DNA of 52,290 nucleotides. Origin: Catajapyx aquilonaris (Eukaryota). A program made the position numbers and the translations under genes. How positions within the stretch are numbered: position 1 is the first letter of the stretch; each line of letters starts with the position of its first letter. Positions 1-52,290 of the stretch are shown here, one piece after another. The DNA is taken from contig JYFJ02002710.1 of assembly GCA_000934665.2 (NCBI GenBank), positions 1-52,290 on the forward strand, given 5' to 3'. Below the pieces are notes generated by a model. The model searched no databases, was not told the DNA's origin, and saw only the letters and a program-made list of their open reading frames with translations.

Positions 1-100
1 TATTGAATTATTTGGGACAAAAAGGGGACAAATTGAAACTCACTTCACACAAACTCGGGCCACACTCAAAAATATTCACTCCAAACACACATCAATAACA

Positions 101-466
101 ATGTCGGACTATGAGGCCTGCACCAGTTATGGAAGCGAACTGCTCTTGTCTGTGCCCTGGAACCAACGGGCCATTCGAATGAGGATGTTTGTTGACCCTG
201 CTGTTGACTACTCCTTGGTTGTCCTGGGCAACCTGCCAGAAGTTCAATTGTTTCACTTTGGGAGGGGGGGATTTGGTTTAGAACGCGAGGGACGAAGGAG
301 AATCCTTACCTCTGGTTGTTTACAGCTCTGTAGGGTCATGGAAACAGATGGAACAACAATGGGAAAGGGAAAAACCCGGTTTTTTGGGGGGAGGGCTTTT
401 TATACTCGACGAAATGCGGTGTTTGGACTTTTCCCGGGGTCAGTGATATATAAGACATGGCTGTGA
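101..466 (+). CDS. Possible single-exon 121-aa ORF, unknown product
   Basis: ATG in ACAATG context after an A/C-rich leader; downstream AATAAA (~666) sits in a tract resembling the ankyrin gene 3' end (~5305-5350). No recognisable domain. Confidence 0.25.
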   Translation: MSDYEACTSYGSELLLSVPWNQRAIRMRMFVDPAVDYSLVVLGNLPEVQLFHFGRGGFGLEREGRRRILTSGCLQLCRVMETDGTTMGKGKTRFFGGRAFYTRRNAVFGLFPGSVIYKTWL

Positions 467-2324
467 GAAATCTGAGCGCTCTCCGTACCCGGGAAGTGGC
501 TTAATTAGGCGTGATAAATAAATGTACAAATTTTGAGCTTTATATATATGGGGATGGTTTAATTTTGTATAAATGCCTGTTGCAATATGTGACCATATTT
601 TTATGACCTCACAAGTCAAATAAGTACCATGTGTTTTTATACATGCTTATTATGCCTATTAAAGCAATAAATATTATTTTGGCCACATGTAAAAAGCTTT
701 CATTTCATCAACAGAAAGCATACAATATAATTAAATAATCAAATTATTATTGAAACCGTTATTTAAGCCATGTGAGCAACATGGATGATCTGAAAATACA
801 CAAGTTTCACTGCATAAAATGCATATTGTTGTTAATATTATTATCATAAAGATTTCCAAATACGGTATTGCCTTTGCCGAATACAGGGCTGGGCAACTGG
901 TTGAAGATGAGTCCTGGTGGGCCCTGTCCATTGCCGCTGTGGTGGTCAAGGGCCGTGGTGAAGGCAGTGATTCAGAAGTGCCTTTTCTGGTCGGCCTGAA
1001 GCCCAGTCACATTACATGCAGCATCGTTTCTAACGCTCTCTCCCTCTTGTAAGATGAATCTCATGTCAGGAAATTCAGCTCATTGCTGCGTATGCTGGTC
1101 AATTACTGTGACAACTGGCTGTAATAATGACACTGTATTCTTGTGTATGTCCTTAAGTGTCCCAATCATGCCAAATCCCACTGCCAAAGGGAATGTCTTT
1201 AGCAGGCACATCTATACAGAACCAGTTTTATTTTTAAATGTGACAATCACTTTTTTAAGGAATGTTGTAACATTACGGTCGGGATCAAATGTTTGGCATT
1301 TACTGCAGTTATGCTCAATGACATCATGTTCTAAGCATGCCGGCAGTTTGCAACCCGAGTAATGTCACAATGGCAATAATATCAACTCCGATGGAATATT
1401 CAGACATGATGCAAGAGTTTCCTTTTTTCTTGCGTCAATAAGCACCTCATAAGGGCCATGTTATAAGAGCCCCCGTTTTGTATTAATGCTCGTTACATTG
1501 CTCTGTCATATTTTATGAACTTGTCACAAATGAATTATTAAGTTTTACATATTGTTTATGTCTGTCAAAGGAATAAATGTGTTGGTGATAATACTTGCAG
1601 ATGTACTTGATTCATTTATTGAACTTTTAGTTGCATATGATGCGAAATATAGAGCGCAAATAGTATGTGTTTCATATGGTTAATTGTGGGTGTTACTGGT
1701 TAACTTTTAAGTAAATCATTTTGTTACTAGTTCAGTATATGTATTTTTACTGACCTTGATATGTAAAGCGGCAACTGCTCAGCAAGGGTCGTGGCTTCGG
1801 AACATCACGTAAATTTGATGAGACGAAACCATTCCACCAACTAGATCCTGAATGTCATTTCTTGCATAGTTAATTAAGTCTGGTAATTCGTCGCATTAAA
1901 AAAATTGTTAAATATATTCCTAGTTGCTTAGAACCGTTTTTTTAGGTGTGATGATGATGGCTCATCACCCAATACAATAGCTAGGTATTAGAAGGGAATT
2001 ATCAGCGGAATTATCACATTTCCAAGTGACGACGGATGCTCGGTACGTGTCACAAGATTACCTTGTCTTAACAGACAGGTACATGGAATTGTATCAAACA
2101 AACTTTTATCTGCAATGTCATATTTCTCATAAAGTTAATTAGTAAAATAGCTCTTGGTAAAATTAGTCAAAGAATTGATTGATCTAGTTTTAATTGTGTA
2201 GAGCAGTTTTGTGTGTGCGTCACGAGACGCTCTGTTATCTTTCTTATCACTTCGGATGTGTTGACACCTGATTGCCCCCTCTATTGTTCCAGCCATTTAC
2301 AAGTTATTGCTCCAGGGAATCACC

Positions 2325-5168
2325 ATGGCTGGGCTCTCCACAGGACATATGGATCCCTTCAGATCTGTTGATTTGAGTACGGTGGAAGGTCAGGCTGATC
2401 AGCATGGTACACCAGAGAACATACACTACTTGCCATTTCCACATGGAACCGAGGATCCAGCCGCAATACTGTTGCGGGATGTGATCGAGTCCAGGGGTTG
2501 CTGGACTGGCATAGATCAAGTATATATCGTGGAGGTCTTGCTCCGCTCCATTCGTGCAGGGAATCTGGACTTAATGAACTGGGTGCTCTGTGGCGCCCGC
2601 ATCTCTGGGATCAATCTGGCGGATCAACCAGATGGGGAGAAGGGGTTAATCCATGAGGTGGCGTGGACTGGGCGTGTTGACATGTGCGAGGCACTCCTCG
2701 ACGCTGGTGCCAGGGTCAGGGCCAAGGATCAGTTTTGGGAAGAGCCCATCCACTGGGCCGTGCGTGGAGGACATCAGGAGATGCTGAGGTTTCTCGTGGA
2801 CAAAGGTGCTGACCTGGAGGCAACAGGGTGGCTATACAGGACCCCTTTGCATTTTGCGGCCAGTCTTGGAGATTGTGACATTGCTTGCTTTCTGCTGGAA
2901 CGAGGAGCAAATCATCTTGCTAGAGACTTGATTGGCAACACCCCCTTGGACTTGGCAAAGGAGAATGATGAATATGAAGTTCATGAGCTAATCCTTATGG
3001 TATGTTGGTATGTTTGATGGTAACCTGTCACTCACATGCACTGTGGTTGTAAGACAAGTCGATAGTATGGGAAGGGTAAGGGAAGGGAAAGGATGGCAAG
3101 TTTTATTGAGGCCAGACTGATAATCTCAACTTATCATCATTACAGTCTAAAGTGCGGAAAACCAAACGGCGATCTGATGCCATCATTTCTTCCATTGTTG
3201 CTTTTTTGTTGCTACTGTTCACTCATATTGTTCTGTGAGGGTATTTCCATGGAAACCTTGATGACGTCAGATCACCGTTTCGTTTTCCGCACTGTATGCT
3301 ATTCTTCATGGAGCTATATTATTTTGTCTGGATGATTTGTCTTACGACCAAGTGCATCCCCTTTAGTGGATCATGACAAGTGTCAGCTACACTGTATTAC
3401 GGGAAGCTGAACTGAGAGTGCTTTATAACTCCACAGGCTGAGCGTGTGAGGTTGGGGAGAGCACAACATCCTGAGAGAGCGGCTGATCCTATTTATCAGC
3501 GTGATGAACCAAAGGAGGCATACCCCAAGTTGTTTCCGCTAGGTACCTATGAGCAGGTCACAAGAAAGCTGCAGGATGTGATGGACTCCATGGATACCTG
3601 GAGTGGCTTAGAGCAGGACCTTCTCCTGCAAGCACTGCGCCAGTTCATTCAAGAAGAGAATGTGGTCGAAACAGAATGGCTGCTCAGGAGCTGCCTGAGC
3701 TCCGGGAAGTTTCTAGCAGATAAACCGGATGGGAAGGAGGGTTTGATCCATGTGGTGACTCGGACAGAGCATGTCCAACTGTGTCAAATGCTAATCAAAG
3801 GTGGTGCCAGGGTGAGGGCCAAGGATGAGTGGGGAGACGAGCCCATCCACTGTGCTGTTGAGGGAAGACACCAGGAGATGGTGCAGTGTCTCCTGGACAA
3901 TGGAGCTGACCTGGAAGCGAAAGGGGATAATGGCTGGACCTCTTTGCATGTTGCGGCCATGCTTGGGGATTATGACTTAGCTCACTTTCTGCTGGAACAA
4001 GGTGCAGATTATCTTGCAAGCGACATTAAGGGCCGTACCCCCTACGACTTGGCAAGGGAGGAATATGATGATGTTGCTAAGCTCTTCCTGGTTAGTATGT
4101 TTCATCATAACCTGGCACTTATACATACACTGTGGTTATAAGACATGTTGACTGATCATGTAAAAGCAGGGCTTACGAAACTGTTGGTCGTGAACTTAAT
4201 ATTTGGGGTTGCAAGGAAGGGTAAGAAAATTAATTATTTTCTCAAAATTATTCGATTCCTCTTGAAAATTATGGCCATAAGTTACAGAACAATTCAGATA
4301 CTTGACAATATAGTTGTCAGTGATTTTTATTTTACTGTTTACCAGACTTTTCATGTTGGGAAATGGAAATTTGCACATCTGAGGGGGGGGTTGCGAATTT
4401 CACGAGACAATTTTTTGGGGTTATTGCCAACGAAAAAGATTGGGAAGCACTATATACTGTTGTGAAGGGTAAGCGGTTGAATGGCAAGTTGTGGGACCCG
4501 ACTGATAGTCTCAGCTCGACACCATTTCCAGCCATGGTGTCCTTTATGGAGAAATATTTGTATAGTCGGGATGATTTTTAAGTGCTTGTCCCTTTACCCT
4601 TTAGTTGATCATCATGACGAGTGTCAACAAGTATGAGAAGCTGATGACTATTCACCTAAATGAGCGTGCCTGAACTCCACAGGAATGGCATGTGAGGCAG
4701 CGGAGAGCCCAACATGCTGCGATAGAGTCTGAGGAGGACCCCTTGCTTTCTCCTTCTGGTGACGCATCCTCATCTTACAACTGCATCGACATCGGAGGAC
4801 CCTGGTACGAGAGGAGGTTCAGACTCAGGCGGGAATCCTGGTGGACTGCTGTGCTCTGGGTGTGTCGGTGGTTGATTTCCTGGTTGGCCGGATGGGTTTC
4901 CACGAAGGTGAAGGAGTGGTGGAGATCAAGGTGGACCCGCAAGTTTTGGAAGGATTTAGCTGTGGAAGTTGGAGTTGACTCAATTGGAGCCTTTGTTGGC
5001 TACGTGATTGGGGAACTGATGGGAGACAAAACTTGGGCGACCATGGTCGTGGGTGTCGTCGTGGTCAGGATTGTGAAAGGAGTGATCCAGCGGTGCTTTT
5101 GCTGGTCGGATGAATCTCCTTCCACTGGAGGCCGTCCTCTCCCTGGTGTAGATCTCCACCAGCCATGA
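2325..5168 (+). CDS. Ankyrin-repeat protein with C-terminal hydrophobic segments, ~604 aa; exons 2325-2999, 3437-4090, 4683-5168
   Basis: Ankyrin motifs (EPIHWAVRGGH, RTPLHFAASLG, GNTPLDLA; second set EPIHCAVEGRH, GWTSLHVAAMLG, GRTPYDLA). Both GT-AG introns are phase 0 and keep the frame. Exon 3 has Trp-rich and Val/Gly-rich hydrophobic stretches. AATAAA at ~5344. Confidence 0.8.
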
Positions 5169-5502
5169 AGAGTATGTAGGTCAATAATATGGGTGTGTGC
5201 ATAGGTCAATTACTGTGATAACTACCTGTAGGGTGTAGCGGTAGACTAATTATGTTTTTTTACGTACCGTGCCGGTACATGCTTTTTTACGTACCGTACT
5301 TGGTTATGTTTTTTTACATGCTCATTATGCAACCTATGAAAGCAATAAAGTTCATCCACAGCATCCACAGTCCAAATAAATCGTCATTAAAATTTAATTA
5401 ATATTCGAATCCAGCGCAAATTGAGTGACAGCGCCTCTATCGGCAGGAACTGGCACTAAATAAAAAAGGCGGACCAACAACCTCAACACTCAATACAAGT
5501 TG

Positions 5503-5551
5503 ACGCATGCGCAAGTAGCTACTTCAATATTCAAGCCAACGCGCATGCGCA
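5503..5551. promoter_or_regulatory. Two NRF1/Erect-wing-type GCGCATGCGC sites, likely promoter of the zinc-finger gene
   Basis: ACGCATGCGCA at 5503-5513 and the perfect palindrome GCGCATGCGC at 5541-5550, upstream of GC-richer putative 5' UTR exons. Confidence 0.5.
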
Positions 5552-6502
5552 CCGTGGCAGTGCACCGTGACTGTTCAAACCCCCTGGCCTTGCCTCTTTG
5601 GAACCCAAGATGGAAGCTCGTTTCGAGAGGAACTTGAAGGAGCGTTGGGCAGGTACTGTGTGACCCTCCGGCACCCAGAGCCTCTGGGTACTCCAACTGG
5701 GTCAGGGAGGGTGCCGTGGGACTGGGAGGGAACAGCTCAATTTGTGTGCAAGGCACCCCATGTTCTATTTCCTTCCTTCCTTCCTTCAGGCTGGATCAGC
5801 CCCAGCCGCACTCGTGGAACATCAGGTCATCTCTACATCATCCGGTGGACACCGCTGATGAATTAGTGCGGGTGGGTATCCCTCCACGGAAGACATCAGA
5901 TTGTTCTCTCGTTGTCCGTGGATATAGCAATGTAATTGCTCTGCTAATCAGGATTAATTTAACCGTCATATGTATAGTACAAAGACTAATTGCAACCTTA
6001 TGCTTCGAATGGTTCTGAGAAGCTGAAATAATGATTGCATAGAGAGATTTGGTATTACGACTATTTGAGGAGGGAGGAATGTGAGCTACGAGGATGAGGA
6101 AGGAAGTTGCAAAAGTGCTGACCACATAGAATCATTGTGAATAGAGTAACAGCTGGTAATGCTTTCTGGGTCATAGAAGAAAGCGAGATAACTGCATTCC
6201 CAGAACCACTTCATTGTTACGGACCTGGTCTGCCCTGTTGTTTATCGGCTTATGTAATGCTGCGGTTATCTGCTGTGTCATTACTATTTGGAAGCAGGCT
6301 GTGGAATTTGTAACATGATGACTAAACATGGTGATTGCACCGAGTGGCACTGCGCTCGTGCAATCTGATAATCCAGTTGCATGTAATACGTTGCAGTACA
6401 AAAACGCATTTGCTGATTAAAAAAAAAAAAATCATGACTTTCAGGAGCTGTAATTAGTCCACATGATTAATGAGATTATTTTGCAGATGACTTCCGGTTG
6501 AT

Positions 6503-8647
6503 ATGATGGACGGAACGCTAATGATGATTGAGGTGAAGCCGGAGCTTGACCTTGACCTCGAGTATGAAGAAGTGGACGAGGACCAGTTCGAGTCCTTTGT
6601 CCAGTGTCAGTTATGTCAAGCCTGGTGCCAAGATACCGACACGTTGCAGGCCCACGTGACGTTCGCTCATCGGACAGCGGACGAGGTATATGCCAGCATG
6701 CATTCAACCAGATTCTAGTACGCTAATGTATTATTATAATTGCAGAAAGTTGCGGCAACACAATCGTCGGACTCGGGTTGCAGCAGTGACGCTGCGGAGT
6801 TGACGGACGGTATTAGTGAGCGTCTCCTTTGCAGTATTTGCTGTGACTCGTTTAACTCAAATGCGGAACTCAGTAGTCACCTCGCCGAGGGGACATGCAC
6901 TAAACCAGTGATGTGCCGGAGATGCCACGGTGTGTTTCAGACTGCTATGGAACTCGATTCGCATGCATGCCAGCCGTTATCGCCACCAAGCGAAGTAGAA
7001 TTTAATGGGGTTAAAATAAAGGAAGAGCAGGACGAATTGGAAGAGCCATTAAACTTGGCCGATAAAGCAGTGGAGATAAAGCAGGAGCTGGATGAATTGA
7101 TCGCTGAAGTGAAGCAGGATAGCGTAGAATTAGAGTCGAATCATGGGGTGTCCAAGGTCGATATTGACGGCTTGGAATCACAGTCGAGTGTGTGCCCCAA
7201 TTTGGGTAAGAGTACGCAAGATGTGAGCAAGTCAAATTCAGCAACAGTGGGCCGTGTGGATGGTACAAGTTTGGAAAGTGTCGATGCGAATGTAAGTGCC
7301 CGCTCGTGCAACACATGCGGTTCACGCCTGGTGTCCGAGGATGAGATCGGTCTCCACAGCCGTAAAGCAACATGCGAGGGCGACATCGCCTGCAACCAGT
7401 GCAGCCAAGTGATCTGCGAATGTCCCAAGCACTGCCTGTGTCCGTGTGGCGCGAGGTTTGGAAACGAGATGGCCGTCTGGAAGCATCTGAAAGCCTGCGA
7501 GGTAGCGACGAACTTGTACGGGCTGCCATATTGCAACGTTTGCCACAAGAACTTTAAGAGCAAGAAGGAGAAAGAGGACCACACATGCGGACGCGATAAC
7601 AGGTGCGGTTACATCATTGCCAATTATGCGCAACTGTTAGTGGCATAAGCAATCAGGAGGAAAGACATGCGGGAAGTCCCTGCTCTTTCCTCTTGATTAG
7701 CATCCTGTGGGGAATTCCCTCAGAAAGATTTGGTAATCGGTCTGAGAATTTGTTTTTGATTATGTGTCGGTCCTTTCTAGCACCCATTGCTGCCAGTTCT
7801 GCCCGCAAAGGTTTGAGACCGCGGAGGAACTCAAGTCTCACTCGGTTAACCACAGCTTCAAGTGCCACGAGTGCCACAAGACCTACTCGTCTAAGGGGCG
7901 GCTCAGTCGGCATTTTCTGGTCCATCTGCGGAAAACGTACCGGTAAGTGTGCGGAAGCTGGCGAGATATCGTTTCATTACATCGAGAGTTGCCCACAGGT
8001 GCCAGAAATGCCCGAAGGATTTCCGGTCCCAGTCGCAGCTTGAGATCCACGAGTGGTTTCATGAGAGGGACAAAAAGGGGAAGGTTGTGGTGTCCGAAAA
8101 AAAGAAGGAGGAGCTTATGACTCCAGTTGCCAGCCTGATTGTTGCCAACATGGTGGGTACATGCGATTCACGTATTGAATCTGAATGTGACTTGTTGCCT
8201 TCCGTGCAGAAAAAGATAGCGCCGAATCCTAACCCATCAGGCATACCAGTCATCTATACCACATCCAGTTCCTCAAGCATCTTGCAGTATGCCATCCAGC
8301 CCAAGCTCGTCCCGCTTGCGCCCGCACCAAGCACCGAATGCCTCAAAGAGCAGCGGCAGAATTTCAAGGCGTACAAGCGGTTCATCAAGTCCTTCAAGTG
8401 TGACTTCTGCCCCAAAACGTTCTACCAACGATGCCAGATGGTGAACCACAGGCGAGTGCACACTGGTGAGAAGCCGTTCGAATGCCGATTCTGCGGGAAG
8501 AAGTTTCCGTGGAAGAGCAGCGCAATCATACACGAGAGGCTGCACAAAAATGAGAATCCGTTCTCGTGTAAGTGCTGCGGAAGGTACTTTGAGGACAAGG
8601 ATGCGTTACAGACGCATCATGAGACATGTCCGCGCCTGGCCAGATAA
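6503..8647 (+). CDS. C2H2 zinc-finger protein, ~616 aa; exons 6503-6685, 6746-7602, 7781-7942, 7999-8647 (a further in-frame ~57-nt intron near 8154-8210 is possible)
   Basis: Multiple CxxC...HxxxH/C fingers, canonical HTGEKPF linker, GT-AG junctions with compatible phases (total 1851 nt); in-frame TGA at 6488 lies upstream of the ATG. Confidence 0.85.
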
Positions 8648-9855
8648 TAGTGCCGAAGACAGGTAAAACTCTGGGTGACACCGCAGCTGTGGAGGATAAT
8701 TACGATAGAACTAGATAAAACCTCTCGAGTGGCACTGTAAAAGCCACTTTAGGTACACAATAATACGCAAAATGTAATTTCGAAACAAATCAGTCGACGC
8801 ATCCGATACCGCTTGTGATATGAAATGCATCACATAGTATGTAACGAGTGATTTCGTCATGCTCTTTGTGATAATTGCGCTCATATGATTTTACCCGAGA
8901 TCGATCGTGCTTGTCTAGTGTAGCTGTAAGCATAACGACAAAATAATTGCAAGTGTGGGCTAATTAAATTGCCCCTGATGGTAGCCTTTAGTAATGACAT
9001 CGCGACTATTCCTTACCGTAATTAATGCTGTGTTTTCAGGTGACTTAGTCGTAGATCACTTGTTATGGTGTGTTTCAGGTGGGTCCAAAAAAAAATGTTT
9101 TATTGTTTTATGTATTTAGCATTTAGTTTTTGTGTTTAATTTCACATGTTGTAACCTCAAGTGGCTAACTAGCGAGAAGAATCTGGAAGCAGGCTGTCAT
9201 AAAAACATGTTCGAACCAGTATGAGCAACTACGTACGAGCACAAATCAATCAGTACTGTTGTATTACGTAAGCTTCTCTGTAATGAGCCCACACTTTTTC
9301 CGTTCTAATTACAAGAGTCGTAACAACACAACTGATTGATTTGAACTTGTAATTTGGGATGTCATTTCCCGACTCTCACATTCAGGTAACAACACCACTT
9401 AGTACAAAATCCGTTGTCTTAATAACGATTTTTTTTTTTGGGTTGTATCGAAAAGCATGACCTCATCTTTTTTTTTTTTTGTACAACTCCCAGATCTCGT
9501 TGTTGGCATAATTTCAGTGTAATAAATCAGGGCGAATAAGGTTTAATTGCCAGACATCACATTGGGGTTTTTAAAAATATGTACTGTGTGAAAGTAATGT
9601 GGAAAATATAGCGTGATTGAGACATTGTGTTTGCTGTATTTTGCGATTGATGTAGGCAGGCTGTTGGGGGAAAATTATTAAGTTATTTTGAGTCAACAAG
9701 GACACTCGTATCATCGACTTGTTTATTTCGATTGATAAAATAATAGCATGATCAACCCGTTGTCATTTGCCCTCGTAACTGCTTGCGGAAATATTCAATC
9801 AAGGCACATTAGGAACTTGCGCAAACCCCCTTTTTTTGAAACGCTAAAAGCCTCT

Positions 9856-12800
9856 TTAGGCGACTCCGATGACCCCGCAGCCAACCCTGGCCCCAGCGTT
9901 GCCGTTGATCTTGGAGGCTGGATTTCCTCCCCTTCCCAGGTCGTCCCTCTTTGCATGTATGACCAGAGCACGTCCCAGGATGTTGCGTGTGCCAACCAGA
10001 GAGATGACATTATCCGAGAAGTCCAGCTGGACCACACCGTCGCTCCCTGCCTCAACATTACCCAGGTCACCCACATGGCGCTGGCTGTCAGTGGGAGCCC
10101 CATGAGGTTGCTGAAAATGGCACAAGTGATGAGACGGATTAATAATCATTGCATATTGTTACTACTTATTAAGCAGCTTTGTTCCAAAAAAAAAATAGCT
10201 GATTTGAATAATATATTCACTTGTAAGACTCGACAGGTATGATGAAAATCCATGCGAACATTCGCATGAATCCCATGCAAATCTGTTGCTCGAATCATGA
10301 CAGCAAATCCTGTAAATCTCGGCATGAGTCCCATGCGAATCCAATAAATCTTTTGCTCGAATCACGACATCAAATCATGTAAATCTCTCCATGAATCCCA
10401 TGCGAATCCAATAAATCTGGTGCCCAATTGACCTTTGGATAAGACCTGACCCTGAAACATGTGGGTCTCAATTTTTACTTAATTTAATATAAATATTATC
10501 TATATAAATTATACATTACAATTATATAAATACTATAATTATATTATCTAATTATAATTATATTTATTCTAATTTATACAATAATATAATAAATTTAGAT
10601 ATGCAAAATTTGCTGAGGTCAAAACCAGCTCATTGGCTATTTTGGGCACACCCTGTACGTCTGCATGATGACACCAATATGACTGTATACATACCTGGTG
10701 TGACACAAACATGACCCCATGTGACCTCGGACCCTGTGATGCTAAAAATAACCATTGGATGTGCCGCAGGTGCCCAAACTACTTGTAATAATGAAAAAGA
10801 AAGAAAAAAATCTCCACGTGACCTAAGTAGCCTTAACCTCCTTGCTTTGATGATGACTCTCTTTGGAGAGAGGCTGACTCACAACATGCCGATATTTTTT
10901 TCCTTCTTCTTCTATCTATTTCGGAATTCTCGAGACGAAGAGGTCAATCTACAAAGGTCAAGGGGGAAAGGAGGAGGAGGAGGATTTCGAGAAGAAGAAA
11001 AAAAACAAGCTCACGTTACTCAAGGTCCATCACGACCTAGGTCTTTTAAATATTTTTGCAGATTTAAAATTGAGCTGACTCATATGACTGATTCTGACCA
11101 ATCACTGATCCCGTTACAAGTTAATAATACATATCAATGTAGCAATTTATAGTTACATTATTCCTGTACATTTTATTAATATTAGTTTTCATTAACACCA
11201 GTAATAATAATATATTAGAATCATTGATATATTAGCGGCATAGTAATATTTAAATTCAAATTAAATTAATATTAGAATTATATTAATATCAGTATTCGTA
11301 TTATTTTACTAGTATAGTATTAAATTCAGATTAAATATTGAAGTGATAGTAGTATTATTAATAATGGTATATTAATATCAGTATTAGTATTATACAAGTA
11401 TTGATATCAGTGTTATTATTGATATTCACATTATTAGTATTATACAATTAGTATTGATATCAGTGTTATTATATTATTAATATTCACTATCGTATTAGTA
11501 TTATAGTATTGATATCAGTGTTAGACTTAATGTCAGTGTTGTTAATATTAACACCAAGAGCAATAACGTGAAAATTTCCAACAATTATTGGCAACGCTGC
11601 TATAATTACGCCACAAATATGCAAATTATTGCGGTGAGTCAATTCCGCGTGCTAATTAATATCCTTCCAATAATTCATGAAGCGTGTAATTAATTTGGAG
11701 GCGTTATTTTTATCTCCTTTATTTTTATTTTTAAGCACTTTATTATTTTGGAGACCTCGAGACGGAGAGTGTGTGTGTTATGCGGAAGGACGTTGTGACT
11801 CACTTTTTTTTTTTACCCAGGCTTCCTTCTCCCCCCACGTATAATAATATTCATCGCACATGTTCAATCACCTTTCAATCAACAATATGATTTTTAGTAG
11901 ATGTGACGTGGCCACATGCGTCGTGCATGTCCATTACCGTGTGTATGTGTCACGCCGGAATTTTTGCCAAGAGAAAAATAATAAATAAATAAATTAAGGT
12001 TGCTAGTGCAGGTTGCTGGGGGAAGTGAATCTGCTGGTTGATGACCTTTTAATTATTAATTATTAGTAGGCCTAATCCGGATTTAAATCCAAATCGATCA
12101 ATTCGATGAAATAAAATTAATAGTGAAATAGCTAATAAATTTAAATATTTAATAGTGAAATAGCTAATAAATTTAAATACTTAATAGTGAAATAGCCAAT
12201 AAATTTAAATATTTAATAGTTACCAGTGTATACTAAATTGCTAGTTATAAAATAATAGTTAATAAGTTCAACAGTTAAATTGCTCAATGAAAAGTTACAG
12301 ACGAAATTACTAGCTATTAAATATAATAGTTAATAAGTTTGACAGTTAAATTGCCAAAGTAGTAGCTGCAGAGCAAATTAACTGGCCAGTATAAATCAAA
12401 TTAATAGTTATAAAATAATAGCTAATAAATCTCCCCGACAAATTAATAGTTATATACTAGATTGTTAGTTATGAAACAATAGCTAGTAAATTTGAGCGAA
12501 ATTGTCCAATAAATTAAGTCATACACCAAATTAATAATGTACCAGATTAATGGTTATAAATTAATAGTTAATAAATTTAACAGTTAAATAGGTAAAGCAA
12601 TAGACTATATTGCCAAGTATAGAATAATAGTTAATAGATTCAACAGTTAAACTGCTAAATTAACAGCTATAAATTACATTAACAGTTATAAAATAATAGT
12701 TGCTTCATTTAACAGTTAGATTGTTACTGGTACATTAATAGTTATAAAATAATAGTTATGGTACATTTAACAGTTAAATTGCTACTGGTACACTAATAGT

Positions 12801-13660
12801 TATAAAATAATAGTTAATAGTTAAAACTCATGAGCATCGTCCACGTAGTACCATACCTCTCGCTGGGATTGCACATCCTCCCTCTCTGCACACACTACCG
12901 CCACTGTCAGGGACAATGAATAAGGGCTGATGGTACTATGGACCTTGCTGATGACTCACCCCAGACAAACAGAGGCACAGACTCAAACCAGTTGTATACG
13001 TTTGTGACCTCATAAACCCGGGTCAAATCCGTTCAATTTTAATAGTTTAAACTATAGCTATTTGCAGACGTACGTGTTCTCTCTCTGAGTTCGCGCGACT
13101 TTTCTCAGGGTCCAAGTTGCCTGAGCTCCACCGTCCGGTATACTCACATTGTAAGGGTTGAAGTGTCCTCCTGTACTGTCACACCCACCGGTGACATCCC
13201 CATTCTCATGGACATGGAAGCCATGCTCACCAGCGGTCAGCCCGGTCACGTTCCCCTGGATGGTCACCGGTCCGAAAGGAGGGTCCTCCTGGTGGAACCG
13301 GACCATACCATGTACCGGACCACCGCTGGGGTCAGTCATCACCACAACAGCATCACGGGCATCAAACTGTGGGGATGATAGTACGGGTGGTGTTCAGACG
13401 GGCATGAACAGGTCTGAACCTGGCCATCATACCTGGTATGACGGGAGTAGATAAGCCTCATAGACGTCGCTGATGACATCCGGTATGCCCACTGCCTTCC
13501 TGGCTACCACCACAGGGTAGTCCACGTTCTGCTGGTCCGGTAGGGGTGGCCGAAACGGGTTCTGCTCGGGCACAATTGGCCCCGGGGCGTTGTTTGGATG
13601 GGGCAGGCCCGAGGCCACCACCACCATTGTTGCCAGGAGGGACAGACACTTGTCCATCAT
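9856..13660 (-). CDS. Sod3: Extracellular Cu/Zn superoxide dismutase (SOD3-like), ~233 aa; exons 13660-13433, 13366-13148, 10110-9856
   Basis: Signal peptide [18 protein letters not shown]; metal-ligand motifs [55 protein letters not shown]; phase-0 GT-AG introns. Confidence 0.92.
10245..10420. repeat. Degenerate ~63-bp tandem repeat in SOD intron
   Basis: Recurring GAATCCCATGCGAATCCAATAAATCT and CTCGAATCAYGACA..AAATC..GTAAATCTC blocks. Confidence 0.6.
11150..12820. repeat. AT-rich low-complexity and short-period repeats in SOD intron 2
   Basis: Recurring ATATCAGTRTTA, TTAATAGTGAAATAGCTAATAAATTTAAATA and TAATAGTTATAAAATAATAGTT units. Confidence 0.65.
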
Positions 13661-14299
13661 TATGCTGCGGACAGGTGATGGTAACAATAAATAGCTGTAC
13701 GTAGGGCTTATCTTATTGACAGGCAGGTGTGTGGCCAATATTTAGCAACTGGTTGCTGGGCCGAACAATATACCCGCGATGCTCATTGTATGCATATCTG
13801 CTAGGACATTGTTGTGTAACTACGCGTTATGTAAAATTGAAGTGCGGAACTTTACACCTTTGTATCGGCGCACTTAGATAACATCAAGGTTGATTGCACT
13901 TGACTTAAGATACGCGTGATAATTGCATTTGCGCCTTGTACAGTACCTGATGAGCTCAAGGCATGCTAACCACTTGATCTAAATGTGGAGCGGATGTTAT
14001 CTCTGTGTGTTTTTTTTAAAGCAAAGATTACAACGTTGGAGGCTGTAATTACAAGAGGCACTTCAAGCGGATATATCTGTACCGCAACACGTATAGGAAG
14101 AAAAATACATAACCGCGATAATAGCTTAGGGGTTGAGACTCTGCCAATCAGATATCAAAAGTGAAGTGTTTGTATAATGCTCCCGATAATAACAAAAAGG
14201 CAAGTGGTTTGACCTTTGTGACACGGAAAAGTTTCACGTAACTATATGAAAGCCTAGATCATGATTTATTTTTTATTTTTAGGGTTAGATCAGCACAAT

Positions 14300-14380
14300 G
14301 GGGCAGAGTTTGGTCGTCCCCCGGTTTCGTCTCGGGTGGGATTTCCCGGTAGACTAACCACCCAGGGGAATGCACGAAAC
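14300..14380 (+). mobile_element. Fragment of a putative tRNA-derived SINE (copy 1)
   Basis: GCAGAGTTTGG...GGTTTCGTCTCGGGTGGGATTTCCCGGTAGACTAACCACCCAGGGG matches the reverse complement of ~17362-17440. Confidence 0.5.
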
Positions 14381-14459
14381 GGAGTACAAACCAGGACAAT
14401 ACAAACAAACGAACATTTGCTGCCTCTTGTATTATTCTCGCGTCTAAATGAACGTTAGT

Positions 14460-15110
14460 TATTTATTAATTCGCCTTACTCCAATAATTATTGATGAACT
14501 ATTGTTATTAATTAATAAATAAGAGTAATTAACTACAAAATAACGAACAAATCCAATCAACTGCTTATTAATTATTAATAAGCAGTTGCTACACAATTCA
14601 TAAATATCTAAGAGCTATTAACTAATAAATAACACATTAATAACTAATAAATAACAACTATTAACAACTAATAAATAACAGTTTAACTAATAAATAACAC
14701 ACTTATTAATAACTGATAAATAGCTCACAAATATATGTACAATAAATAACATATATCCTAAAGACATAATAAATAACTTATAAGGAACTAATAAATAACG
14801 AATAAATAACGGACAAGGAATTAATAAATAACAGACAAGGAATTAATAAATAACCTACGTAAGGAACTAATAAATAACTAATAAAACCTAGCTAATAAAT
14901 AAGTAAATAATAAATAAATAATAAATAAATAAATAATAAGTAAATAAGTATAACTAATAAATAAATAAGTATAACCATTAGCTCTTGGTATAACTAATAA
15001 ATAAATATATAAATAAATAAATAAGTATAACTAATAAATAAATAAATAAGTATAACTAATAAATAAATAAATAAGTATAACTAATAAATAAATAAATAAA
15101 TAAACAAATA
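14460..15110. repeat. (AAAT)n / ACTAATAAATAA low-complexity repeat
   Basis: Visible long runs of AATAAATAA and ACTAATAAATAA. Confidence 0.85.
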
Positions 15111-17359
15111 ACTGAATAGACCAAATATAGAAGCCTTTAACTCTCCAAGGTCAGGTCTATTCTTATTGCGGATATTGTAACAATGAGGCATGTTCATAAC
15201 CGGTATAATAGACGTCTCTATTATATTCATGGCGATTGTTGTTGAGTGGCGGGTCCGGGAGAGAAAGAAAGAAAAAACACACAATTTCCGTCTCTCTTTT
15301 TTTTTTTGCGCAGGTATATATTGTTTCAGTGTCGGTTTAAAATTCAGATCATACATGTTAAATTGTGTCTCTGAATACAAAATTCATCATCCTGCAGGAA
15401 GCGTGGCAACTGCGCAGGAATAATGTGCAAGCCCTTGGGATTTGCTAGGCAAAACAACTGATGATCGTTGTTTTTAAAATGTTCCAGAAATTGCCTTATG
15501 ATCAGTATGACCTTATGGGTTTATTTTCGAACTGGTTTATTTCATTGTTGCGAATTATTTTTTTGTGTGGAATTCATTACATGCGGTTGAAGTACTTTAG
15601 GTGTACTTGGCAATTGACGTAGATATATATATTTTATACGATATAAGTTGTAGAATGTACTGAGATTTCAACAATATGCACACTATTTTTTTTAGCAAGC
15701 ACTGTCAATAATTGCGATCGTATGCAGTAAGGTACTTCAGGTTTGTACTTAGATATTGACGTAGATGCATTTTATATTACAACGAAAATTTTACAGTAAT
15801 TATAACTAAAATAACTATAAGTATCATATAATACAATGCAATAAAGGATACGCACAGAGTTTCTCGCAAGTACTATCAATCGCGAGCATAATGACATTTC
15901 GCAAAAAGAATAGTGCAGACCAAATAAGGGACTTTCACCGTGCAAAAAAACCGGTTTCCAATTTTTTTAAAAATAGCGAGCAGCAATAACTCACCTGACT
16001 CTCTTCGTACAGGGACACAGTTGTTGCTTTTGCTGTCCCGACTCCCTCTGCGGTATTAACGCCCAACCTTGACAACCTCTTGCTCAAGTACCAGCAGCAT
16101 ATTACCCTCACCCCCACCACCACCACCACCCCTTGTGCATAGAGATAGGTGACGTCACTCGTAGGAAGACGATGATCCCACCATTAAATTATCTATCATA
16201 AATGTGTACTTATGTACTTTTCAGTTGACACTGTTAGTTGTGTGTGTACTACAGGGTGGAGCGAACACCAAGTTCAAAATAAAGTTGCTCCTCGTCGTCT
16301 TCCACACACAGCATAACCGGTTGCTAGAGCGAACAATTCGCGCGATGTGGAGACGGGAACTTACTGCAGCATGTCCCGGATTGGAAACGGTACAAATTCC
16401 TCGTCTTGGACATTTGCGCCCTTATAATAATAATAATCGGCATATAGGATCATTTAATTATGCATTATTATTAATACTGTTATTACTTGTAATATTGCGA
16501 ATGATGTTAAATAATTCATTATTAGAGTGTACCCTTGTGGGTGCGCGCCATGCTGTACTTGCCAAGGCGAGTGTGTACAGAGCTGTAAATAATCACGCGT
16601 GAGGTCACATGTGTGATAGCTGCGGTTTGCGGAAGCTTGCATCATTATAGGCGGGTATATTTAGAGCACATCATGTATTAGTTATCACGATGTAGCTGTA
16701 AAATATATAGTGATTCACGTGCGCTATAGTGATGCTGACAGGAATTTTTTCGTGCCTGGTGGTGGTGTAGGTGACGATGAGCACAATTTATAATTGCTTA
16801 AATTAAATACATACGGTAGGCCTACTAATAAAACCGGAATTATTGAAATATATTGAATTGGTCGGTATAAATAAAATATATGCTAAGAAAGTTGCAGTAT
16901 TAATAATTGTTAATAAATTATGAAATACTGATACATAATAACATCATATTGTGTACTGTACTTTAAATTGATATTGGACTAATTTTAAAGGTTTCTTCAT
17001 TTTTACTTGACTATTTCATTACGTAATTATGTAATAAATGAAGAAACAATAACTAAATAGGCTACTACAATGCCATCATAAATAACATGAGCATTATCAA
17101 ACGTAATAAGAAATCATAAACTACAAATATTAATACAGACATAATATGAAGCAGTCGTAAGTATACATATATTAATTAACACGTCATTGTAAAATGTCAT
17201 TAATTTTTTTCCTGTATACCCCGTTATCTGGCCGATAGGCCATTTCTAAGGGAGTGCGGGTTACCACTATTTGTGGTTTGGACATACGTATTTCTAATTG
17301 CTCCAAGGGTAATATTAGGAAGGGATGTGCGAAGTGCAAGTGCAATGTCGTTATATGGT

Positions 17360-17483
17360 CATTTTGTGAACTCCCCCGGGTGGGTTAGTCTAGCGGAAAT
17401 TCCCACCCGAAACGAAGCCAGAGATGGCCCAACTCTGCACGAAAGAAGGTGGGAACCCGGGTGGGGATTGAACCTAGGACCTT
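17360..17483 (-). mobile_element. Putative tRNA-derived SINE (copy 2) with B-box
   Basis: Minus strand reads AGGTCCTAGGTTCAATCCCC (Pol III B-box-like), followed by the body shared with 14300-14380. Confidence 0.5.
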
Positions 17484-17761
17484 AACTTCATAATATTTAG
17501 TAATCAGTATTAATTTTATATTATGTGAAATATATTAATAAATACGTTATTATACAAAATAACTGTCATAAATATCTCATGGCATTTTCAATAGCAGAAG
17601 TTAACTTTAACAGGTATAAACTCATTGCAAATTTATTAGTAGTTTGGTCACAACATGTAGCTCCAAATTACATTTTTAAAAAATCATATTCTCGTTTTAT
17701 TCCGTCTTGCTATCAAGTCTGCAGCCATAAAATGCGTTATTAATTATTAAAAAGAATAATT

Positions 17762-17780
17762 AAAAAAAAGAAAAAAAAAA
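17762..17780 (-). terminator. Pol III oligo-T terminator of tRNA-Ser
   Basis: A-run on the plus strand ~10 nt downstream of the tRNA 3' end. Confidence 0.7.
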
Positions 17781-17789
17781 GAATATTTC

Positions 17790-17871
17790 CGACGAGGATG
17801 GGATTCGAACCCACGCGGGCAGAGCCCATTGGATTAGCAGTCCAACGCCTTAACCACTCGGCCACCTCGTC
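17790..17871 (-). tRNA. tRNA-Ser (anticodon GCT), 82 nt
   Basis: Minus strand GACGAGGTGGCCGAGTGGTTAAGGCGTTGGACTGCTAATCCAATGGGCTCTGCCCGCGTGGGTTCGAATCCCATCCTCGTCG: intact acceptor stem, long variable arm, TTCGAA loop, followed by a poly-T terminator. Confidence 0.97.
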
Positions 17872-18119
17872 TCACGATCCTTCGCCCTTCCAAAGAGACC
17901 CCCTTTCGATCCCAACAATCAAAGCAGCCTGGCAGAGTGGAAAGTTAACAACACTTTAATAATTGCAATAATAATTTCCACACTAAAATTATTGAAAATT
18001 TATGTAACTACCAATCATATGATTTACTACGAAATATATAATATATTATTTTTGAACAGATCCGATGTGGTGGGTGGGAATGCGACCGAGCGCCAATCGA
18101 ACAAAGCCGCGGTCCAAAG

Positions 18120-20657
18120 ATGGCGGAGGAAGAAGGAGAAGTCGAGATGATATCGGAGCAGCCTGGAACCTCCTCATCTGGGAAGGCCTCCGGTGCGGAG
18201 AAGGCCAAGAACAAGATGCCTTGGTCAGTGGTGATGGCCACCCCCACGGATGCCGGGGTCTGGAGTTGGAAGGGGCAAGGGCCTGAAGGGAAAGAGGGAG
18301 TTTCGAACATCCATCAATTTTTTTGTTCTGAACTTTAAGCATTCCCTCAGTTGTTCTTGGCTTTAAAATTATATTTTACAATAAAATTGTGCCTTACATA
18401 AAATAATACTTGGGCCAGTTACATAGGAATTACATTTTATTTGAGTCGTACTGTACATTTGACGGAGACAGCATTTTATTTGAGTCGTACTGTACATTTG
18501 ACGGAGACAGCATTTTATTTGAGTCGTACTGTACATTTGACGGAGACAGCATTTTATTTGAGTCGTACGGTACATTTGACGGAGACAGCATTTTATTTGA
18601 GTAGTACCGTACATTTGACGGAGACAGCATTTTATTTGAGTCGTACGGTACATTTGACGGAGACAGCATTTTATTTGAGTCGTACTGTACATTTGACGGA
18701 GACAGCATTTTATTTGAGTCGTACTGTACAGTTTACGGAGACGGCATTTTATTTGAGTCGTACTGTACATTTGACGGAGACAGCATTTTATTTGAGTCGT
18801 ACTGTACATTTGACGGAGACAGCATTTTATTTGAGTCGTTCAGTACATTTGACGGAGACGGCATTTTATTTGAGTCGTACTGTACATTTGACGGAGACAG
18901 CATTTTATTTGAGTCGTACTGCACATTTTACAGCGAGTACATTACGTAAAGTACATTTCATGAAAGAGGACGGAGACTAATTACGTAAAACATTACATTT
19001 GGGACAAAATGTCAGGCGTATTGCATAAAAATGGGTACTTTTCAAGGGTCGGCCGGTGGGGTTGGAAACTGCATGCTGTACTTGGTAATTGCTTGTAATT
19101 GAGCAGGTGATGGCCTGCAAAGAGAGGGGAAGGAGTGCTCAATCCACCGACTAATTATTTTGCGGTTGCAGGGTTGAAAAGTATAGGCCGCAGACTTTCC
19201 CTGAGATTGTGGGCAACGAGGAGACTGTGTCGAGGCTGGAGGTGTTTGCTAAGCAAGGGAACATGCCCAACATTATCATTGCCGTAAGTTTATTTCGTTG
19301 AACATGCCTGTCCGTTCAATGCACTTGAACAGAGGATTTGTGTTAACCCAAGTTATGTAACACAATCCGGTTTTAAAGTGCTAGATTAACCGTACCGTTT
19401 GTGTACATGAAGCGAGAGCTAGTGTTACCATAACCAAATGATTCATCGAGGTTATGTTATTCCCTACTCGCACACTCATGTTGAGCGTAGTTAGTAGTGA
19501 TAGGCCTCTAGAATATAAGTTCTAATCCTGGTTCTCCGCAGGGACCTCCTGGCGTCGGTAAGACCACCACGATCCTGTGCTTGTGCCGGCGCCTGCTGGG
19601 CTCATCATTCAAGGATGCTGTACTGGAACTGAACGCATCGAACGACCGGGGCATAGACGTGGTACGAAACAAGATCAAGATGTTCGCACAGCAGAAAGTA
19701 ACACTGGAGCCAGGCAGGCAAAAGGTGATCATTCTGGACGAGGCCGACTCAATGACGGAGGGCGCGCAACAAGCGTTGAGACGAACAATGGAACTGTACA
19801 GCCGGACAACGAGGTTGGACAATTACATGGCCATACTGACAAGCTTATTAATGACATACGATATTGCAGATTCGCTCTGGCTTGCAATACGAGCGAGAAG
19901 ATAATCGAGCCTATCCAGTCCCGATGCGCTGTTATCCGCTACTCAAAACTGAGCGATGTGCAAATTTTAGCGAAAGTCATGCAAGTATGCAAGGAGGAAG
20001 AGGTACGACTTGCACATTCCACCCATGATCGCTTTACTAACTAGGTAATTGCAGGTATCGCACACGGATGACGGCCTCGAAGCAATTGTGTTCACAGCGC
20101 AGGGCGACATGCGGCAGGCGCTGAACAACCTGCAGTCTACGTACCAAGGTCTTGGACATGTCTCAAGTGAAAATGTGTTCAAAGTGTGCGATGAACCGCA
20201 TCCGCTTCTGGTGAAACAGATGCTCCAGCACTGCCAAGGAGGAGACTTGGAGGAGGCGTACAAAGTCATGTCGCACCTTTGGCGGCTTGGTTACTCGGCC
20301 GAAGACATAATCGGAAACGTTTTCAGGGTCTGCAAGGGGATGGACATGCCAGAGTGGCTCAAACTACAGTTCGTCAAGGTCGGTTGGGGTTAATTAATTA
20401 GAATAATTACTTTTAATGATATCTAATGACAAAGAATATAATGAATAAAATGACATGAATATAATAATGAAGTGATTGATTGATGAATTAATTACTGAAC
20501 TGATGAATTAATTAATTAGTGAATTAATTGATGTATGGTTGGTTCGTTCCAGGAGATTGGGTTCACTCACATGCGGATTGTCCAGGGTGTACGATCCCTT
20601 CTGCAAATGTCAGGTCTGTTGGCCCGGCTCTGCTTGAAGAGTCAGGAGGTCGCATGA
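18120..20657 (+). CDS. RFC2: Replication factor C subunit 2 (40 kDa), ~349 aa; exons 18120-18223, 19172-19283, 19542-19813, 19870-20002, 20055-20378, 20553-20657
   Basis: PWVEKYRP, Walker [35 protein letters not shown], Walker [11 protein letters not shown] motif (IQSRC), [11 protein letters not shown]; splice phases consistent (1050 nt). Confidence 0.95.
18433..18930. repeat. 39-bp minisatellite, ~12-13 copies, in RFC2 intron 1
   Basis: Head-to-tail unit CATTTTATTTGAGTCGTACTGTACATTTGACGGAGACAG with few substitutions and no spacers. Confidence 0.95.
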
Positions 20658-21024
20658 TGACTGAAATAAAGCGGAGACGTTGCATAAACATTGCAAACAC
20701 AGTATGATTTATATTTTTTTCTACCTTCGAATACGTACAAAACCTACTTCCCTGCAAAAATTATGCACATTAACGTCTGCATTGTTCTGGTTAATTAATG
20801 ATACAGATAGCATTTGCTGGGTTCGTACGTAGCTAATATCTACTTTACATAAATATTGTTTTTACATTTTAATGAGTCATGACTCGTTATGCATTACTGA
20901 CATCTTCCAAGCGACGCTATGCCCAACCCTGTTCATCCCGAGGCGTATGACCTTGTCTCCCGAGATTCCACCCTCGGGCCCTATCCTTTGCCCAATTAAG
21001 GAGAATCCGGCAGTGCGAGCAGAC

Positions 21025-21079
21025 ATGAAAGCGCTTGTGGTCGTGCTGTCTCTGGCTCTACTTGCGGATTCGCAATCAG
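21025..21079 (+). other. Orphan signal-peptide-like exon (MKALVVVLSLALLADSQS)
   Basis: ACATGA start, typical signal peptide, phase-1 GT donor at 21080; no convincing downstream exon identified. Confidence 0.35.
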
Positions 21080-21419
21080 GTCGGTATGCGTTTGTATTAA
21101 TCAATTAAACGAACCAGTAGAGCTTACTTACTTGGCTAGATAACAGTAACAAACAGGCCTGGCATTATGGGATTATTACCACAATTTTTAATGAAGTGTG
21201 TGCAAATTTTACGTACATTTATGTGCAATTTGTGCCCATTTCACCCTTAATTTTTGTACGCTTAATCATAATTTTTGTCCACTCTATGCTTAATTTTTTG
21301 TACATGCTTCATTTTTGTACCTGTATGCATAATTTTTCGTACATATCCGTAATTTGTGTATACTTATGTCTAATTTAAGCACGTAGTTTCATTTCTGCAC
21401 AATTTATGCATAATTTGTC

Positions 21420-21810
21420 GCTCATTTCATCCATCATTTTTGCACATTTCATCCCGAATCTTGGCACTGCATTACAATTAATTTTTTAGCACATTTCATC
21501 CCTAATTTTGGCACTGCATTACGCTTAATTTTTTGCACATGTCATCCCGAATCTTGGCACTGCTTTACGCTTAATTTTTTGCACATTTTATCCCTAATTT
21601 TGGTGCTGCTTTACCCTTAATTTTTGCACATTTCATCCCTAATTTTGGCGCTGCATTACACTTAATTTTTGCACATTTCATCCCTAATTTTGAGGCTACA
21701 TTACGCTTAATTTTTTGCACATTTCATCCCTAATTTTGGCGCTGCATTACGCTTAATTTTTTGCACATTTCATCCCTAATTTTGGCACTGCTTTGTGCTT
21801 AATTTTTGTA
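21420..21810. repeat. ~41-42-bp tandem repeat, ~9 copies, within a larger degenerate T-rich repeat (~21180-21990)
   Basis: Unit ~TTTTGCACATTTCATCCCTAATTTTGGCRCTGCATTACGCTTAAT. Confidence 0.9.
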
Positions 21811-22743
21811 CCTTTATCAGACCTTTATGCATAATTTGTCGGCTTGTCGCACATTTTGGCACACATTTTATCCATAATTATTTTTGCGTATATTTTATGC
21901 CGAATTTTCGCCAATTTTATGCCTATAATATTCGAGCTAATTTTGGGTCCGTTTTTGTGCACAATTTTCACACAATATTTTTGCAAGACAATCGCACACA
22001 TATCGGCTTGGAGTACCTATTGTGTTTCAAACCAACCTGTGCGAAAAACATTGCGAATTGAACCAACCCCTGCTCAACACTCCGTCAGTGGGGAATCCCC
22101 TCAGATCGCAGTTGCCAAATTTATACTACAACACAGCCAACAGTGCAAACGTATGGACGTGGCAACCTTTGCACACCTTTGCATTTTTGTGCAAAAAAAA
22201 AAAAAAAAGAGGCGAGGTAAATTTTGCGCAGCATCGCTTTGTTATTTTTTTTAATGGACCAAACGCGAACCGGTCTCAGTGTACGACAGTGTGGTAGTTC
22301 GGGTAGTTCCTATCAACCAGTATTAATCTCAGTTGTAGCTCAATGGGGGCAGGTAAGGAGGGGGGTTTAGAGCCGGTGTTAGGACCGGTATTGCCAAAAA
22401 AATACCGGTATTATTTGCAAAAAAAATATTTCGCAAACGGTATACACACGGCCATGTGCTTTTATATACAAGGCCGGGCGCCATATCCTGCCCGTTACAC
22501 TTTTTTTTAGGCACATTCAATACCGTCGTACATTTAAAAAAAAAATCGTGCTGTAATTCAACAAATAATTGCGCCATTAATTTTAAATGCGGTTTGAATA
22601 ATTAGCTCGGGGATCATGGCTCCAAAAATCATTAACTATAAAAATTTAAGTACATATTGACACCGATATACTTTAAATTAAATAATTAACGTCCGATTTC
22701 AGTGCTAAAAATGGTTGTAATTAGGCTCGCTTTAATTAAGAGA

Positions 22744-23301
22744 GTGACGTCATGAAAGTTGTTGTGCTCGGGACGCGGTCGTGACGTCACATCACCACAT
22801 GGCACTTTTAAAATATTGTTTTATTCGAATAATTTAAAATACATTATTTCAGCTCAATCAGGTCATACTCTATTTTTAACTAATTTAAGTCGCGTTCCGG
22901 TGTTAATTGTAATTAAAACAAAGGCCGTGAAGTCATGAACAACTGGTGACGTCACTGAACCACAATCCGGCTTCTTAATCAAATTTAAACCCGGTGGTAC
23001 TAACGGGGTACTAACTAGAACGCATTTAAATGTAATTAATTTAAACCCCCGCACATTATGTCGTTTAAACCGGCAACAAAGCGTGTGACGTCATGGTCAA
23101 TGCTAGTGACGTCACAGCACCGATCAGCAACATGGCGGTTAAATGCCCTGTTTAATCCCAGTTAATTAAACATGCTGTGTGGTACTGAACGGATCGTAAT
23201 TGAATTTAGCGAATTTGCAGCTCATTTTGGTGTTAAATAGGTTGTAATTAAGGACGTTCGATTCGGGTTTGAAGCCAGTGACGTCATAATCCAAGATGGC
23301 G
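22744..23301 (+). promoter_or_regulatory. Promoter region of the DIP1-like gene: six CRE/ATF palindromes plus two YY1-like motifs
   Basis: TGACGTCA at 22745, 22782, 22947, 23086, 23107 and 23279; AACATGGCGG ~23129 and AAGATGGCG ~23293. Confidence 0.65.
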
Positions 23302-23603
23302 ACGGCGACGCTTGCGTGAAATTCTTTTTTTTTCTTCCGTTTCCGTTGTTCTTCTGGGCTGCCCCCCTACCACTTCCATTGTGCCCGATTGTGGTGAAAA
23401 CGCCCTGTTTTTGGTGCGTGTCCCTACCCCCGTCCAACAACGCAAAAGGTTGTGCGGAGCTGTACATTCCGGCCAGCAGCCAGGAGGATTACAAGAACAA
23501 GAAGGAGAGGAAGCCTAGCCGCACCCGCTGCCTCTTACTAGTCATCGGATCGGTCTCATCCTTGTCCCTGATCGCTAGCTGCGTCTCCCTGGGCCTACAA
23601 GCC

Positions 23604-26600
23604 ATGCCCTTCAGAGGCGGTTACACTCCCAGGCCAGGTACACACACACGGAACAACAAAAAAAGGTTTTTGAGAGAGAGAGAGAGAGAGGGAGGGGGGG
23701 TGTGTATAAAAGGAACCAGACCGGTTTGGGTAAGAAAGGTAATAGAAAAGGTTCTTTTTTTTTCTTCCCTCCTCCCCATCTTGTTTGTTTGTAAGGAGAA
23801 GGTCCCCCCCCCCTGTCCTCCTCTCCAGCCTATTGAATATGGGGAAAGGGACGGTTGGGGGCTTCATTTGGTGCTGGGGAAGGGAGCGGCCAACACTCTG
23901 GAAGAGACACGGATAATGGCATGGGTTCATTTGCACATTTGCGGGGGCGTACGGGATGCATGGCCAAGTACCGGTTGCATGGGGGCGTATGGGGCGCAGC
24001 ATGGCCAAGTATCATTTGTGGGGGGGGGCGTACCAAGCGCGTACTGGTTGCGGGGGTGTACTGGACACGTACTGGTCATGAGGGCTTAGTACTAGTTGCG
24101 GGGGCGTACCGGACACGTACTGGTTATGAGGGCCTAGTACCAGTTGCGGGGGAATACCGGACATGTACTGGTTGCGGGAGCCTAGTACTGTACCAGTTGC
24201 AGGGGCATACCGGGGATGTACTGGTTGCGGGGAGCGTACCGGATATGTTCTGGTCATGAGGGCCTAGTACCAGTTGTGGGGGCATACCGGACATGTACTG
24301 GTTGCGGGAGCCTAGTACCAGTTGCAGGGGCATACCGGGCATGTACTGGTTGCGGGGCATACCAAACATGTATGGTCATGAGGGCTTCGTACCAGTTGTG
24401 GGGGCATACCGAACATGTACTGGTTGCGGCAGCCTAGTACCAGTTGCAGGGGCATACCGGGCATGTACTGGTTGCGGGGCATACCAAACATGTATGGTCA
24501 TGAGGGCTTCGTACCAGTTGTGGGAGCATACCGAACATGTACTGGTTGCGGCAGCCTAGTACCAGTTGCAGGGGCATACCGGGCATGTACTGGTTGCGGG
24601 GCATACCAAACATGTATGGTCATGAGGGCTTCGTACCAGTTGTGGGGGCATACCGAAAATGTACTGGTTGCGGCAGCCTAGTACCAGTTGCAGGGGCATA
24701 CTGGGGACGTACTGGTTGCGGGGCGTACCAGATGGTCAGGATGGCCTAGTACCAGTTTAGGGGGCATACCGGGCACGTACTGGTTGCGGGGGCGTACCGG
24801 GCGTGTACTGGTTGTATGGAAATGTACTGGTTCATATTCGTTTCCAAAGGCAGCTCGGATTGCCGTGCCTTTGTGTCACAATTGACCGAGAGTGCCAGAC
24901 GACTGGGTGCAGGGATGTACTTGTTGGGGTGCAACATATTTAAGAGGCAGCGGTGCCATGGATTTGTTTGTAATTGCTGAAAGTAACTGGGTTAATGGGT
25001 GTGTACGTGACTGGCTACGTACAGGTTGTGGGAGTGTACTGGTTAAATGGCGTGCACAGTATTTGTTTTAAAAGGCAGCTTGCCATTCCTTGTTGAAAGT
25101 AATTGGGGTTCATTATGTGTATCCAAACGGGTTAAGTCACTTATGAAGCCTTTGTTTGTAATTGCCGAAAGTTGCTGGGTTAATATCTGCGTATGCTACT
25201 GGCCATGTACCGGTTAAACAGGGCGTACTGGTTGCATACTGCTTCCATGATCATGTACGGATTAATTGATACATACGCAGAGACTGAAGTGAAGTCTGGT
25301 CAAAGTCCAAGTCTGGTTCTTGGGAACCCACTACAGTATCAAGTGACTAACCGCTTGGCGTACACGCAATGGAAAGGCCTAATCGACACCGGAATGCCTT
25401 TAGCGAGATAACTGCATAAATGTTGCGTACACTTTGGTCTCCATAAGATGCCCTGTACATTGTTTTGCGCAATGCAAATATGACACATCACAGCTTGTTT
25501 GTCAGCCTGTGTTATGAGAGAGTAACAACTGCTGGCCGTAATTCTTTGTACATTTCCATAAGTAAATCATGTCTCGTCCGTTGGCCTTCAGATAAGGCTC
25601 TAGGAGCGATAGTTGCCTTCATTGTACGAACTGATCACTTTCGCTACTTCACGTTGCGGCATGTGTTGTTTTCTTCGGTAGAGGTCACTTACGCTAGTTG
25701 GGCTTCGTTTTCTGGCGCGATGTATTAAGTTGGTAAACACTTATCCGATTGTTAGGGCGATCAGCGATTGGTTGTGGTACTTGCAATGTTCCTGGTATGT
25801 TGTTGAAATCCATACCTTGCAGCATGTAATTTTAGCGAATATAGCCTTCTAGCCAACATTTTCGCCTGATCGTTTTAAGAGCATTACACATGCTTTAATT
25901 ACCATTTTTTAATTTTGCTTGGGCATTGATGGTGTGTGGTGGATTTTTTTGTAGTGTATTGCTTCTAGTTCTAATCTATTTGGCTTTTATTTTTTCCCGC
26001 TTGTAGAACTTAACTTGCAAATTGCTTTCCTCCAGGCTATGTGAGTAGACATCGCCCTACCCTGTCGAGCCTACTTACTCCGACACTAAACCAGTTACGA
26101 GCATGGCCATCCTACCCCAGCTTCTACCGGGTCCCATTCACCTTAATCGGTACTGTGGTCATGAAAAGAGCGAGTAACCCGCCTCCAGACGGGGCTACGA
26201 GGTTCGCTTGGTTTGCTTCTGTCGGGGTCACGAAGCGCTGAACCTCGTAGCCCCCCAGCAAATGTGCTAATTACGGTTTAAGTGAGTGAGTGTATGTACA
26301 CAGTTTGGTCGCATTCCTCAACCACGAGGTGGCCCATTGGCGAAAAAGCCTTCCTCGTCTGGTACGTCCTCCCTGCCCACCGGTAACGCCAGCTTTGCCA
26401 AGCGCGCCACACCCATGAAAAAGTGTGGGACTCCAAACGTTGGTCAGGCTTCCTCGCGATGGGTACCCGCAGGTAATTTTTGAAAAAATAGTCCAGACAT
26501 GTTTGGGTTTATGTGCAATTGTCTTGCAAGTCATGCGATGCAGGTACCGCAGTAATTGCAGCGTTTAACTAAACGACTGTGGTAGTTTATTATTTGATTG

Positions 26601-29600
26601 ATTTACTACAGTATTTAATTTCACATCTAATTTAATCCTTATTAATCTTGATAATGTATTAATTAATTTGATAATGTGGTATTTAATCTAATATTGTTAT
26701 TAATTTATTATATTATGTAATTTATTGACTTGTTATTTATTATATTTTGGGAATGTGTCATTTTCTGTTGTGTCGATTAAATTGTTATTAATTGATAACT
26801 ATGAATGAATTAATTAATTTAGTAATGAATTGTTTTAATTATTAATTTGTCACTATCCCAGTAAGTAATTTAGTAATGAATTATTTTAATTAATTTGTTA
26901 GTATCCCATTAATTAATTAAATGTATTATTAATTTGTTACTATCCCATTAATTAAATGTATTATTAATTTGTTAGTATCCCATTAATTTAATTAAATGTA
27001 TTATTAATTTTAATACGTTATTATTTAATTTATTATTCACTATTTTAATTGTTCTATCAATTTATTACGTATTACTGTACCATAATTAGTTGCATGTAAC
27101 ATCACCTAGCATCATCATGTATTTTAATTTATTAATTAATTATTTTAATTTATTATAGTAATTTATGTATTATTTGGTCGAGAGGAATTAGTTGGATGTA
27201 ACATCGCGTAGCGTCATGTAACAAGAGAATGCCACCAGATGGTTGCGCTATTTTAAAAAAAACCAATAGTTCCGCGTTGAATGTTGGTACGTACAAGAAC
27301 GTACCAACGTTCGCCCTCATTACGAGCAATTTCAGTAGATTCAGGTGCAATCATTTGGTCGCAATTTGTGCTGAAGTCATTGCAAATATTTTCCTCTCTT
27401 TTTCCACCCCTGCCAGAGGAAGTGACGGGTATGTTTCCCCTTGTCGTTGCGATTAGTCGTGTGGCGGTCCACTGCATTTTTTTGACTTCTCCGCAGGTCG
27501 TGGCGGGTATGGCTCCGGTTTTGGCACCGGCATGCAGCAGCCTCCCCCGCAGATGCAGCAGCAGCAGCCGCCGCAGCAGAACCAGCCGGCTCGCACCCCG
27601 TACTCGACCAGGTCTGCCATGAGCCAGCAGCAAGGGTCGGCCATAGTGTTCAGGCAGGTGAGTCGGGTCGAAAGTCCAAGGTCTTGTGGTTAAGATCTTG
27701 TCTACTCTCAGTTTGGATGCACTCGCAAGCTGGCGTGTCCCACCTAAGGTGCCGATTTGTGCCGAAGTGTAGCCTAGCCTGTGTGTGCATCCAAATTAAG
27801 TGAAGCGTCGGGTTCCTCACCACAGGGGTGTCTTCTTCGATTAAAATTTTTGTGTCTCAATATGGCGAGTCGACGACGGATAAAAAAAGTTGACAATTTG
27901 AAAGCCAAGAAATGAAACCCTGGTAGGGAGGATCACTTTTCGCCTGCCGCTGTTTTGGGGTGCCGCAGGTGTGGCGGACCCGTCTGCGGGGGGCTCGCCC
28001 CAGGGTGCTGCCCATGGGCCTTTGAAAAAAAAAAAGCTCTACATGGTTGGCCCCCCAGACATTGGGTCACCCCCTCCCGAATATGCCAAAAAAAAAAAAG
28101 AGATCGCCCCCTAAACGCGGCTGGCCACAGAGCGGGTCCCCCCTTGTCTTCCCCGACCCACCGTCCCGTCCCCCTACCTTTCCCATTGTTCGTTAGCAGC
28201 AACAGCCGCCTCCGCCGCCACCCCCGCTGCCTAAGGTGAAGCCGCCTGCTGAGCCGGTGCCTCCGCCGCAAGCACAGCCGTTCCCACCTCCTCCACCGCC
28301 GCCGCCACCAGCCATCCCGCAGAAGGAGCCGGTGAAGCTAGAGGATGACGTGGCGATGGCGGCGTTGGATGCAGCCGACGCTCCCGACACACCCGTGACT
28401 CCCAGGAAGCCAGCATGGATCAAGAGCAAGGGGGCCGGTGAGTGTGAGTTAGCGCGGATTTGAAGGGTCCACACACATCAGGGCTGTACACTGTCCACTT
28501 GCTAATCTCATCTGTCCCCCAGTGTCTAAAGTGTCGAAGGGCACGAAGAAGAAGCGGTTGAACGCCCGTCTTCGCAAGATCCTGCAGCCCAAGAACCCAA
28601 TGATGGTTCTGACCGAGCTGCGTCCGGGCATCAAGTTCGACATAATCGAGCAGAAGGGACCCATACACCAGGCCATCTTCATCGCCAGCGTCGAGGTTAG
28701 TTGTCCGCACCTGGTGCAACTCAACGAACAAACAAGCTGACGAACACAATGTGACCAGTACGAATTGACCGGTTTAATCCCCTTCAGGTCGACGGCAAGA
28801 GCTACACCGGCCAAGGCGGCTCCAAGAACCAGGCCAAGCAGAACTCGGCCGAACGTGCGCTGAGGGCCATCCTTCTGGAGAAGCTGTGTCAGAGTCCAGG
28901 CGCCCGGGCTTCAACCGCTGGCGAGAGCAACGGAGGCGACTCTGCCGGACCCACGCCCATGACCACCGAGTCGGTGGAGGACATGGTCCTGACCCCGCTG
29001 GGCACCAGCAGCATGGAGCTGGATTCAGGTAGTGGGCCGAACAATAAGGGATCATGCCACGTACTGTCTTGTGAGTAGTTTAGTCCAGTCGGAGCTTCAA
29101 GGCTTTCCGCTTTGTCCTGCTGAGATGCTCTCGCTTTTGATGTACCAACCGAATGCGGATTGTAACTCTTGATTGTTTTCGCAGGTCTTCTAGGCGACAG
29201 CACGGCTGGTGTGCGGAAAGGACACCGGAACGTTCCCGAGGACGAGACGCCATGGAACTCGCTCGCTTCTTACGCTATCTATCGCCTGTTCTGCGAGTGG
29301 CAGACCCAAGGGGTGACTCTGCCTGCTTCAGTCCTCGGTGGACCGACTGATCCCAACGCAGCCGCACCAAACGCGCCACTGGGGGTGTCAATAGACTCTG
29401 AAGATGGAAAGGTATGCGATTGTCGCTCAAGTGTTTGCATCAGTGATGGGCATAATTCATTTTAAAATGACAAATTGCCTGCAAGTCAAATCATTCAATT
29501 CGTCCGTTTGGAATTAATTCCGAGTTGAATTGTGCCCGTCACTGGTTTGCATCATGTCTAACCCGACATGTTTTTACAGGGCGAGGCACAGCGTATCCCA

Positions 29601-29932
29601 AAAGGCAGCGTCCCGCATCCGATGAAGGATCTGCCACCGAATCCGGAGCAACGGAATCCGACGATGCTGCTGCACCAGTTGCGTCCTGGGATACAGTTCA
29701 CCGATGTATCTGAAAATGGGAGGCCACCAAACACGCAGTTCACCGTAGCCGTTGAGGTCGACGGAAGGACTTTCGAGGGAACAGGTCAGTACAAAAAATA
29801 ACGGGCATTCGTTGGCATAGCCGCTAACGAATCTTTTCGCTTTTTTTTTTTCCAGGCAAGAACAAGAAGGAAGCGAAGCGTGAGGCGGCCAAAACCGCTT
29901 TGGTAGCCGTGTATGGAGTACTGTATCCATAG
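23604..29932 (+). CDS. DIP1 (Disco-interacting protein 1)-like dsRNA-binding protein with two dsRBMs and a Gly/Gln/Pro-rich N-terminus, up to ~514 aa; exons 23604-23637, [26036-26040], [26304-26472], [27417-27428], 27497-27657, 28197-28437, 28523-28695, 28788-29028, 29185-29411, 29580-29784, 29856-29932
   Basis: dsRBM1 PKNPMMVLTEL...VEVDGKSYTGQGGSKNQAKQNSAERAL; dsRBM2 NPTMLLHQL...VEVDGRTFEGTGKNKKEAKREAAKTAL; inter-domain motif PWNSLASYAIYRLFCEW resembles the DIP1 family; no deaminase domain. Bracketed exons are less certain. Confidence 0.8.
24040..24830. repeat. GC-rich compound tandem repeat with a 122-bp higher-order unit, in intron 1 of the dsRBP gene
   Basis: Alternating GTACCAGTTG and GTACTGGTTG subunits; near-identical ORFs starting at 24293, 24415 and 24537 show the 122-bp period. 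Confidence 0.9.
26580..27170. repeat. AT-rich low-complexity intronic tract with short repeats
   Basis: Recurring TATCCCATTAATTAAATGTATTATTAATTTGTTA. Confidence 0.7.
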
Positions 29933-30469
29933 GCTTTAGACGAGAAATCTCTACAATTTATTAAAACGAATCATGTCCGTACCTTTGGCACATCAAATTC
30001 ATTCGTCATGGATGCTAAAGCCTCAACGGCAACATAGAAAAATTCAGGTGTCATGTTTAGCCTCGTATTACATTCAGTGCATGAAATCTTGTACTACTAC
30101 TACTATTTGTTTTGTTTATTTTTGACATTTTACATTGTCCTTTTATTTTTTTCCCCTCCGCAAAAACAACTGATGTAACATTTAGTGGGAAATGTCTCGT
30201 ATTAAAAGGAGGATGACGAGAAAATAATTGTACAGAGTTGAGACTTTCTGATCCCGGATCCTAGATTTTTTGCTATTGAAGTGGTCGTAATAGGCGTAAT
30301 AGGCGTAAAAATTAATTAACATCATTAACAAGCAGTACATTTCAGCCGACGTCTCAATGTCATTAAGCGGGAACAAACAATTATGCTAATAATAATTACG
30401 TTGAGGTTCTCAGGGAGATTTGTAAAACTAATCGCTTGTACTTCAAGTACATTATGTGGGGATGTGCAC

Positions 30470-32651
30470 TTACTTCAAGTACCGATAAGGCACATGGTCA
30501 TCTCGCAGCCGATGTCCGCACACTTCCACCACAAACCACAGGCCGGACACAGCCATACCCATCATCCACAGATAGAAGACGTTCCCAAGTTTGTTGATGT
30601 CCAACAGCCGTCCCTTCCTTACCCGCAGACTGTCCGGGTTGTCCCTCAGCATCTTAAAGTACTTGTTTAGAAAGTTCTGGTAGTTGATCCTGGACTCCAG
30701 TTGCTGGAACAGATGTCCCTGGAACGTCCGCCGGATGGTCCTGTCGTGCACCTGGAAGTGGACGTGATCTCGACCGAAGCAGGGACTGGTGTAGGAGTTG
30801 AGGGGCTTCTCCAGCCAGAAGAGGGTCTGCGGATTGCCAGATGCGTCCATGAAGTAGTGTCGCTCTCGGTTGTACAAGTAGTCGACAAGAAGGCAAGCGT
30901 AGTCTGTAGTCTGGGTGGCCTCGATGCAGTCGTGTATGGAGTTGACGATGGTGGTACTCTCCAAAAGCGATCTGTACAATGTAACTTAACATTCTTTTCA
31001 TACAAAGGCATGTTAACCTACCTGTACACTGGATTGTCCAGTTCCTCCAGGATCAGCGAGAGAGCCACGGACACCATGAATGTACTGCCAACTTCCATCC
31101 GGGATTCCAGGAGCTCTGGTGCGTTTCGAGGCAACCTCTCCGGACTCGGAAAAGTGATGAGAGTCACCAGTCTGGTCTTGTACAGCGTGACCACAATCAG
31201 TGCGAAGAACGACATGCATCCATGGAGCGTCCGGGTTCGGACGTACCGGCTTGCTGGTTGCTCCAGAAATTCCCGGAGCATGAACCGAGCATGGGAGGCC
31301 ACGGAGCGGGATTGGTCCAGAAAGCGAAGAACGACGGAGGTTCCAATCACAGCGAAAAGCAGTGCAATCCACATGCTGGGAGCGTACGGCTGGAATATTA
31401 CGTACCATTTGATGTCCTGTCGGGGCGTCCTGGTTACGAAGCCTCCGTGTAAGTACGCAATTGGGTACAAAAGCGCAACGGCTTTGGCCGATATAGGCGT
31501 AAACAGGATCAGACCTAATAATTGAAATAATTACTATGGTATTTTGCAGTACTTGGAAATAACCTACCTGACATGTCGACTTCTCCGCTAACGACAGCCC
31601 TTGCTATCCCAGACAGGCTTCCGTTTGCCAGCAGCTCCTTATCGCTGATCTCCGGAACCACCACGGTCATGGACATGTTGAACACAGCCTCCCAGTACAG
31701 GACCATCTCCTCTTCAAACGACAACGGCATCTCTTTTCTCTTACGTTTTCTAGCGTCCTGCACATCTATGTCTTCGACGAACCCGACAGCCACTTTCTTA
31801 CCATTCATGTTCATTGGAGGGGATGGAAACAGTTTGTGGCGGTCCATCCCTGCAGAGTACGTAAAGCGATTGAGGGAGTCCTCGCCTGATGGCATACAGT
31901 TGTAGCATACGTTGTGTACGATCATGGCTCTGCTGAAGTGTGAGAGCATCTTGAGGGCTATACCACGAACCGGATCGTCGAGAAGGATCGATGGATGCGG
32001 ATCACTCGTGTGGATCATAACCGGATCGATCAGGTTTCTGAGCATGAAGTGAGCCGCAGTGTGCATGATCAGCTCCGGCACACTGGATATGTTTCGGGCC
32101 AATATCAGGTTGAAAGCGCAGGATCCTCCAGGCCACAACCTGGATCTGAGTTCAGGCGGTTGCGTTCTGAAGGACAGCAGATGCTCCGGTTTCCACACCC
32201 ACGGATAGTCTGAAGGGTCGTACTGAAACGAGTCCATCCGACTGATCACAACAGGTCGGTTGATCCACACCAGCATCTCTTGCAGATGACGCAGAAGTTC
32301 CGGATCATCCATACCCACCCCCAAGGAGCACTCGGGGTAATGCCGCTTCAGGATATGACCTACGACCGATGCGACGGCTGCACTCTCTTTGTCCACGTCC
32401 ACCAGCCGGACATTTCCTGACTAAAGAAGCATCAAAACAACTTACATGAAATTTAAAATAAACAAGTATCGGCTTACCGACAATGTAACGAGCAACAGGA
32501 CGGTTAATGTCGCACCAAACATTTTTGTGCGTGCAATGACTCTCCAAGGCGCATTAGAAGCGAGGCAGCTGCAGAGTTTATTTACCTCAAGTAAACCCCA
32601 ATTTCCGGAGAAAGTCGTGCGCCACAAAACCAAGTAAATGACAGTCTTCAT
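30470..32651 (-). CDS. Divergent ionotropic receptor (IR/iGluR-like) 1, ~637 aa; exons 32651-32586, 32420-31568, 31514-31022, 30971-30470
   Basis: IR hallmarks: FPSPPMNMNGKKV, GSLSGIARAVVSGEVDMS (S1), IFQPYAPSMWIALL (M1), LIVVTLYKTRLVTLIT (M2), LDINKLGNVFYLW...FVVEV (M3); splice phases consistent (1914 nt). Confidence 0.82.
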
Positions 32652-33128
32652 GTACGCACTTATCCGATCACACTGATATAGTAATGAACACCTTGATTTT
32701 TACCAAAAATAATTTGCAGTTTTATTTCACAACAATTATTTTACTGTACGACGTATGTTAATTGCATGATTTCATGTTTCTTAAACATATTTAGATGCTG
32801 ACTGTCATGAATTATTACAGCGCACTGTGCAATTTTCGAGTAATCTTCTTCGCCGCAAGTCCTTGGGTAAACCGTACAGTTACCCTGTAATTTTCAGGGT
32901 AAATGGGTACTCATGATTTGCGCTTCAGAAAAATGTGGGTCAAAATTATCCGTAGGTCAACATTTATTTTTGGCATCCTTCGTACAGCTCAAATGGTGTG
33001 GTTCAATAACAAAATGTTTCCAAATATTATTTGGTAGCCTGTTTCATATTATACAAAAATTTAATGTCAGTTGTACTAATTGGTCTCTCGCACATGCACT
33101 GTACTTATTGTACCTAGGGAGTGTATTT

Positions 33129-33176
33129 GTCACCAGTGACAACACATCTCCTAGGTGCTTGGTGCTGTGTAAACAA
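33129..33176 (+). promoter_or_regulatory. RFX X-box plus forkhead F-box upstream of pseudo-ADAM A
   Basis: GTCACCAGTGACAAC (33129-33143) and GTAAACA (33169-33175); the same pair recurs upstream of gene B. Confidence 0.55.
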
Positions 33177-33200
33177 GCTCATTCCAAAAGGAGACTTGGG

Positions 33201-36200
33201 ATGGCAAGTACTGCTTTGCTCTTTGCTGCTCTTGCGGTTGTCATCTTCGGTACCTTAGGAGCTCCGTACCCAAAGGACTACCACATCGTGTCCACTCATG
33301 TCGTACCGGTAAGGTGGAGCCAGTCTGTGTTGGATTGGATTAGTATGTCCCCTACTCTATGTACAGTACACAAATTGATGAATATTATGCTGGTACTATA
33401 TCGGTCAAAAAGTTCGAGCTCGATCTATGTTCAGCACATTATATGATCGAGTAGATTTAATTGGAAAATTTGCATATTTTTTTATTAAAAAAAATAATCG
33501 GGCGAGTACAAAAAAATTCGGTTTCGAATTAAAACAGTCGCTTATTGTGGACAGCCTACAATAATTAATTAATACATTAATAATTATTAACCAATTAAAT
33601 AATATTTAAAAATCCCGTTCTTTTCCGTCAATCGGAATTGCTGATTGCTATTCATTGTTGATCAAATGTTCATTTCAGTTGATTGTTGGTCGAATATGTC
33701 GATTTCCGTTCATTAATTGTTAATGTAATGATGATTTCTATGGTTAATCGAATGTTGATTTCAGTTCATTGTTAATATCTAATGTTGATTACAGTTCATT
33801 TCCAGAGTCGAATGGTTTGATTTTCATTTGTCAGTCTGATCAGGGAGCATAAATACTACATAAGAGGCGCAAACATTCGATTTCCGCGTCTCTCTGTTTG
33901 GGGCCGTTGCCAACGCTGGCGGCCATCTTGAAGTGTGGGCAACGCCAACGAGGTATAAATAGGGTACAGGCAAAAAATAGGGTCCGCCATCTTTGATTCG
34001 CTCGTGTTCTTGCCGTGTAGTTGCCGTGGCCGCCACAATCATCAAAGATGGCGGACTCTCTTTTTGCCTGTACCCTATTTACCCCTCGTTGGCGTTGCCC
34101 ACACTTCAAAATGGCCGCCAGCCTTGGCAACGGCCCCAAACAGAGAGACGCGGACATCAAAGGCCCCGACAGAAGTTTGCTGGTCTAATGTTTTGATTTG
34201 AGTCCATCGTTATGGCTCGATGTTGATTGTTAATTGGATGTTGGTCCATCCACTTCTGGAGTGCGGTTGACCACAACAAAATTTCAAGTGCTAGCGGTAC
34301 ACTCGAGAAGAGGGGGAAAAACCGCATTTTGTCAGGCAAGCAGGCCACTTTGCACAGTTGTTCCTTCCAGGCCCAACTAATGCTGGATTAGGTTACAATA
34401 TTAATTTGATTTGTTTTAAATGTCCGCAGCACACCACTCGCTTCAAGAGATCCTTGTCGTCACCATCCCACGAGGTAAGTTTCCGTATACCCGGCATGAT
34501 CATGCAGGATTATACAACACCTGCTCATGTCTCATCATCCTCAGACCCGACAAAACCAAGATGAGGATTGTCACTACCTGTCGCTGACCCACGTGGATCC
34601 TGACCTCGACTTCTGTTTCAAGATACATGTAGAGGAAGGCCTGAGGTTGGTCCTGATGGACAAGGAGGGCGAAGAGGAGTTCAAGTTGCCCAACACGCCC
34701 GAGGGGGCATTGGTCAAAGGGTATGCCACGGCCGGGGTCAGGAACTCCTCGGCTCTTGGTTACCTTCACGAGGGACAGTTCTTCGGGCGCCTCGCGGTGC
34801 ACGGGAAGGACTTTGTGGTCGACCATATCCACACGCATGACGCGGAGGGCGCTCCTTTTCCGGCACGTCGGGACCACAAGGCGATAGTGTACCGGCATGT
34901 CGAGCCATCCAACCAAGAAGAGACAGCAGATGATGACGGCAAGGAATTACGGAGGTCCAAGAGGGCAGCTCCAGAGAAGTTCGGGGCTTTCGGGAGGCAG
35001 GCCAAGGAAAAGGTGCCTTTCCATGAGTACAACCCAGTCAGGACCTTCCACCCGGAGAGGTGAGAGTGTATATATGTCACATATATGTCACACAAGCATT
35101 TGCCACACGCCTTTCATATCCACAGGACCTACCCTGTCGTGTGCAGACTGGTGTTCATGGCAGACCACGTGTACTACAAGTTGGTGGCCTCTGGATCGGA
35201 GGGATCCTTGCTGGCCTTCCTGAAGGTCGTCACCTACGCAGTCAACATCCGGTACATCTTCTCGCACGTCAACTACGAACCAGGCAAGCCGAACCCTGGA
35301 ACTAGGTCGGACAACATACGATTCAGAATCAATGATGTAAGTCTCACACCTTTTGTATCTTGAGCGGGGCTCTCGAACCATCAGTTAGTGAGAACTGTGA
35401 GTGTCTTAAAGACTGTGATGACAACACTCTGACTCCTCCTTGCAGATTGTGCTCTTCAAGGATACAGACCAGGAAGGTTATCCGATCACCAGCTCCTTCG
35501 AAGTTACCAACGCACAGTCGTTCCTGGGGGACATGAGCATGGGATTGAACTTGCAGGAGTTCTGTCTAGGGATCGTCGTCTCTGGCCAACTGTTCAAGGA
35601 AGGCCCTCCCGGTGAGTTCCGCATTGTCAATAAAGCAAAGGTCTTCCTTACCTTTTCTTGGCTTGTCAAACAATTGATTGTTTCCAGGTGCCGCCTTCGT
35701 TCCGACTCCGAAGAAGATGACTGGAGGGATATGCGAGGAGACCTTATGGGTTGGAGGCAGGATGATGAGCAGGAACCTGGTTGTCGTCTCGGCAGCCGCC
35801 AGTGAGACGACCCTGAATCCCATGACGAAGACGTCGACCACCATAGCCCACTACATGGCCATAGCCATGGGAGCCAAGGACGAAAAGAGCAAGAAAGAGT
35901 GCCACCCGAAAGGTAAACATCCTATACAAGGCCAGTTAATCCTCTCTGTAATGTCCCTTATTCCGGCTATTCAGACCCGGAGAAGAACGGCTACTATCTG
36001 ATGTACAGCGACGACCAGAGCGGAAACCTCCCGAACCACTGGCTGCTCTCAAACTGCTCGAAGATGGACATCAAGAGCACCTTGAAGGAGAAAATCAACT
36101 GCTTCACTGTTGGTGACACCTCCTACTGCGGTAACGGTGAGTATTATTTTACAGTCCTCCCAAGGGTATAGTCTAACGGTGTCATGTTGGGGCTACCTGG

Positions 36201-39200
36201 CATGATGGGAATCGAAGACATTTTTTTGAAGATGCCATGACGTTGTGTTACTTTGTTCAGGCATCATCGAGCGAGGCGAAGAGTGCGACTGCGGCACTGA
36301 GCACGTCCGGTTCGAGTGTGGGGGTCACAATGACTGTTGCCAACTAGCGTTGCATCCGGAGGAGTGCAAAATCATGTAGGTTGTCGCAGGTCAACTCATC
36401 GCAAACCTATAGGGCCGTATTCAGAGTCAACAACAAGAAGTTAGTGCAGTGCTTTAAACCACGTGACTCAGTTCACTAAGAAAAGTCGCATTCAGAGTCG
36501 CGCTTTAGGCCTAGTGCGGACTTAGTGCGGACTTAGTGCGATCCTACTAAAGCGGTGCACTAAGGCAAAACTTAGTGAACGGGACCCCCTTCTTTTGCGT
36601 CGAACTAACATCGAAATAGGCAGTGGCGGTAGTTTGAAAATAACTTAACAGCTTTTTAAACTGCTGCTAAGCGATTTTTGGCGCTCAATCTTCATTTGTT
36701 TCCCCAGCCTGGGGAAACCAATGAAGATCGTCGCCCTGGGGATTAAATCAACATTAAATGAAGCACGAATGAAGATCGTCGCCCGCCGACCCCAGCTCTG
36801 ATTTTTTTTTTTTCGTAAATTCGTCATTACTAATTATTTAATCATCTAAAATGTGTTTTCAGGTCTATAAAATGTATTAAAATCGAAAAAAACATGAATC
36901 AATATTATTTAAAAGCCCATTTATCGTACAGACGGTGCCCGAAAACCTGCCTGTGAAATTGTGGCAACACCGCGTCTCGCTAGCGCAGTGTTCGAACCTA
37001 GTGCGCTCCTCTAAGTAGGCAGTGAGGCGACTCTGAATGGGAGCAACTAGTGTGGCGCTAATGTGGACCTAGCGTCGCACTACAAGTAGTTAGTGTGAAC
37101 TTTTGCACTGCATTAGCGAACGACTCTGAATACGGCCCATAGAGTTGGCTTGTTGTTTTATTTCCTTGAGAAGACGGATGTGTTGAGTTTGTGTGTGTGT
37201 GTGTCTTTTCAGTATCCCAAAGCCGTGCGCCGACGGAAAGAAGAAGTGCGCGATGTGCGGCGAAGGGAAGAAGGACAAATGCGAGGCAGGCGAAACACCG
37301 TGCGCACAGGGAGAGGTTCCGTGCATACACTGGGCCAAGATGTGCGACGAAGACGAGAAGCCGTGCGTCGCCTGCAACAAACCCGATAGCGTGTCGAAGT
37401 TCTTCCCTCGCGTTTGCACCGAAGCTGAGATCAACGACAATGCCACGAGAGTATGCGACGAGGAGGAGCCGCCGTGCATCCATTTCAGGATGTGCGAGGA
37501 GGAGGAGATCCCGTGCTTCCCGTGCCTGGACATGACCACGACGGACTGCGACAAAGAGATGGAGCTCGAGGGGAAGAAGAGCGGGCTGGCCCGTGAGAAG
37601 TGCGAGAATAACCAGAACCCCTGCAGACCATTGGAAGAGTGCGGGACTGGAAAGAAGTCCTGCAAATTTTGCCCCAAATCCGGAGATTGCAGGGAGAAGG
37701 ACGGCTCGTTCAAGGAAGGCTACTGCGACACGGACCGTTTGGAACCAGAGCTTCCGTGCGCGGTGGACAAGCTGTGCGAGCCTGGCGCCAGTCCCTGCGT
37801 TTTGCGGGAGGTCGCCGCCATGACTAGGGATTGCCCAGACTTCCATCGGGACGAGCCGCCGAATTACGTCCTGTGCCAAAACTACACGTTTCCTTGCAAG
37901 CTTATGCCAGCCTGCACCGATAACTCGAAGGCCTGCGACCCTCCAGATGAGGGTAAGTATTGCCAAGATGGGGTGCCATGCGCCCCGAAGACGGAGGCGT
38001 GCAGATTGTATAGTATACCTTGCCTCGTGGAATGCCCCGAGGGCAAAACCTGCACAGATAATGAGCTGTGCGGCCCTACCAAGAAGCCGTGCGTCAGTCC
38101 CAAGCTGTGCTCATTCGGAGAGAAGCCCTGCACCATGTGCGGCCAGCCAGGGTACCCGGAGTGCTCGACCTGCGACATAATCAAAGCCTGCGGGAGTGAC
38201 ATGGTGCCCTGCGTCGTGAAAAAGGCCTGCGAAGATACGGAGACGCCGTGCAGGTGCGGAAATGGAGACGAAACGTGCGATCAGATCTACGGGCTAGAAG
38301 ATGTTGAACGCGTTTGCTTTCCGAACGAGGTGTCGTGCTTACCAAGGAAGGTGTGCACCGGAAGCGAGGGTCCGTGCAAAAGTGACAGGGTAGATCCGGA
38401 TTGCCCCCCAGCGGCAGATGCTTATGACTGCTCGCATGACGAAATGCCGTGTCAGTGCAAGAAGGCTTGCGATAAGGGCGAGAAGCCCTGCCTGATGAAA
38501 GCTGACTGGGACAAGTGCCAAATAAGCAACACCAGTCTCACCGTCGATGAGCGAAATTGCTCCGATGCGGATATCAGGGAGTGCTATGCCAACACCTACC
38601 CCTGCATTGAAGCGAAGCAATGCAAGGACGACGAGTGGCCCTGCACGAGATGCGGCAAGCCAGGGGAGCCCTCGTGCACCGACGGTGCATGCGTCGCAGA
38701 GTGCTCCAGACGTGCTTGCACAACATCATGCGCGAGACCCTTTTGCAACCAAAGCTGCGAGTTCCGGTATTTTGACACGTCGTTGAACATTCCTAAAGGC
38801 TGCTGGCGTGGCAATTGCCTCAAGGCCTGCAGCGAGGAATCTCGACCATGCTACGACGAATGTTGGGAATGCGACGCCGCCTGCTCGACCGAGGCCTGCC
38901 TGGGAACATGCGCTGATATCAGGAAGATGTGCGATGTAGAATGCTTAGGTGTCGTTCCTGAGGGCGTGTGCGGCAACAAGTGCGATCTGAATCACAAGAG
39001 ATGCGACAAGGACTGCGAGTCCCAGAAGAAGAGCTGCCTCTGGGCTTGCAAACTCTGCGTGAAGGGATGCGAAAAGTGCACGACCTGCTCGATGGAGGAG
39101 ATGCCGTGCGAACACAAGCCGGTGTGCGGGTCCGAGAAGACACCCGAAAAGGACAATTGCTTCCGGATGCCGGTGGCGTGCGTGGTGTGCAACAACTCGT

Positions 39201-41245
39201 GCACCGAATTGGAGGTGACGGAAGGTGGCAACGAGACACGGTGCGACCCAGGGGTCAGATCCTGCGAGGTGAACAAAGACACACACTGCCAGATGCTAAA
39301 GACTTGCGCGGAAGATGAGACGCCGTGTGTGCAATGCGGCGCCGCAGGACAGGAACCCTGCAGTGGATGCGTCGACAAGTGCAAGCCTGGGGAACTGCCG
39401 TGCTTGCGTCCGGTGATGTGCGATAAGAGCGTCGGCCCGTGCTACGTGGCCGGCAGCAGCGACGAGGATAAACCGTCCAAGTGCTTCCAACCAGATGTGA
39501 AGGTGGACAGGGAGTGTTTGACAAACGAGATATCGTGCGTGTGTCCGACGAAATGCGCGGAAGACGAGGAGCCTTGCAACCTCTGCGAGGGATACGAGTG
39601 TAGCTACGTCGAGAACCCGTGCGCTCCGGGCCAGTTCAGGTGCGCCCGTGCGCGCGACTGCGGCGAGACTGAGGTGCCGTGCTGTCAGAAGGTGTCGAAT
39701 AGTTGCAGTGAGGTGAACTGCGGTGCTGCGGAGCTTCCCTGCCTGGAGGAGATGCTGTGCGAAGAGGGGGTTCTTCCGTGCGTGCCCTGCGGCAAGGCGG
39801 ACCAGCCCAGGTGCGGAGACTGCAACATCACGTGCAAGCCGAGCAAGAGGCCCTGCAGAATCCGGCCCATGTGCAGCTTGGAGGAAGCCCCTTGCTGTCC
39901 GATCGATAACACAACGTGCGGAACATCCAAGCTGTGCAATAAAGACGAGGTTCCTTGCAAGCGCATGCCCATGGAGTGCAAGCTGGGACAGGCACCTTGC
40001 AAGGAGGATTGCATGGTCGATGGCAAACGGGATCCATCGTGCTTGCAGTGCGATTTGCTGCCGTGGAGCGAGACGGAGAGGGAAAAGCCTTGCGTGATGC
40101 CGAGGCAGTGCGATCAGTACGAGGTTCCGTGCATACTGTGCGGACGTGAAGGGCAGGACCCGTGCACCAACTGCTCCAAGCCGTGCGACTACGGGGAGTT
40201 CCCGTGCAGGAGGGTCGAGCCGTGCAAAGCCGAAGACCCGTGCGGAGCGACATCCAAGTCGGGCGAGTGCAGGCCGAGCGAGCTGCCTTGCCAGGCATAC
40301 AGGGACTGCCAACCACTAGAAGTCCCTTGCGTCAGGTGCGGAGGGAGCAGGGACGAGCCGAAATGCGAGGACGTGAAGCTGCCCAAGATGGCCTGCGGCT
40401 TTGCGGACCTTCCATGCGTCTCTGTTGTCCAATGCGAGGACGAGTATCCATGCTGCAGCAACGAATCGCTGTGCAAGAGGCAGTGCGACATTGGCGAGGT
40501 GGCGTGCAGAAAGGCGGAGGCATGCGAAGAGCGGCTGCCGTGCGCAGAATGCGACGAGCCGCAGGAATGCTCCGAAGTCCTTCCTCCGGAGTGGGCCTGC
40601 GACTACGACAAGATTCCGTGCCTCCAGGTGATGCCTTGCAACGAGAATGAACAGCCGTGCTTCCCGTGCAGGACCGACGTCGAGTGCTACGCTGTCCTGG
40701 CCCCCTTGGTGCCGTGCAGGGCAAACCAGATCCCGTGCAAGAAGCCCGAAATGTGCGGAAAGGACAGGCCATGCGTGTACTGCAATGCTCCTCGCCAGCC
40801 CATGTGCGGGAAGGGTCAGGTTCCGTGCGCTGGAAACCAGGTTCCGTGCCAGAGGGCCATACCCTGCGACAAATTAGGGAAAGGGAAAGCCCACTGCACC
40901 AAGCCCAAGGAGTGCGAGCTCGACGAGAGGCCCTGCCTCCCGTGCGGGAACATCGGGGAACCGGAGTGCGATGCCAAAAACGATGATTATCGGGTCTGCG
41001 ATCCGAACGAGGTCCCCTGCACCCCGCAGGAGCTTCCGTGCCAGCCCAGTCCAATGGGGAAGGAGAAGCCCCTGTCCCCGTTCTACGCCCTTACCAAAGA
41101 CACCATACGGCAAAGGCCATACGGAGATCAGAAGGAAGGATCGGCGTCTGCTGCCCTGGGCAAGGCCTCGGCTCTCTTTTGGTCATGCGTCGTGGCGATG
41201 GTCCTCACCGGTGGAAACGCCATCGCCCTTGTCCTGCTTAGGTGA
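33201..41245 (+). CDS. ADAM10/17-like pseudo-metalloprotease A fused to a giant Cys-rich repeat ectodomain, ~1859 aa; exons 33201-33308, 34430-34474, 34545-35059, 35126-35336, 35446-35611, 35688-35912, 35975-36136, 36261-36375, 37213-41245
   Basis: Signal peptide; RFKR and RRSKR furin-type sites; CRLVFMADHVYY; FCLGIV; degenerate Zn motif HYMAIAMGAKDE; Met-turn GYYLMY...SGNLPNHWLLSNCS; disintegrin start YCGNGIIERGEECDCG; phase-2 junction matches the 4033-nt exon; hydrophobic C-terminus. Confidence 0.85.
33841..34180. mobile_element. Foldback MITE family 1 (CAGGGAGCAT termini), one end truncated
   Basis: ~130-bp inverted arms; same sequence recurs at 42676-43026 and 44576-45284. Confidence 0.85.
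36412..37138. mobile_element. PIF/Harbinger-like MITE
   Basis: 17-bp perfect TIR GGGCCGTATTCAGAGTC ... GACTCTGAATACGGCCC flanked by a 3-bp ATA duplication; subterminal inverted CATTCAGAGTCGC copies; non-coding. Confidence 0.8.
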
Positions 41246-41478
41246 GACCAGGGTTTAAAGCCGATTTGTTCGAAGAGATTCAATGTTTCTAGTTCTTCGA
41301 TCAATAAAGCGGCTTGATGAGTTCATGTGTCTTTTGAATATCGCGCAAGGACAGCTGTTGTGTTGTTCAACTTTCAATTTGTATTTATTTAATATTGCAC
41401 AGGACATCTTGTTGGTGTCACGTCCTCCCCGTTAAATCTGTAAAGGGAAATATCGAAATATAGGTATGTTGGCCTAAC

Positions 41479-41528
41479 GTAACTAGTGGCAACCCCAATT
41501 TATTGCACAATTGGTGCTGTGTAAACAA
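41479..41528 (+). promoter_or_regulatory. RFX X-box plus forkhead F-box upstream of pseudo-ADAM B
   Basis: GTAACTAGTGGCAAC (41479-41493) and GTAAACA (41521-41527); the 18-bp TTGGTGCTGTGTAAACAA is identical to that of gene A. Confidence 0.55.
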
Positions 41529-41552
41529 ACTAATTACAGAGGAAGAGTCGTG

Positions 41553-44500
41553 ATGGGTTGTTTGTTCTTGGCTGCTCTTTCGGTTGTCATCACCGGAACC
41601 TTAGGAGCTCCGTACCTCAGGGAGTACCACATCGTGTCCACTCATGTTGTACAGGTAGGCTCCGTGTGAATGACACAGACTTCCTCTAATCTTCCTCATT
41701 CTGTCCGCAGCACACCCTGTTTAAGCGATCCACTTCGTTCCACCCCGTAAGTTGCCGGTACCCAGTTGTACAACATGTGACTTAACCAGTCTCTATCAGC
41801 AGGCCTGGCACCACCATGAAGGATGCCACTACCTGTCGCTGACCCACGTTGATCCTGACCTTGACTTCTGTTTCAAGATACATGTAGAGGAAGATCTGAG
41901 GTTGGTCCTGATGGGCAAGGAGGGTCGAGAGGAGTTCAAGTTGCCCAACACGCCCGAGGGGGCATTGGTCAAAGGTTATGCCACAACAGGGGTCATGAAC
42001 TCCTCGATTGTTGGTTACCTTCACGATGGACAGTTCTTCGGCAGCCTCATGGTGAACGGGAAGGACTTTGGGGTTGACCATATCCACACACACGAAGGGT
42101 ATGTTACGGAGGGTGCTCCTTTTCCGGCCCGTCGGGACCACAAAGCGATAGTGTACCGGCTTGACCATATTGTACAGTTGGATGACCAAGAAAGGGTTGA
42201 AGAGCAGACAGATGACCTGAGGAGGTCCAAGAGGGCAGCTCTAGAGAAGTTCGGAACTTTCGGGAATGCGGCCAAAGAAGTGGTGCCATTCCATGGGTAT
42301 AACCCAATGAGGACCTTCCACAAGAAAAGGTGAGTCACACATGTGATGACCACGCAGGTTCACTTATAGGACGACCCTCCACAGGGATTACCCGGTGGTG
42401 TGCAGACTGGTGTTCATGGCAGACAACGAGTACTACAGGTTGGTCTCTGGGTCTGAGGATTCTTTGCTGGCCTTCCTGAAGGTCGTCACCTACGCAGTCA
42501 ACATCCGGTACATCTTCTCGCACATTAACTACGAACCAGGCAGGCCGAACCCTGGAACTAGGTCGGACAACATCAGGTTCTGGATCCATGATGTAAGTCA
42601 AAAAGGCCGGCGTCACGATTTGAGCCTCGGTCGCACGACCAGACGCTTTGCGACCGACAATTGGTGCGACCGAGGCAGGGAGCATAATTATACTACATAA
42701 GAGGCGCAAACTTCTGTCGGCGACTTATGTTCGCGTCTCTCTGTTTGGGGCCGTTGCCAAGGCTGGCGGCATTTTGAAGTGTGGGGAACGCCAACGAGGT
42801 ATAAATAGGGTACAGGCAAAAATAGATGGTTGTGGCGGCCATGGAAACTACACGGGAAGAACACGCGCGAATCAAAGATGGCGGACCCTATTTTTGCCTG
42901 TACCCTATTTATACCTCGTTGGCGTTGCCCACATTTCAAGATGGCCGCCAGCCTTGGCAACGGCCCCAAACAGAGAGATGCGGAAATCGAATGTTTGCGC
43001 CTCTTATGTAGTATTTATGCTCTCTGACCGAGGCTCAAATCGCGAGGGAGTAAACAAGGATATTTTCCCACAAACTACAACCTCCTGCAGATTGTGCTGT
43101 TCAAAGATACAGAAGGTTACCCGATCAAGAAAAGTCCCTACGACGTTACCAACAACGCCCAGTTTTACCTGCAGGAGTTCAGCATGGGGTTGAACTTGCA
43201 GGAGTTCTGTCTAGGGATCGTCGTCTCTGGCCACGTTTTCAAGAGAGGTCCTCCCGGTGAGTTCCTCATTGTCAAAGCAAGGTCTTTCTTACCCTTTTTT
43301 TTTTTTTTGGCTTGTCAAATAATTTTGTTCCAGGTGCCGCCTTCGTTCCGACTCCGAAGAAGATGACTGGAGGGATATGCGAGGAGACGATATGGGTTGG
43401 AGGCAGGATGATGAGCCGGAACCTGGTTGTCGTCTCGGCAGCCGCCACAGCCACGAGTCTGAATCCCGTGAAGAAGACGTCGACCACCATAGCCTACTAC
43501 ATGGCCATGGCGATGGGAGCCAAGAATGAAAAGAACAATGCCACATGCCACCCGAAAGGTAAACGGTCCCCTACACACATACATAAACCCGCAGAAAGTT
43601 TGTTGGTATGTATGTATACGCCCGAAATACCTAACACACTTCTAGAGTGCTGAGAGTGCTGAAACTGGTCACACTGCAGATTCAGGGAAAAGTCCGAAAA
43701 CTACAATTTTTTAAACAAAATTATTGTGGCACAGATTTCGCCGAGAAGGGCTACTATCTGATGTACAGCGACGACCTGGACGGAACCAGGAGGAACCACT
43801 GGCTTCTGTCAGGCTGCTCGAAGATGGACATGAAGAACATATTGATGGAGAAAGCCAACTGCTTCCTTGTGGGGGACACCTCGTATTGCGGAAATGGTCA
43901 GTGTCCTCCAAGGAGAAACGGCAATGCATGTTTACGTGCCCTCACAGATTTTTGAGCCTCGGTCGCACGACCAGACGCTTTTGCGACCGACAAATGCCTT
44001 GTTTTTTGTCGGTCGCAAAGAGTCTGGTCGTGCGACCGAGGCTGATGACATCGTGAGGGCGCTGTAAAAACTGATCTTTACTTCATCATATATGTTACTT
44101 TCATTTGTGCAGGCATCATCGAGGAAGGAGAAGAGTGCGACTGCGGCACTAAGCACGTACCGTTCCAATGCGAGGGTCATACAGGCTGTTGCGAACTAGC
44201 GATGAACCCGAAGGAGTGCAAAGTCATGTAGGTATCGCCTCTTCCACTGTCTCGCGAGTCAACTCATGCGAACCAGATTGGCGTACTTTGTTATACTTGA
44301 ACGCCTTGAGCCTCGGTCACACGACCAGACAAAAAATGGGCCCCCATACAGTCCGTTAAACCAAAGAATGATCTGACGTCACTTACCTACTCCGATCCCT
44401 CCAATCATGTCCTCGGATCGCTCTTCAAGCAAACTACTGCTAATGCTTAAAAAAAATACGGCTAGTGTGACTACGTCAGATCGTTCTTCGACTTTACATG

Positions 44501-47500
44501 CCTCCAGTCGTCTCGAGCCAATTCTTGTCGGTCGCAAAGCGTCTGGTAGTGCGACCGAGGCTCAAATCGTGAGGTCAGGGAGCATATACTACATAAGAGG
44601 CGCAAACATTCGTCGATTTCCGCGTCTCTCTGTTTGGGGCCGTTGACAAGGCTGGCGGCCATTTTGAAGTGTGGGTAACGCCAACGAGGTATACATAGGG
44701 TGCAGGCAAAAATAGGGTCCGCCATCTTTGATGGTTTTGGCGGCTATGGCAACTACACTGCAAGAACCAGGGCGAATGAAAGATGGCGGACCCTATTTTT
44801 GCCTGTACTCTATTTATACCTCGTTGGCGTTTCCCCCACTTTAAAATGGCCGCCAGCCTTGGCAACGCCCCAAACGGAGAGACGCGTACATCAAAGCCGC
44901 CGACAGAAGTTTGCGCCTCTTATGTAGTATATGCTCCCAGATAAGAGGCGCAAACATTCGATTTCCGCGTCTCTCTGTTTGGGGTCGTTGACAAGGCTGG
45001 CGGCCATTTTGAAGTGGGGGCAACGCCAACGAGGTATAAATAGGGTGCAGGCAAAAATAGGGTCCGCCATCTTTGATGGTTTTGGCGGCCATGGCAACTA
45101 CACGGCAAGAACACGCGCGAATCAAAGATGGCGGACCCTATTTTTGCCTGCACCCTATTTATACCTCGTTGGCGTTGCCCCCACTTCAAAATGGCCGCCA
45201 GCCTTATTGGCAACGGCCCCAAACAGAGAGACGCGGAAATCAATGGCGCTGATCGAAGTTCTTATATGTAGCATATGCTCCCTGGTGAGGGCGTGAATAG
45301 CTAGGCCTCATGTGTCACCGTTTGGTGGTGTCATTTCAGAATACCGGAAAGGTGCCTGCCGGACGTGAGGAGCTGCGCGATGTGCGGCGGATGGGACCTG
45401 AGGTCCTGCGATCCTGAGGAGATACCGTGCGCCGAGGGCCGGGTTCCGTGCATACAGTGGGCCAGCAGATGCATGGGCGCCGATCCGTGCGTCGGATGCA
45501 ACACGGACAACGGGACCTTCTTCCGTCGCGATTGCGAGGACAGCGACGAAGGAAGGATATGCAATTCTACGGAGCTACCGTGCATGCGATTCAGGATGTG
45601 CGACGAAGGAGAACTCCCGTGCTTTCCGTGTCTGCGCATGAGCGATGAACAGTGCGACGATAAGCTGGGAGAAAAGAAGGAAAGGACCGGGTTGTCGTAC
45701 GACAGGTGCAGGGACGGACACCAGGTTCCGTGCCATCTCCGACAAGCGTGTCCGCCTGGAGCTAAGAGCTGCATCATGTGCGACATGAGCGACGACAGGT
45801 GCAGGCACCAGAACGGGTCGTTGCTGGAAGGGTATTGCGACACGGACCGATTGGAACCGGAGCTTCCGTGCTTGGAGGAACGGACGTGCGATCCGGACGA
45901 GATGCCATGCGTTCCATGGACGGTGGACCCAAAGGTCCGGAACATGTGCCCAGAGATCGTGGCGAGCCAGTGCCTACCCAACACGCTACCGTGCAGGCTG
46001 ATGGACATCTGCCCAGAAGACGCGGTGTCTTGCAACGGGACGGACAACAACACAGGTCCGTACTGCTACAGAAACAGGCAGTGCACAGCGAAGACCGAGG
46101 CGTGCAAGAAGGGTACGGTCGCTTGCTTCGTGACTTGCCCCGATGGACGGAAGTGCACTCCGACCGACCTGTGCGGTGTGACCAGGAAGCCGTGCGTCAG
46201 TCCCAGGCCTTGCGATAATGACACGCCATGCATCATGTGCGGACAGCCAGGGTATCCCGAGTGCAGCTACTGCGAAAGTCCCCTGGCTTGCAGGCCGGGA
46301 GAGGTGCCGTGCGTGCCGAAGAGGACATGCGAGGACAGCCACGAGCACTGCAAGTGCAGACCTGGAGACGAAACGTGCAGGAAAGTCCCGGGACAAGACG
46401 ATGCCGATCGGTACTGCGAGACGAACGAGGTGTCGTGCTACCACAGGAGAAAGTGCACTGGAAACCTGGGTCCGTGCAGGATGGACGGAGTGCCGGATGA
46501 TCCGGAGTGTCCGGGCACGGACGAGGAATGCGGGGTCGATGAGGTGCCGTGTCGGTGCATGGTTCCGTGCGGGAATCACGAGACACCGTGCGTGAGTTGC
46601 GCTCCCAACACGTACCCTTGCATGGAGCCGAGACAATGCGAGGGCGACGAGTCCGGGTGCGTCAGATGCGGCAGGTCAGGAGAGCCAGCGTGCGTCAGTG
46701 AGAAGTGCAAGAGCCGGTGTTTGGACGACGCATGTTCGTGTTTCAGGCCCAACTGTACGGCCACATGCGGGACCGACTGCGACCTCTCCTGCACGACCCG
46801 GTCCTGCATGGAAACCTGCGGGGACCTCAGGAAAATGTGCGAGGCCGACTGCGCACTGGATGGGTGCGTACAAAAGTGCGGAGTGTACCACGCCAGATGC
46901 AGCAAGGACTGCGAGTCCAAACGTGAGAGCTGCATCTGGGCTTGCAAACTATGCGTGAAAGTGTGCGACAGTAGCAATACCTGCTCGCTCGAGGAGGTGC
47001 CGTGCTATCCGAAACCGAAGTGCGAGTCAGGACAGGCGCCGGAGACACACGGGTGCGTGCAGGTGCCGGTGCCGTGCCAGATGTGCAACGACACGTGCAT
47101 AGGCAGGAAGCGGACTGACCCGGACAACCCGCACGAGGTCAATCCGCACAGATGCGAACCTGGAGTCAGCTCGTGCGAAGTGAACCACAACACCGGATGC
47201 CAGGAGCAGGTCGCGTGCATGGGCGACACGGATCCGTGCGTGTTATGCGGATATCCGGGAGGGGAAGAGTGCAAAGGAGGTGTCGATCATTGCAAACTGG
47301 GTGAGCTGCCATGCGTGCGTCCGAGGGTGTGCACCAATGAGGACACGCCGTGTCATGGAGACAAGTGCTTCCAGCCCGGTGTTGAAACGGATAGGAGGTG
47401 CTTAAAGCATGAGATACCGTGTGTCTGCCCGAAGGCGTGCGAGGGCGATGAGACGCCTTGTACCCCGTGTCGTGGCCATGAGTGTAGGACAGCGAAGAAC

Positions 47501-49183
47501 CCGTGCGTACCGGGGCAGATCTCGTGCGTCCTTGCCCGTGACTGCGAGTATAACGAGGAGCCGTGCTGTCACAAGGGGGCGCCAGATTGCGATGAGAACT
47601 ACTGCGGTACGGCCGAGCTGCCGTGTCTGATTAGGAGACAATGCGAACAGGACGAGACGCCGTGCGTTCGTTGCGGCGACGTGTACGAGCCACAATGCGG
47701 TGACTGCAACGTGACCTGCAAGGCGAACCAAAGGCCATGCAGGATCCGACCCATGTGCGAACCAGGTGAGGTGCCTTGCTGTGATGCCAACGACACGTCG
47801 TGCATGATAACAGGGGATGCATGCAGGGAAGATGAGGTACCTTGTAAGTACATGCCAAGGGAGTGCGAGCTGGGGGAGTCGCCTTGCAAGTACGTGTGTC
47901 CTCCGGGTGCTACAGATTGCGTGGTGTGCGGGAGGATGAAACCGTGCGTGGAGCCTAGACATTGCGATCCGGGCGAGGTACCGTGCATCCTGTGCGGACT
48001 TGAAGGACAGGAGATGTGCACTAACTGCTCGAAGCCGTGCGACTTCGGTAAGTTTCCGTGCAGGAGAGTCAGACCGTGCCATCGGACAAAGCCGTGCGAC
48101 AAGTGCAGACCAAGCGAACTGCCTTGCCAGATGACTGTTGCGTGCAGGGAAGGTATGATCCCGTGTGTACAGTGCGGTGGAAGCTGGCGAGAACCGGACT
48201 GCGATGATGTGAAGCCGCCTCAAATCCCATGCAACTTTTCGACCCTTCCGTGCATACCGGCTGTGCCTTGTACGTACGAGTATCCATGCTGCGATAATCC
48301 AGACAAATGTAAACGAAAGTGCGACTTGGGCGAAGTGTCGTGCGTCATGGCACGGCGATGCGGGAAGGAACTTCCGTGCACAAAATGCAACGATCCGCTG
48401 TCATGTTCCAAGATCAGGCACCCGGAGAAGCCGTGCCGGTACGACGAGGTTCCGTGCATCCAGGCGACGCCGTGCAAACCGGACGAAACTCCGTGCGTCT
48501 TGTGCGAGAAGAGCTCCGTCGAGTGCAAGAACAACTCTGTCGAGTGCAAGAACATCTCTGTCGAGTGCAAGAACAACTCTGTCGTGTGCAAGAACATCTC
48601 TGTCGTGTGCGACAACAACTCTGTCGTGTGCGACAAGAACTCTGTCGAGTGCGACAATGTGCAGGATCCCAAGCGACCCTGCTGGCCCCACGAAATCCCA
48701 TGCACTGTGCCCGAAATGTGTGGTGAAGATCCGCCATGCGTGTACTGCAGCGCTCCAGGCAAGCCCGTGTGCAAGTACCGGCAAAAACCGTGCCGTGGAG
48801 ACCAGGTTCCGTGTCTGAGAGCCACGGAAATCAACGATTCTTGGAAGACCTTCCGTGACTTGGTACTTACCAGATTCTGCGAGTTTGGCGAGACCCCGTG
48901 TCTGCCTTGTGGGGACTTCGATGAACCCGACTGCCTGGATAATCCATGCAAGCCCAACGAGGTCCCATGCATCCGGACTACGTTGCGGTGCCAGCCCGAT
49001 CAAATGGGGTCGAAGAAGCCGAAGTCCAGGTACCAATCACAGACGAGCGACGACGCCATACGAGTGAGGCCATACGGACATCATAACTCGGCATCTGCCC
49101 TGCTGGGCAAGACCCCAGGACTGTGCATCGTGGCGTTGGTCCTCCTCATCCGAAACGAGTTTTTCAGGGTTCAATGTTACTAA
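41553..49183 (+). CDS. ADAM10/17-like pseudo-metalloprotease B (tandem paralog), ~1795 aa; exons 41553-41654, 41711-41746, 41800-42329, 42385-42592, 43091-43256, 43334-43558, 43735-43896, 44113-44227, 45340-49183
   Basis: Same nine-exon structure and phases as gene A; Zn motif YYMAMAMGAKNE; GYYLMY Met-turn; CGNGIIEEGEECDCG; 3844-nt Cys-rich terminal exon with hydrophobic C-terminus. Confidence 0.85.
42676..43026. mobile_element. Foldback MITE family 1 with 7-bp TSD, nested in a family-2 element
   Basis: CAGGGAGCAT...ATGCTCTCTG termini; ACCGAGG duplicated at 42669-42675 and 43027-43033. Confidence 0.88.
43952..44043. mobile_element. Short palindromic element family 2 (GAGCCTCGGTCGCACGACCAGAC...); further copies at ~42618-43040 and ~44306-44568
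   Basis: ~40-bp inverted arms AGCCTCGGTCGCACGACCAGACGCTTTTGCGACCGACAA / TTGTCGGTCGCAAAGAGTCTGGTCGTGCGACCGAGGCT. Confidence 0.8.
44576..45284. mobile_element. Tandem dimer of foldback MITE family 1 (44576-44940 and 44941-45284)
   Basis: Outer termini CAGGGAGCAT / ATGCTCCCTG flanked by GTGAGGT and GTGAGGG; the second copy lacks its first ~16 bp. Confidence 0.85.
48513..48657 (+). repeat. 21-bp coding tandem repeat (SVECKNN-like, ~7 copies) in gene B
   Basis: CTCTGTCGWGTGCRASAASAW units; absent from the equivalent position in gene A. Confidence 0.85.
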
Positions 49184-49203
49184 GTTCAATTAAAAGCAGT
49201 CAG

Positions 49204-49260
49204 TTAAACCAAAGAATGATCTGACAGGTGGACGTGACGTCATATCGTTCTTTGGTTTAA
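49204..49260. repeat. 57-bp TTAA-bounded palindrome (family 3; related left arm at ~44356)
   Basis: TTAAACCAAAGAA...TTCTTTGGTTTAA; TTAAACCAAAGAATGATCTGAC also occurs at 44356. Confidence 0.7.
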
Positions 49261-49331
49261 AAAGATTTGTAAGTTCATGCGAATGTTGTATTAAAATGTG
49301 TACATCAATATGTGACAGGAGAGTGAGTTTT

Positions 49332-50255
49332 TCAAAACATTTCGTCCGAGGGCGAAGACCTGATTATCACTACAATCAGTACTATCGCAATCACTATCGT
49401 CATGACCATGAGCTTCCTCCTCTTGAACACGTCCTTCACCCCATTGGCACACATCTGGCCGCAAGAAGGCTTGACAGGTACGTCCTCCATGTCCTGGTGA
49501 GACAAAGACAATGCAATCAGCGTAAGGTACAGACAACTTATGCCGGACATACCTGTTGAGGATGATGGTTTCCTTTTGTGGTTGGTCCTGTAATCATCGG
49601 TATCCTTTGCTCTTCGTCGTTTGAGCCCATGACGATGACTTGTAGGGGTGGGTCAGTGCTGGAACAGCAGATAATAAAGATGGTTATTACACGCTCTAAC
49701 AGGAAGACTTCCAGGAGTACAGTAGCAGCCACGGCATGTCTTGGAGGTGAAAGTGACATACCTGGCTGCCCTCTTCATGTCTTCCAAATGACTCAGTATG
49801 CACTCAGTCACCTCGGCGTCTGTCGATACTTGAACTGCCGTCTTCCCATTGTTGTCTCCCACTTCGCAACCAGCTCCAGATTCCAGGAGGGACCGGACCA
49901 CCTCCAGGTGTCCGTACTTTGCAGCAAGATGCAAGGGCGTCTCTCCGTCGTTGGTCTGTCCATCGACATCAGCTCCTGATTGAACTAGAAGGTAGCACAC
50001 GTCCTGGTATCCACCCTTGGCAGCCTCATGCAACGCCGCGCGTCCGTGGCTATCCCGCGCGTCCGGATCGCCCCCATTTTGTAACAGCACTTCGCACACC
50101 AAAATGGCTCCAGTACCAGCCGCAACGCTCAGTGCAGTTGACCCTATACGACATCGTTCATTCACATCAACTCCTAAGTTCAACAGCTCCTTAGTCCGTT
50201 TCAGGTTGCCCGTTTTAGCAGCGACATGGAGATCGTTCACTCGTGTCTCATCCAT
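49332..50255 (-). CDS. Tail-anchored ankyrin-repeat protein, ~253 aa; exons 50255-49762, 49658-49553, 49493-49332
   Basis: Four to five ankyrin repeats (LHVAAKTG, GSTALSVAA, GRAALHEAAKGG, GETPLHLAAKYGHLEVVRSLL); C-terminal KRRK followed by LMVMTIVIAIVLIVVII; splice phases consistent. Confidence 0.82.
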
Positions 50256-50644
50256 CGTTAGACTGTCCAAATAACCGTGATTCGGACCTTATCATCGGTA
50301 TGGTTCTCATATCGCATGAACTCTCGGACTTTGATAGGAGGTTATAGTGTGAAGCAGGCGTTGGGAGCACATGTTCGAATCATGTCGACTGCGCAACATT
50401 CAAAAAAAAAAATTATGAACTTAAATAAGCTGTAAAATGTAATTAATCAACAATCTGCACATTGGTGTAGGTCGAGTTCCAACAAAGTTATCACAGATAG
50501 TTTTTACCCTTGAAAGACTTGGATCAACAGCTGATACGTTGCAACACGATAAAACGCTGTTTATACACACGCATCATTCTCTTATCAGACAAGTTGGAGT
50601 GCAATGACTACAGACGTACGAGGCCGCAAAAGTGGCTCGAAATT

Positions 50645-52195
50645 TTACAACAAAAAATCGTGTCTCGAGGTGTCACGGTGGCATCTATTACAAGATCCTT
50701 CGAAGACAAAGACCATACCGGACACCCCAAGACAGACGAGCCAAAGGTAGAAAACGTTCACCAACTTGTTCATGCTCAGTGCGCTCGTTACATCAGCATG
50801 TCCCTTGTAGGCCATAGTCTTATAGTAATTGCGCAAGAAGTTCCGGTGGTTCACTGCCGATTCCATCTGCTGGTATATATGTCCCTCAAACGTCCGTTGC
50901 AAGTCCCTGTCCTGTCCCACAAACTGGATGCTGTCCCGTCCGTAACTGGCGCCCATGTAGGCGTTCAAAGCCTTCTCAGGCCAGAACGACGTTGTGGGTT
51001 GTCCTTTAGAGTCCAGGAAATAATCACGCTCCTTATTGTACAGAAAGTTAATCAAAAAGCAGGCGAAATCGTCATGTTGTGTCCGATCCATACATCCTCG
51101 TCTGGTAGGTGTGATTATACCTTTCTTCAACACATTGTGGTACAACGGATTGTCGAAGTTTTCTATCAGTAACGAACAGGCTATGGACATCATCAAGGTA
51201 CCACCCCACTTCATACCGGAGTAGTACAGCTCCTTGACTGTATGAGGAAGAACTTCAGGAGCTGGAGTGGTGATGAACTGCACCAGTTTGGTCCTGTATC
51301 CGCATACTACAATCAACGAAAAGAGAGACACAAGTCCTCTAAAAGCAAGGGCAGAGTTGGGGTACACAGATAGGACCGGTTGGTCGATCAGTTCGCGCAT
51401 CAGGTCCGTCATGTTGGAGCACACTGAGCCCATACCGGATAGCCAGTACAGTACACAGGACGAGACAACGATGGACACGAACAGGGCTGTCCACATACCG
51501 ACAGTGTACGGTTGGACAATCACGTACCATTTGGTATCCGGTCTGGGTGTACGGGTGACAAACCCTCCGTGCATGTACATGACCGGGTATGTCAGCATGA
51601 CTGCTCTTGAACTCACATCCGTGTACAGTATGAGAGAAGATATGTCCACATCACGAGACACAATACCTCGAGTGATACCGGCCAGACTTCCGTTGGGATA
51701 CAGTTCGGTTGTGCTCAACGCAGCGGCTGTCACAACCAGAGTGATGTTGAACAATTTGGCACTGTACAACATCGCTTCCTCTTCGTACGTCATATGTCCG
51801 TCGTTCATCTTCCGGTTCTTAACGTCCTCCATATCCACGTTGTCCAGGTACGCCATGACCATCCGCTGACCATTCATGTCACGTGGAGGCTCAGCAAAGA
51901 GTCCATCTTCAGTAGGCTGGTTCAACGAAGTGTGTCCATCATTGCAGTAGTAGCAAACACTATGAAAGATCAACTGTCCAGTAGTGTGATCATATCTTGT
52001 CAGCAGCTTCATCCTGATTCCTTGAACCGGATCACGGAGTAACAACTGTTCAGGGTTGTCATGTCCATGGACATGGATCATGACAGGATCGTGCATGTTT
52101 CTGAACCTAAAGTGTGCTGCAGTGTGCATGATCAGTTCAGGTACACCGGACATGTTTCTGGATAATATCAGGTTGAAAGCGCAGGATCCTCCAGT
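50645..52195 (-). CDS. Divergent ionotropic receptor 2, paralog of IR1; 5' part missing or outside the window
   Basis: Uninterrupted >500-aa ORF sharing GGSCAFNLIL..N.S.VPELIMHTAAHF, GGFVTRTPR.D.KWYVI.QPY, FW.EK.LN.Y and RTF.GH with IR1. Confidence 0.8.
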   Translation of the reverse strand, partial: TGGSCAFNLILSRNMSGVPELIMHTAAHFRFRNMHDPVMIHVHGHDNPEQLLLRDPVQGIRMKLLTRYDHTTGQLIFHSVCYYCNDGHTSLNQPTEDGLFAEPPRDMNGQRMVMAYLDNVDMEDVKNRKMNDGHMTYEEEAMLYSAKLFNITLVVTAAALSTTELYPNGSLAGITRGIVSRDVDISSLILYTDVSSRAVMLTYPVMYMHGGFVTRTPRPDTKWYVIVQPYTVGMWTALFVSIVVSSCVLYWLSGMGSVCSNMTDLMRELIDQPVLSVYPNSALAFRGLVSLFSLIVVCGYRTKLVQFITTPAPEVLPHTVKELYYSGMKWGGTLMMSIACSLLIENFDNPLYHNVLKKGIITPTRRGCMDRTQHDDFACFLINFLYNKERDYFLDSKGQPTTSFWPEKALNAYMGASYGRDSIQFVGQDRDLQRTFEGHIYQQMESAVNHRNFLRNYYKTMAYKGHADVTSALSMNKLVNVFYLWLVCLGVSGMVFVFEGSCNRCHRDTSRHDFLL

Positions 52196-52290
52196 AGTGG
52201 GGGCTCTTAGCGAGATGAAGGGGACAAGTTGGACAAAAGCACCAAACTTTGCATGGAGTTTTGTTTGGTCCTATGCTAATAGTTTTTGGT

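Follow-up and report, generated by a model that had tools for sequence, protein, structure and literature searches.

Two paralogous genes lying head to tail on the plus strand of Catajapyx aquilonaris contig JYFJ02002710.1 encode a catalytically dead, ADAM-like protein head upstream of a single giant Cys-rich exon, and we consider it probable that each gene is one transcription unit in which a head derived from ADAM10/17 is spliced to a surface stalk of ~1,300 Cys-rich residues. The window analysed here is the whole stretch of 52,290 nt, in which gene 1 occupies positions 33201-41245 and gene 2 positions 41553-49183. A tblastn search with gene 1 as query returned no further copies in the window outside these two genes.

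Gene models and the ADAM-like head

Each paralogue comprises nine exons, with GT-AG boundaries at 16/16 introns across the two models and intron phases (0,0,2,0,1,1,1,2) that are the same in both. The coding sequences are open throughout (5580 nt in gene 1, 5385 nt in gene 2) and predict products of 1859 aa and 1794 aa, respectively; in gene 1 the stop is followed 58 nt later by a poly(A) signal. A previous reading of the letters, made without database searches (hereafter the sequence-only reading), had proposed a tandem pair of nine-exon genes, each spliced in matching phase into one giant Cys-rich exon. Our models agree on both counts, with all introns GT-AG, phases matching between copies and the join to that exon present in each, and they recover the last junctions (36375/37213 and 44227/45340) at the positions that were named. 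The two long frames that it had described as stop-free run for 1343 and 1280 codons, far beyond chance: in 500 shuffles for each, the maximum was 290 codons for gene 1 and 280 codons for gene 2.

Domain tests were made exon by exon, on contiguous window translations. Exon 1 of gene 1 (33201-33308; gene 2, 41553-41654) provides the start codon and a signal-peptide-like hydrophobic N-terminus, with hydrophobic windows at residues 1-6 of the gene 1 product (Kyte-Doolittle, 19-residue, >1.6), and ends at the donor CCG/GTAAGG. It is followed by a phase 0 mini-exon of 15 codons that contains RFKR (34430-34474), whose gene 2 counterpart lies at 41711-41746, and then by an exon 3 that appears M12B-propeptide-like (34545-35059; gene 2, 41803-42329). 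By itself, exon 3 yielded no M12B-propeptide or ADAM match in a Pfam hmmscan or in the PDB, but 29 of 30 ESM Atlas matches to the gene 1 exon fell in the PF01562 (Pep_M12B_propep) set, with a features score of 0.95. A convertase-type RSKR site starts at residue 188 in gene 1 (34953-34964) and at residue 187 in gene 2 (42223-42234). The signal peptide and prodomain proposed earlier find tentative counterparts in the hydrophobic N-terminus and in this language-model match, respectively.

Exons 4-6 (35126-35336, 35446-35611 and 35688-35912 in gene 1; 42385-42592, 43091-43256 and 43334-43558 in gene 2) would make up a metalloprotease-like core, and direct database searches with each of them singly gave no ADAM match; exons 3, 4, 5, 6 and 8, taken singly, were likewise without an ADAM match in the PDB. 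Exon 7 (35975-36136; gene 2, 43735-43896), which covers the Met-turn region and the end of the metalloprotease domain, behaved differently. ADAM17 or ADAM10 accounted for 21 of its 22 PDB matches in gene 1 (best E 0.0012 for ADAM17 and 0.0036 for ADAM10) and for 21 of 25 in gene 2 (best E 0.018), such matches spanning E 0.0012-0.04 over both copies, and no other reprolysin was matched in the PDB by either copy. Exon 8 (36261-36375; gene 2, 44113-44227) resembles the start of a disintegrin domain, aligning to positions 1-26 of the 75-position Pfam Disintegrin profile with E-values of 0.018 (gene 1) and 0.05 (gene 2) and scores of 16.2 and 14.8 bits, under the gathering score of 35.1. A complete disintegrin domain is absent, as only this N-terminal third was matched in exon 8 and no Disintegrin match occurred in the giant exon (E<=0.1).

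With Pfam scores under the gathering score and most single exons silent in the PDB, the assignment to ADAMs rests on exon 7, the language-model lead and collinearity. These lines of evidence, of which the first comes from one exon in two paralogues, support ADAM10/17-like 5' exons, and the ancestry that had been suggested finds backing in exon 7 (PDB), exon 8 (Pfam) and exon 3 (ESM Atlas). Two of the earlier domain calls stand in part. The metalloprotease fold is borne out for the Met-turn exon only, exons 4, 5 and 6 being without an ADAM match, and the disintegrin stub is indeed truncated, but exon 8 encodes 38 residues where ~45 had been estimated.

The ADAM zinc-binding motif is described as HExxHxxGxxH, and the zinc-binding and catalytic set of ADAM17 as His405, Glu406, His409 and His415 (PMC12491190). 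Ungapped backward projection of the exon 7 alignments onto ADAM17 405-415, which sets a register and is not an alignment, places HYMAIAMGAKD in gene 1 (35849-35881) and YYMAMAMGAKN in gene 2 (43495-43527) at this site. Measured against the motif, Gly alone is retained in common by both copies, at its projected position; each copy has therefore lost the Glu needed for catalysis and two or more of the His ligands. The proteins were correctly read as catalytically dead at the projected site, and neither of them would cut substrates.

A repeated Cys-rich module in the giant exon

Exon 9 (37213-41245 in gene 1; 45340-49183 in gene 2) encodes 199 Cys in gene 1 (14.8% of residues) and 195 in gene 2 (15.2%), with 7 and 6 residues the commonest Cys-Cys spacings, in keeping with the one Cys per 5-7 residues previously noted. 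The encoded protein is acidic (pI 4.8 in gene 1; range 4.8-5.1 over 1,250-1,300 residues), with ~10% Pro, and consists of a repeated, degenerate module of ~54 residues and eight Cys, of which HMM searches detected 21 copies in gene 1 and 24 in gene 2. The gene 2 exon also holds an in-frame tandem array of a 21-nt unit repeated seven times (48476-48678).

No Pfam family was found in the whole exon at E<=0.1, and hence no membrane-proximal or Cys-rich ADAM domain among them. When 28 single modules were compared with Pfam, the best match was Ldl_recept_a (2/28, E 0.007), and none of the known Cys-rich modules (EGF, furin-like, LDL-A, TSP1, disintegrin and others) reached or approached its curated threshold; the best PDB match to the module profile had an E-value of 0.21. 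We rejected the idea that the repeats are an expanded disintegrin domain, given the lack of a Disintegrin match in this exon and a module profile that begins only at the final residues of exon 8. AlphaFold2 models of 441 repeat residues, with the paralogue as alignment, and of a single module, with the 28 repeats as alignment, reached pLDDT values of 29.9 and 49.6, respectively, and were therefore too poor for a fold search.

Divergence between the paralogues and the C-terminus

Between the copies, identity is 78-89% for all exons but mini-exon 2 (67%) and exon 9 (64%) and 47-67% for introns 2, 3, 6 and 7, and intron 8 of one gene does not align with that of the other. The giant-exon proteins share ~50% identity overall, yet 188 of the 193 aligned Cys residues are shared, compared with 41% identity over the remaining positions. 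Ka/Ks is 0.43 for the ADAM part (bootstrap 0.33-0.57), 0.47 for the giant exon (bootstrap 0.40-0.56) and 0.46 for the metalloprotease-like region, which is 79% identical between copies, and in each of three partitions 0/1000 bootstrap replicates exceeded 0.77. Both halves of the gene are under purifying selection, and exon 9 is a real, constrained coding exon.

Hydrophobic 19-residue windows are confined to the N- and C-termini of both proteins, leaving no internal transmembrane segment, in support of the sequence-only reading. By inspection, the gene 1 tail (41138-41242, followed by the stop at 41243-41245) consists of GSASAA, LGKAS and then 23 hydrophobic residues plus R, with the hydrophobic segment ending the protein. 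The gene 2 tail (49085-49180) is weaker, an 11-residue hydrophobic run that stops 10 residues short of the end and is followed by the mixed residues RNEFFRVQCY. A shared SASA-x-LGK precedes the tail in both copies. The sequence-only reading had given both proteins a hydrophobic end without a cytoplasmic tail, a description that suits gene 1 alone cleanly. Judged by eye, the gene 1 C-terminus fits a GPI-like signal, and that of gene 2 fits one weakly, as a poor GPI or transmembrane signal.

One transcription unit or separate products

Under the explanation that we favour, each gene would be a single transcription unit whose 5' exons specify a secreted, convertase-processed and non-catalytic head, made of a signal peptide, an M12B propeptide, the RSKR site, a zinc-ligand-free metalloprotease-like domain and a disintegrin stub. 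Splicing from exon 8 to exon 9 would join this head to the acidic ~1,300 residues, with roughly 20 degenerate copies of the 8-Cys module, and the protein would end in a C-terminal anchoring signal, which resembles a GPI signal in gene 1 and is uncertain for gene 2. The product would most likely form a long stalk braced by disulfides, located at the cell surface or immediately outside it. Its inactive protease domain and its repeats may offer binding surfaces, by analogy with non-catalytic ADAM receptors and adhesion molecules.

Under an alternative that we regard as unlikely, the locus would yield a soluble, decysin-like pseudoprotease of ~517 residues ending at a TAG in intron 8, with the Cys-rich exon part of another transcript or of a minor isoform. 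No donor among the 16 is weaker than that of exon 8 (CAT/GTAGGT in gene 1), and in both copies this GTAGGT contains an in-frame TAG that would be read if the intron were kept, making a truncated soluble isoform possible. Intron 8 is also the longest or second-longest intron of each gene and in gene 1 contains three ATTAAA signals, and Ks differs between the ADAM part (0.35) and the giant exon (0.88), so that the histories of the two halves are different. Against separate products, the giant frames open 26 and 35 nt upstream of good acceptors in the two copies, with no start codon carrying a signal peptide, so exon 9 cannot stand alone, and intron 8 of neither gene contains an ATG-started exon with a phase-2 donor that could act as an alternative first exon. 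Intron 8 of gene 2 lacks a poly(A) signal, the phase-2 match is found in both copies despite 50% divergence of the downstream protein, and GC3 is alike in the two halves, at 0.69-0.73 for the ADAM exons and 0.72-0.75 for exon 9.

If the halves are indeed fused, the protein could instead be secreted into a matrix or coat, such as an egg envelope, a cuticle, a cement or a mineralised layer, and be cross-linked there through its Cys-rich acidic repeats, without acting as a membrane-anchored receptor. The composition of the repeats (~15% Cys and ~10% Pro, with low pI), the weak anchor signal of gene 2 and the fast divergence accompanied by gain of repeats, among them the gene 2 array, would all suit such a role, but we think it rather doubtful in view of the well-formed gene 1 C-terminus, with its small residues, spacer and 23-residue hydrophobic stretch, and the conservation of SASA-x-LGK before the tail in both copies. 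Pseudogene decay of either copy or of both, with the long frames as leftovers, is very improbable: the lost catalytic motif, the diverged gene 2 C-terminus and a Ka/Ks of 0.43-0.59, relaxed compared with typical housekeeping genes, could be taken as decay, whereas each copy retains 5.4-5.6 kb of coding sequence free of stops and frameshifts, every splice site is intact, no bootstrap replicate in any partition rose above the Ka/Ks bound given above and the aligned Cys are almost all conserved.

Relatives and significance

No donor or relative of the giant exon was found in Pfam, the PDB, two large protein libraries, the ESM Atlas or metagenome contigs, leaving exon shuffling, the origin proposed in the sequence-only reading, a conjecture. 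A word-indexed search of 5.8 billion proteins produced 716 candidates, none significant, full HMMER comparison of 1184 residues with 1.84 billion representatives returned 0 matches at E<=0.001, the best ESM Atlas score was 0.76, with no family, and two scans of metagenome contigs gave 8 and 77 pattern matches, none of which was confirmed. Exons 3 and 7 also found no match in the protein libraries, despite their known ADAM kinship, and Pfam returned for the single ADAM exons no more than the sub-threshold Disintegrin matches of exon 8; the silence of these resources on the giant exon therefore says little about animal proteins. A full-text literature search, judged from titles and abstracts, brought up no pseudoprotease of ADAM10/17 type that carries a giant Cys-rich extension. 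That the architecture is new is plausible but unproven, and we suggest only tentatively that the genes represent an undescribed family, in which an ADAM10/17 pseudoprotease head tips a lipid-anchored stalk and, along that stalk, a new module of ~54 residues and eight Cys recurs about 20 times.

Were this so, the stalk would be diverging fast (repeats gained, 50% identity) with every disulfide retained, as expected of a cell-surface recognition molecule, and candidate roles would include gamete, self/non-self or pathogen recognition, or service as a decoy for sheddase partners. A dead ADAM10/17-type head combined with a new Cys-rich repeat would represent a different route to reuse of the sheddase scaffold and would enlarge the known set of extracellular domains by a disulfide-rich module. 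The paralogue pair would also be a tractable system for studying the role of a protease fold after catalysis is lost. Should the architecture already be annotated in related species, the pair would be an ordinary lineage-specific gene family.

Comparison with known systems

ADAM10 and ADAM17, known as Kuzbanian and TACE, are active sheddases. They share with the proteins described here the apparent order of parts, from signal peptide through M12B propeptide, basic convertase site and metalloprotease with Met-turn to the start of the disintegrin domain, and are the only credible PDB matches of exon 7. In contrast to ADAM17 (residues as described in PMC12491190), other residues occupy the zinc-binding and catalytic positions here. 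The disintegrin domain, unlike that of ADAM10 and ADAM17, ends after about a third, no membrane-proximal or Cys-rich ADAM domain is recognisable and the cytoplasmic tail is missing; 1,300 residues of orphan repeats take their place.

Non-catalytic ADAMs such as ADAM22 belong to a different ADAM branch from ADAM10/17 and retain a transmembrane helix and tail. To our knowledge, non-catalytic ADAMs come solely from the classical ADAM branch, all with the standard ectodomain. The M-domain backbone of ADAM22 is described as that of a catalytic ADAM and the protein as working with a ligand, and non-catalytic ADAMs of its kind as keeping the ectodomain whole, with its disintegrin, Cys-rich and EGF parts (PMC4885070). 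Loss of the active site from a retained M-domain scaffold would thus be shared with our proteins, whose head is instead ADAM10/17-like and which lack this full ectodomain as well as the transmembrane helix and tail. The truncated disintegrin and missing cytoplasmic part recall ADAMDEC1 (decysin), in which a truncated disintegrin, the absence of transmembrane and cytoplasmic parts and replacement of the third zinc His by Asp are described (PMC5174729); gene 1 likewise has Asp at that position. ADAMDEC1, however, is small and soluble, keeps HExxH and is proteolytically active, whereas here the Glu and second His are also lost and a giant C-terminal extension is added.

The sea-urchin egg bindin receptor EBR1 offers a parallel in overall design, although this is analogy and not kinship: EBR1 is ADAMTS-like, keeps its zinc signature and has repeats that are known TSP1 and CUB domains, whereas here a dead, ADAM10/17-like head is followed by repeats that fall in no known family. 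In EBR1, too, an M12B propeptide and reprolysin head precede very long repeated extracellular modules, which are described as diverging fast between species and as having a role in recognition (PMC13672419).

Gene models and open reading frames

The giant Cys-rich last exons of this head-to-tail gene pair lie in stop-free frames under the standard code (region 33.2-49.2 kb, forward strand): 37187-41245 spans 1352 codons and 45305-49183 spans 1292, and the 1343 and 1280 codons of the exons themselves stand well above the maximum open frames of 290 and 280 reached in 500 shuffles per exon; the earlier sequence-only reading likewise described both long frames as stop-free. Upstream of both frames, short conserved blocks are collinear between the loci at 81-84% nucleotide identity. 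Splice sites, assigned from side-by-side reading of the two copies, place the exons of gene 1 at 33201-33308, 34430-34474, 34545-35059, 35126-35336, 35446-35611, 35688-35912, 35975-36136, 36261-36375 and 37213-41245 (+; product 1859 aa), and those of gene 2 at 41553-41654, 41711-41746, 41803-42329, 42385-42592, 43091-43256, 43334-43558, 43735-43896, 44113-44227 and 45340-49183 (+; product 1794 aa). Every one of the 16 introns is GT-AG, with phases 0,0,2,0,1,1,1,2 in both genes, in agreement with the nine-exon structures proposed previously and arriving at exactly the same last junctions (36375/37213 and 44227/45340). A tblastn search with gene 1 as query found no third copy elsewhere in the window.

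Gene 1 has an AATAAA 58 nt past its stop codon, and gene 2 has ATTAAA signals 3' of its own. The gap from the gene 1 stop to the gene 2 start codon is 307 nt (41246-41552), a spacing suggesting either a very compact gene 2 promoter or co-transcription of the pair; ~42 nt directly 5' of each ATG are conserved between copies (33159-33200 versus 41511-41552). The gene 1 stop TGA sits within AGGTGAGA, a consensus donor (41238-41250) missing from gene 2, and no conserved exon was seen 3' of it.

Probable linkage of the ADAM-like head to the giant exon

Between copies, exon 1 and exons 3-8 are 78-89% identical and introns 2, 3, 6 and 7 are 47-67% identical, with the exception of intron 5 (87%). GC3 was the same in the ADAM-like exons 1-8 (the head; 0.73 in gene 1, 0.69 in gene 2) and in the giant exon (0.75 and 0.72). 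Ka/Ks was 0.43 for exons 1-8 (bootstrap 95% range 0.33-0.57) and 0.47 for the giant exon (0.40-0.56), rising to 0.59 (0.49-0.69) when Cys columns were excluded. Cys is present in both copies at 188 of the 193 aligned Cys positions of the giant exon, with 41% identity at its other aligned positions, and the giant frames begin just 26 and 35 nt 5' of strong acceptors. Taken together with the signal-peptide and intron 8 results given below, exon conservation, GC3, Ka/Ks, Cys retention and acceptor-bound frames make a single transcription unit per gene the best reading of the sequence.

Divergence and genomic neighbourhood

Between the two genes, Ks is 0.35 across the head (33201-36375 versus 41553-44227) and 0.88 in the giant exon (37213-41245 versus 45340-49183). 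This contrast, with the high identity of intron 5, suggests that the 5' half has undergone gene conversion, or that the repeat exon mutates faster. Both genes carry a MITE-like palindrome (~340 nt; arms of ~100-190 nt, 90-100% complementary), which occurs in intron 1 of gene 1 (33840-34180), intron 4 of gene 2 (42676-43027) and, as two copies, intron 8 of gene 2 (44575-45260); these elements explain most of the intron-length differences between the genes.

On either side of the pair, the minus strand holds long open frames (30470-32420 and 50645-52270). Near-identical peptide stretches recur between their translations, which also contain hydrophobic segments and match no Pfam family; the frames seem to represent a further pair of orphan paralogues. 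Other neighbours in the window comprise two ankyrin-repeat genes and a third at 49.7-50.3 kb, C2H2 zinc-finger exons, a Cu/Zn superoxide dismutase exon, a tRNA gene, replication factor C exons and a tandem repeat array open in several frames (jointly, 2265-4141, 6740-8647, 13058-13393 (-), 17790-17871 (-), 18369-18980, 19512-20393 and 49653-50288 (-)), which together point to an animal-type genome that is compact and has short introns.

A diverged ADAM-like head with a probable degenerate zinc site

Domain searches of the head were run exon by exon. The gene 1 copy of exon 7 matched 22 sequences in PDB (E cut-off 1), 21 of them from ADAM17 (best E 0.0012) or ADAM10 (best E 0.0036); the gene 2 copy gave 25 matches, 21 to ADAM17 or ADAM10 (best E 0.018) and four to Arl2. 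Neither search returned any other reprolysin, ADAMTS or snake-venom enzyme. Exon 8 of both copies aligned with positions 1-26 of the 75 in Pfam Disintegrin, below the gathering score (E 0.018 and 0.05). Exon 3 had no ADAM match in Pfam or in PDB. Its ESM features scored 0.95, with 29 of 30 matches in the Pep_M12B_propep set (a lead, not an alignment). Each copy has RSKR, a convertase-type site, where the propeptide boundary is expected. Exons 4, 5 and 6 gave no ADAM match even with two-sequence profiles. From exons 3, 7 and 8 and the RSKR site, the head is probably a strongly diverged ADAM10/17 relative, collinear with ADAM and partly tool-supported.

Exon 7 residue 3 aligns with residue 429 of a full-length ADAM17 chain of 824 residues, which we take to be the length of the full protein, and the chain numbering was therefore treated as native. 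An ungapped back-step across the split codon into exon 6, which has 74 in-frame residues, projects residues 54-64 of that exon onto ADAM17 405-415. In ADAM17, according to a passage of PMC12491190, zinc is bound by His405, His409 and His415, and the catalytic base is Glu406. In the projected register, positions 405, 409, 415 and 406 read H, I, D and Y in gene 1 and Y, M, N and Y in gene 2, with the zinc-motif Gly retained in both; the candidate site is the only H/Y-x6-G string in exon 6. These substitutions agree with the suggestion that the proteins are catalytically dead: in the register we infer, neither copy would retain the catalytic Glu or more than one zinc ligand.

The Cys-rich tail and protein termini

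The last exon encodes 14.8% Cys in gene 1 and 15.2% in gene 2, about 10% Pro and an acidic product (pI 4.8 and 5.1). Of the Cys-Cys intervals, 99 of 198 in gene 1 and 106 of 194 in gene 2 measure 6 or 7 residues, which makes these the prevailing spacings, in keeping with the dense Cys pattern first noted from the sequence; a central stretch of the tail is enriched in C-x3-C and C-x4-C spacings. A profile seeded on C-x2-C-G sites (eight in gene 1, nine in gene 2) gave 21 and 24 matches; seeds match by construction, and non-seed matches range from E 1e-9 to 0.4. Aligning the 28 better-scoring of these 45 matches yielded a degenerate module of about 54 residues, PC-x5-C-x3-E-x-PC-x2-CG-x6-C-x7-C-x5-PC-x5-C, in which five Cys columns are invariant and two nearly so. 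Within the gene 2 giant exon, an in-frame 21-nt x7 tandem array (48476-48678), each unit a heptad with one Cys and one N-x-S sequon, is extra relative to gene 1 and suggests recent repeat gain. The whole giant exons matched no Pfam family; the 28 modules gave nothing credible in Pfam (Ldl_recept_a in 2 of 28, E 0.007), and the module profile found no relative in PDB (best E 0.21). AlphaFold2 pLDDT was 29.9 for 441 tail residues and 49.6 for one module.

Hydrophobic segments are confined to the N- and C-termini of both proteins. Gene 1 ends in small residues (GSASAA), a short spacer, 23 hydrophobic residues and then Arg, by inspection the usual layout of a putative GPI signal; gene 2 retains SASA-x-LGK, followed by 11 hydrophobic and then 10 mixed residues. 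The hydrophobic end lacking a cytoplasmic tail, attributed to both proteins, therefore holds for gene 1 but less well for gene 2.

Proposed function and alternative readings

On balance, each gene probably encodes a fused protein that lacks catalytic activity and has a binding or structural role outside the cell. The protein would enter the ER and build about 100 disulfides, a convertase would cleave at RSKR, and the product would either be displayed at the cell surface or released into the matrix, a long, acidic repeat stalk braced by disulfides carrying the catalytically inert M domain at its distal end. A role in the matrix instead of at the membrane is a minority prospect, overlapping the main reading, and the likelihoods do not sum to one.

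That the giant exon belongs to a separate gene, or that the head forms a truncated isoform, seems improbable. In both genes the donor of exon 8 reads CAT|GTAGGT (36373-36381 and 44225-44233), is the weakest of the set and contains an in-frame TAG, so intron retention would yield a soluble product of ~517 residues. However, a protein this rich in Cys and with a hydrophobic C-terminus must pass through the secretory pathway, and neither giant frame has a start codon followed by a signal peptide; the sole candidate signal peptide is in exon 1. Nor does intron 8 of either gene hold an ATG-started exon of at least 15 codons with a consensus phase-2 donor, and its sequences do not align between genes. 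Pseudogenes would be a very improbable reading of a pair with intact frames and splice sites.

Novelty and comparison with known systems

Searches of word-indexed, representative protein, ESM Atlas and metagenome contig libraries found no relative of the giant exon. The ADAM exons likewise had no match in the word-indexed library, and the word-indexed and representative libraries did not return even the giant-exon protein of the window itself, so this silence cannot establish novelty among animal proteins. The literature searches bearing on this question listed no paper with such an architecture. Pending animal-database and transcript evidence, the non-catalytic ADAM would be of a known kind and the C-terminal architecture the new part. 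Non-catalytic ADAMs such as ADAM22 keep the M-domain backbone and serve as binding partners, according to a section of PMC4885070. ADAMDEC1, in an excerpt of PMC5174729, provides precedent for disintegrin domain truncation. Similar in design is sea-urchin EBR1, described in part of PMC13672419, whose M12B head is carried by a long array of fast-diverging repeats that serves in recognition.

Follow-up and report, generated by a model that had tools for sequence, protein, structure and literature searches.

Genes A and B, tandem neighbours on the forward strand of a Catajapyx aquilonaris contig (JYFJ02002710.1; the whole stretch of 52,290 nucleotides that was analysed is called the window here), are intact genes with a dead active site under purifying selection, and as such are candidate members of the class of ADAM pseudoproteases. 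Taken together, their features make it fairly probable that both encode ADAM10-like, non-catalytic binding proteins of the cell surface, probably held there by a GPI anchor.

The two predicted proteins are 52% identical and share one order of domains, in which a signal peptide and prodomain are followed by an ADAM domain without its zinc site, a disintegrin stump, a Cys-rich stalk, and a GPI-like end (Table 1). Homology to the ADAM (M12B) family was seen in a blastp search with gene A, which returned ADAM10-like proteins at a best E of 7e-30; with single exons as queries there was no match to Pfam Reprolysin, and Pfam Disintegrin aligned to exon 8 over positions 1-26 of its 75 at E 0.018, under the cut-off. 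No full disintegrin domain, ADAM Cys-rich domain, or transmembrane segment with cytoplasmic tail was found in A or B. At the prodomain boundary of both proteins, RSKR is a candidate furin cleavage site, and the ADAM17 prodomain is removed by furin (available text of PMC10148629). Of the furin sites described earlier as kept in the pair, this one stands for both genes and an upstream RFKR for A only.

Table 1. Predicted features of genes A and B (positions are those of the window)
Feature	Position	Strand	Remarks
Gene A	33201..41245	+	nine exons, 1859 aa; predicted from GT-AG sites and homology; 0 internal stops
Gene A, exons 1-5	33201-33308, 34430-34474, 34545-35059, 35126-35336, 35446-35611	+	
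Gene A, exons 6-9	35688-35912, 35975-36136, 36261-36375, 37213-41245	+	
Gene A, signal peptide	33201..33260	+	hydrophobic N-terminus by hydropathy; putative cleavage site
Gene A, upstream furin-type RFKR, aa 40-43	34439..34450	+	gene A only
Gene A, furin-type RSKR, aa 188-191	34953..34964	+	prodomain boundary
Gene A, metalloprotease-like domain, exons 4-7	35126..36136	+	six cysteines invariant in dead family
Gene A, degenerate zinc motif, H403-E414, exon 6	35849..35884	+	HYMAIAMGAKDE
Gene A, Met-turn Met, M433	36001..36003	+	
Gene A, disintegrin start only, exon 8	36261..36375	+	alignment and Pfam
Gene A, last exon	37213..41245	+	stalk of 1343 aa, 199 Cys, net charge -65, then anchor region
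Gene A, R-x-R-P-Y motif, small-residue spacer, terminal hydrophobic stretch	41108..41242	+	GPI-signal-like; no cytoplasmic tail
Gene B	41553..49183	+	nine exons, 1799 aa; predicted from GT-AG sites and homology; 0 internal stops
Gene B, exons 1-5	41553-41654, 41711-41746, 41803-42329, 42370-42592, 43091-43256	+	
Gene B, exons 6-9	43334-43558, 43735-43896, 44113-44227, 45340-49183	+	
Gene B, furin-type RSKR, aa 187-190	42223..42234	+	prodomain boundary
Gene B, degenerate zinc motif, Y406-E417, exon 6	43495..43530	+	YYMAMAMGAKNE
Gene B, Met-turn Met, M436	43761-43763	+	
Gene B, disintegrin start only, exon 8	44113-44227	+	alignment and Pfam
Gene B, last exon	45340..49183	+	stalk of 1280 aa, 195 Cys, net charge -45
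Gene B, matching C-terminal region	from 49061	+	GPI-signal-like

The preliminary description of this locus proposed that the zinc-binding motif (defined in the available text of PMC9597634, PMC9187072, and PMC8467561) is erased in both genes, and the translations of exon 6, HYMAIAMGAKDE in A and YYMAMAMGAKNE in B, bear this out. Read column by column, gene A keeps the first His ligand (H403) and the motif Gly and has Tyr404 in place of the Glu, Ile407 in place of the second His, and Asp413 in place of the third; in gene B, the three His are replaced by Tyr, Met, and Asn, and the Glu again by Tyr. One of three zinc-ligand His is left in A and none of three in B, with the general-base Glu absent from both, as had been described; the persistence of the motif Gly, the Cys that follows it, and the Met-turn was also read correctly, and RSKR is present alongside them. 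In the accessible part of PMC3055250, an E-to-Q change abolishes activity, and from the residues at these columns both proteins are very likely non-catalytic.

When a profile of the ten paralogous exon 6 sequences was aligned to human ADAM10, the motif columns matched position by position without a gap, at an E of 0.15 that is weak alone, and family alignments that include intact paralogs give the same register. The resemblance is not a matter of chance, as ADAM10-like proteins reach 174 bits against a profile built from the dead clade. In the predicted structure of exon 6 alone, residues 47-59, which cover the motif, form a helix at low confidence (pLDDT 51.2).

Searching the organism's own genome with exon 6 gave 10 matches among 11 candidates, spread over 8 contigs, and the zinc motif is absent from all ten. 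Across these copies, the first His column reads H, Y (six), S (two), and Q; the Glu column, Y (seven) and L (three); the second His column, I, M, R (five), E (two), and Q; and the third, D (six), N, K, E, and P. Hydrophobic residues replace the second His in A and B only, with Arg, Glu, or Gln there in the other eight, and the third His in no copy. The helix-core positions of the motif are invariant in the ten copies, and the 55 invariant columns of the dead family include the six domain cysteines, the motif Gly (G410 in A numbering), and the Met-turn (M433). In these alignments, every copy has a bulky hydrophobic residue in place of the Glu, but only in A and B would hydrophobic side chains fill the zinc site, so the earlier proposal of a cleft packed with such residues and kept for binding is not supported.

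Some metzincins use Asp as the third zinc ligand, and gene A combines a His at ligand 1 with an Asp at ligand 3, a residue found at that column in 6 of the 10 copies. On these grounds A might keep a remodelled metal site, made up of His403, Asp413, and possibly Tyr404, whose chemistry would be residual or altered, but we regard this as highly improbable: the second His of A is Ile and its Glu is Tyr, the first His is absent from 9 of the 10 copies including B, and no His column is invariant. Moreover, the His codon of A (CAC) is one base away from the TAC (Tyr) of six relatives. Reversion as the source of His403 was demoted to a tie with retention, the two taking an equal number of steps, and given this tie His403 shows no selection for a ligand.

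Two pairs of copies (C1804/C2534 and C3688/C4455) are 98-99% identical, at dS 0.11-0.13, and may be alleles, so that the number of loci lies between 8 and 10. In six copies (A, B, C395, C1804, C3688, and C2534), the head is followed by a Cys stalk; no such stalk was seen in three others (C528a, C528b, and C382), and C4455 breaks off where its contig ends. C528a and C528b end shortly past the disintegrin stump, with an R-x-x-P-Y motif and a GPI-like hydrophobic end. As these two have a head without a Cys stalk, the head appears to be the common unit and the stalk most likely a later addition, which would have been gained in one subclade.

Nei-Gojobori counting on A and B yields a dN/dS of 0.44 (confidence interval 0.30-0.66) in the metalloprotease-like domain and 0.54 (0.46-0.63) in the stalk, at dS of 0.33 and 0.78, respectively; exon 6 alone gives 0.65 with an interval that spans 1. 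Over exons 6-8, all but one of 10 paralog pairs have an upper confidence bound under 1 (dN/dS 0.04-0.51), the pairs being drawn from one genome and non-independent, and the stalk pairs fall at 0.23-0.61 in 9 of 9; constraint on the head thus equals or exceeds that on the stalk. The stalk-less pair C528a/C528b stands at 0.75-0.78 (interval 0.51-1.28 for the 0.78 obtained over exons 6-8), indistinguishable from 1. With nine of the ten pairs under a dN/dS of 1, A and B do not behave as pseudogenes, and the value near 1 that would have marked them as such was not observed. Decay would fit the values of 0.44-0.54, which are relaxed for a conserved gene; even so, it is barely credible, as the predicted models keep open frames of 5.6 kb (A) and 5.4 kb (B) with all splice sites intact despite their synonymous divergence, and the intervals for domain and stalk exclude 1.

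The ten dead sequences form one clade with support of 100/100, which holds after removal of the 12 motif columns (100/100, and 97/97 in a further tree), indicating a single loss of the zinc site that preceded the duplication giving A and B. The loss reported for both paralogs is therefore true but understated, as it predates the pair and is common to ten copies; it would have occurred in their ancestor, itself drawn from an expanded invertebrate 'ADAM10-like' set. A search with an intact paralog returned 30 public proteins among 637 candidates, led by invertebrate 'ADAM10-like' entries, and an intact paralog matched human ADAM10 at E 5.6e-29 versus 7.7e-21 for ADAM17, making ADAM10 a closer solved relative than the ADAM17 used as reference in the preliminary description. 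The dead-clade profile scores ADAM10-like proteins highest as a group (70-174 bits), canonical ADAM10 at 78-123, ADAM17-type at 82-101, ADAM12-type at 28-29, and mind-meld at 9, the scores being lowered by partial mind-meld, ADAM12, ADAM17, and Kul sequences from this genome. By these measures, the dead clade stands closest to the 'ADAM10-like' proteins of invertebrates rather than to ADAM17 or mind-meld. Intron positions are common to the dead genes and to C5793a, C5793b, and C5262, and two introns common to Kuz and Kul are absent from the dead genes, in a mapping with spurious micro-exons in some rows and with the 5' parts of C1804 and C2534 trimmed.

A quick tree comprised 45 rows, leaving out two near-duplicate dead rows and five public rows, and with 28 of the 45 the dead clade fell outside canonical ADAM10/17 (92/97). 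The backbone is unsettled, and both careful trees that include mind-meld carry long-branch warnings. In AU tests on 20 rows, none of four alternative placements was rejected: joining the dead clade to mind-meld gave p 0.40, grouping it with canonical ADAM10/ADAM17 (Kuz, Kul, or TACE) gave p 0.13 and 0.32, and joining it to one Glu-less gene of the genome gave p 0.17. The genome's own mind-meld (C1020) groups with ADAM12. An independent origin on the ADAM10/17 side, apart from mind-meld and ADAM11/22/23, is consequently favoured but not proven; similarity, trees, and introns agree with this part of the earlier account, whereas the AU value of 0.40 leaves room for a joining to mind-meld.

Reprolysin_2 matched the genome 12 times, in 10 genes. 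Two of these are canonical ADAM10 genes, one is ADAM17, one is of ADAM12 type, and the other six are ADAM10-like; of the six, four have an intact motif, and two, both outside the dead clade, lack the Glu and third His. A mind-meld-type gene is on C1020. Motifs and tree neighbours are the basis of the names Kuz, Kul, ADAM17, ADAM12, and mind-meld. In the mitochondrial sequence, a tRNA-like stretch with a TAA anticodon, which ARAGORN did not call, stands between cox1 and cox2, an arrangement suggestive of a pancrustacean. The wider invertebrate 'ADAM10-like' set takes in proteins from Asterias, Centruroides (XP_023218512.1), Leptinotarsa (XP_074036906.1), and Lamellibrachia (KAI0219165.1) together with six genes of this genome; it includes the top profile scores, several members are short, and some have a hydrophobic C-terminus. 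Unlike A and B, 29 of the 30 public matches keep an HExxH-type motif, and the stalk of A matched none of the 30 (blastp of gene A). The scorpion protein XP_023218512.1 has lost the Glu and third His and kept two His, which by its residues is a separate motif loss, so that, with the two Glu-less genes of this genome as further cases, loss is not unique on this branch; a lineage-specific loss is likewise described for frog ADAM15 (available text of PMC3055250). The idea of a purely genome-specific expansion was revised, ADAM10-like relatives being present in other invertebrates.

Orthologs in other species were not found in these searches, whose queries were short or repetitive. A search for longer proteins with exon 6 retained 0 of 14 candidates, the short query making this absence weak evidence; ESM Atlas gave no usable match to exon 6, and phage records gave no match. 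The one match of the exon 6 profile among 1.84 billion representatives (E 4.9e-4) was of low complexity, without ADAM features, and was set aside as spurious.

The stalk makes up ~72% of the protein, is acidic, and is built from degenerate six-Cys modules of ~40 aa each. The pattern C-x4-5-P/S-C occurs 61 and 63 times in the two stalks versus ~9 times in shuffled sequences (maximum 19 in 500 shuffles), and 188 of 192 aligned Cys of A are kept in B. No match to the stalk was found in Pfam, PDB, a set of 5.8 billion proteins, or, for part of the stalk, ESM Atlas, and a profile of the module had no match in PDB or Pfam; in the 5.8-billion set, 0 of 707 candidates for the gene A stalk were retained, an absence that is weak evidence with so repetitive a query. 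Structure prediction for an 80-residue piece was of low confidence (pLDDT 39.8). The stalk is thus a candidate for a new Cys-rich repeat, unmatched in the libraries searched. Its repeats are charged and Cys-rich like those of the barnacle cement protein CP20 and may resemble them in motif, but kinship with CP20 is unsupported, neither stalk nor module profile having matched in PDB or Pfam. At the other end of the stalk, the C-termini of A and B carry a putative GPI signal, recognised by its pattern, and GPI-like ends were also picked out by eye in five paralog sequences.

With so large and well-kept a stalk, it could be argued that the stalk is the working part, a disulfide cross-linked structural or adhesive element that might belong to cuticle, glue, or the coat of egg or sperm, with the head serving mainly folding and export or being shed. 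The share of the protein that it occupies, its acidity, the conservation of its Cys, and the constraint seen in 9 of 9 stalk pairs are all in keeping with such a role, and sperm ADAMs discard their dead domain (available text of PMC11266112). We nevertheless think it unlikely: the head is equally or more constrained, 3 of the 10 copies have no Cys stalk that could be seen, the only R-x-K/R-R sites of A and B precede the head, and the likeness to CP20 is without support.

Binding by a dead ADAM domain has a precedent in ADAM22 and LGI1. A and B resemble ADAM10/Kuzbanian (human ADAM10, PDB 6BE6 and 8ESV) and ADAM17 in their signal peptide, prodomain, furin-type sites, M12B fold with Met-turn and cysteines, and CGN-EECDCG disintegrin start, but differ in having no zinc site or Glu, a disintegrin domain that stops ~37 residues in, neither an ADAM Cys-rich domain nor a cytoplasmic tail, and a novel stalk and GPI-like end. 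In ADAM11/22/23, sperm ADAM2/3, C. elegans UNC-71, and mind-meld, the ligands and Glu are also replaced and the Met-turn is kept (Table 2 in the available text of PMC11266112), and the non-catalytic surface role of these proteins is the likely parallel for A and B, although they carry the full disintegrin, Cys-rich, EGF, transmembrane, and cytoplasmic regions that A and B do not. ADAM2 and ADAM3 were rightly cited in the preliminary description as sperm pseudoproteases (accessible text of PMC9114714). As precedents for binding through the cleft, however, the cited proteins fail, since ADAM22 binds LGI1 via its surface and not its pseudo-active site, with sperm ADAMs discarding the domain altogether (same part of PMC11266112). 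The contact of ADAM22 with LGI1 involves loops with Trp398, Tyr408, and Tyr409 (available text of PMC5906670).

If A and B are indeed pseudoproteases of this kind, the prodomain would aid folding and then be removed by furin, the GPI anchor would hold the protein on the cell surface, and the disulfide-bonded stalk would lift the inactive head well clear of the membrane. There the head may bind a partner outside the cell, be it on a gamete, in the matrix, or on another cell; surface loops, as in ADAM22, are a more likely contact than the old cleft. A dead head might also regulate active proteases, as a decoy for inhibitors such as TIMP or as a substrate trap near active ADAM10-like paralogs. 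TIMP binding depends on zinc, the residues of the cleft are widely changed, and a 1300-aa stalk would presumably hold the head far from membrane-proximal sheddases, which makes such regulation distinctly improbable, even though the genome has the intact-motif ADAM10-like, ADAM10, and ADAM17 genes and the Glu-less genes listed above, and pseudoenzymes often control their active cousins (available text of PMC11266112). Within the preferred reading of A and B as surface-binding pseudoproteases, a narrower proposal, tentative and well short of probable, is that they represent a lineage-specific GPI-anchored recognition family, in which a dead ADAM10-like head on an undescribed six-Cys stalk would act in cell-cell or gamete recognition and so would have converged with the sperm and synaptic ADAMs of mammals, which belong to the other main branch of the family.

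ADAM pseudoproteases are already known, and public databases contain individual dead ADAM10-like proteins, so the loss of the motif is by itself ordinary, and the interest rests on the family and its architecture. The dead ADAMs tabulated in the available text of a 2024 review (PMC11266112) are UNC-71 and vertebrate sperm and brain ADAMs, with ADAM10 and ADAM17 absent from that table, and no expanded non-catalytic invertebrate ADAM10-like family of such architecture was described in the literature searched, which took in few subscription journals and excluded supplements. Here, a whole ADAM10-like subfamily of about ten copies appears to have lost its zinc site once, dropped the membrane-proximal domains, and gained an unmatched stalk. 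The intact, Glu-less, and erased relatives within this one genome offer a natural series on a metzincin fold without zinc, and, if the recognition-family reading is true, they would show the stages of that change.

Synonymous divergence (dS) between genes A and B, the tandem zinc-less ADAM10-like paralogs, is uneven, at 0.33 in the head (the part up to the disintegrin start; 34545-36375 vs. 41803-44227) and 0.78 in the stalk, the long Cys-rich last-exon region. Among their introns, intron 5 is 77% identical, and the remaining seven have no match. The head may have undergone gene conversion, or the stalk dS may be inflated.

We also find sub-regions within the stalk. Midway along it the pattern changes to dense C-x3-C, unlike the proline-rich modules (residues ~1009-1131 in A; ~975-1057 in B), and a comparable block was found in the second stalk exon of two other family copies, those on contigs C395 and C1804. 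The gene B stalk also carries an insertion, a recent-looking tandem repeat with a 7-residue unit and many N-glycosylation sequons.

A MITE-like palindromic element, ~350 bases long, is present four times in the introns of the two genes; its internal inverted arms are 90-100% complementary. A second, short inverted-repeat element lies in gene B introns, in places adjoining the flanks of the palindromic one. The pair itself is bracketed by two ionotropic receptor-like open frames, and the other gene-like pieces look by eye like two Cu/Zn superoxide dismutase genes, a replication factor C subunit, and ankyrin-repeat genes.

Features in and around genes A and B
Feature	Coordinates	Strand	Remarks
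Palindromic ~350-base element	33840-34190, 42680-43030, 44575-44940, 44930-45290		introns of A/B
Short inverted-repeat element	42613-42660, 43938-44060, 44305-44335, 44525-44572		gene B introns
7-residue tandem repeat	~48530-48660		gene B stalk
Ionotropic receptor-like, divergent, long open frames	30470-32420, 50645-52270	minus	likeness by eye
Other gene-like pieces	9856-10158, 13058-13393, 49653-50288	minus	by eye
Other gene-like pieces	19512-20393, 2265-4141	plus	by eye

Further pieces of the family are scattered over the genome. C1804 carries another stalk exon (33500-37500), ~27 kb downstream of its first one and ending in a GPI-like stretch, and more copies of this second type occur on contigs C2586, C10297, C2226, and C2146; we infer their assignment to heads. 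Contig C3740 holds a lone prodomain exon (9476-9832 of the examined piece); the 12 kb examined yielded no exons after it. Upstream of both stalk-less copies on contig C528 is a mucin-like, Ser/Thr-rich open frame of 624 aa (8128-9999 of the examined piece, minus strand).

Catalytic residues are also missing elsewhere on the ADAM10-like branch. Two ADAM10-like genes in tandem on contig C4771 (3400-7800 of the examined piece, minus strand) keep two His and lack the Glu and the third His of the zinc motif, probably representing a second, separate inactivation. The scorpion ADAM10-like protein XP_023218512.1 likewise has neither the catalytic Glu nor the third His, a loss that arose separately within this branch.

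Follow-up and report, generated by a model that had tools for sequence, protein, structure and literature searches.

The proteases ADAM10 (Kuzbanian) and ADAM17 are built from a signal peptide, a prodomain, a furin-type site, an M12B-like domain with a Met-turn region and a disintegrin shoulder, followed by the disintegrin arm, a cysteine-rich domain, a transmembrane helix and a cytoplasmic tail. Non-catalytic ADAMs of the ADAM22 type work by binding. Among small cysteine-rich modules, EGF-like modules (PF00008) serve as tandem stalks and pair their six cysteines 1-3, 2-4, 5-6; the LDLa module (PF00057), of ~40 aa, forms tandem arrays and pairs its six cysteines 1-3, 2-5, 4-6. In the parts of PMC4885070 that treat them, the non-catalytic ADAMs keep the M-domain fold and have no activity, and in ADAMDEC1 a short disintegrin-like piece comes after the M domain.

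The window analysed here, the whole stretch of 52,290 nucleotides of contig JYFJ02002710.1 from Catajapyx aquilonaris, carries two tandem genes, A and B (Table 1). Gene A is predicted to comprise nine in-phase exons with GT-AG borders throughout and to encode 1,859 aa, in the order signal peptide, ADAM prodomain, furin-type site, ADAM10/17-type protease domain without the zinc motif, first half of a disintegrin, cysteine repeat and hydrophobic tail, with no cytoplasmic part. It is like ADAM10 and ADAM17 from the signal peptide to the disintegrin shoulder but lacks their zinc motif, and everything that follows the shoulder in those proteases gives way to a repeat of ~1,290 aa plus a short hydrophobic end. 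Gene A resembles the ADAM22 type in having lost activity, a loss that arose inside a local ADAM10-like clade, but that type retains full disintegrin, cysteine-rich and EGF domains. It shares its M domain and short disintegrin piece with ADAMDEC1, whereas ADAMDEC1 is a secreted vertebrate protein with a nearly intact zinc motif and no repeat stalk. By the gene model, the repeat exon is the ninth and last exon, the tail part of a putative dead ADAM gene and not an independent protein, which gives it a likely role.

Table 1. Predicted features of gene A and of its tandem paralog B (positions in the window).
Feature	Position	Strand	Basis or remark
Gene A exon 1	33201..33308	+	start ATG, hydrophobic signal peptide; hydropathy maximum at residue 1; GT donor
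Gene A exon 2, prodomain start	34430..34474	+	AG/GT, phase 0
Gene A exon 3, prodomain, ends with furin-type basic site (34950-34964)	34545..35059	+	gene model
Gene A exon 4, M12B-like domain	35126..35336	+	gene model
Gene A exon 5, M12B-like domain	35446..35611	+	gene model
Gene A exon 6, degenerate zinc site (35849-35881)	35688..35912	+	aligned to intact motif of C7651
Gene A exon 7, Met-turn region and start of disintegrin shoulder	35975..36136	+	PDB matches
Gene A exon 8, disintegrin shoulder	36261..36375	+	Pfam and gene model; phase-2 donor compatible with exon 9
Gene A exon 9, whole	37213..41245	+	one open frame behind AG acceptor
Exon 9, first block, ~12 six-Cys modules, the first without C1/C2	37213..38686	+	HMM matches
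Exon 9, central Cys-rich helical insert, C-x3-C-x6-C-x3-C	38681..39079	+	predicted helical hairpin
Exon 9, second block, ~18-19 six-Cys modules	39077..41053	+	HMM matches
Exon 9, GPI-signal-like tail	41054..41245	+	basic R-x-R-P-Y at 41108-41122, then a spacer of small residues; hydrophobic 41171-41239 before the stop
Paralog B exons 1-4	41553-41654, 41711-41746, 41800-42329, 42385-42592	+	GT-AG gene model
Paralog B exons 5-8	43091-43256, 43334-43558, 43735-43896, 44113-44227	+	GT-AG gene model
Paralog B exon 9, with repeat, helical insert and tail as in A	45340..49183	+	alignment to A, 1,280 open codons

The prodomain is named from its position and relatives, because a Pfam scan of exon 3 returned no prodomain family; paralogous exons are present on 10 contigs. 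No single exon of gene A matched M12B in Pfam, and membership follows from PDB matches of exon 7 (ADAM17, E 0.0012; ADAM10, E 0.0036) together with C7651, a relative from the same genome that has an intact zinc motif, matches ADAM10 at E 3e-30 and Reprolysin_2 at E 1.7e-17, and matches exon 6 of gene A at E 7e-6. The motif HEXXHXXGXXH, needed for activity, is absent from gene A as an intact motif; the first His is retained, and the Glu and the other two His are substituted. No residue of it remains in B, C395, C1804, C3688, C528a, C528b or C382. Exon 8 reached the Pfam Disintegrin profile below the cut-off (16.2 bits, E 0.018) and over positions 1-26 of 75 only, so that gene A has no complete disintegrin of shoulder and arm; the relatives C5793 and C4771 extend into the arm. 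The shoulder of gene A carries the calcium-site consensus as given in section 3.3 of PMC4885070. No Pfam match to the ADAM cysteine-rich domain was found in exon 9.

Paralog B, predicted to encode 1,795 aa, has GT-AG borders throughout and the same phases as A. In a tree of 15 heads, the eight dead-site rows group together at 99/99 and the five repeat-bearing rows at 94/95, the latter narrowly below strong support in a tree that flags long branches. The repeat is absent from C528a, C528b and C382, whose last exon, behind a phase-2 intron, has only ~60-70 aa and a hydrophobic end; C528a and C528b share a basic-PY motif in this short tail. Since these relatives keep a short tail exon, the repeat appears to occupy the place of a short stalk.

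The first-pass annotation had described a single 4-kb exon of an unrecognised cysteine-rich module, and the example it quoted lies at 40109. Exon 9 of gene A encodes 1,343 aa with 199 Cys (14.8%), in ~30 copies of a unit of ~38 aa, C-x6-C-x5-C-x6-C-x(0-4)-C-x(4-8)-C. It is not uniform, since the central insert follows a different Cys pattern and the final ~60 aa form a Cys-poor linker and hydrophobic tail, and it has no tandem repeat at the DNA level. Exon 9 of B contains a recent 21-bp x7.2 expansion at 48502-48652, which contributes six Cys. The central insert, whose helical hairpin was modelled on paralog B (46679-47005), is also conserved in the C395 and C2586 types. A contains 30 instances of C-x(2-5)-E-x-P-C, where 1000 shuffles averaged 1.1 and never exceeded 7, and the strict six-Cys pattern is found nine times each in A and B against shuffle means of 0.19 and 0.15 (maximum 3 and 2). 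The motif first proposed stands in its general form, C-x3-E-x-P-C (26 matches in A, 24 in B), but not literally, as C-x(2-4)-[DE]-E-[VLT]-P-C (2 and 7). Its supposedly frequent follow-on, [VI]-x-C-G-x(4-5)-P-x-C, has two matches in A and four in B, and the proposed period of ~40-55 aa gives way to a shorter median spacing of 39 aa in A and 38 aa in B.

The module has no significant match in Pfam, NCBIfam, the PDB, the ESM Atlas or either of two large protein libraries, and whole repeat exons matched no Pfam family at E<=1; the confident family match named in the first-pass annotation as its refutation thus did not turn up in these searches. The earlier view, by eye, that the spacing is not that of vWC, TIL or WAP agrees with our Pfam scans, the only comparison made for these three: neither they nor antistasin nor other Pfam Cys-rich repeats were among the 14 weak matches of 83 modules at E<=10. 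The same view on EGF and LDLa was supported by direct profile tests with EGF and LDLa sequences of the same genome, which found no significant similarity. The EGF HMM scored 4.1 bits on the modules and 3.6 on Cys-fixed shuffles, with an hhalign probability of 0.4%; EGF_FBN_1st was touched by one of 83 modules (E 0.016). Six cysteines and, in some modules, a Gly-rich last loop recall EGF-like modules, but the C3-C4 gap is 6 and the C4-C5 gap variable. LDLa is like the module in length, cysteine number, tandem arrangement and first loop (C-x3-E-x2-C). The LDLa HMM scored 6.3 bits on the modules, 5.4 on Cys-fixed shuffles and 69 on LDLa itself, with a small excess in the reverse test (12.6 vs 9.0). 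The module differs from LDLa in having no acidic calcium cage and no F/I core, in a Pro before C2 and C4, and in a C4-C5 gap of 0-4 rather than 5.

Cysteines of the module tend to be gained and lost in pairs. Between C4 and the next C1, 43 of 71 modules have two Cys, seven have none, 20 have an odd number (one in 7, three in 11, five in 2) and one further module has seven. One extra Cys occurs in the C2-C3 linker of four modules (two sites, present in both A and B), each preceded by a tail with a single Cys. The modules without both C5 and C6 (7/71) fit the LDLa pairing poorly; the simplest pairing fitting such truncated modules would be sequential, 1-2, 3-4, 5-6, and 1-3/2-4/5-6 stands as an alternative. 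The signal peptide and the paired cysteines favour a disulfide-linked element, which preserves the disulfide half of the earlier proposal of an extended disulfide-linked rod. A rigid, extended rod gains no support from the predicted two-module structure, a low-confidence model (pLDDT 69, pTM 0.39) with no regular secondary structure, so that an EGF-like fold may still apply.

We consider, with a probability of about 0.6, that exon 9 supplies both stalk and anchor to a surface recognition or adhesion protein that derives from ADAM10 and is catalytically dead. The protein would enter the secretory path, and its module cysteines would form disulfides mostly inside each module. It would be tethered via a GPI anchor or a terminal helix. 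By eye and hydropathy, the end of exon 9 fits the GPI-anchor layout of omega site, spacer and hydrophobic stretch with no cytoplasmic tail, as the best hydrophobic window stops 3-5 residues short of the C-terminus in A and B; the tails are modestly hydrophobic (best 15-residue mean 1.5-2.8), and a transmembrane helix is a possible alternative. The module chain might act as a protease-resistant spacer raising the dead-protease head well off the membrane, by some tens of nanometres if extended, a figure that we derive from the dimensions of comparable small modules. The head would then bind and not cut, and a basic motif ahead of the anchor may allow shedding. The protein most likely serves in recognition or adhesion on an exposed surface, because one subfamily has lectin-type exons inside the same stalk. 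In these relatives, C-type-lectin exons lie between two repeat exons, with 11 second-half lectin exons ahead of the last repeat exon in C1804 and 13 in the part of C2226 examined. All four tested were Lectin_C above the Pfam cut-off, and the donor and acceptor phases checked agree with the phase-1 intron of C395. Sugar binding by the inserted domains is doubtful, as judged from motifs in 24 half-exons (EPN in one, QPD and WND in none), and the predicted lectin-bearing gene could be two or three genes.

Alternatively, the modules themselves might be the binding surface, a multivalent, fast-diverging ligand array like LDL-receptor repeats, with the head secondary. The expectation that cysteines are conserved between A and B while spacers diverge was confirmed: in the repeat region 187 of 191 aligned Cys are retained (198 in A in total, 7 unaligned), and outside the cysteines the repeats are 41% and the heads 76% identical, the heads reaching 77% overall. 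Glu is the majority residue in both module loops, and hhalign detects a faint LDLa likeness over the first 22 columns (probability 6.6-18%). However, dN/dS is below 1 in every region, and the higher head identity is paired with a lower dS (0.33 vs 0.79 in the repeat), a sign of gene conversion no less than of selection. The acidic calcium-binding motif before C6 was found in 0/97 modules against 35/35 genomic LDLa controls, and some relatives have this head and tail but no repeat. We therefore regard a binding array as unlikely.

Less likely still, the protein might be shed and cross-linked via spare cysteines into an extracellular structural polymer of the kind that makes up cuticle, egg coats, cement or mucus. 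A seventh Cys turns up repeatedly among the modules (the three-Cys tails above), the ectodomain of A has an odd Cys count because one of the 212 Cys after residue 190 lies in the hydrophobic tail, the helical insert could dimerise, and the basic site ahead of the anchor is a full R-x-K-R in C395 and C2586. Against this, the ectodomain of B has an even count (208 less 2 in the tail). An adjacent module makes up for the odd count in some cases, and the head is under purifying selection.

Metal binding had also been suggested, and in the form of zinc or copper coordination via C-x2-C knuckles, as in a metallothionein or zinc-finger array, we find it improbable. Although C-x2-C-x3-G occurs in 32/97 modules, a His follows this turn in just 4/97, exon 9 of A has only 8 His, and the C4-C5 spacing is variable, with the two adjacent in 10/97. 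The best PDB profile match, a PHD finger (E 2.5), and Zn_Ribbon_1, touched by 2/83 modules (best E 0.01), are at chance level, and the signal peptide would place the protein in the secretory path, which is oxidising. That exon 9 is junk, part of a pseudogene or a gene separate from the ADAM head is hardly credible, for although the gene models are predictions and the searches run found no homologue outside this genome, the frames are open over 1,343 and 1,280 codons, the cysteines are kept at a repeat dN/dS of 0.53, head and repeat adjoin in correct phase on C1325 (twice), C395, C1804, C2534 and C3688, and polyadenylation-like hexamers follow both stop codons.

Beyond the role as stalk and anchor, we tentatively suggest a wider history, in which amplification of the first disintegrin-arm loop, within the final exon of a dead copy of ADAM10, might have given rise to a new family of extracellular disulfide modules with a fold of their own. 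It might now serve as a length-adjustable scaffold, with a stalk of about 45 to 1,300 aa, holding plugged-in lectin-type arrays, and a protease might have become a long-reach surface recognition family. The six-Cys module, so far known from the sequence of one genome, is a candidate new addition to the small set of disulfide-rich building blocks of animal ectodomains. That genome holds apparent successive stages, from full ADAM10-like copies with an intact site, through dead heads on a short stalk and dead heads carrying a set of repeat exons of 1,000-1,340 aa, to versions with lectin exons inside, so that the origin of a repeat domain, and the way a sheddase turned into a binding protein, could be tested directly.

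The Cys-rich repeat is carried by a single open exon of 1,343 codons (37213–41245), the ninth of predicted gene A, with an AG acceptor upstream and 199 cysteines; an equivalent repeat exon lies at 45340–49183 in its tandem paralog, gene B. The pattern C-x(2-5)-E-x-P-C occurs 30 times in the A exon, compared with 1.1 on average over 1000 shuffles, which bears out the single Cys-rich exon of about 4 kb described in the first-pass annotation, and the example sequence quoted there was found at 40109. The recurring Cys unit stands, but the motif as literally written captures too little of it, with 2 matches in A and 7 in B. The proposed repeat unit of ~40–55 aa did not hold, the median module spacing being 39 aa in A and 38 aa in B. 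Cysteines are indeed kept between A and B while spacers diverge: 187 of the 191 aligned cysteines in the repeat region are retained, with 41% identity at the other residues.

A module HMM of 38 positions, seeded with 37 strict six-Cys matches and then iterated, matched 33 times in A and 31 times in B. Since two of the 33 matches fall in a differing segment (38681–39079), A has about 30 modules. Matches of at least 15 bits numbered 27 per protein versus 2.1 in Cys-fixed shuffles, a control that is partly circular because the HMM was built from the same proteins. An independent alignment of 83 of 97 well-scoring modules gave the consensus C-x3-E-x-P-C-x5-C-x3-E-x-P-C-x2-C...C, where C2 and C3 are invariant, C1, C4, and C6 reach at least 90%, and the C4–C5 gap varies from 0 to ~4. 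At ~38681–39079 the pattern switches to C-x3-C-x6-C-x3-C, and this central insert is conserved in two further subfamilies; for the B copy, AlphaFold2 predicted a helical hairpin (pLDDT ~80–85 over residues 41–80) from an alignment of 7 sequences only.

Searches of Pfam, NCBIfam, the PDB, and two large libraries returned no significant match to the module, in agreement with its description as unrecognised in the first-pass annotation, and nothing on it appeared among the titles listed in a literature search. The mismatch to LDLa and EGF seen by eye is also upheld at the sequence level: an LDLa identity seems excluded by the acidic motif, present in 0 of 97 modules (hhalign 6.6–18% over 22 columns), and an EGF identity by an hhalign value of 0.4% and scores at shuffle level, although the module may still share a fold with either family.

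Eight upstream exons join in phase, all with GT-AG introns, giving predicted proteins of 1,859 aa (A) and 1,795 aa (B). The predicted order in the head, the product of these exons, is signal peptide, prodomain, furin-type site, M12B-like domain, and disintegrin shoulder. Among PDB chains, exon 7 matches those of ADAM17 and ADAM10 (E 0.001–0.004). C7651, a relative in the same genome with an intact zinc motif, matches ADAM10 at E 3e-30 and is alignable to A exon 6, which keeps only the first His of the motif, HEXXHXXGXXH (PMC4885070); the disintegrin-shoulder calcium consensus given in the same paper is retained in A. The A protein departs from ADAMs in its zinc motif, disintegrin arm, cysteine-rich domain, and cytoplasmic tail, and the A and B heads may be likened in predicted role to non-catalytic ADAMs. 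Of three additional ADAM10-like genes (C7651, C5793, and C4771), two keep the zinc motif intact, while the other has substitutions at Glu and at the third His but a full disintegrin and cysteine-rich part. C-terminal to the repeat, a basic motif leads through a spacer of small residues to a hydrophobic end followed by 3–5 residues. The repeat has a conserved head on one side and a conserved tail on the other.

The first half-module occupies the place where the genome's ADAM10/17-like relatives carry C-x5-P-C-C, and P-C-C occurs in 10 of the 97 modules, so that birth of the module from the disintegrin arm is plausible, at scores of only ~5–6 bits. Between A and B, dN/dS is 0.46 for the head and 0.53 for the repeat. 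The lower dS of the heads (33201–36375 versus 41553–44227; 0.33) than of the repeat exons (0.79) hints at gene conversion limited to the head. A MITE-like element of ~300 bp with inverted arms of ~100 nt is present once in the A introns and three times in the B introns, the copies being 80–92% alike.

Coordinates of other features in the window
Feature	Position	Strand	Remark
Divergent ionotropic-receptor-like genes (2)	30470-32420, 50645-52270	-	Flank the A/B pair; one piece sub-threshold Lig_chan, E 0.0017
Cu/Zn superoxide dismutase exons (2)	9856-10158, 13058-13393	-	Pfam Sod_Cu; second exon behind a signal-peptide-like frame
Ankyrin-repeat genes	2265-4141 (+), 49653-50288 (-)		
C2H2 zinc-finger gene	6740-8647	+	
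Replication factor C subunit 2	19500-20400	+	
dsRNA-binding-motif exon	28755-29078	+	
Tandem array, ~33 bp	18369-18980		Non-coding-looking; repetitive open frames on both strands
MITE-like element copies	33876-34161, 42676-43027, 44575-45260		
Second inverted-repeat family	43938-44570		

The repeat recurs in the same genome on contigs C395, C1804, C2534, C3688, C8302, C2586, C2226, and C10297, counts that are lower bounds and include several near-identical contig copies, possibly alleles. Wherever the retrieved part of a contig is long enough, what precedes the repeat is either the same dead head, whose zinc motif is lost, or lectin exons. In a tree of 15 head rows, 8 dead heads cluster at 99/99 and 5 repeat-bearing ones at 94/95, within a weakly resolved ADAM10-like set with flagged long branches. 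C528a, C528b, and C382 join a dead head to a last exon of just ~60–70 aa with a hydrophobic end; these short genes have a ~45-aa stalk and a hydrophobic tail, and C528 carries a tandem pair. A phase-1 intron divides the repeat in C395, at a place matched in the putative lectin-bearing gene of C1804 by 11 second-half lectin exons, and at least 13 such exons precede the last repeat exon of C2226. All four lectin exons tested pass Pfam Lectin_C, and classical sugar motifs are almost absent. The C1804 array also holds a frameshifted LTR-retrotransposon-like element at ~23600–27400 (gag, RT, and integrase-like frames by eye; stitched coordinates above 27000 are one base too high), and the C395 member sits in a glutathione-S-transferase-like cluster, named by eye from translations.

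Because the protein carries a signal peptide, its cysteines would by default be expected to form disulfides. Among the C4-to-next-C1 tails of 71 modules, 43 contain two cysteines, 7 none, 7 one, 11 three, 2 five, and 1 seven. At two sites shared by A and B, the module after a one-Cys tail has an additional Cys in its linker, and B is without one C5–C6 pair and one inserted pair found in A. Against tidy pairing, the three-Cys tails are unexplained and the A ectodomain has an odd Cys count. A two-module predicted model (pLDDT 69, pTM 0.39) places single bridges flanking C3–C4 of one module and C1–C2 of the next; together with modules shortened to C1–C2 or to C3–C6, it suggests sequential pairing, and eight-residue closed loops would fit the bridge placement in this weak model. 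Separately, the B exon shows a recent in-frame 21-bp expansion (x7.2) at 48502–48652, adding six cysteines and several N-glycosylation sequons.

We consider it probable, at roughly 60%, that the repeat is a disulfide-bonded stalk keeping an ADAM head that does not cut at a distance from the membrane, with a role in recognition or adhesion. On this reading the protein would be secreted and anchored at its C-terminus, the modules would take a stalk shape, and the head would have a ligand. That the modules themselves bind ligand is a less likely alternative, and a shed, cross-linked polymer is somewhat less likely still. Metal binding, raised in the first-pass annotation, is improbable: a knuckle-like C-x2-C-x3-G is found in 32 of the 97 modules, but His comes next in only 4 and C4 and C5 are adjacent in 10. 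A repeat that is non-functional, or belongs to a gene separate from the head, is the least credible reading. As judged from the sequence of one genome, the six-Cys repeat is genuine, has been assigned to no class so far, and makes up the tail in a lineage-restricted family of pseudo-ADAMs.
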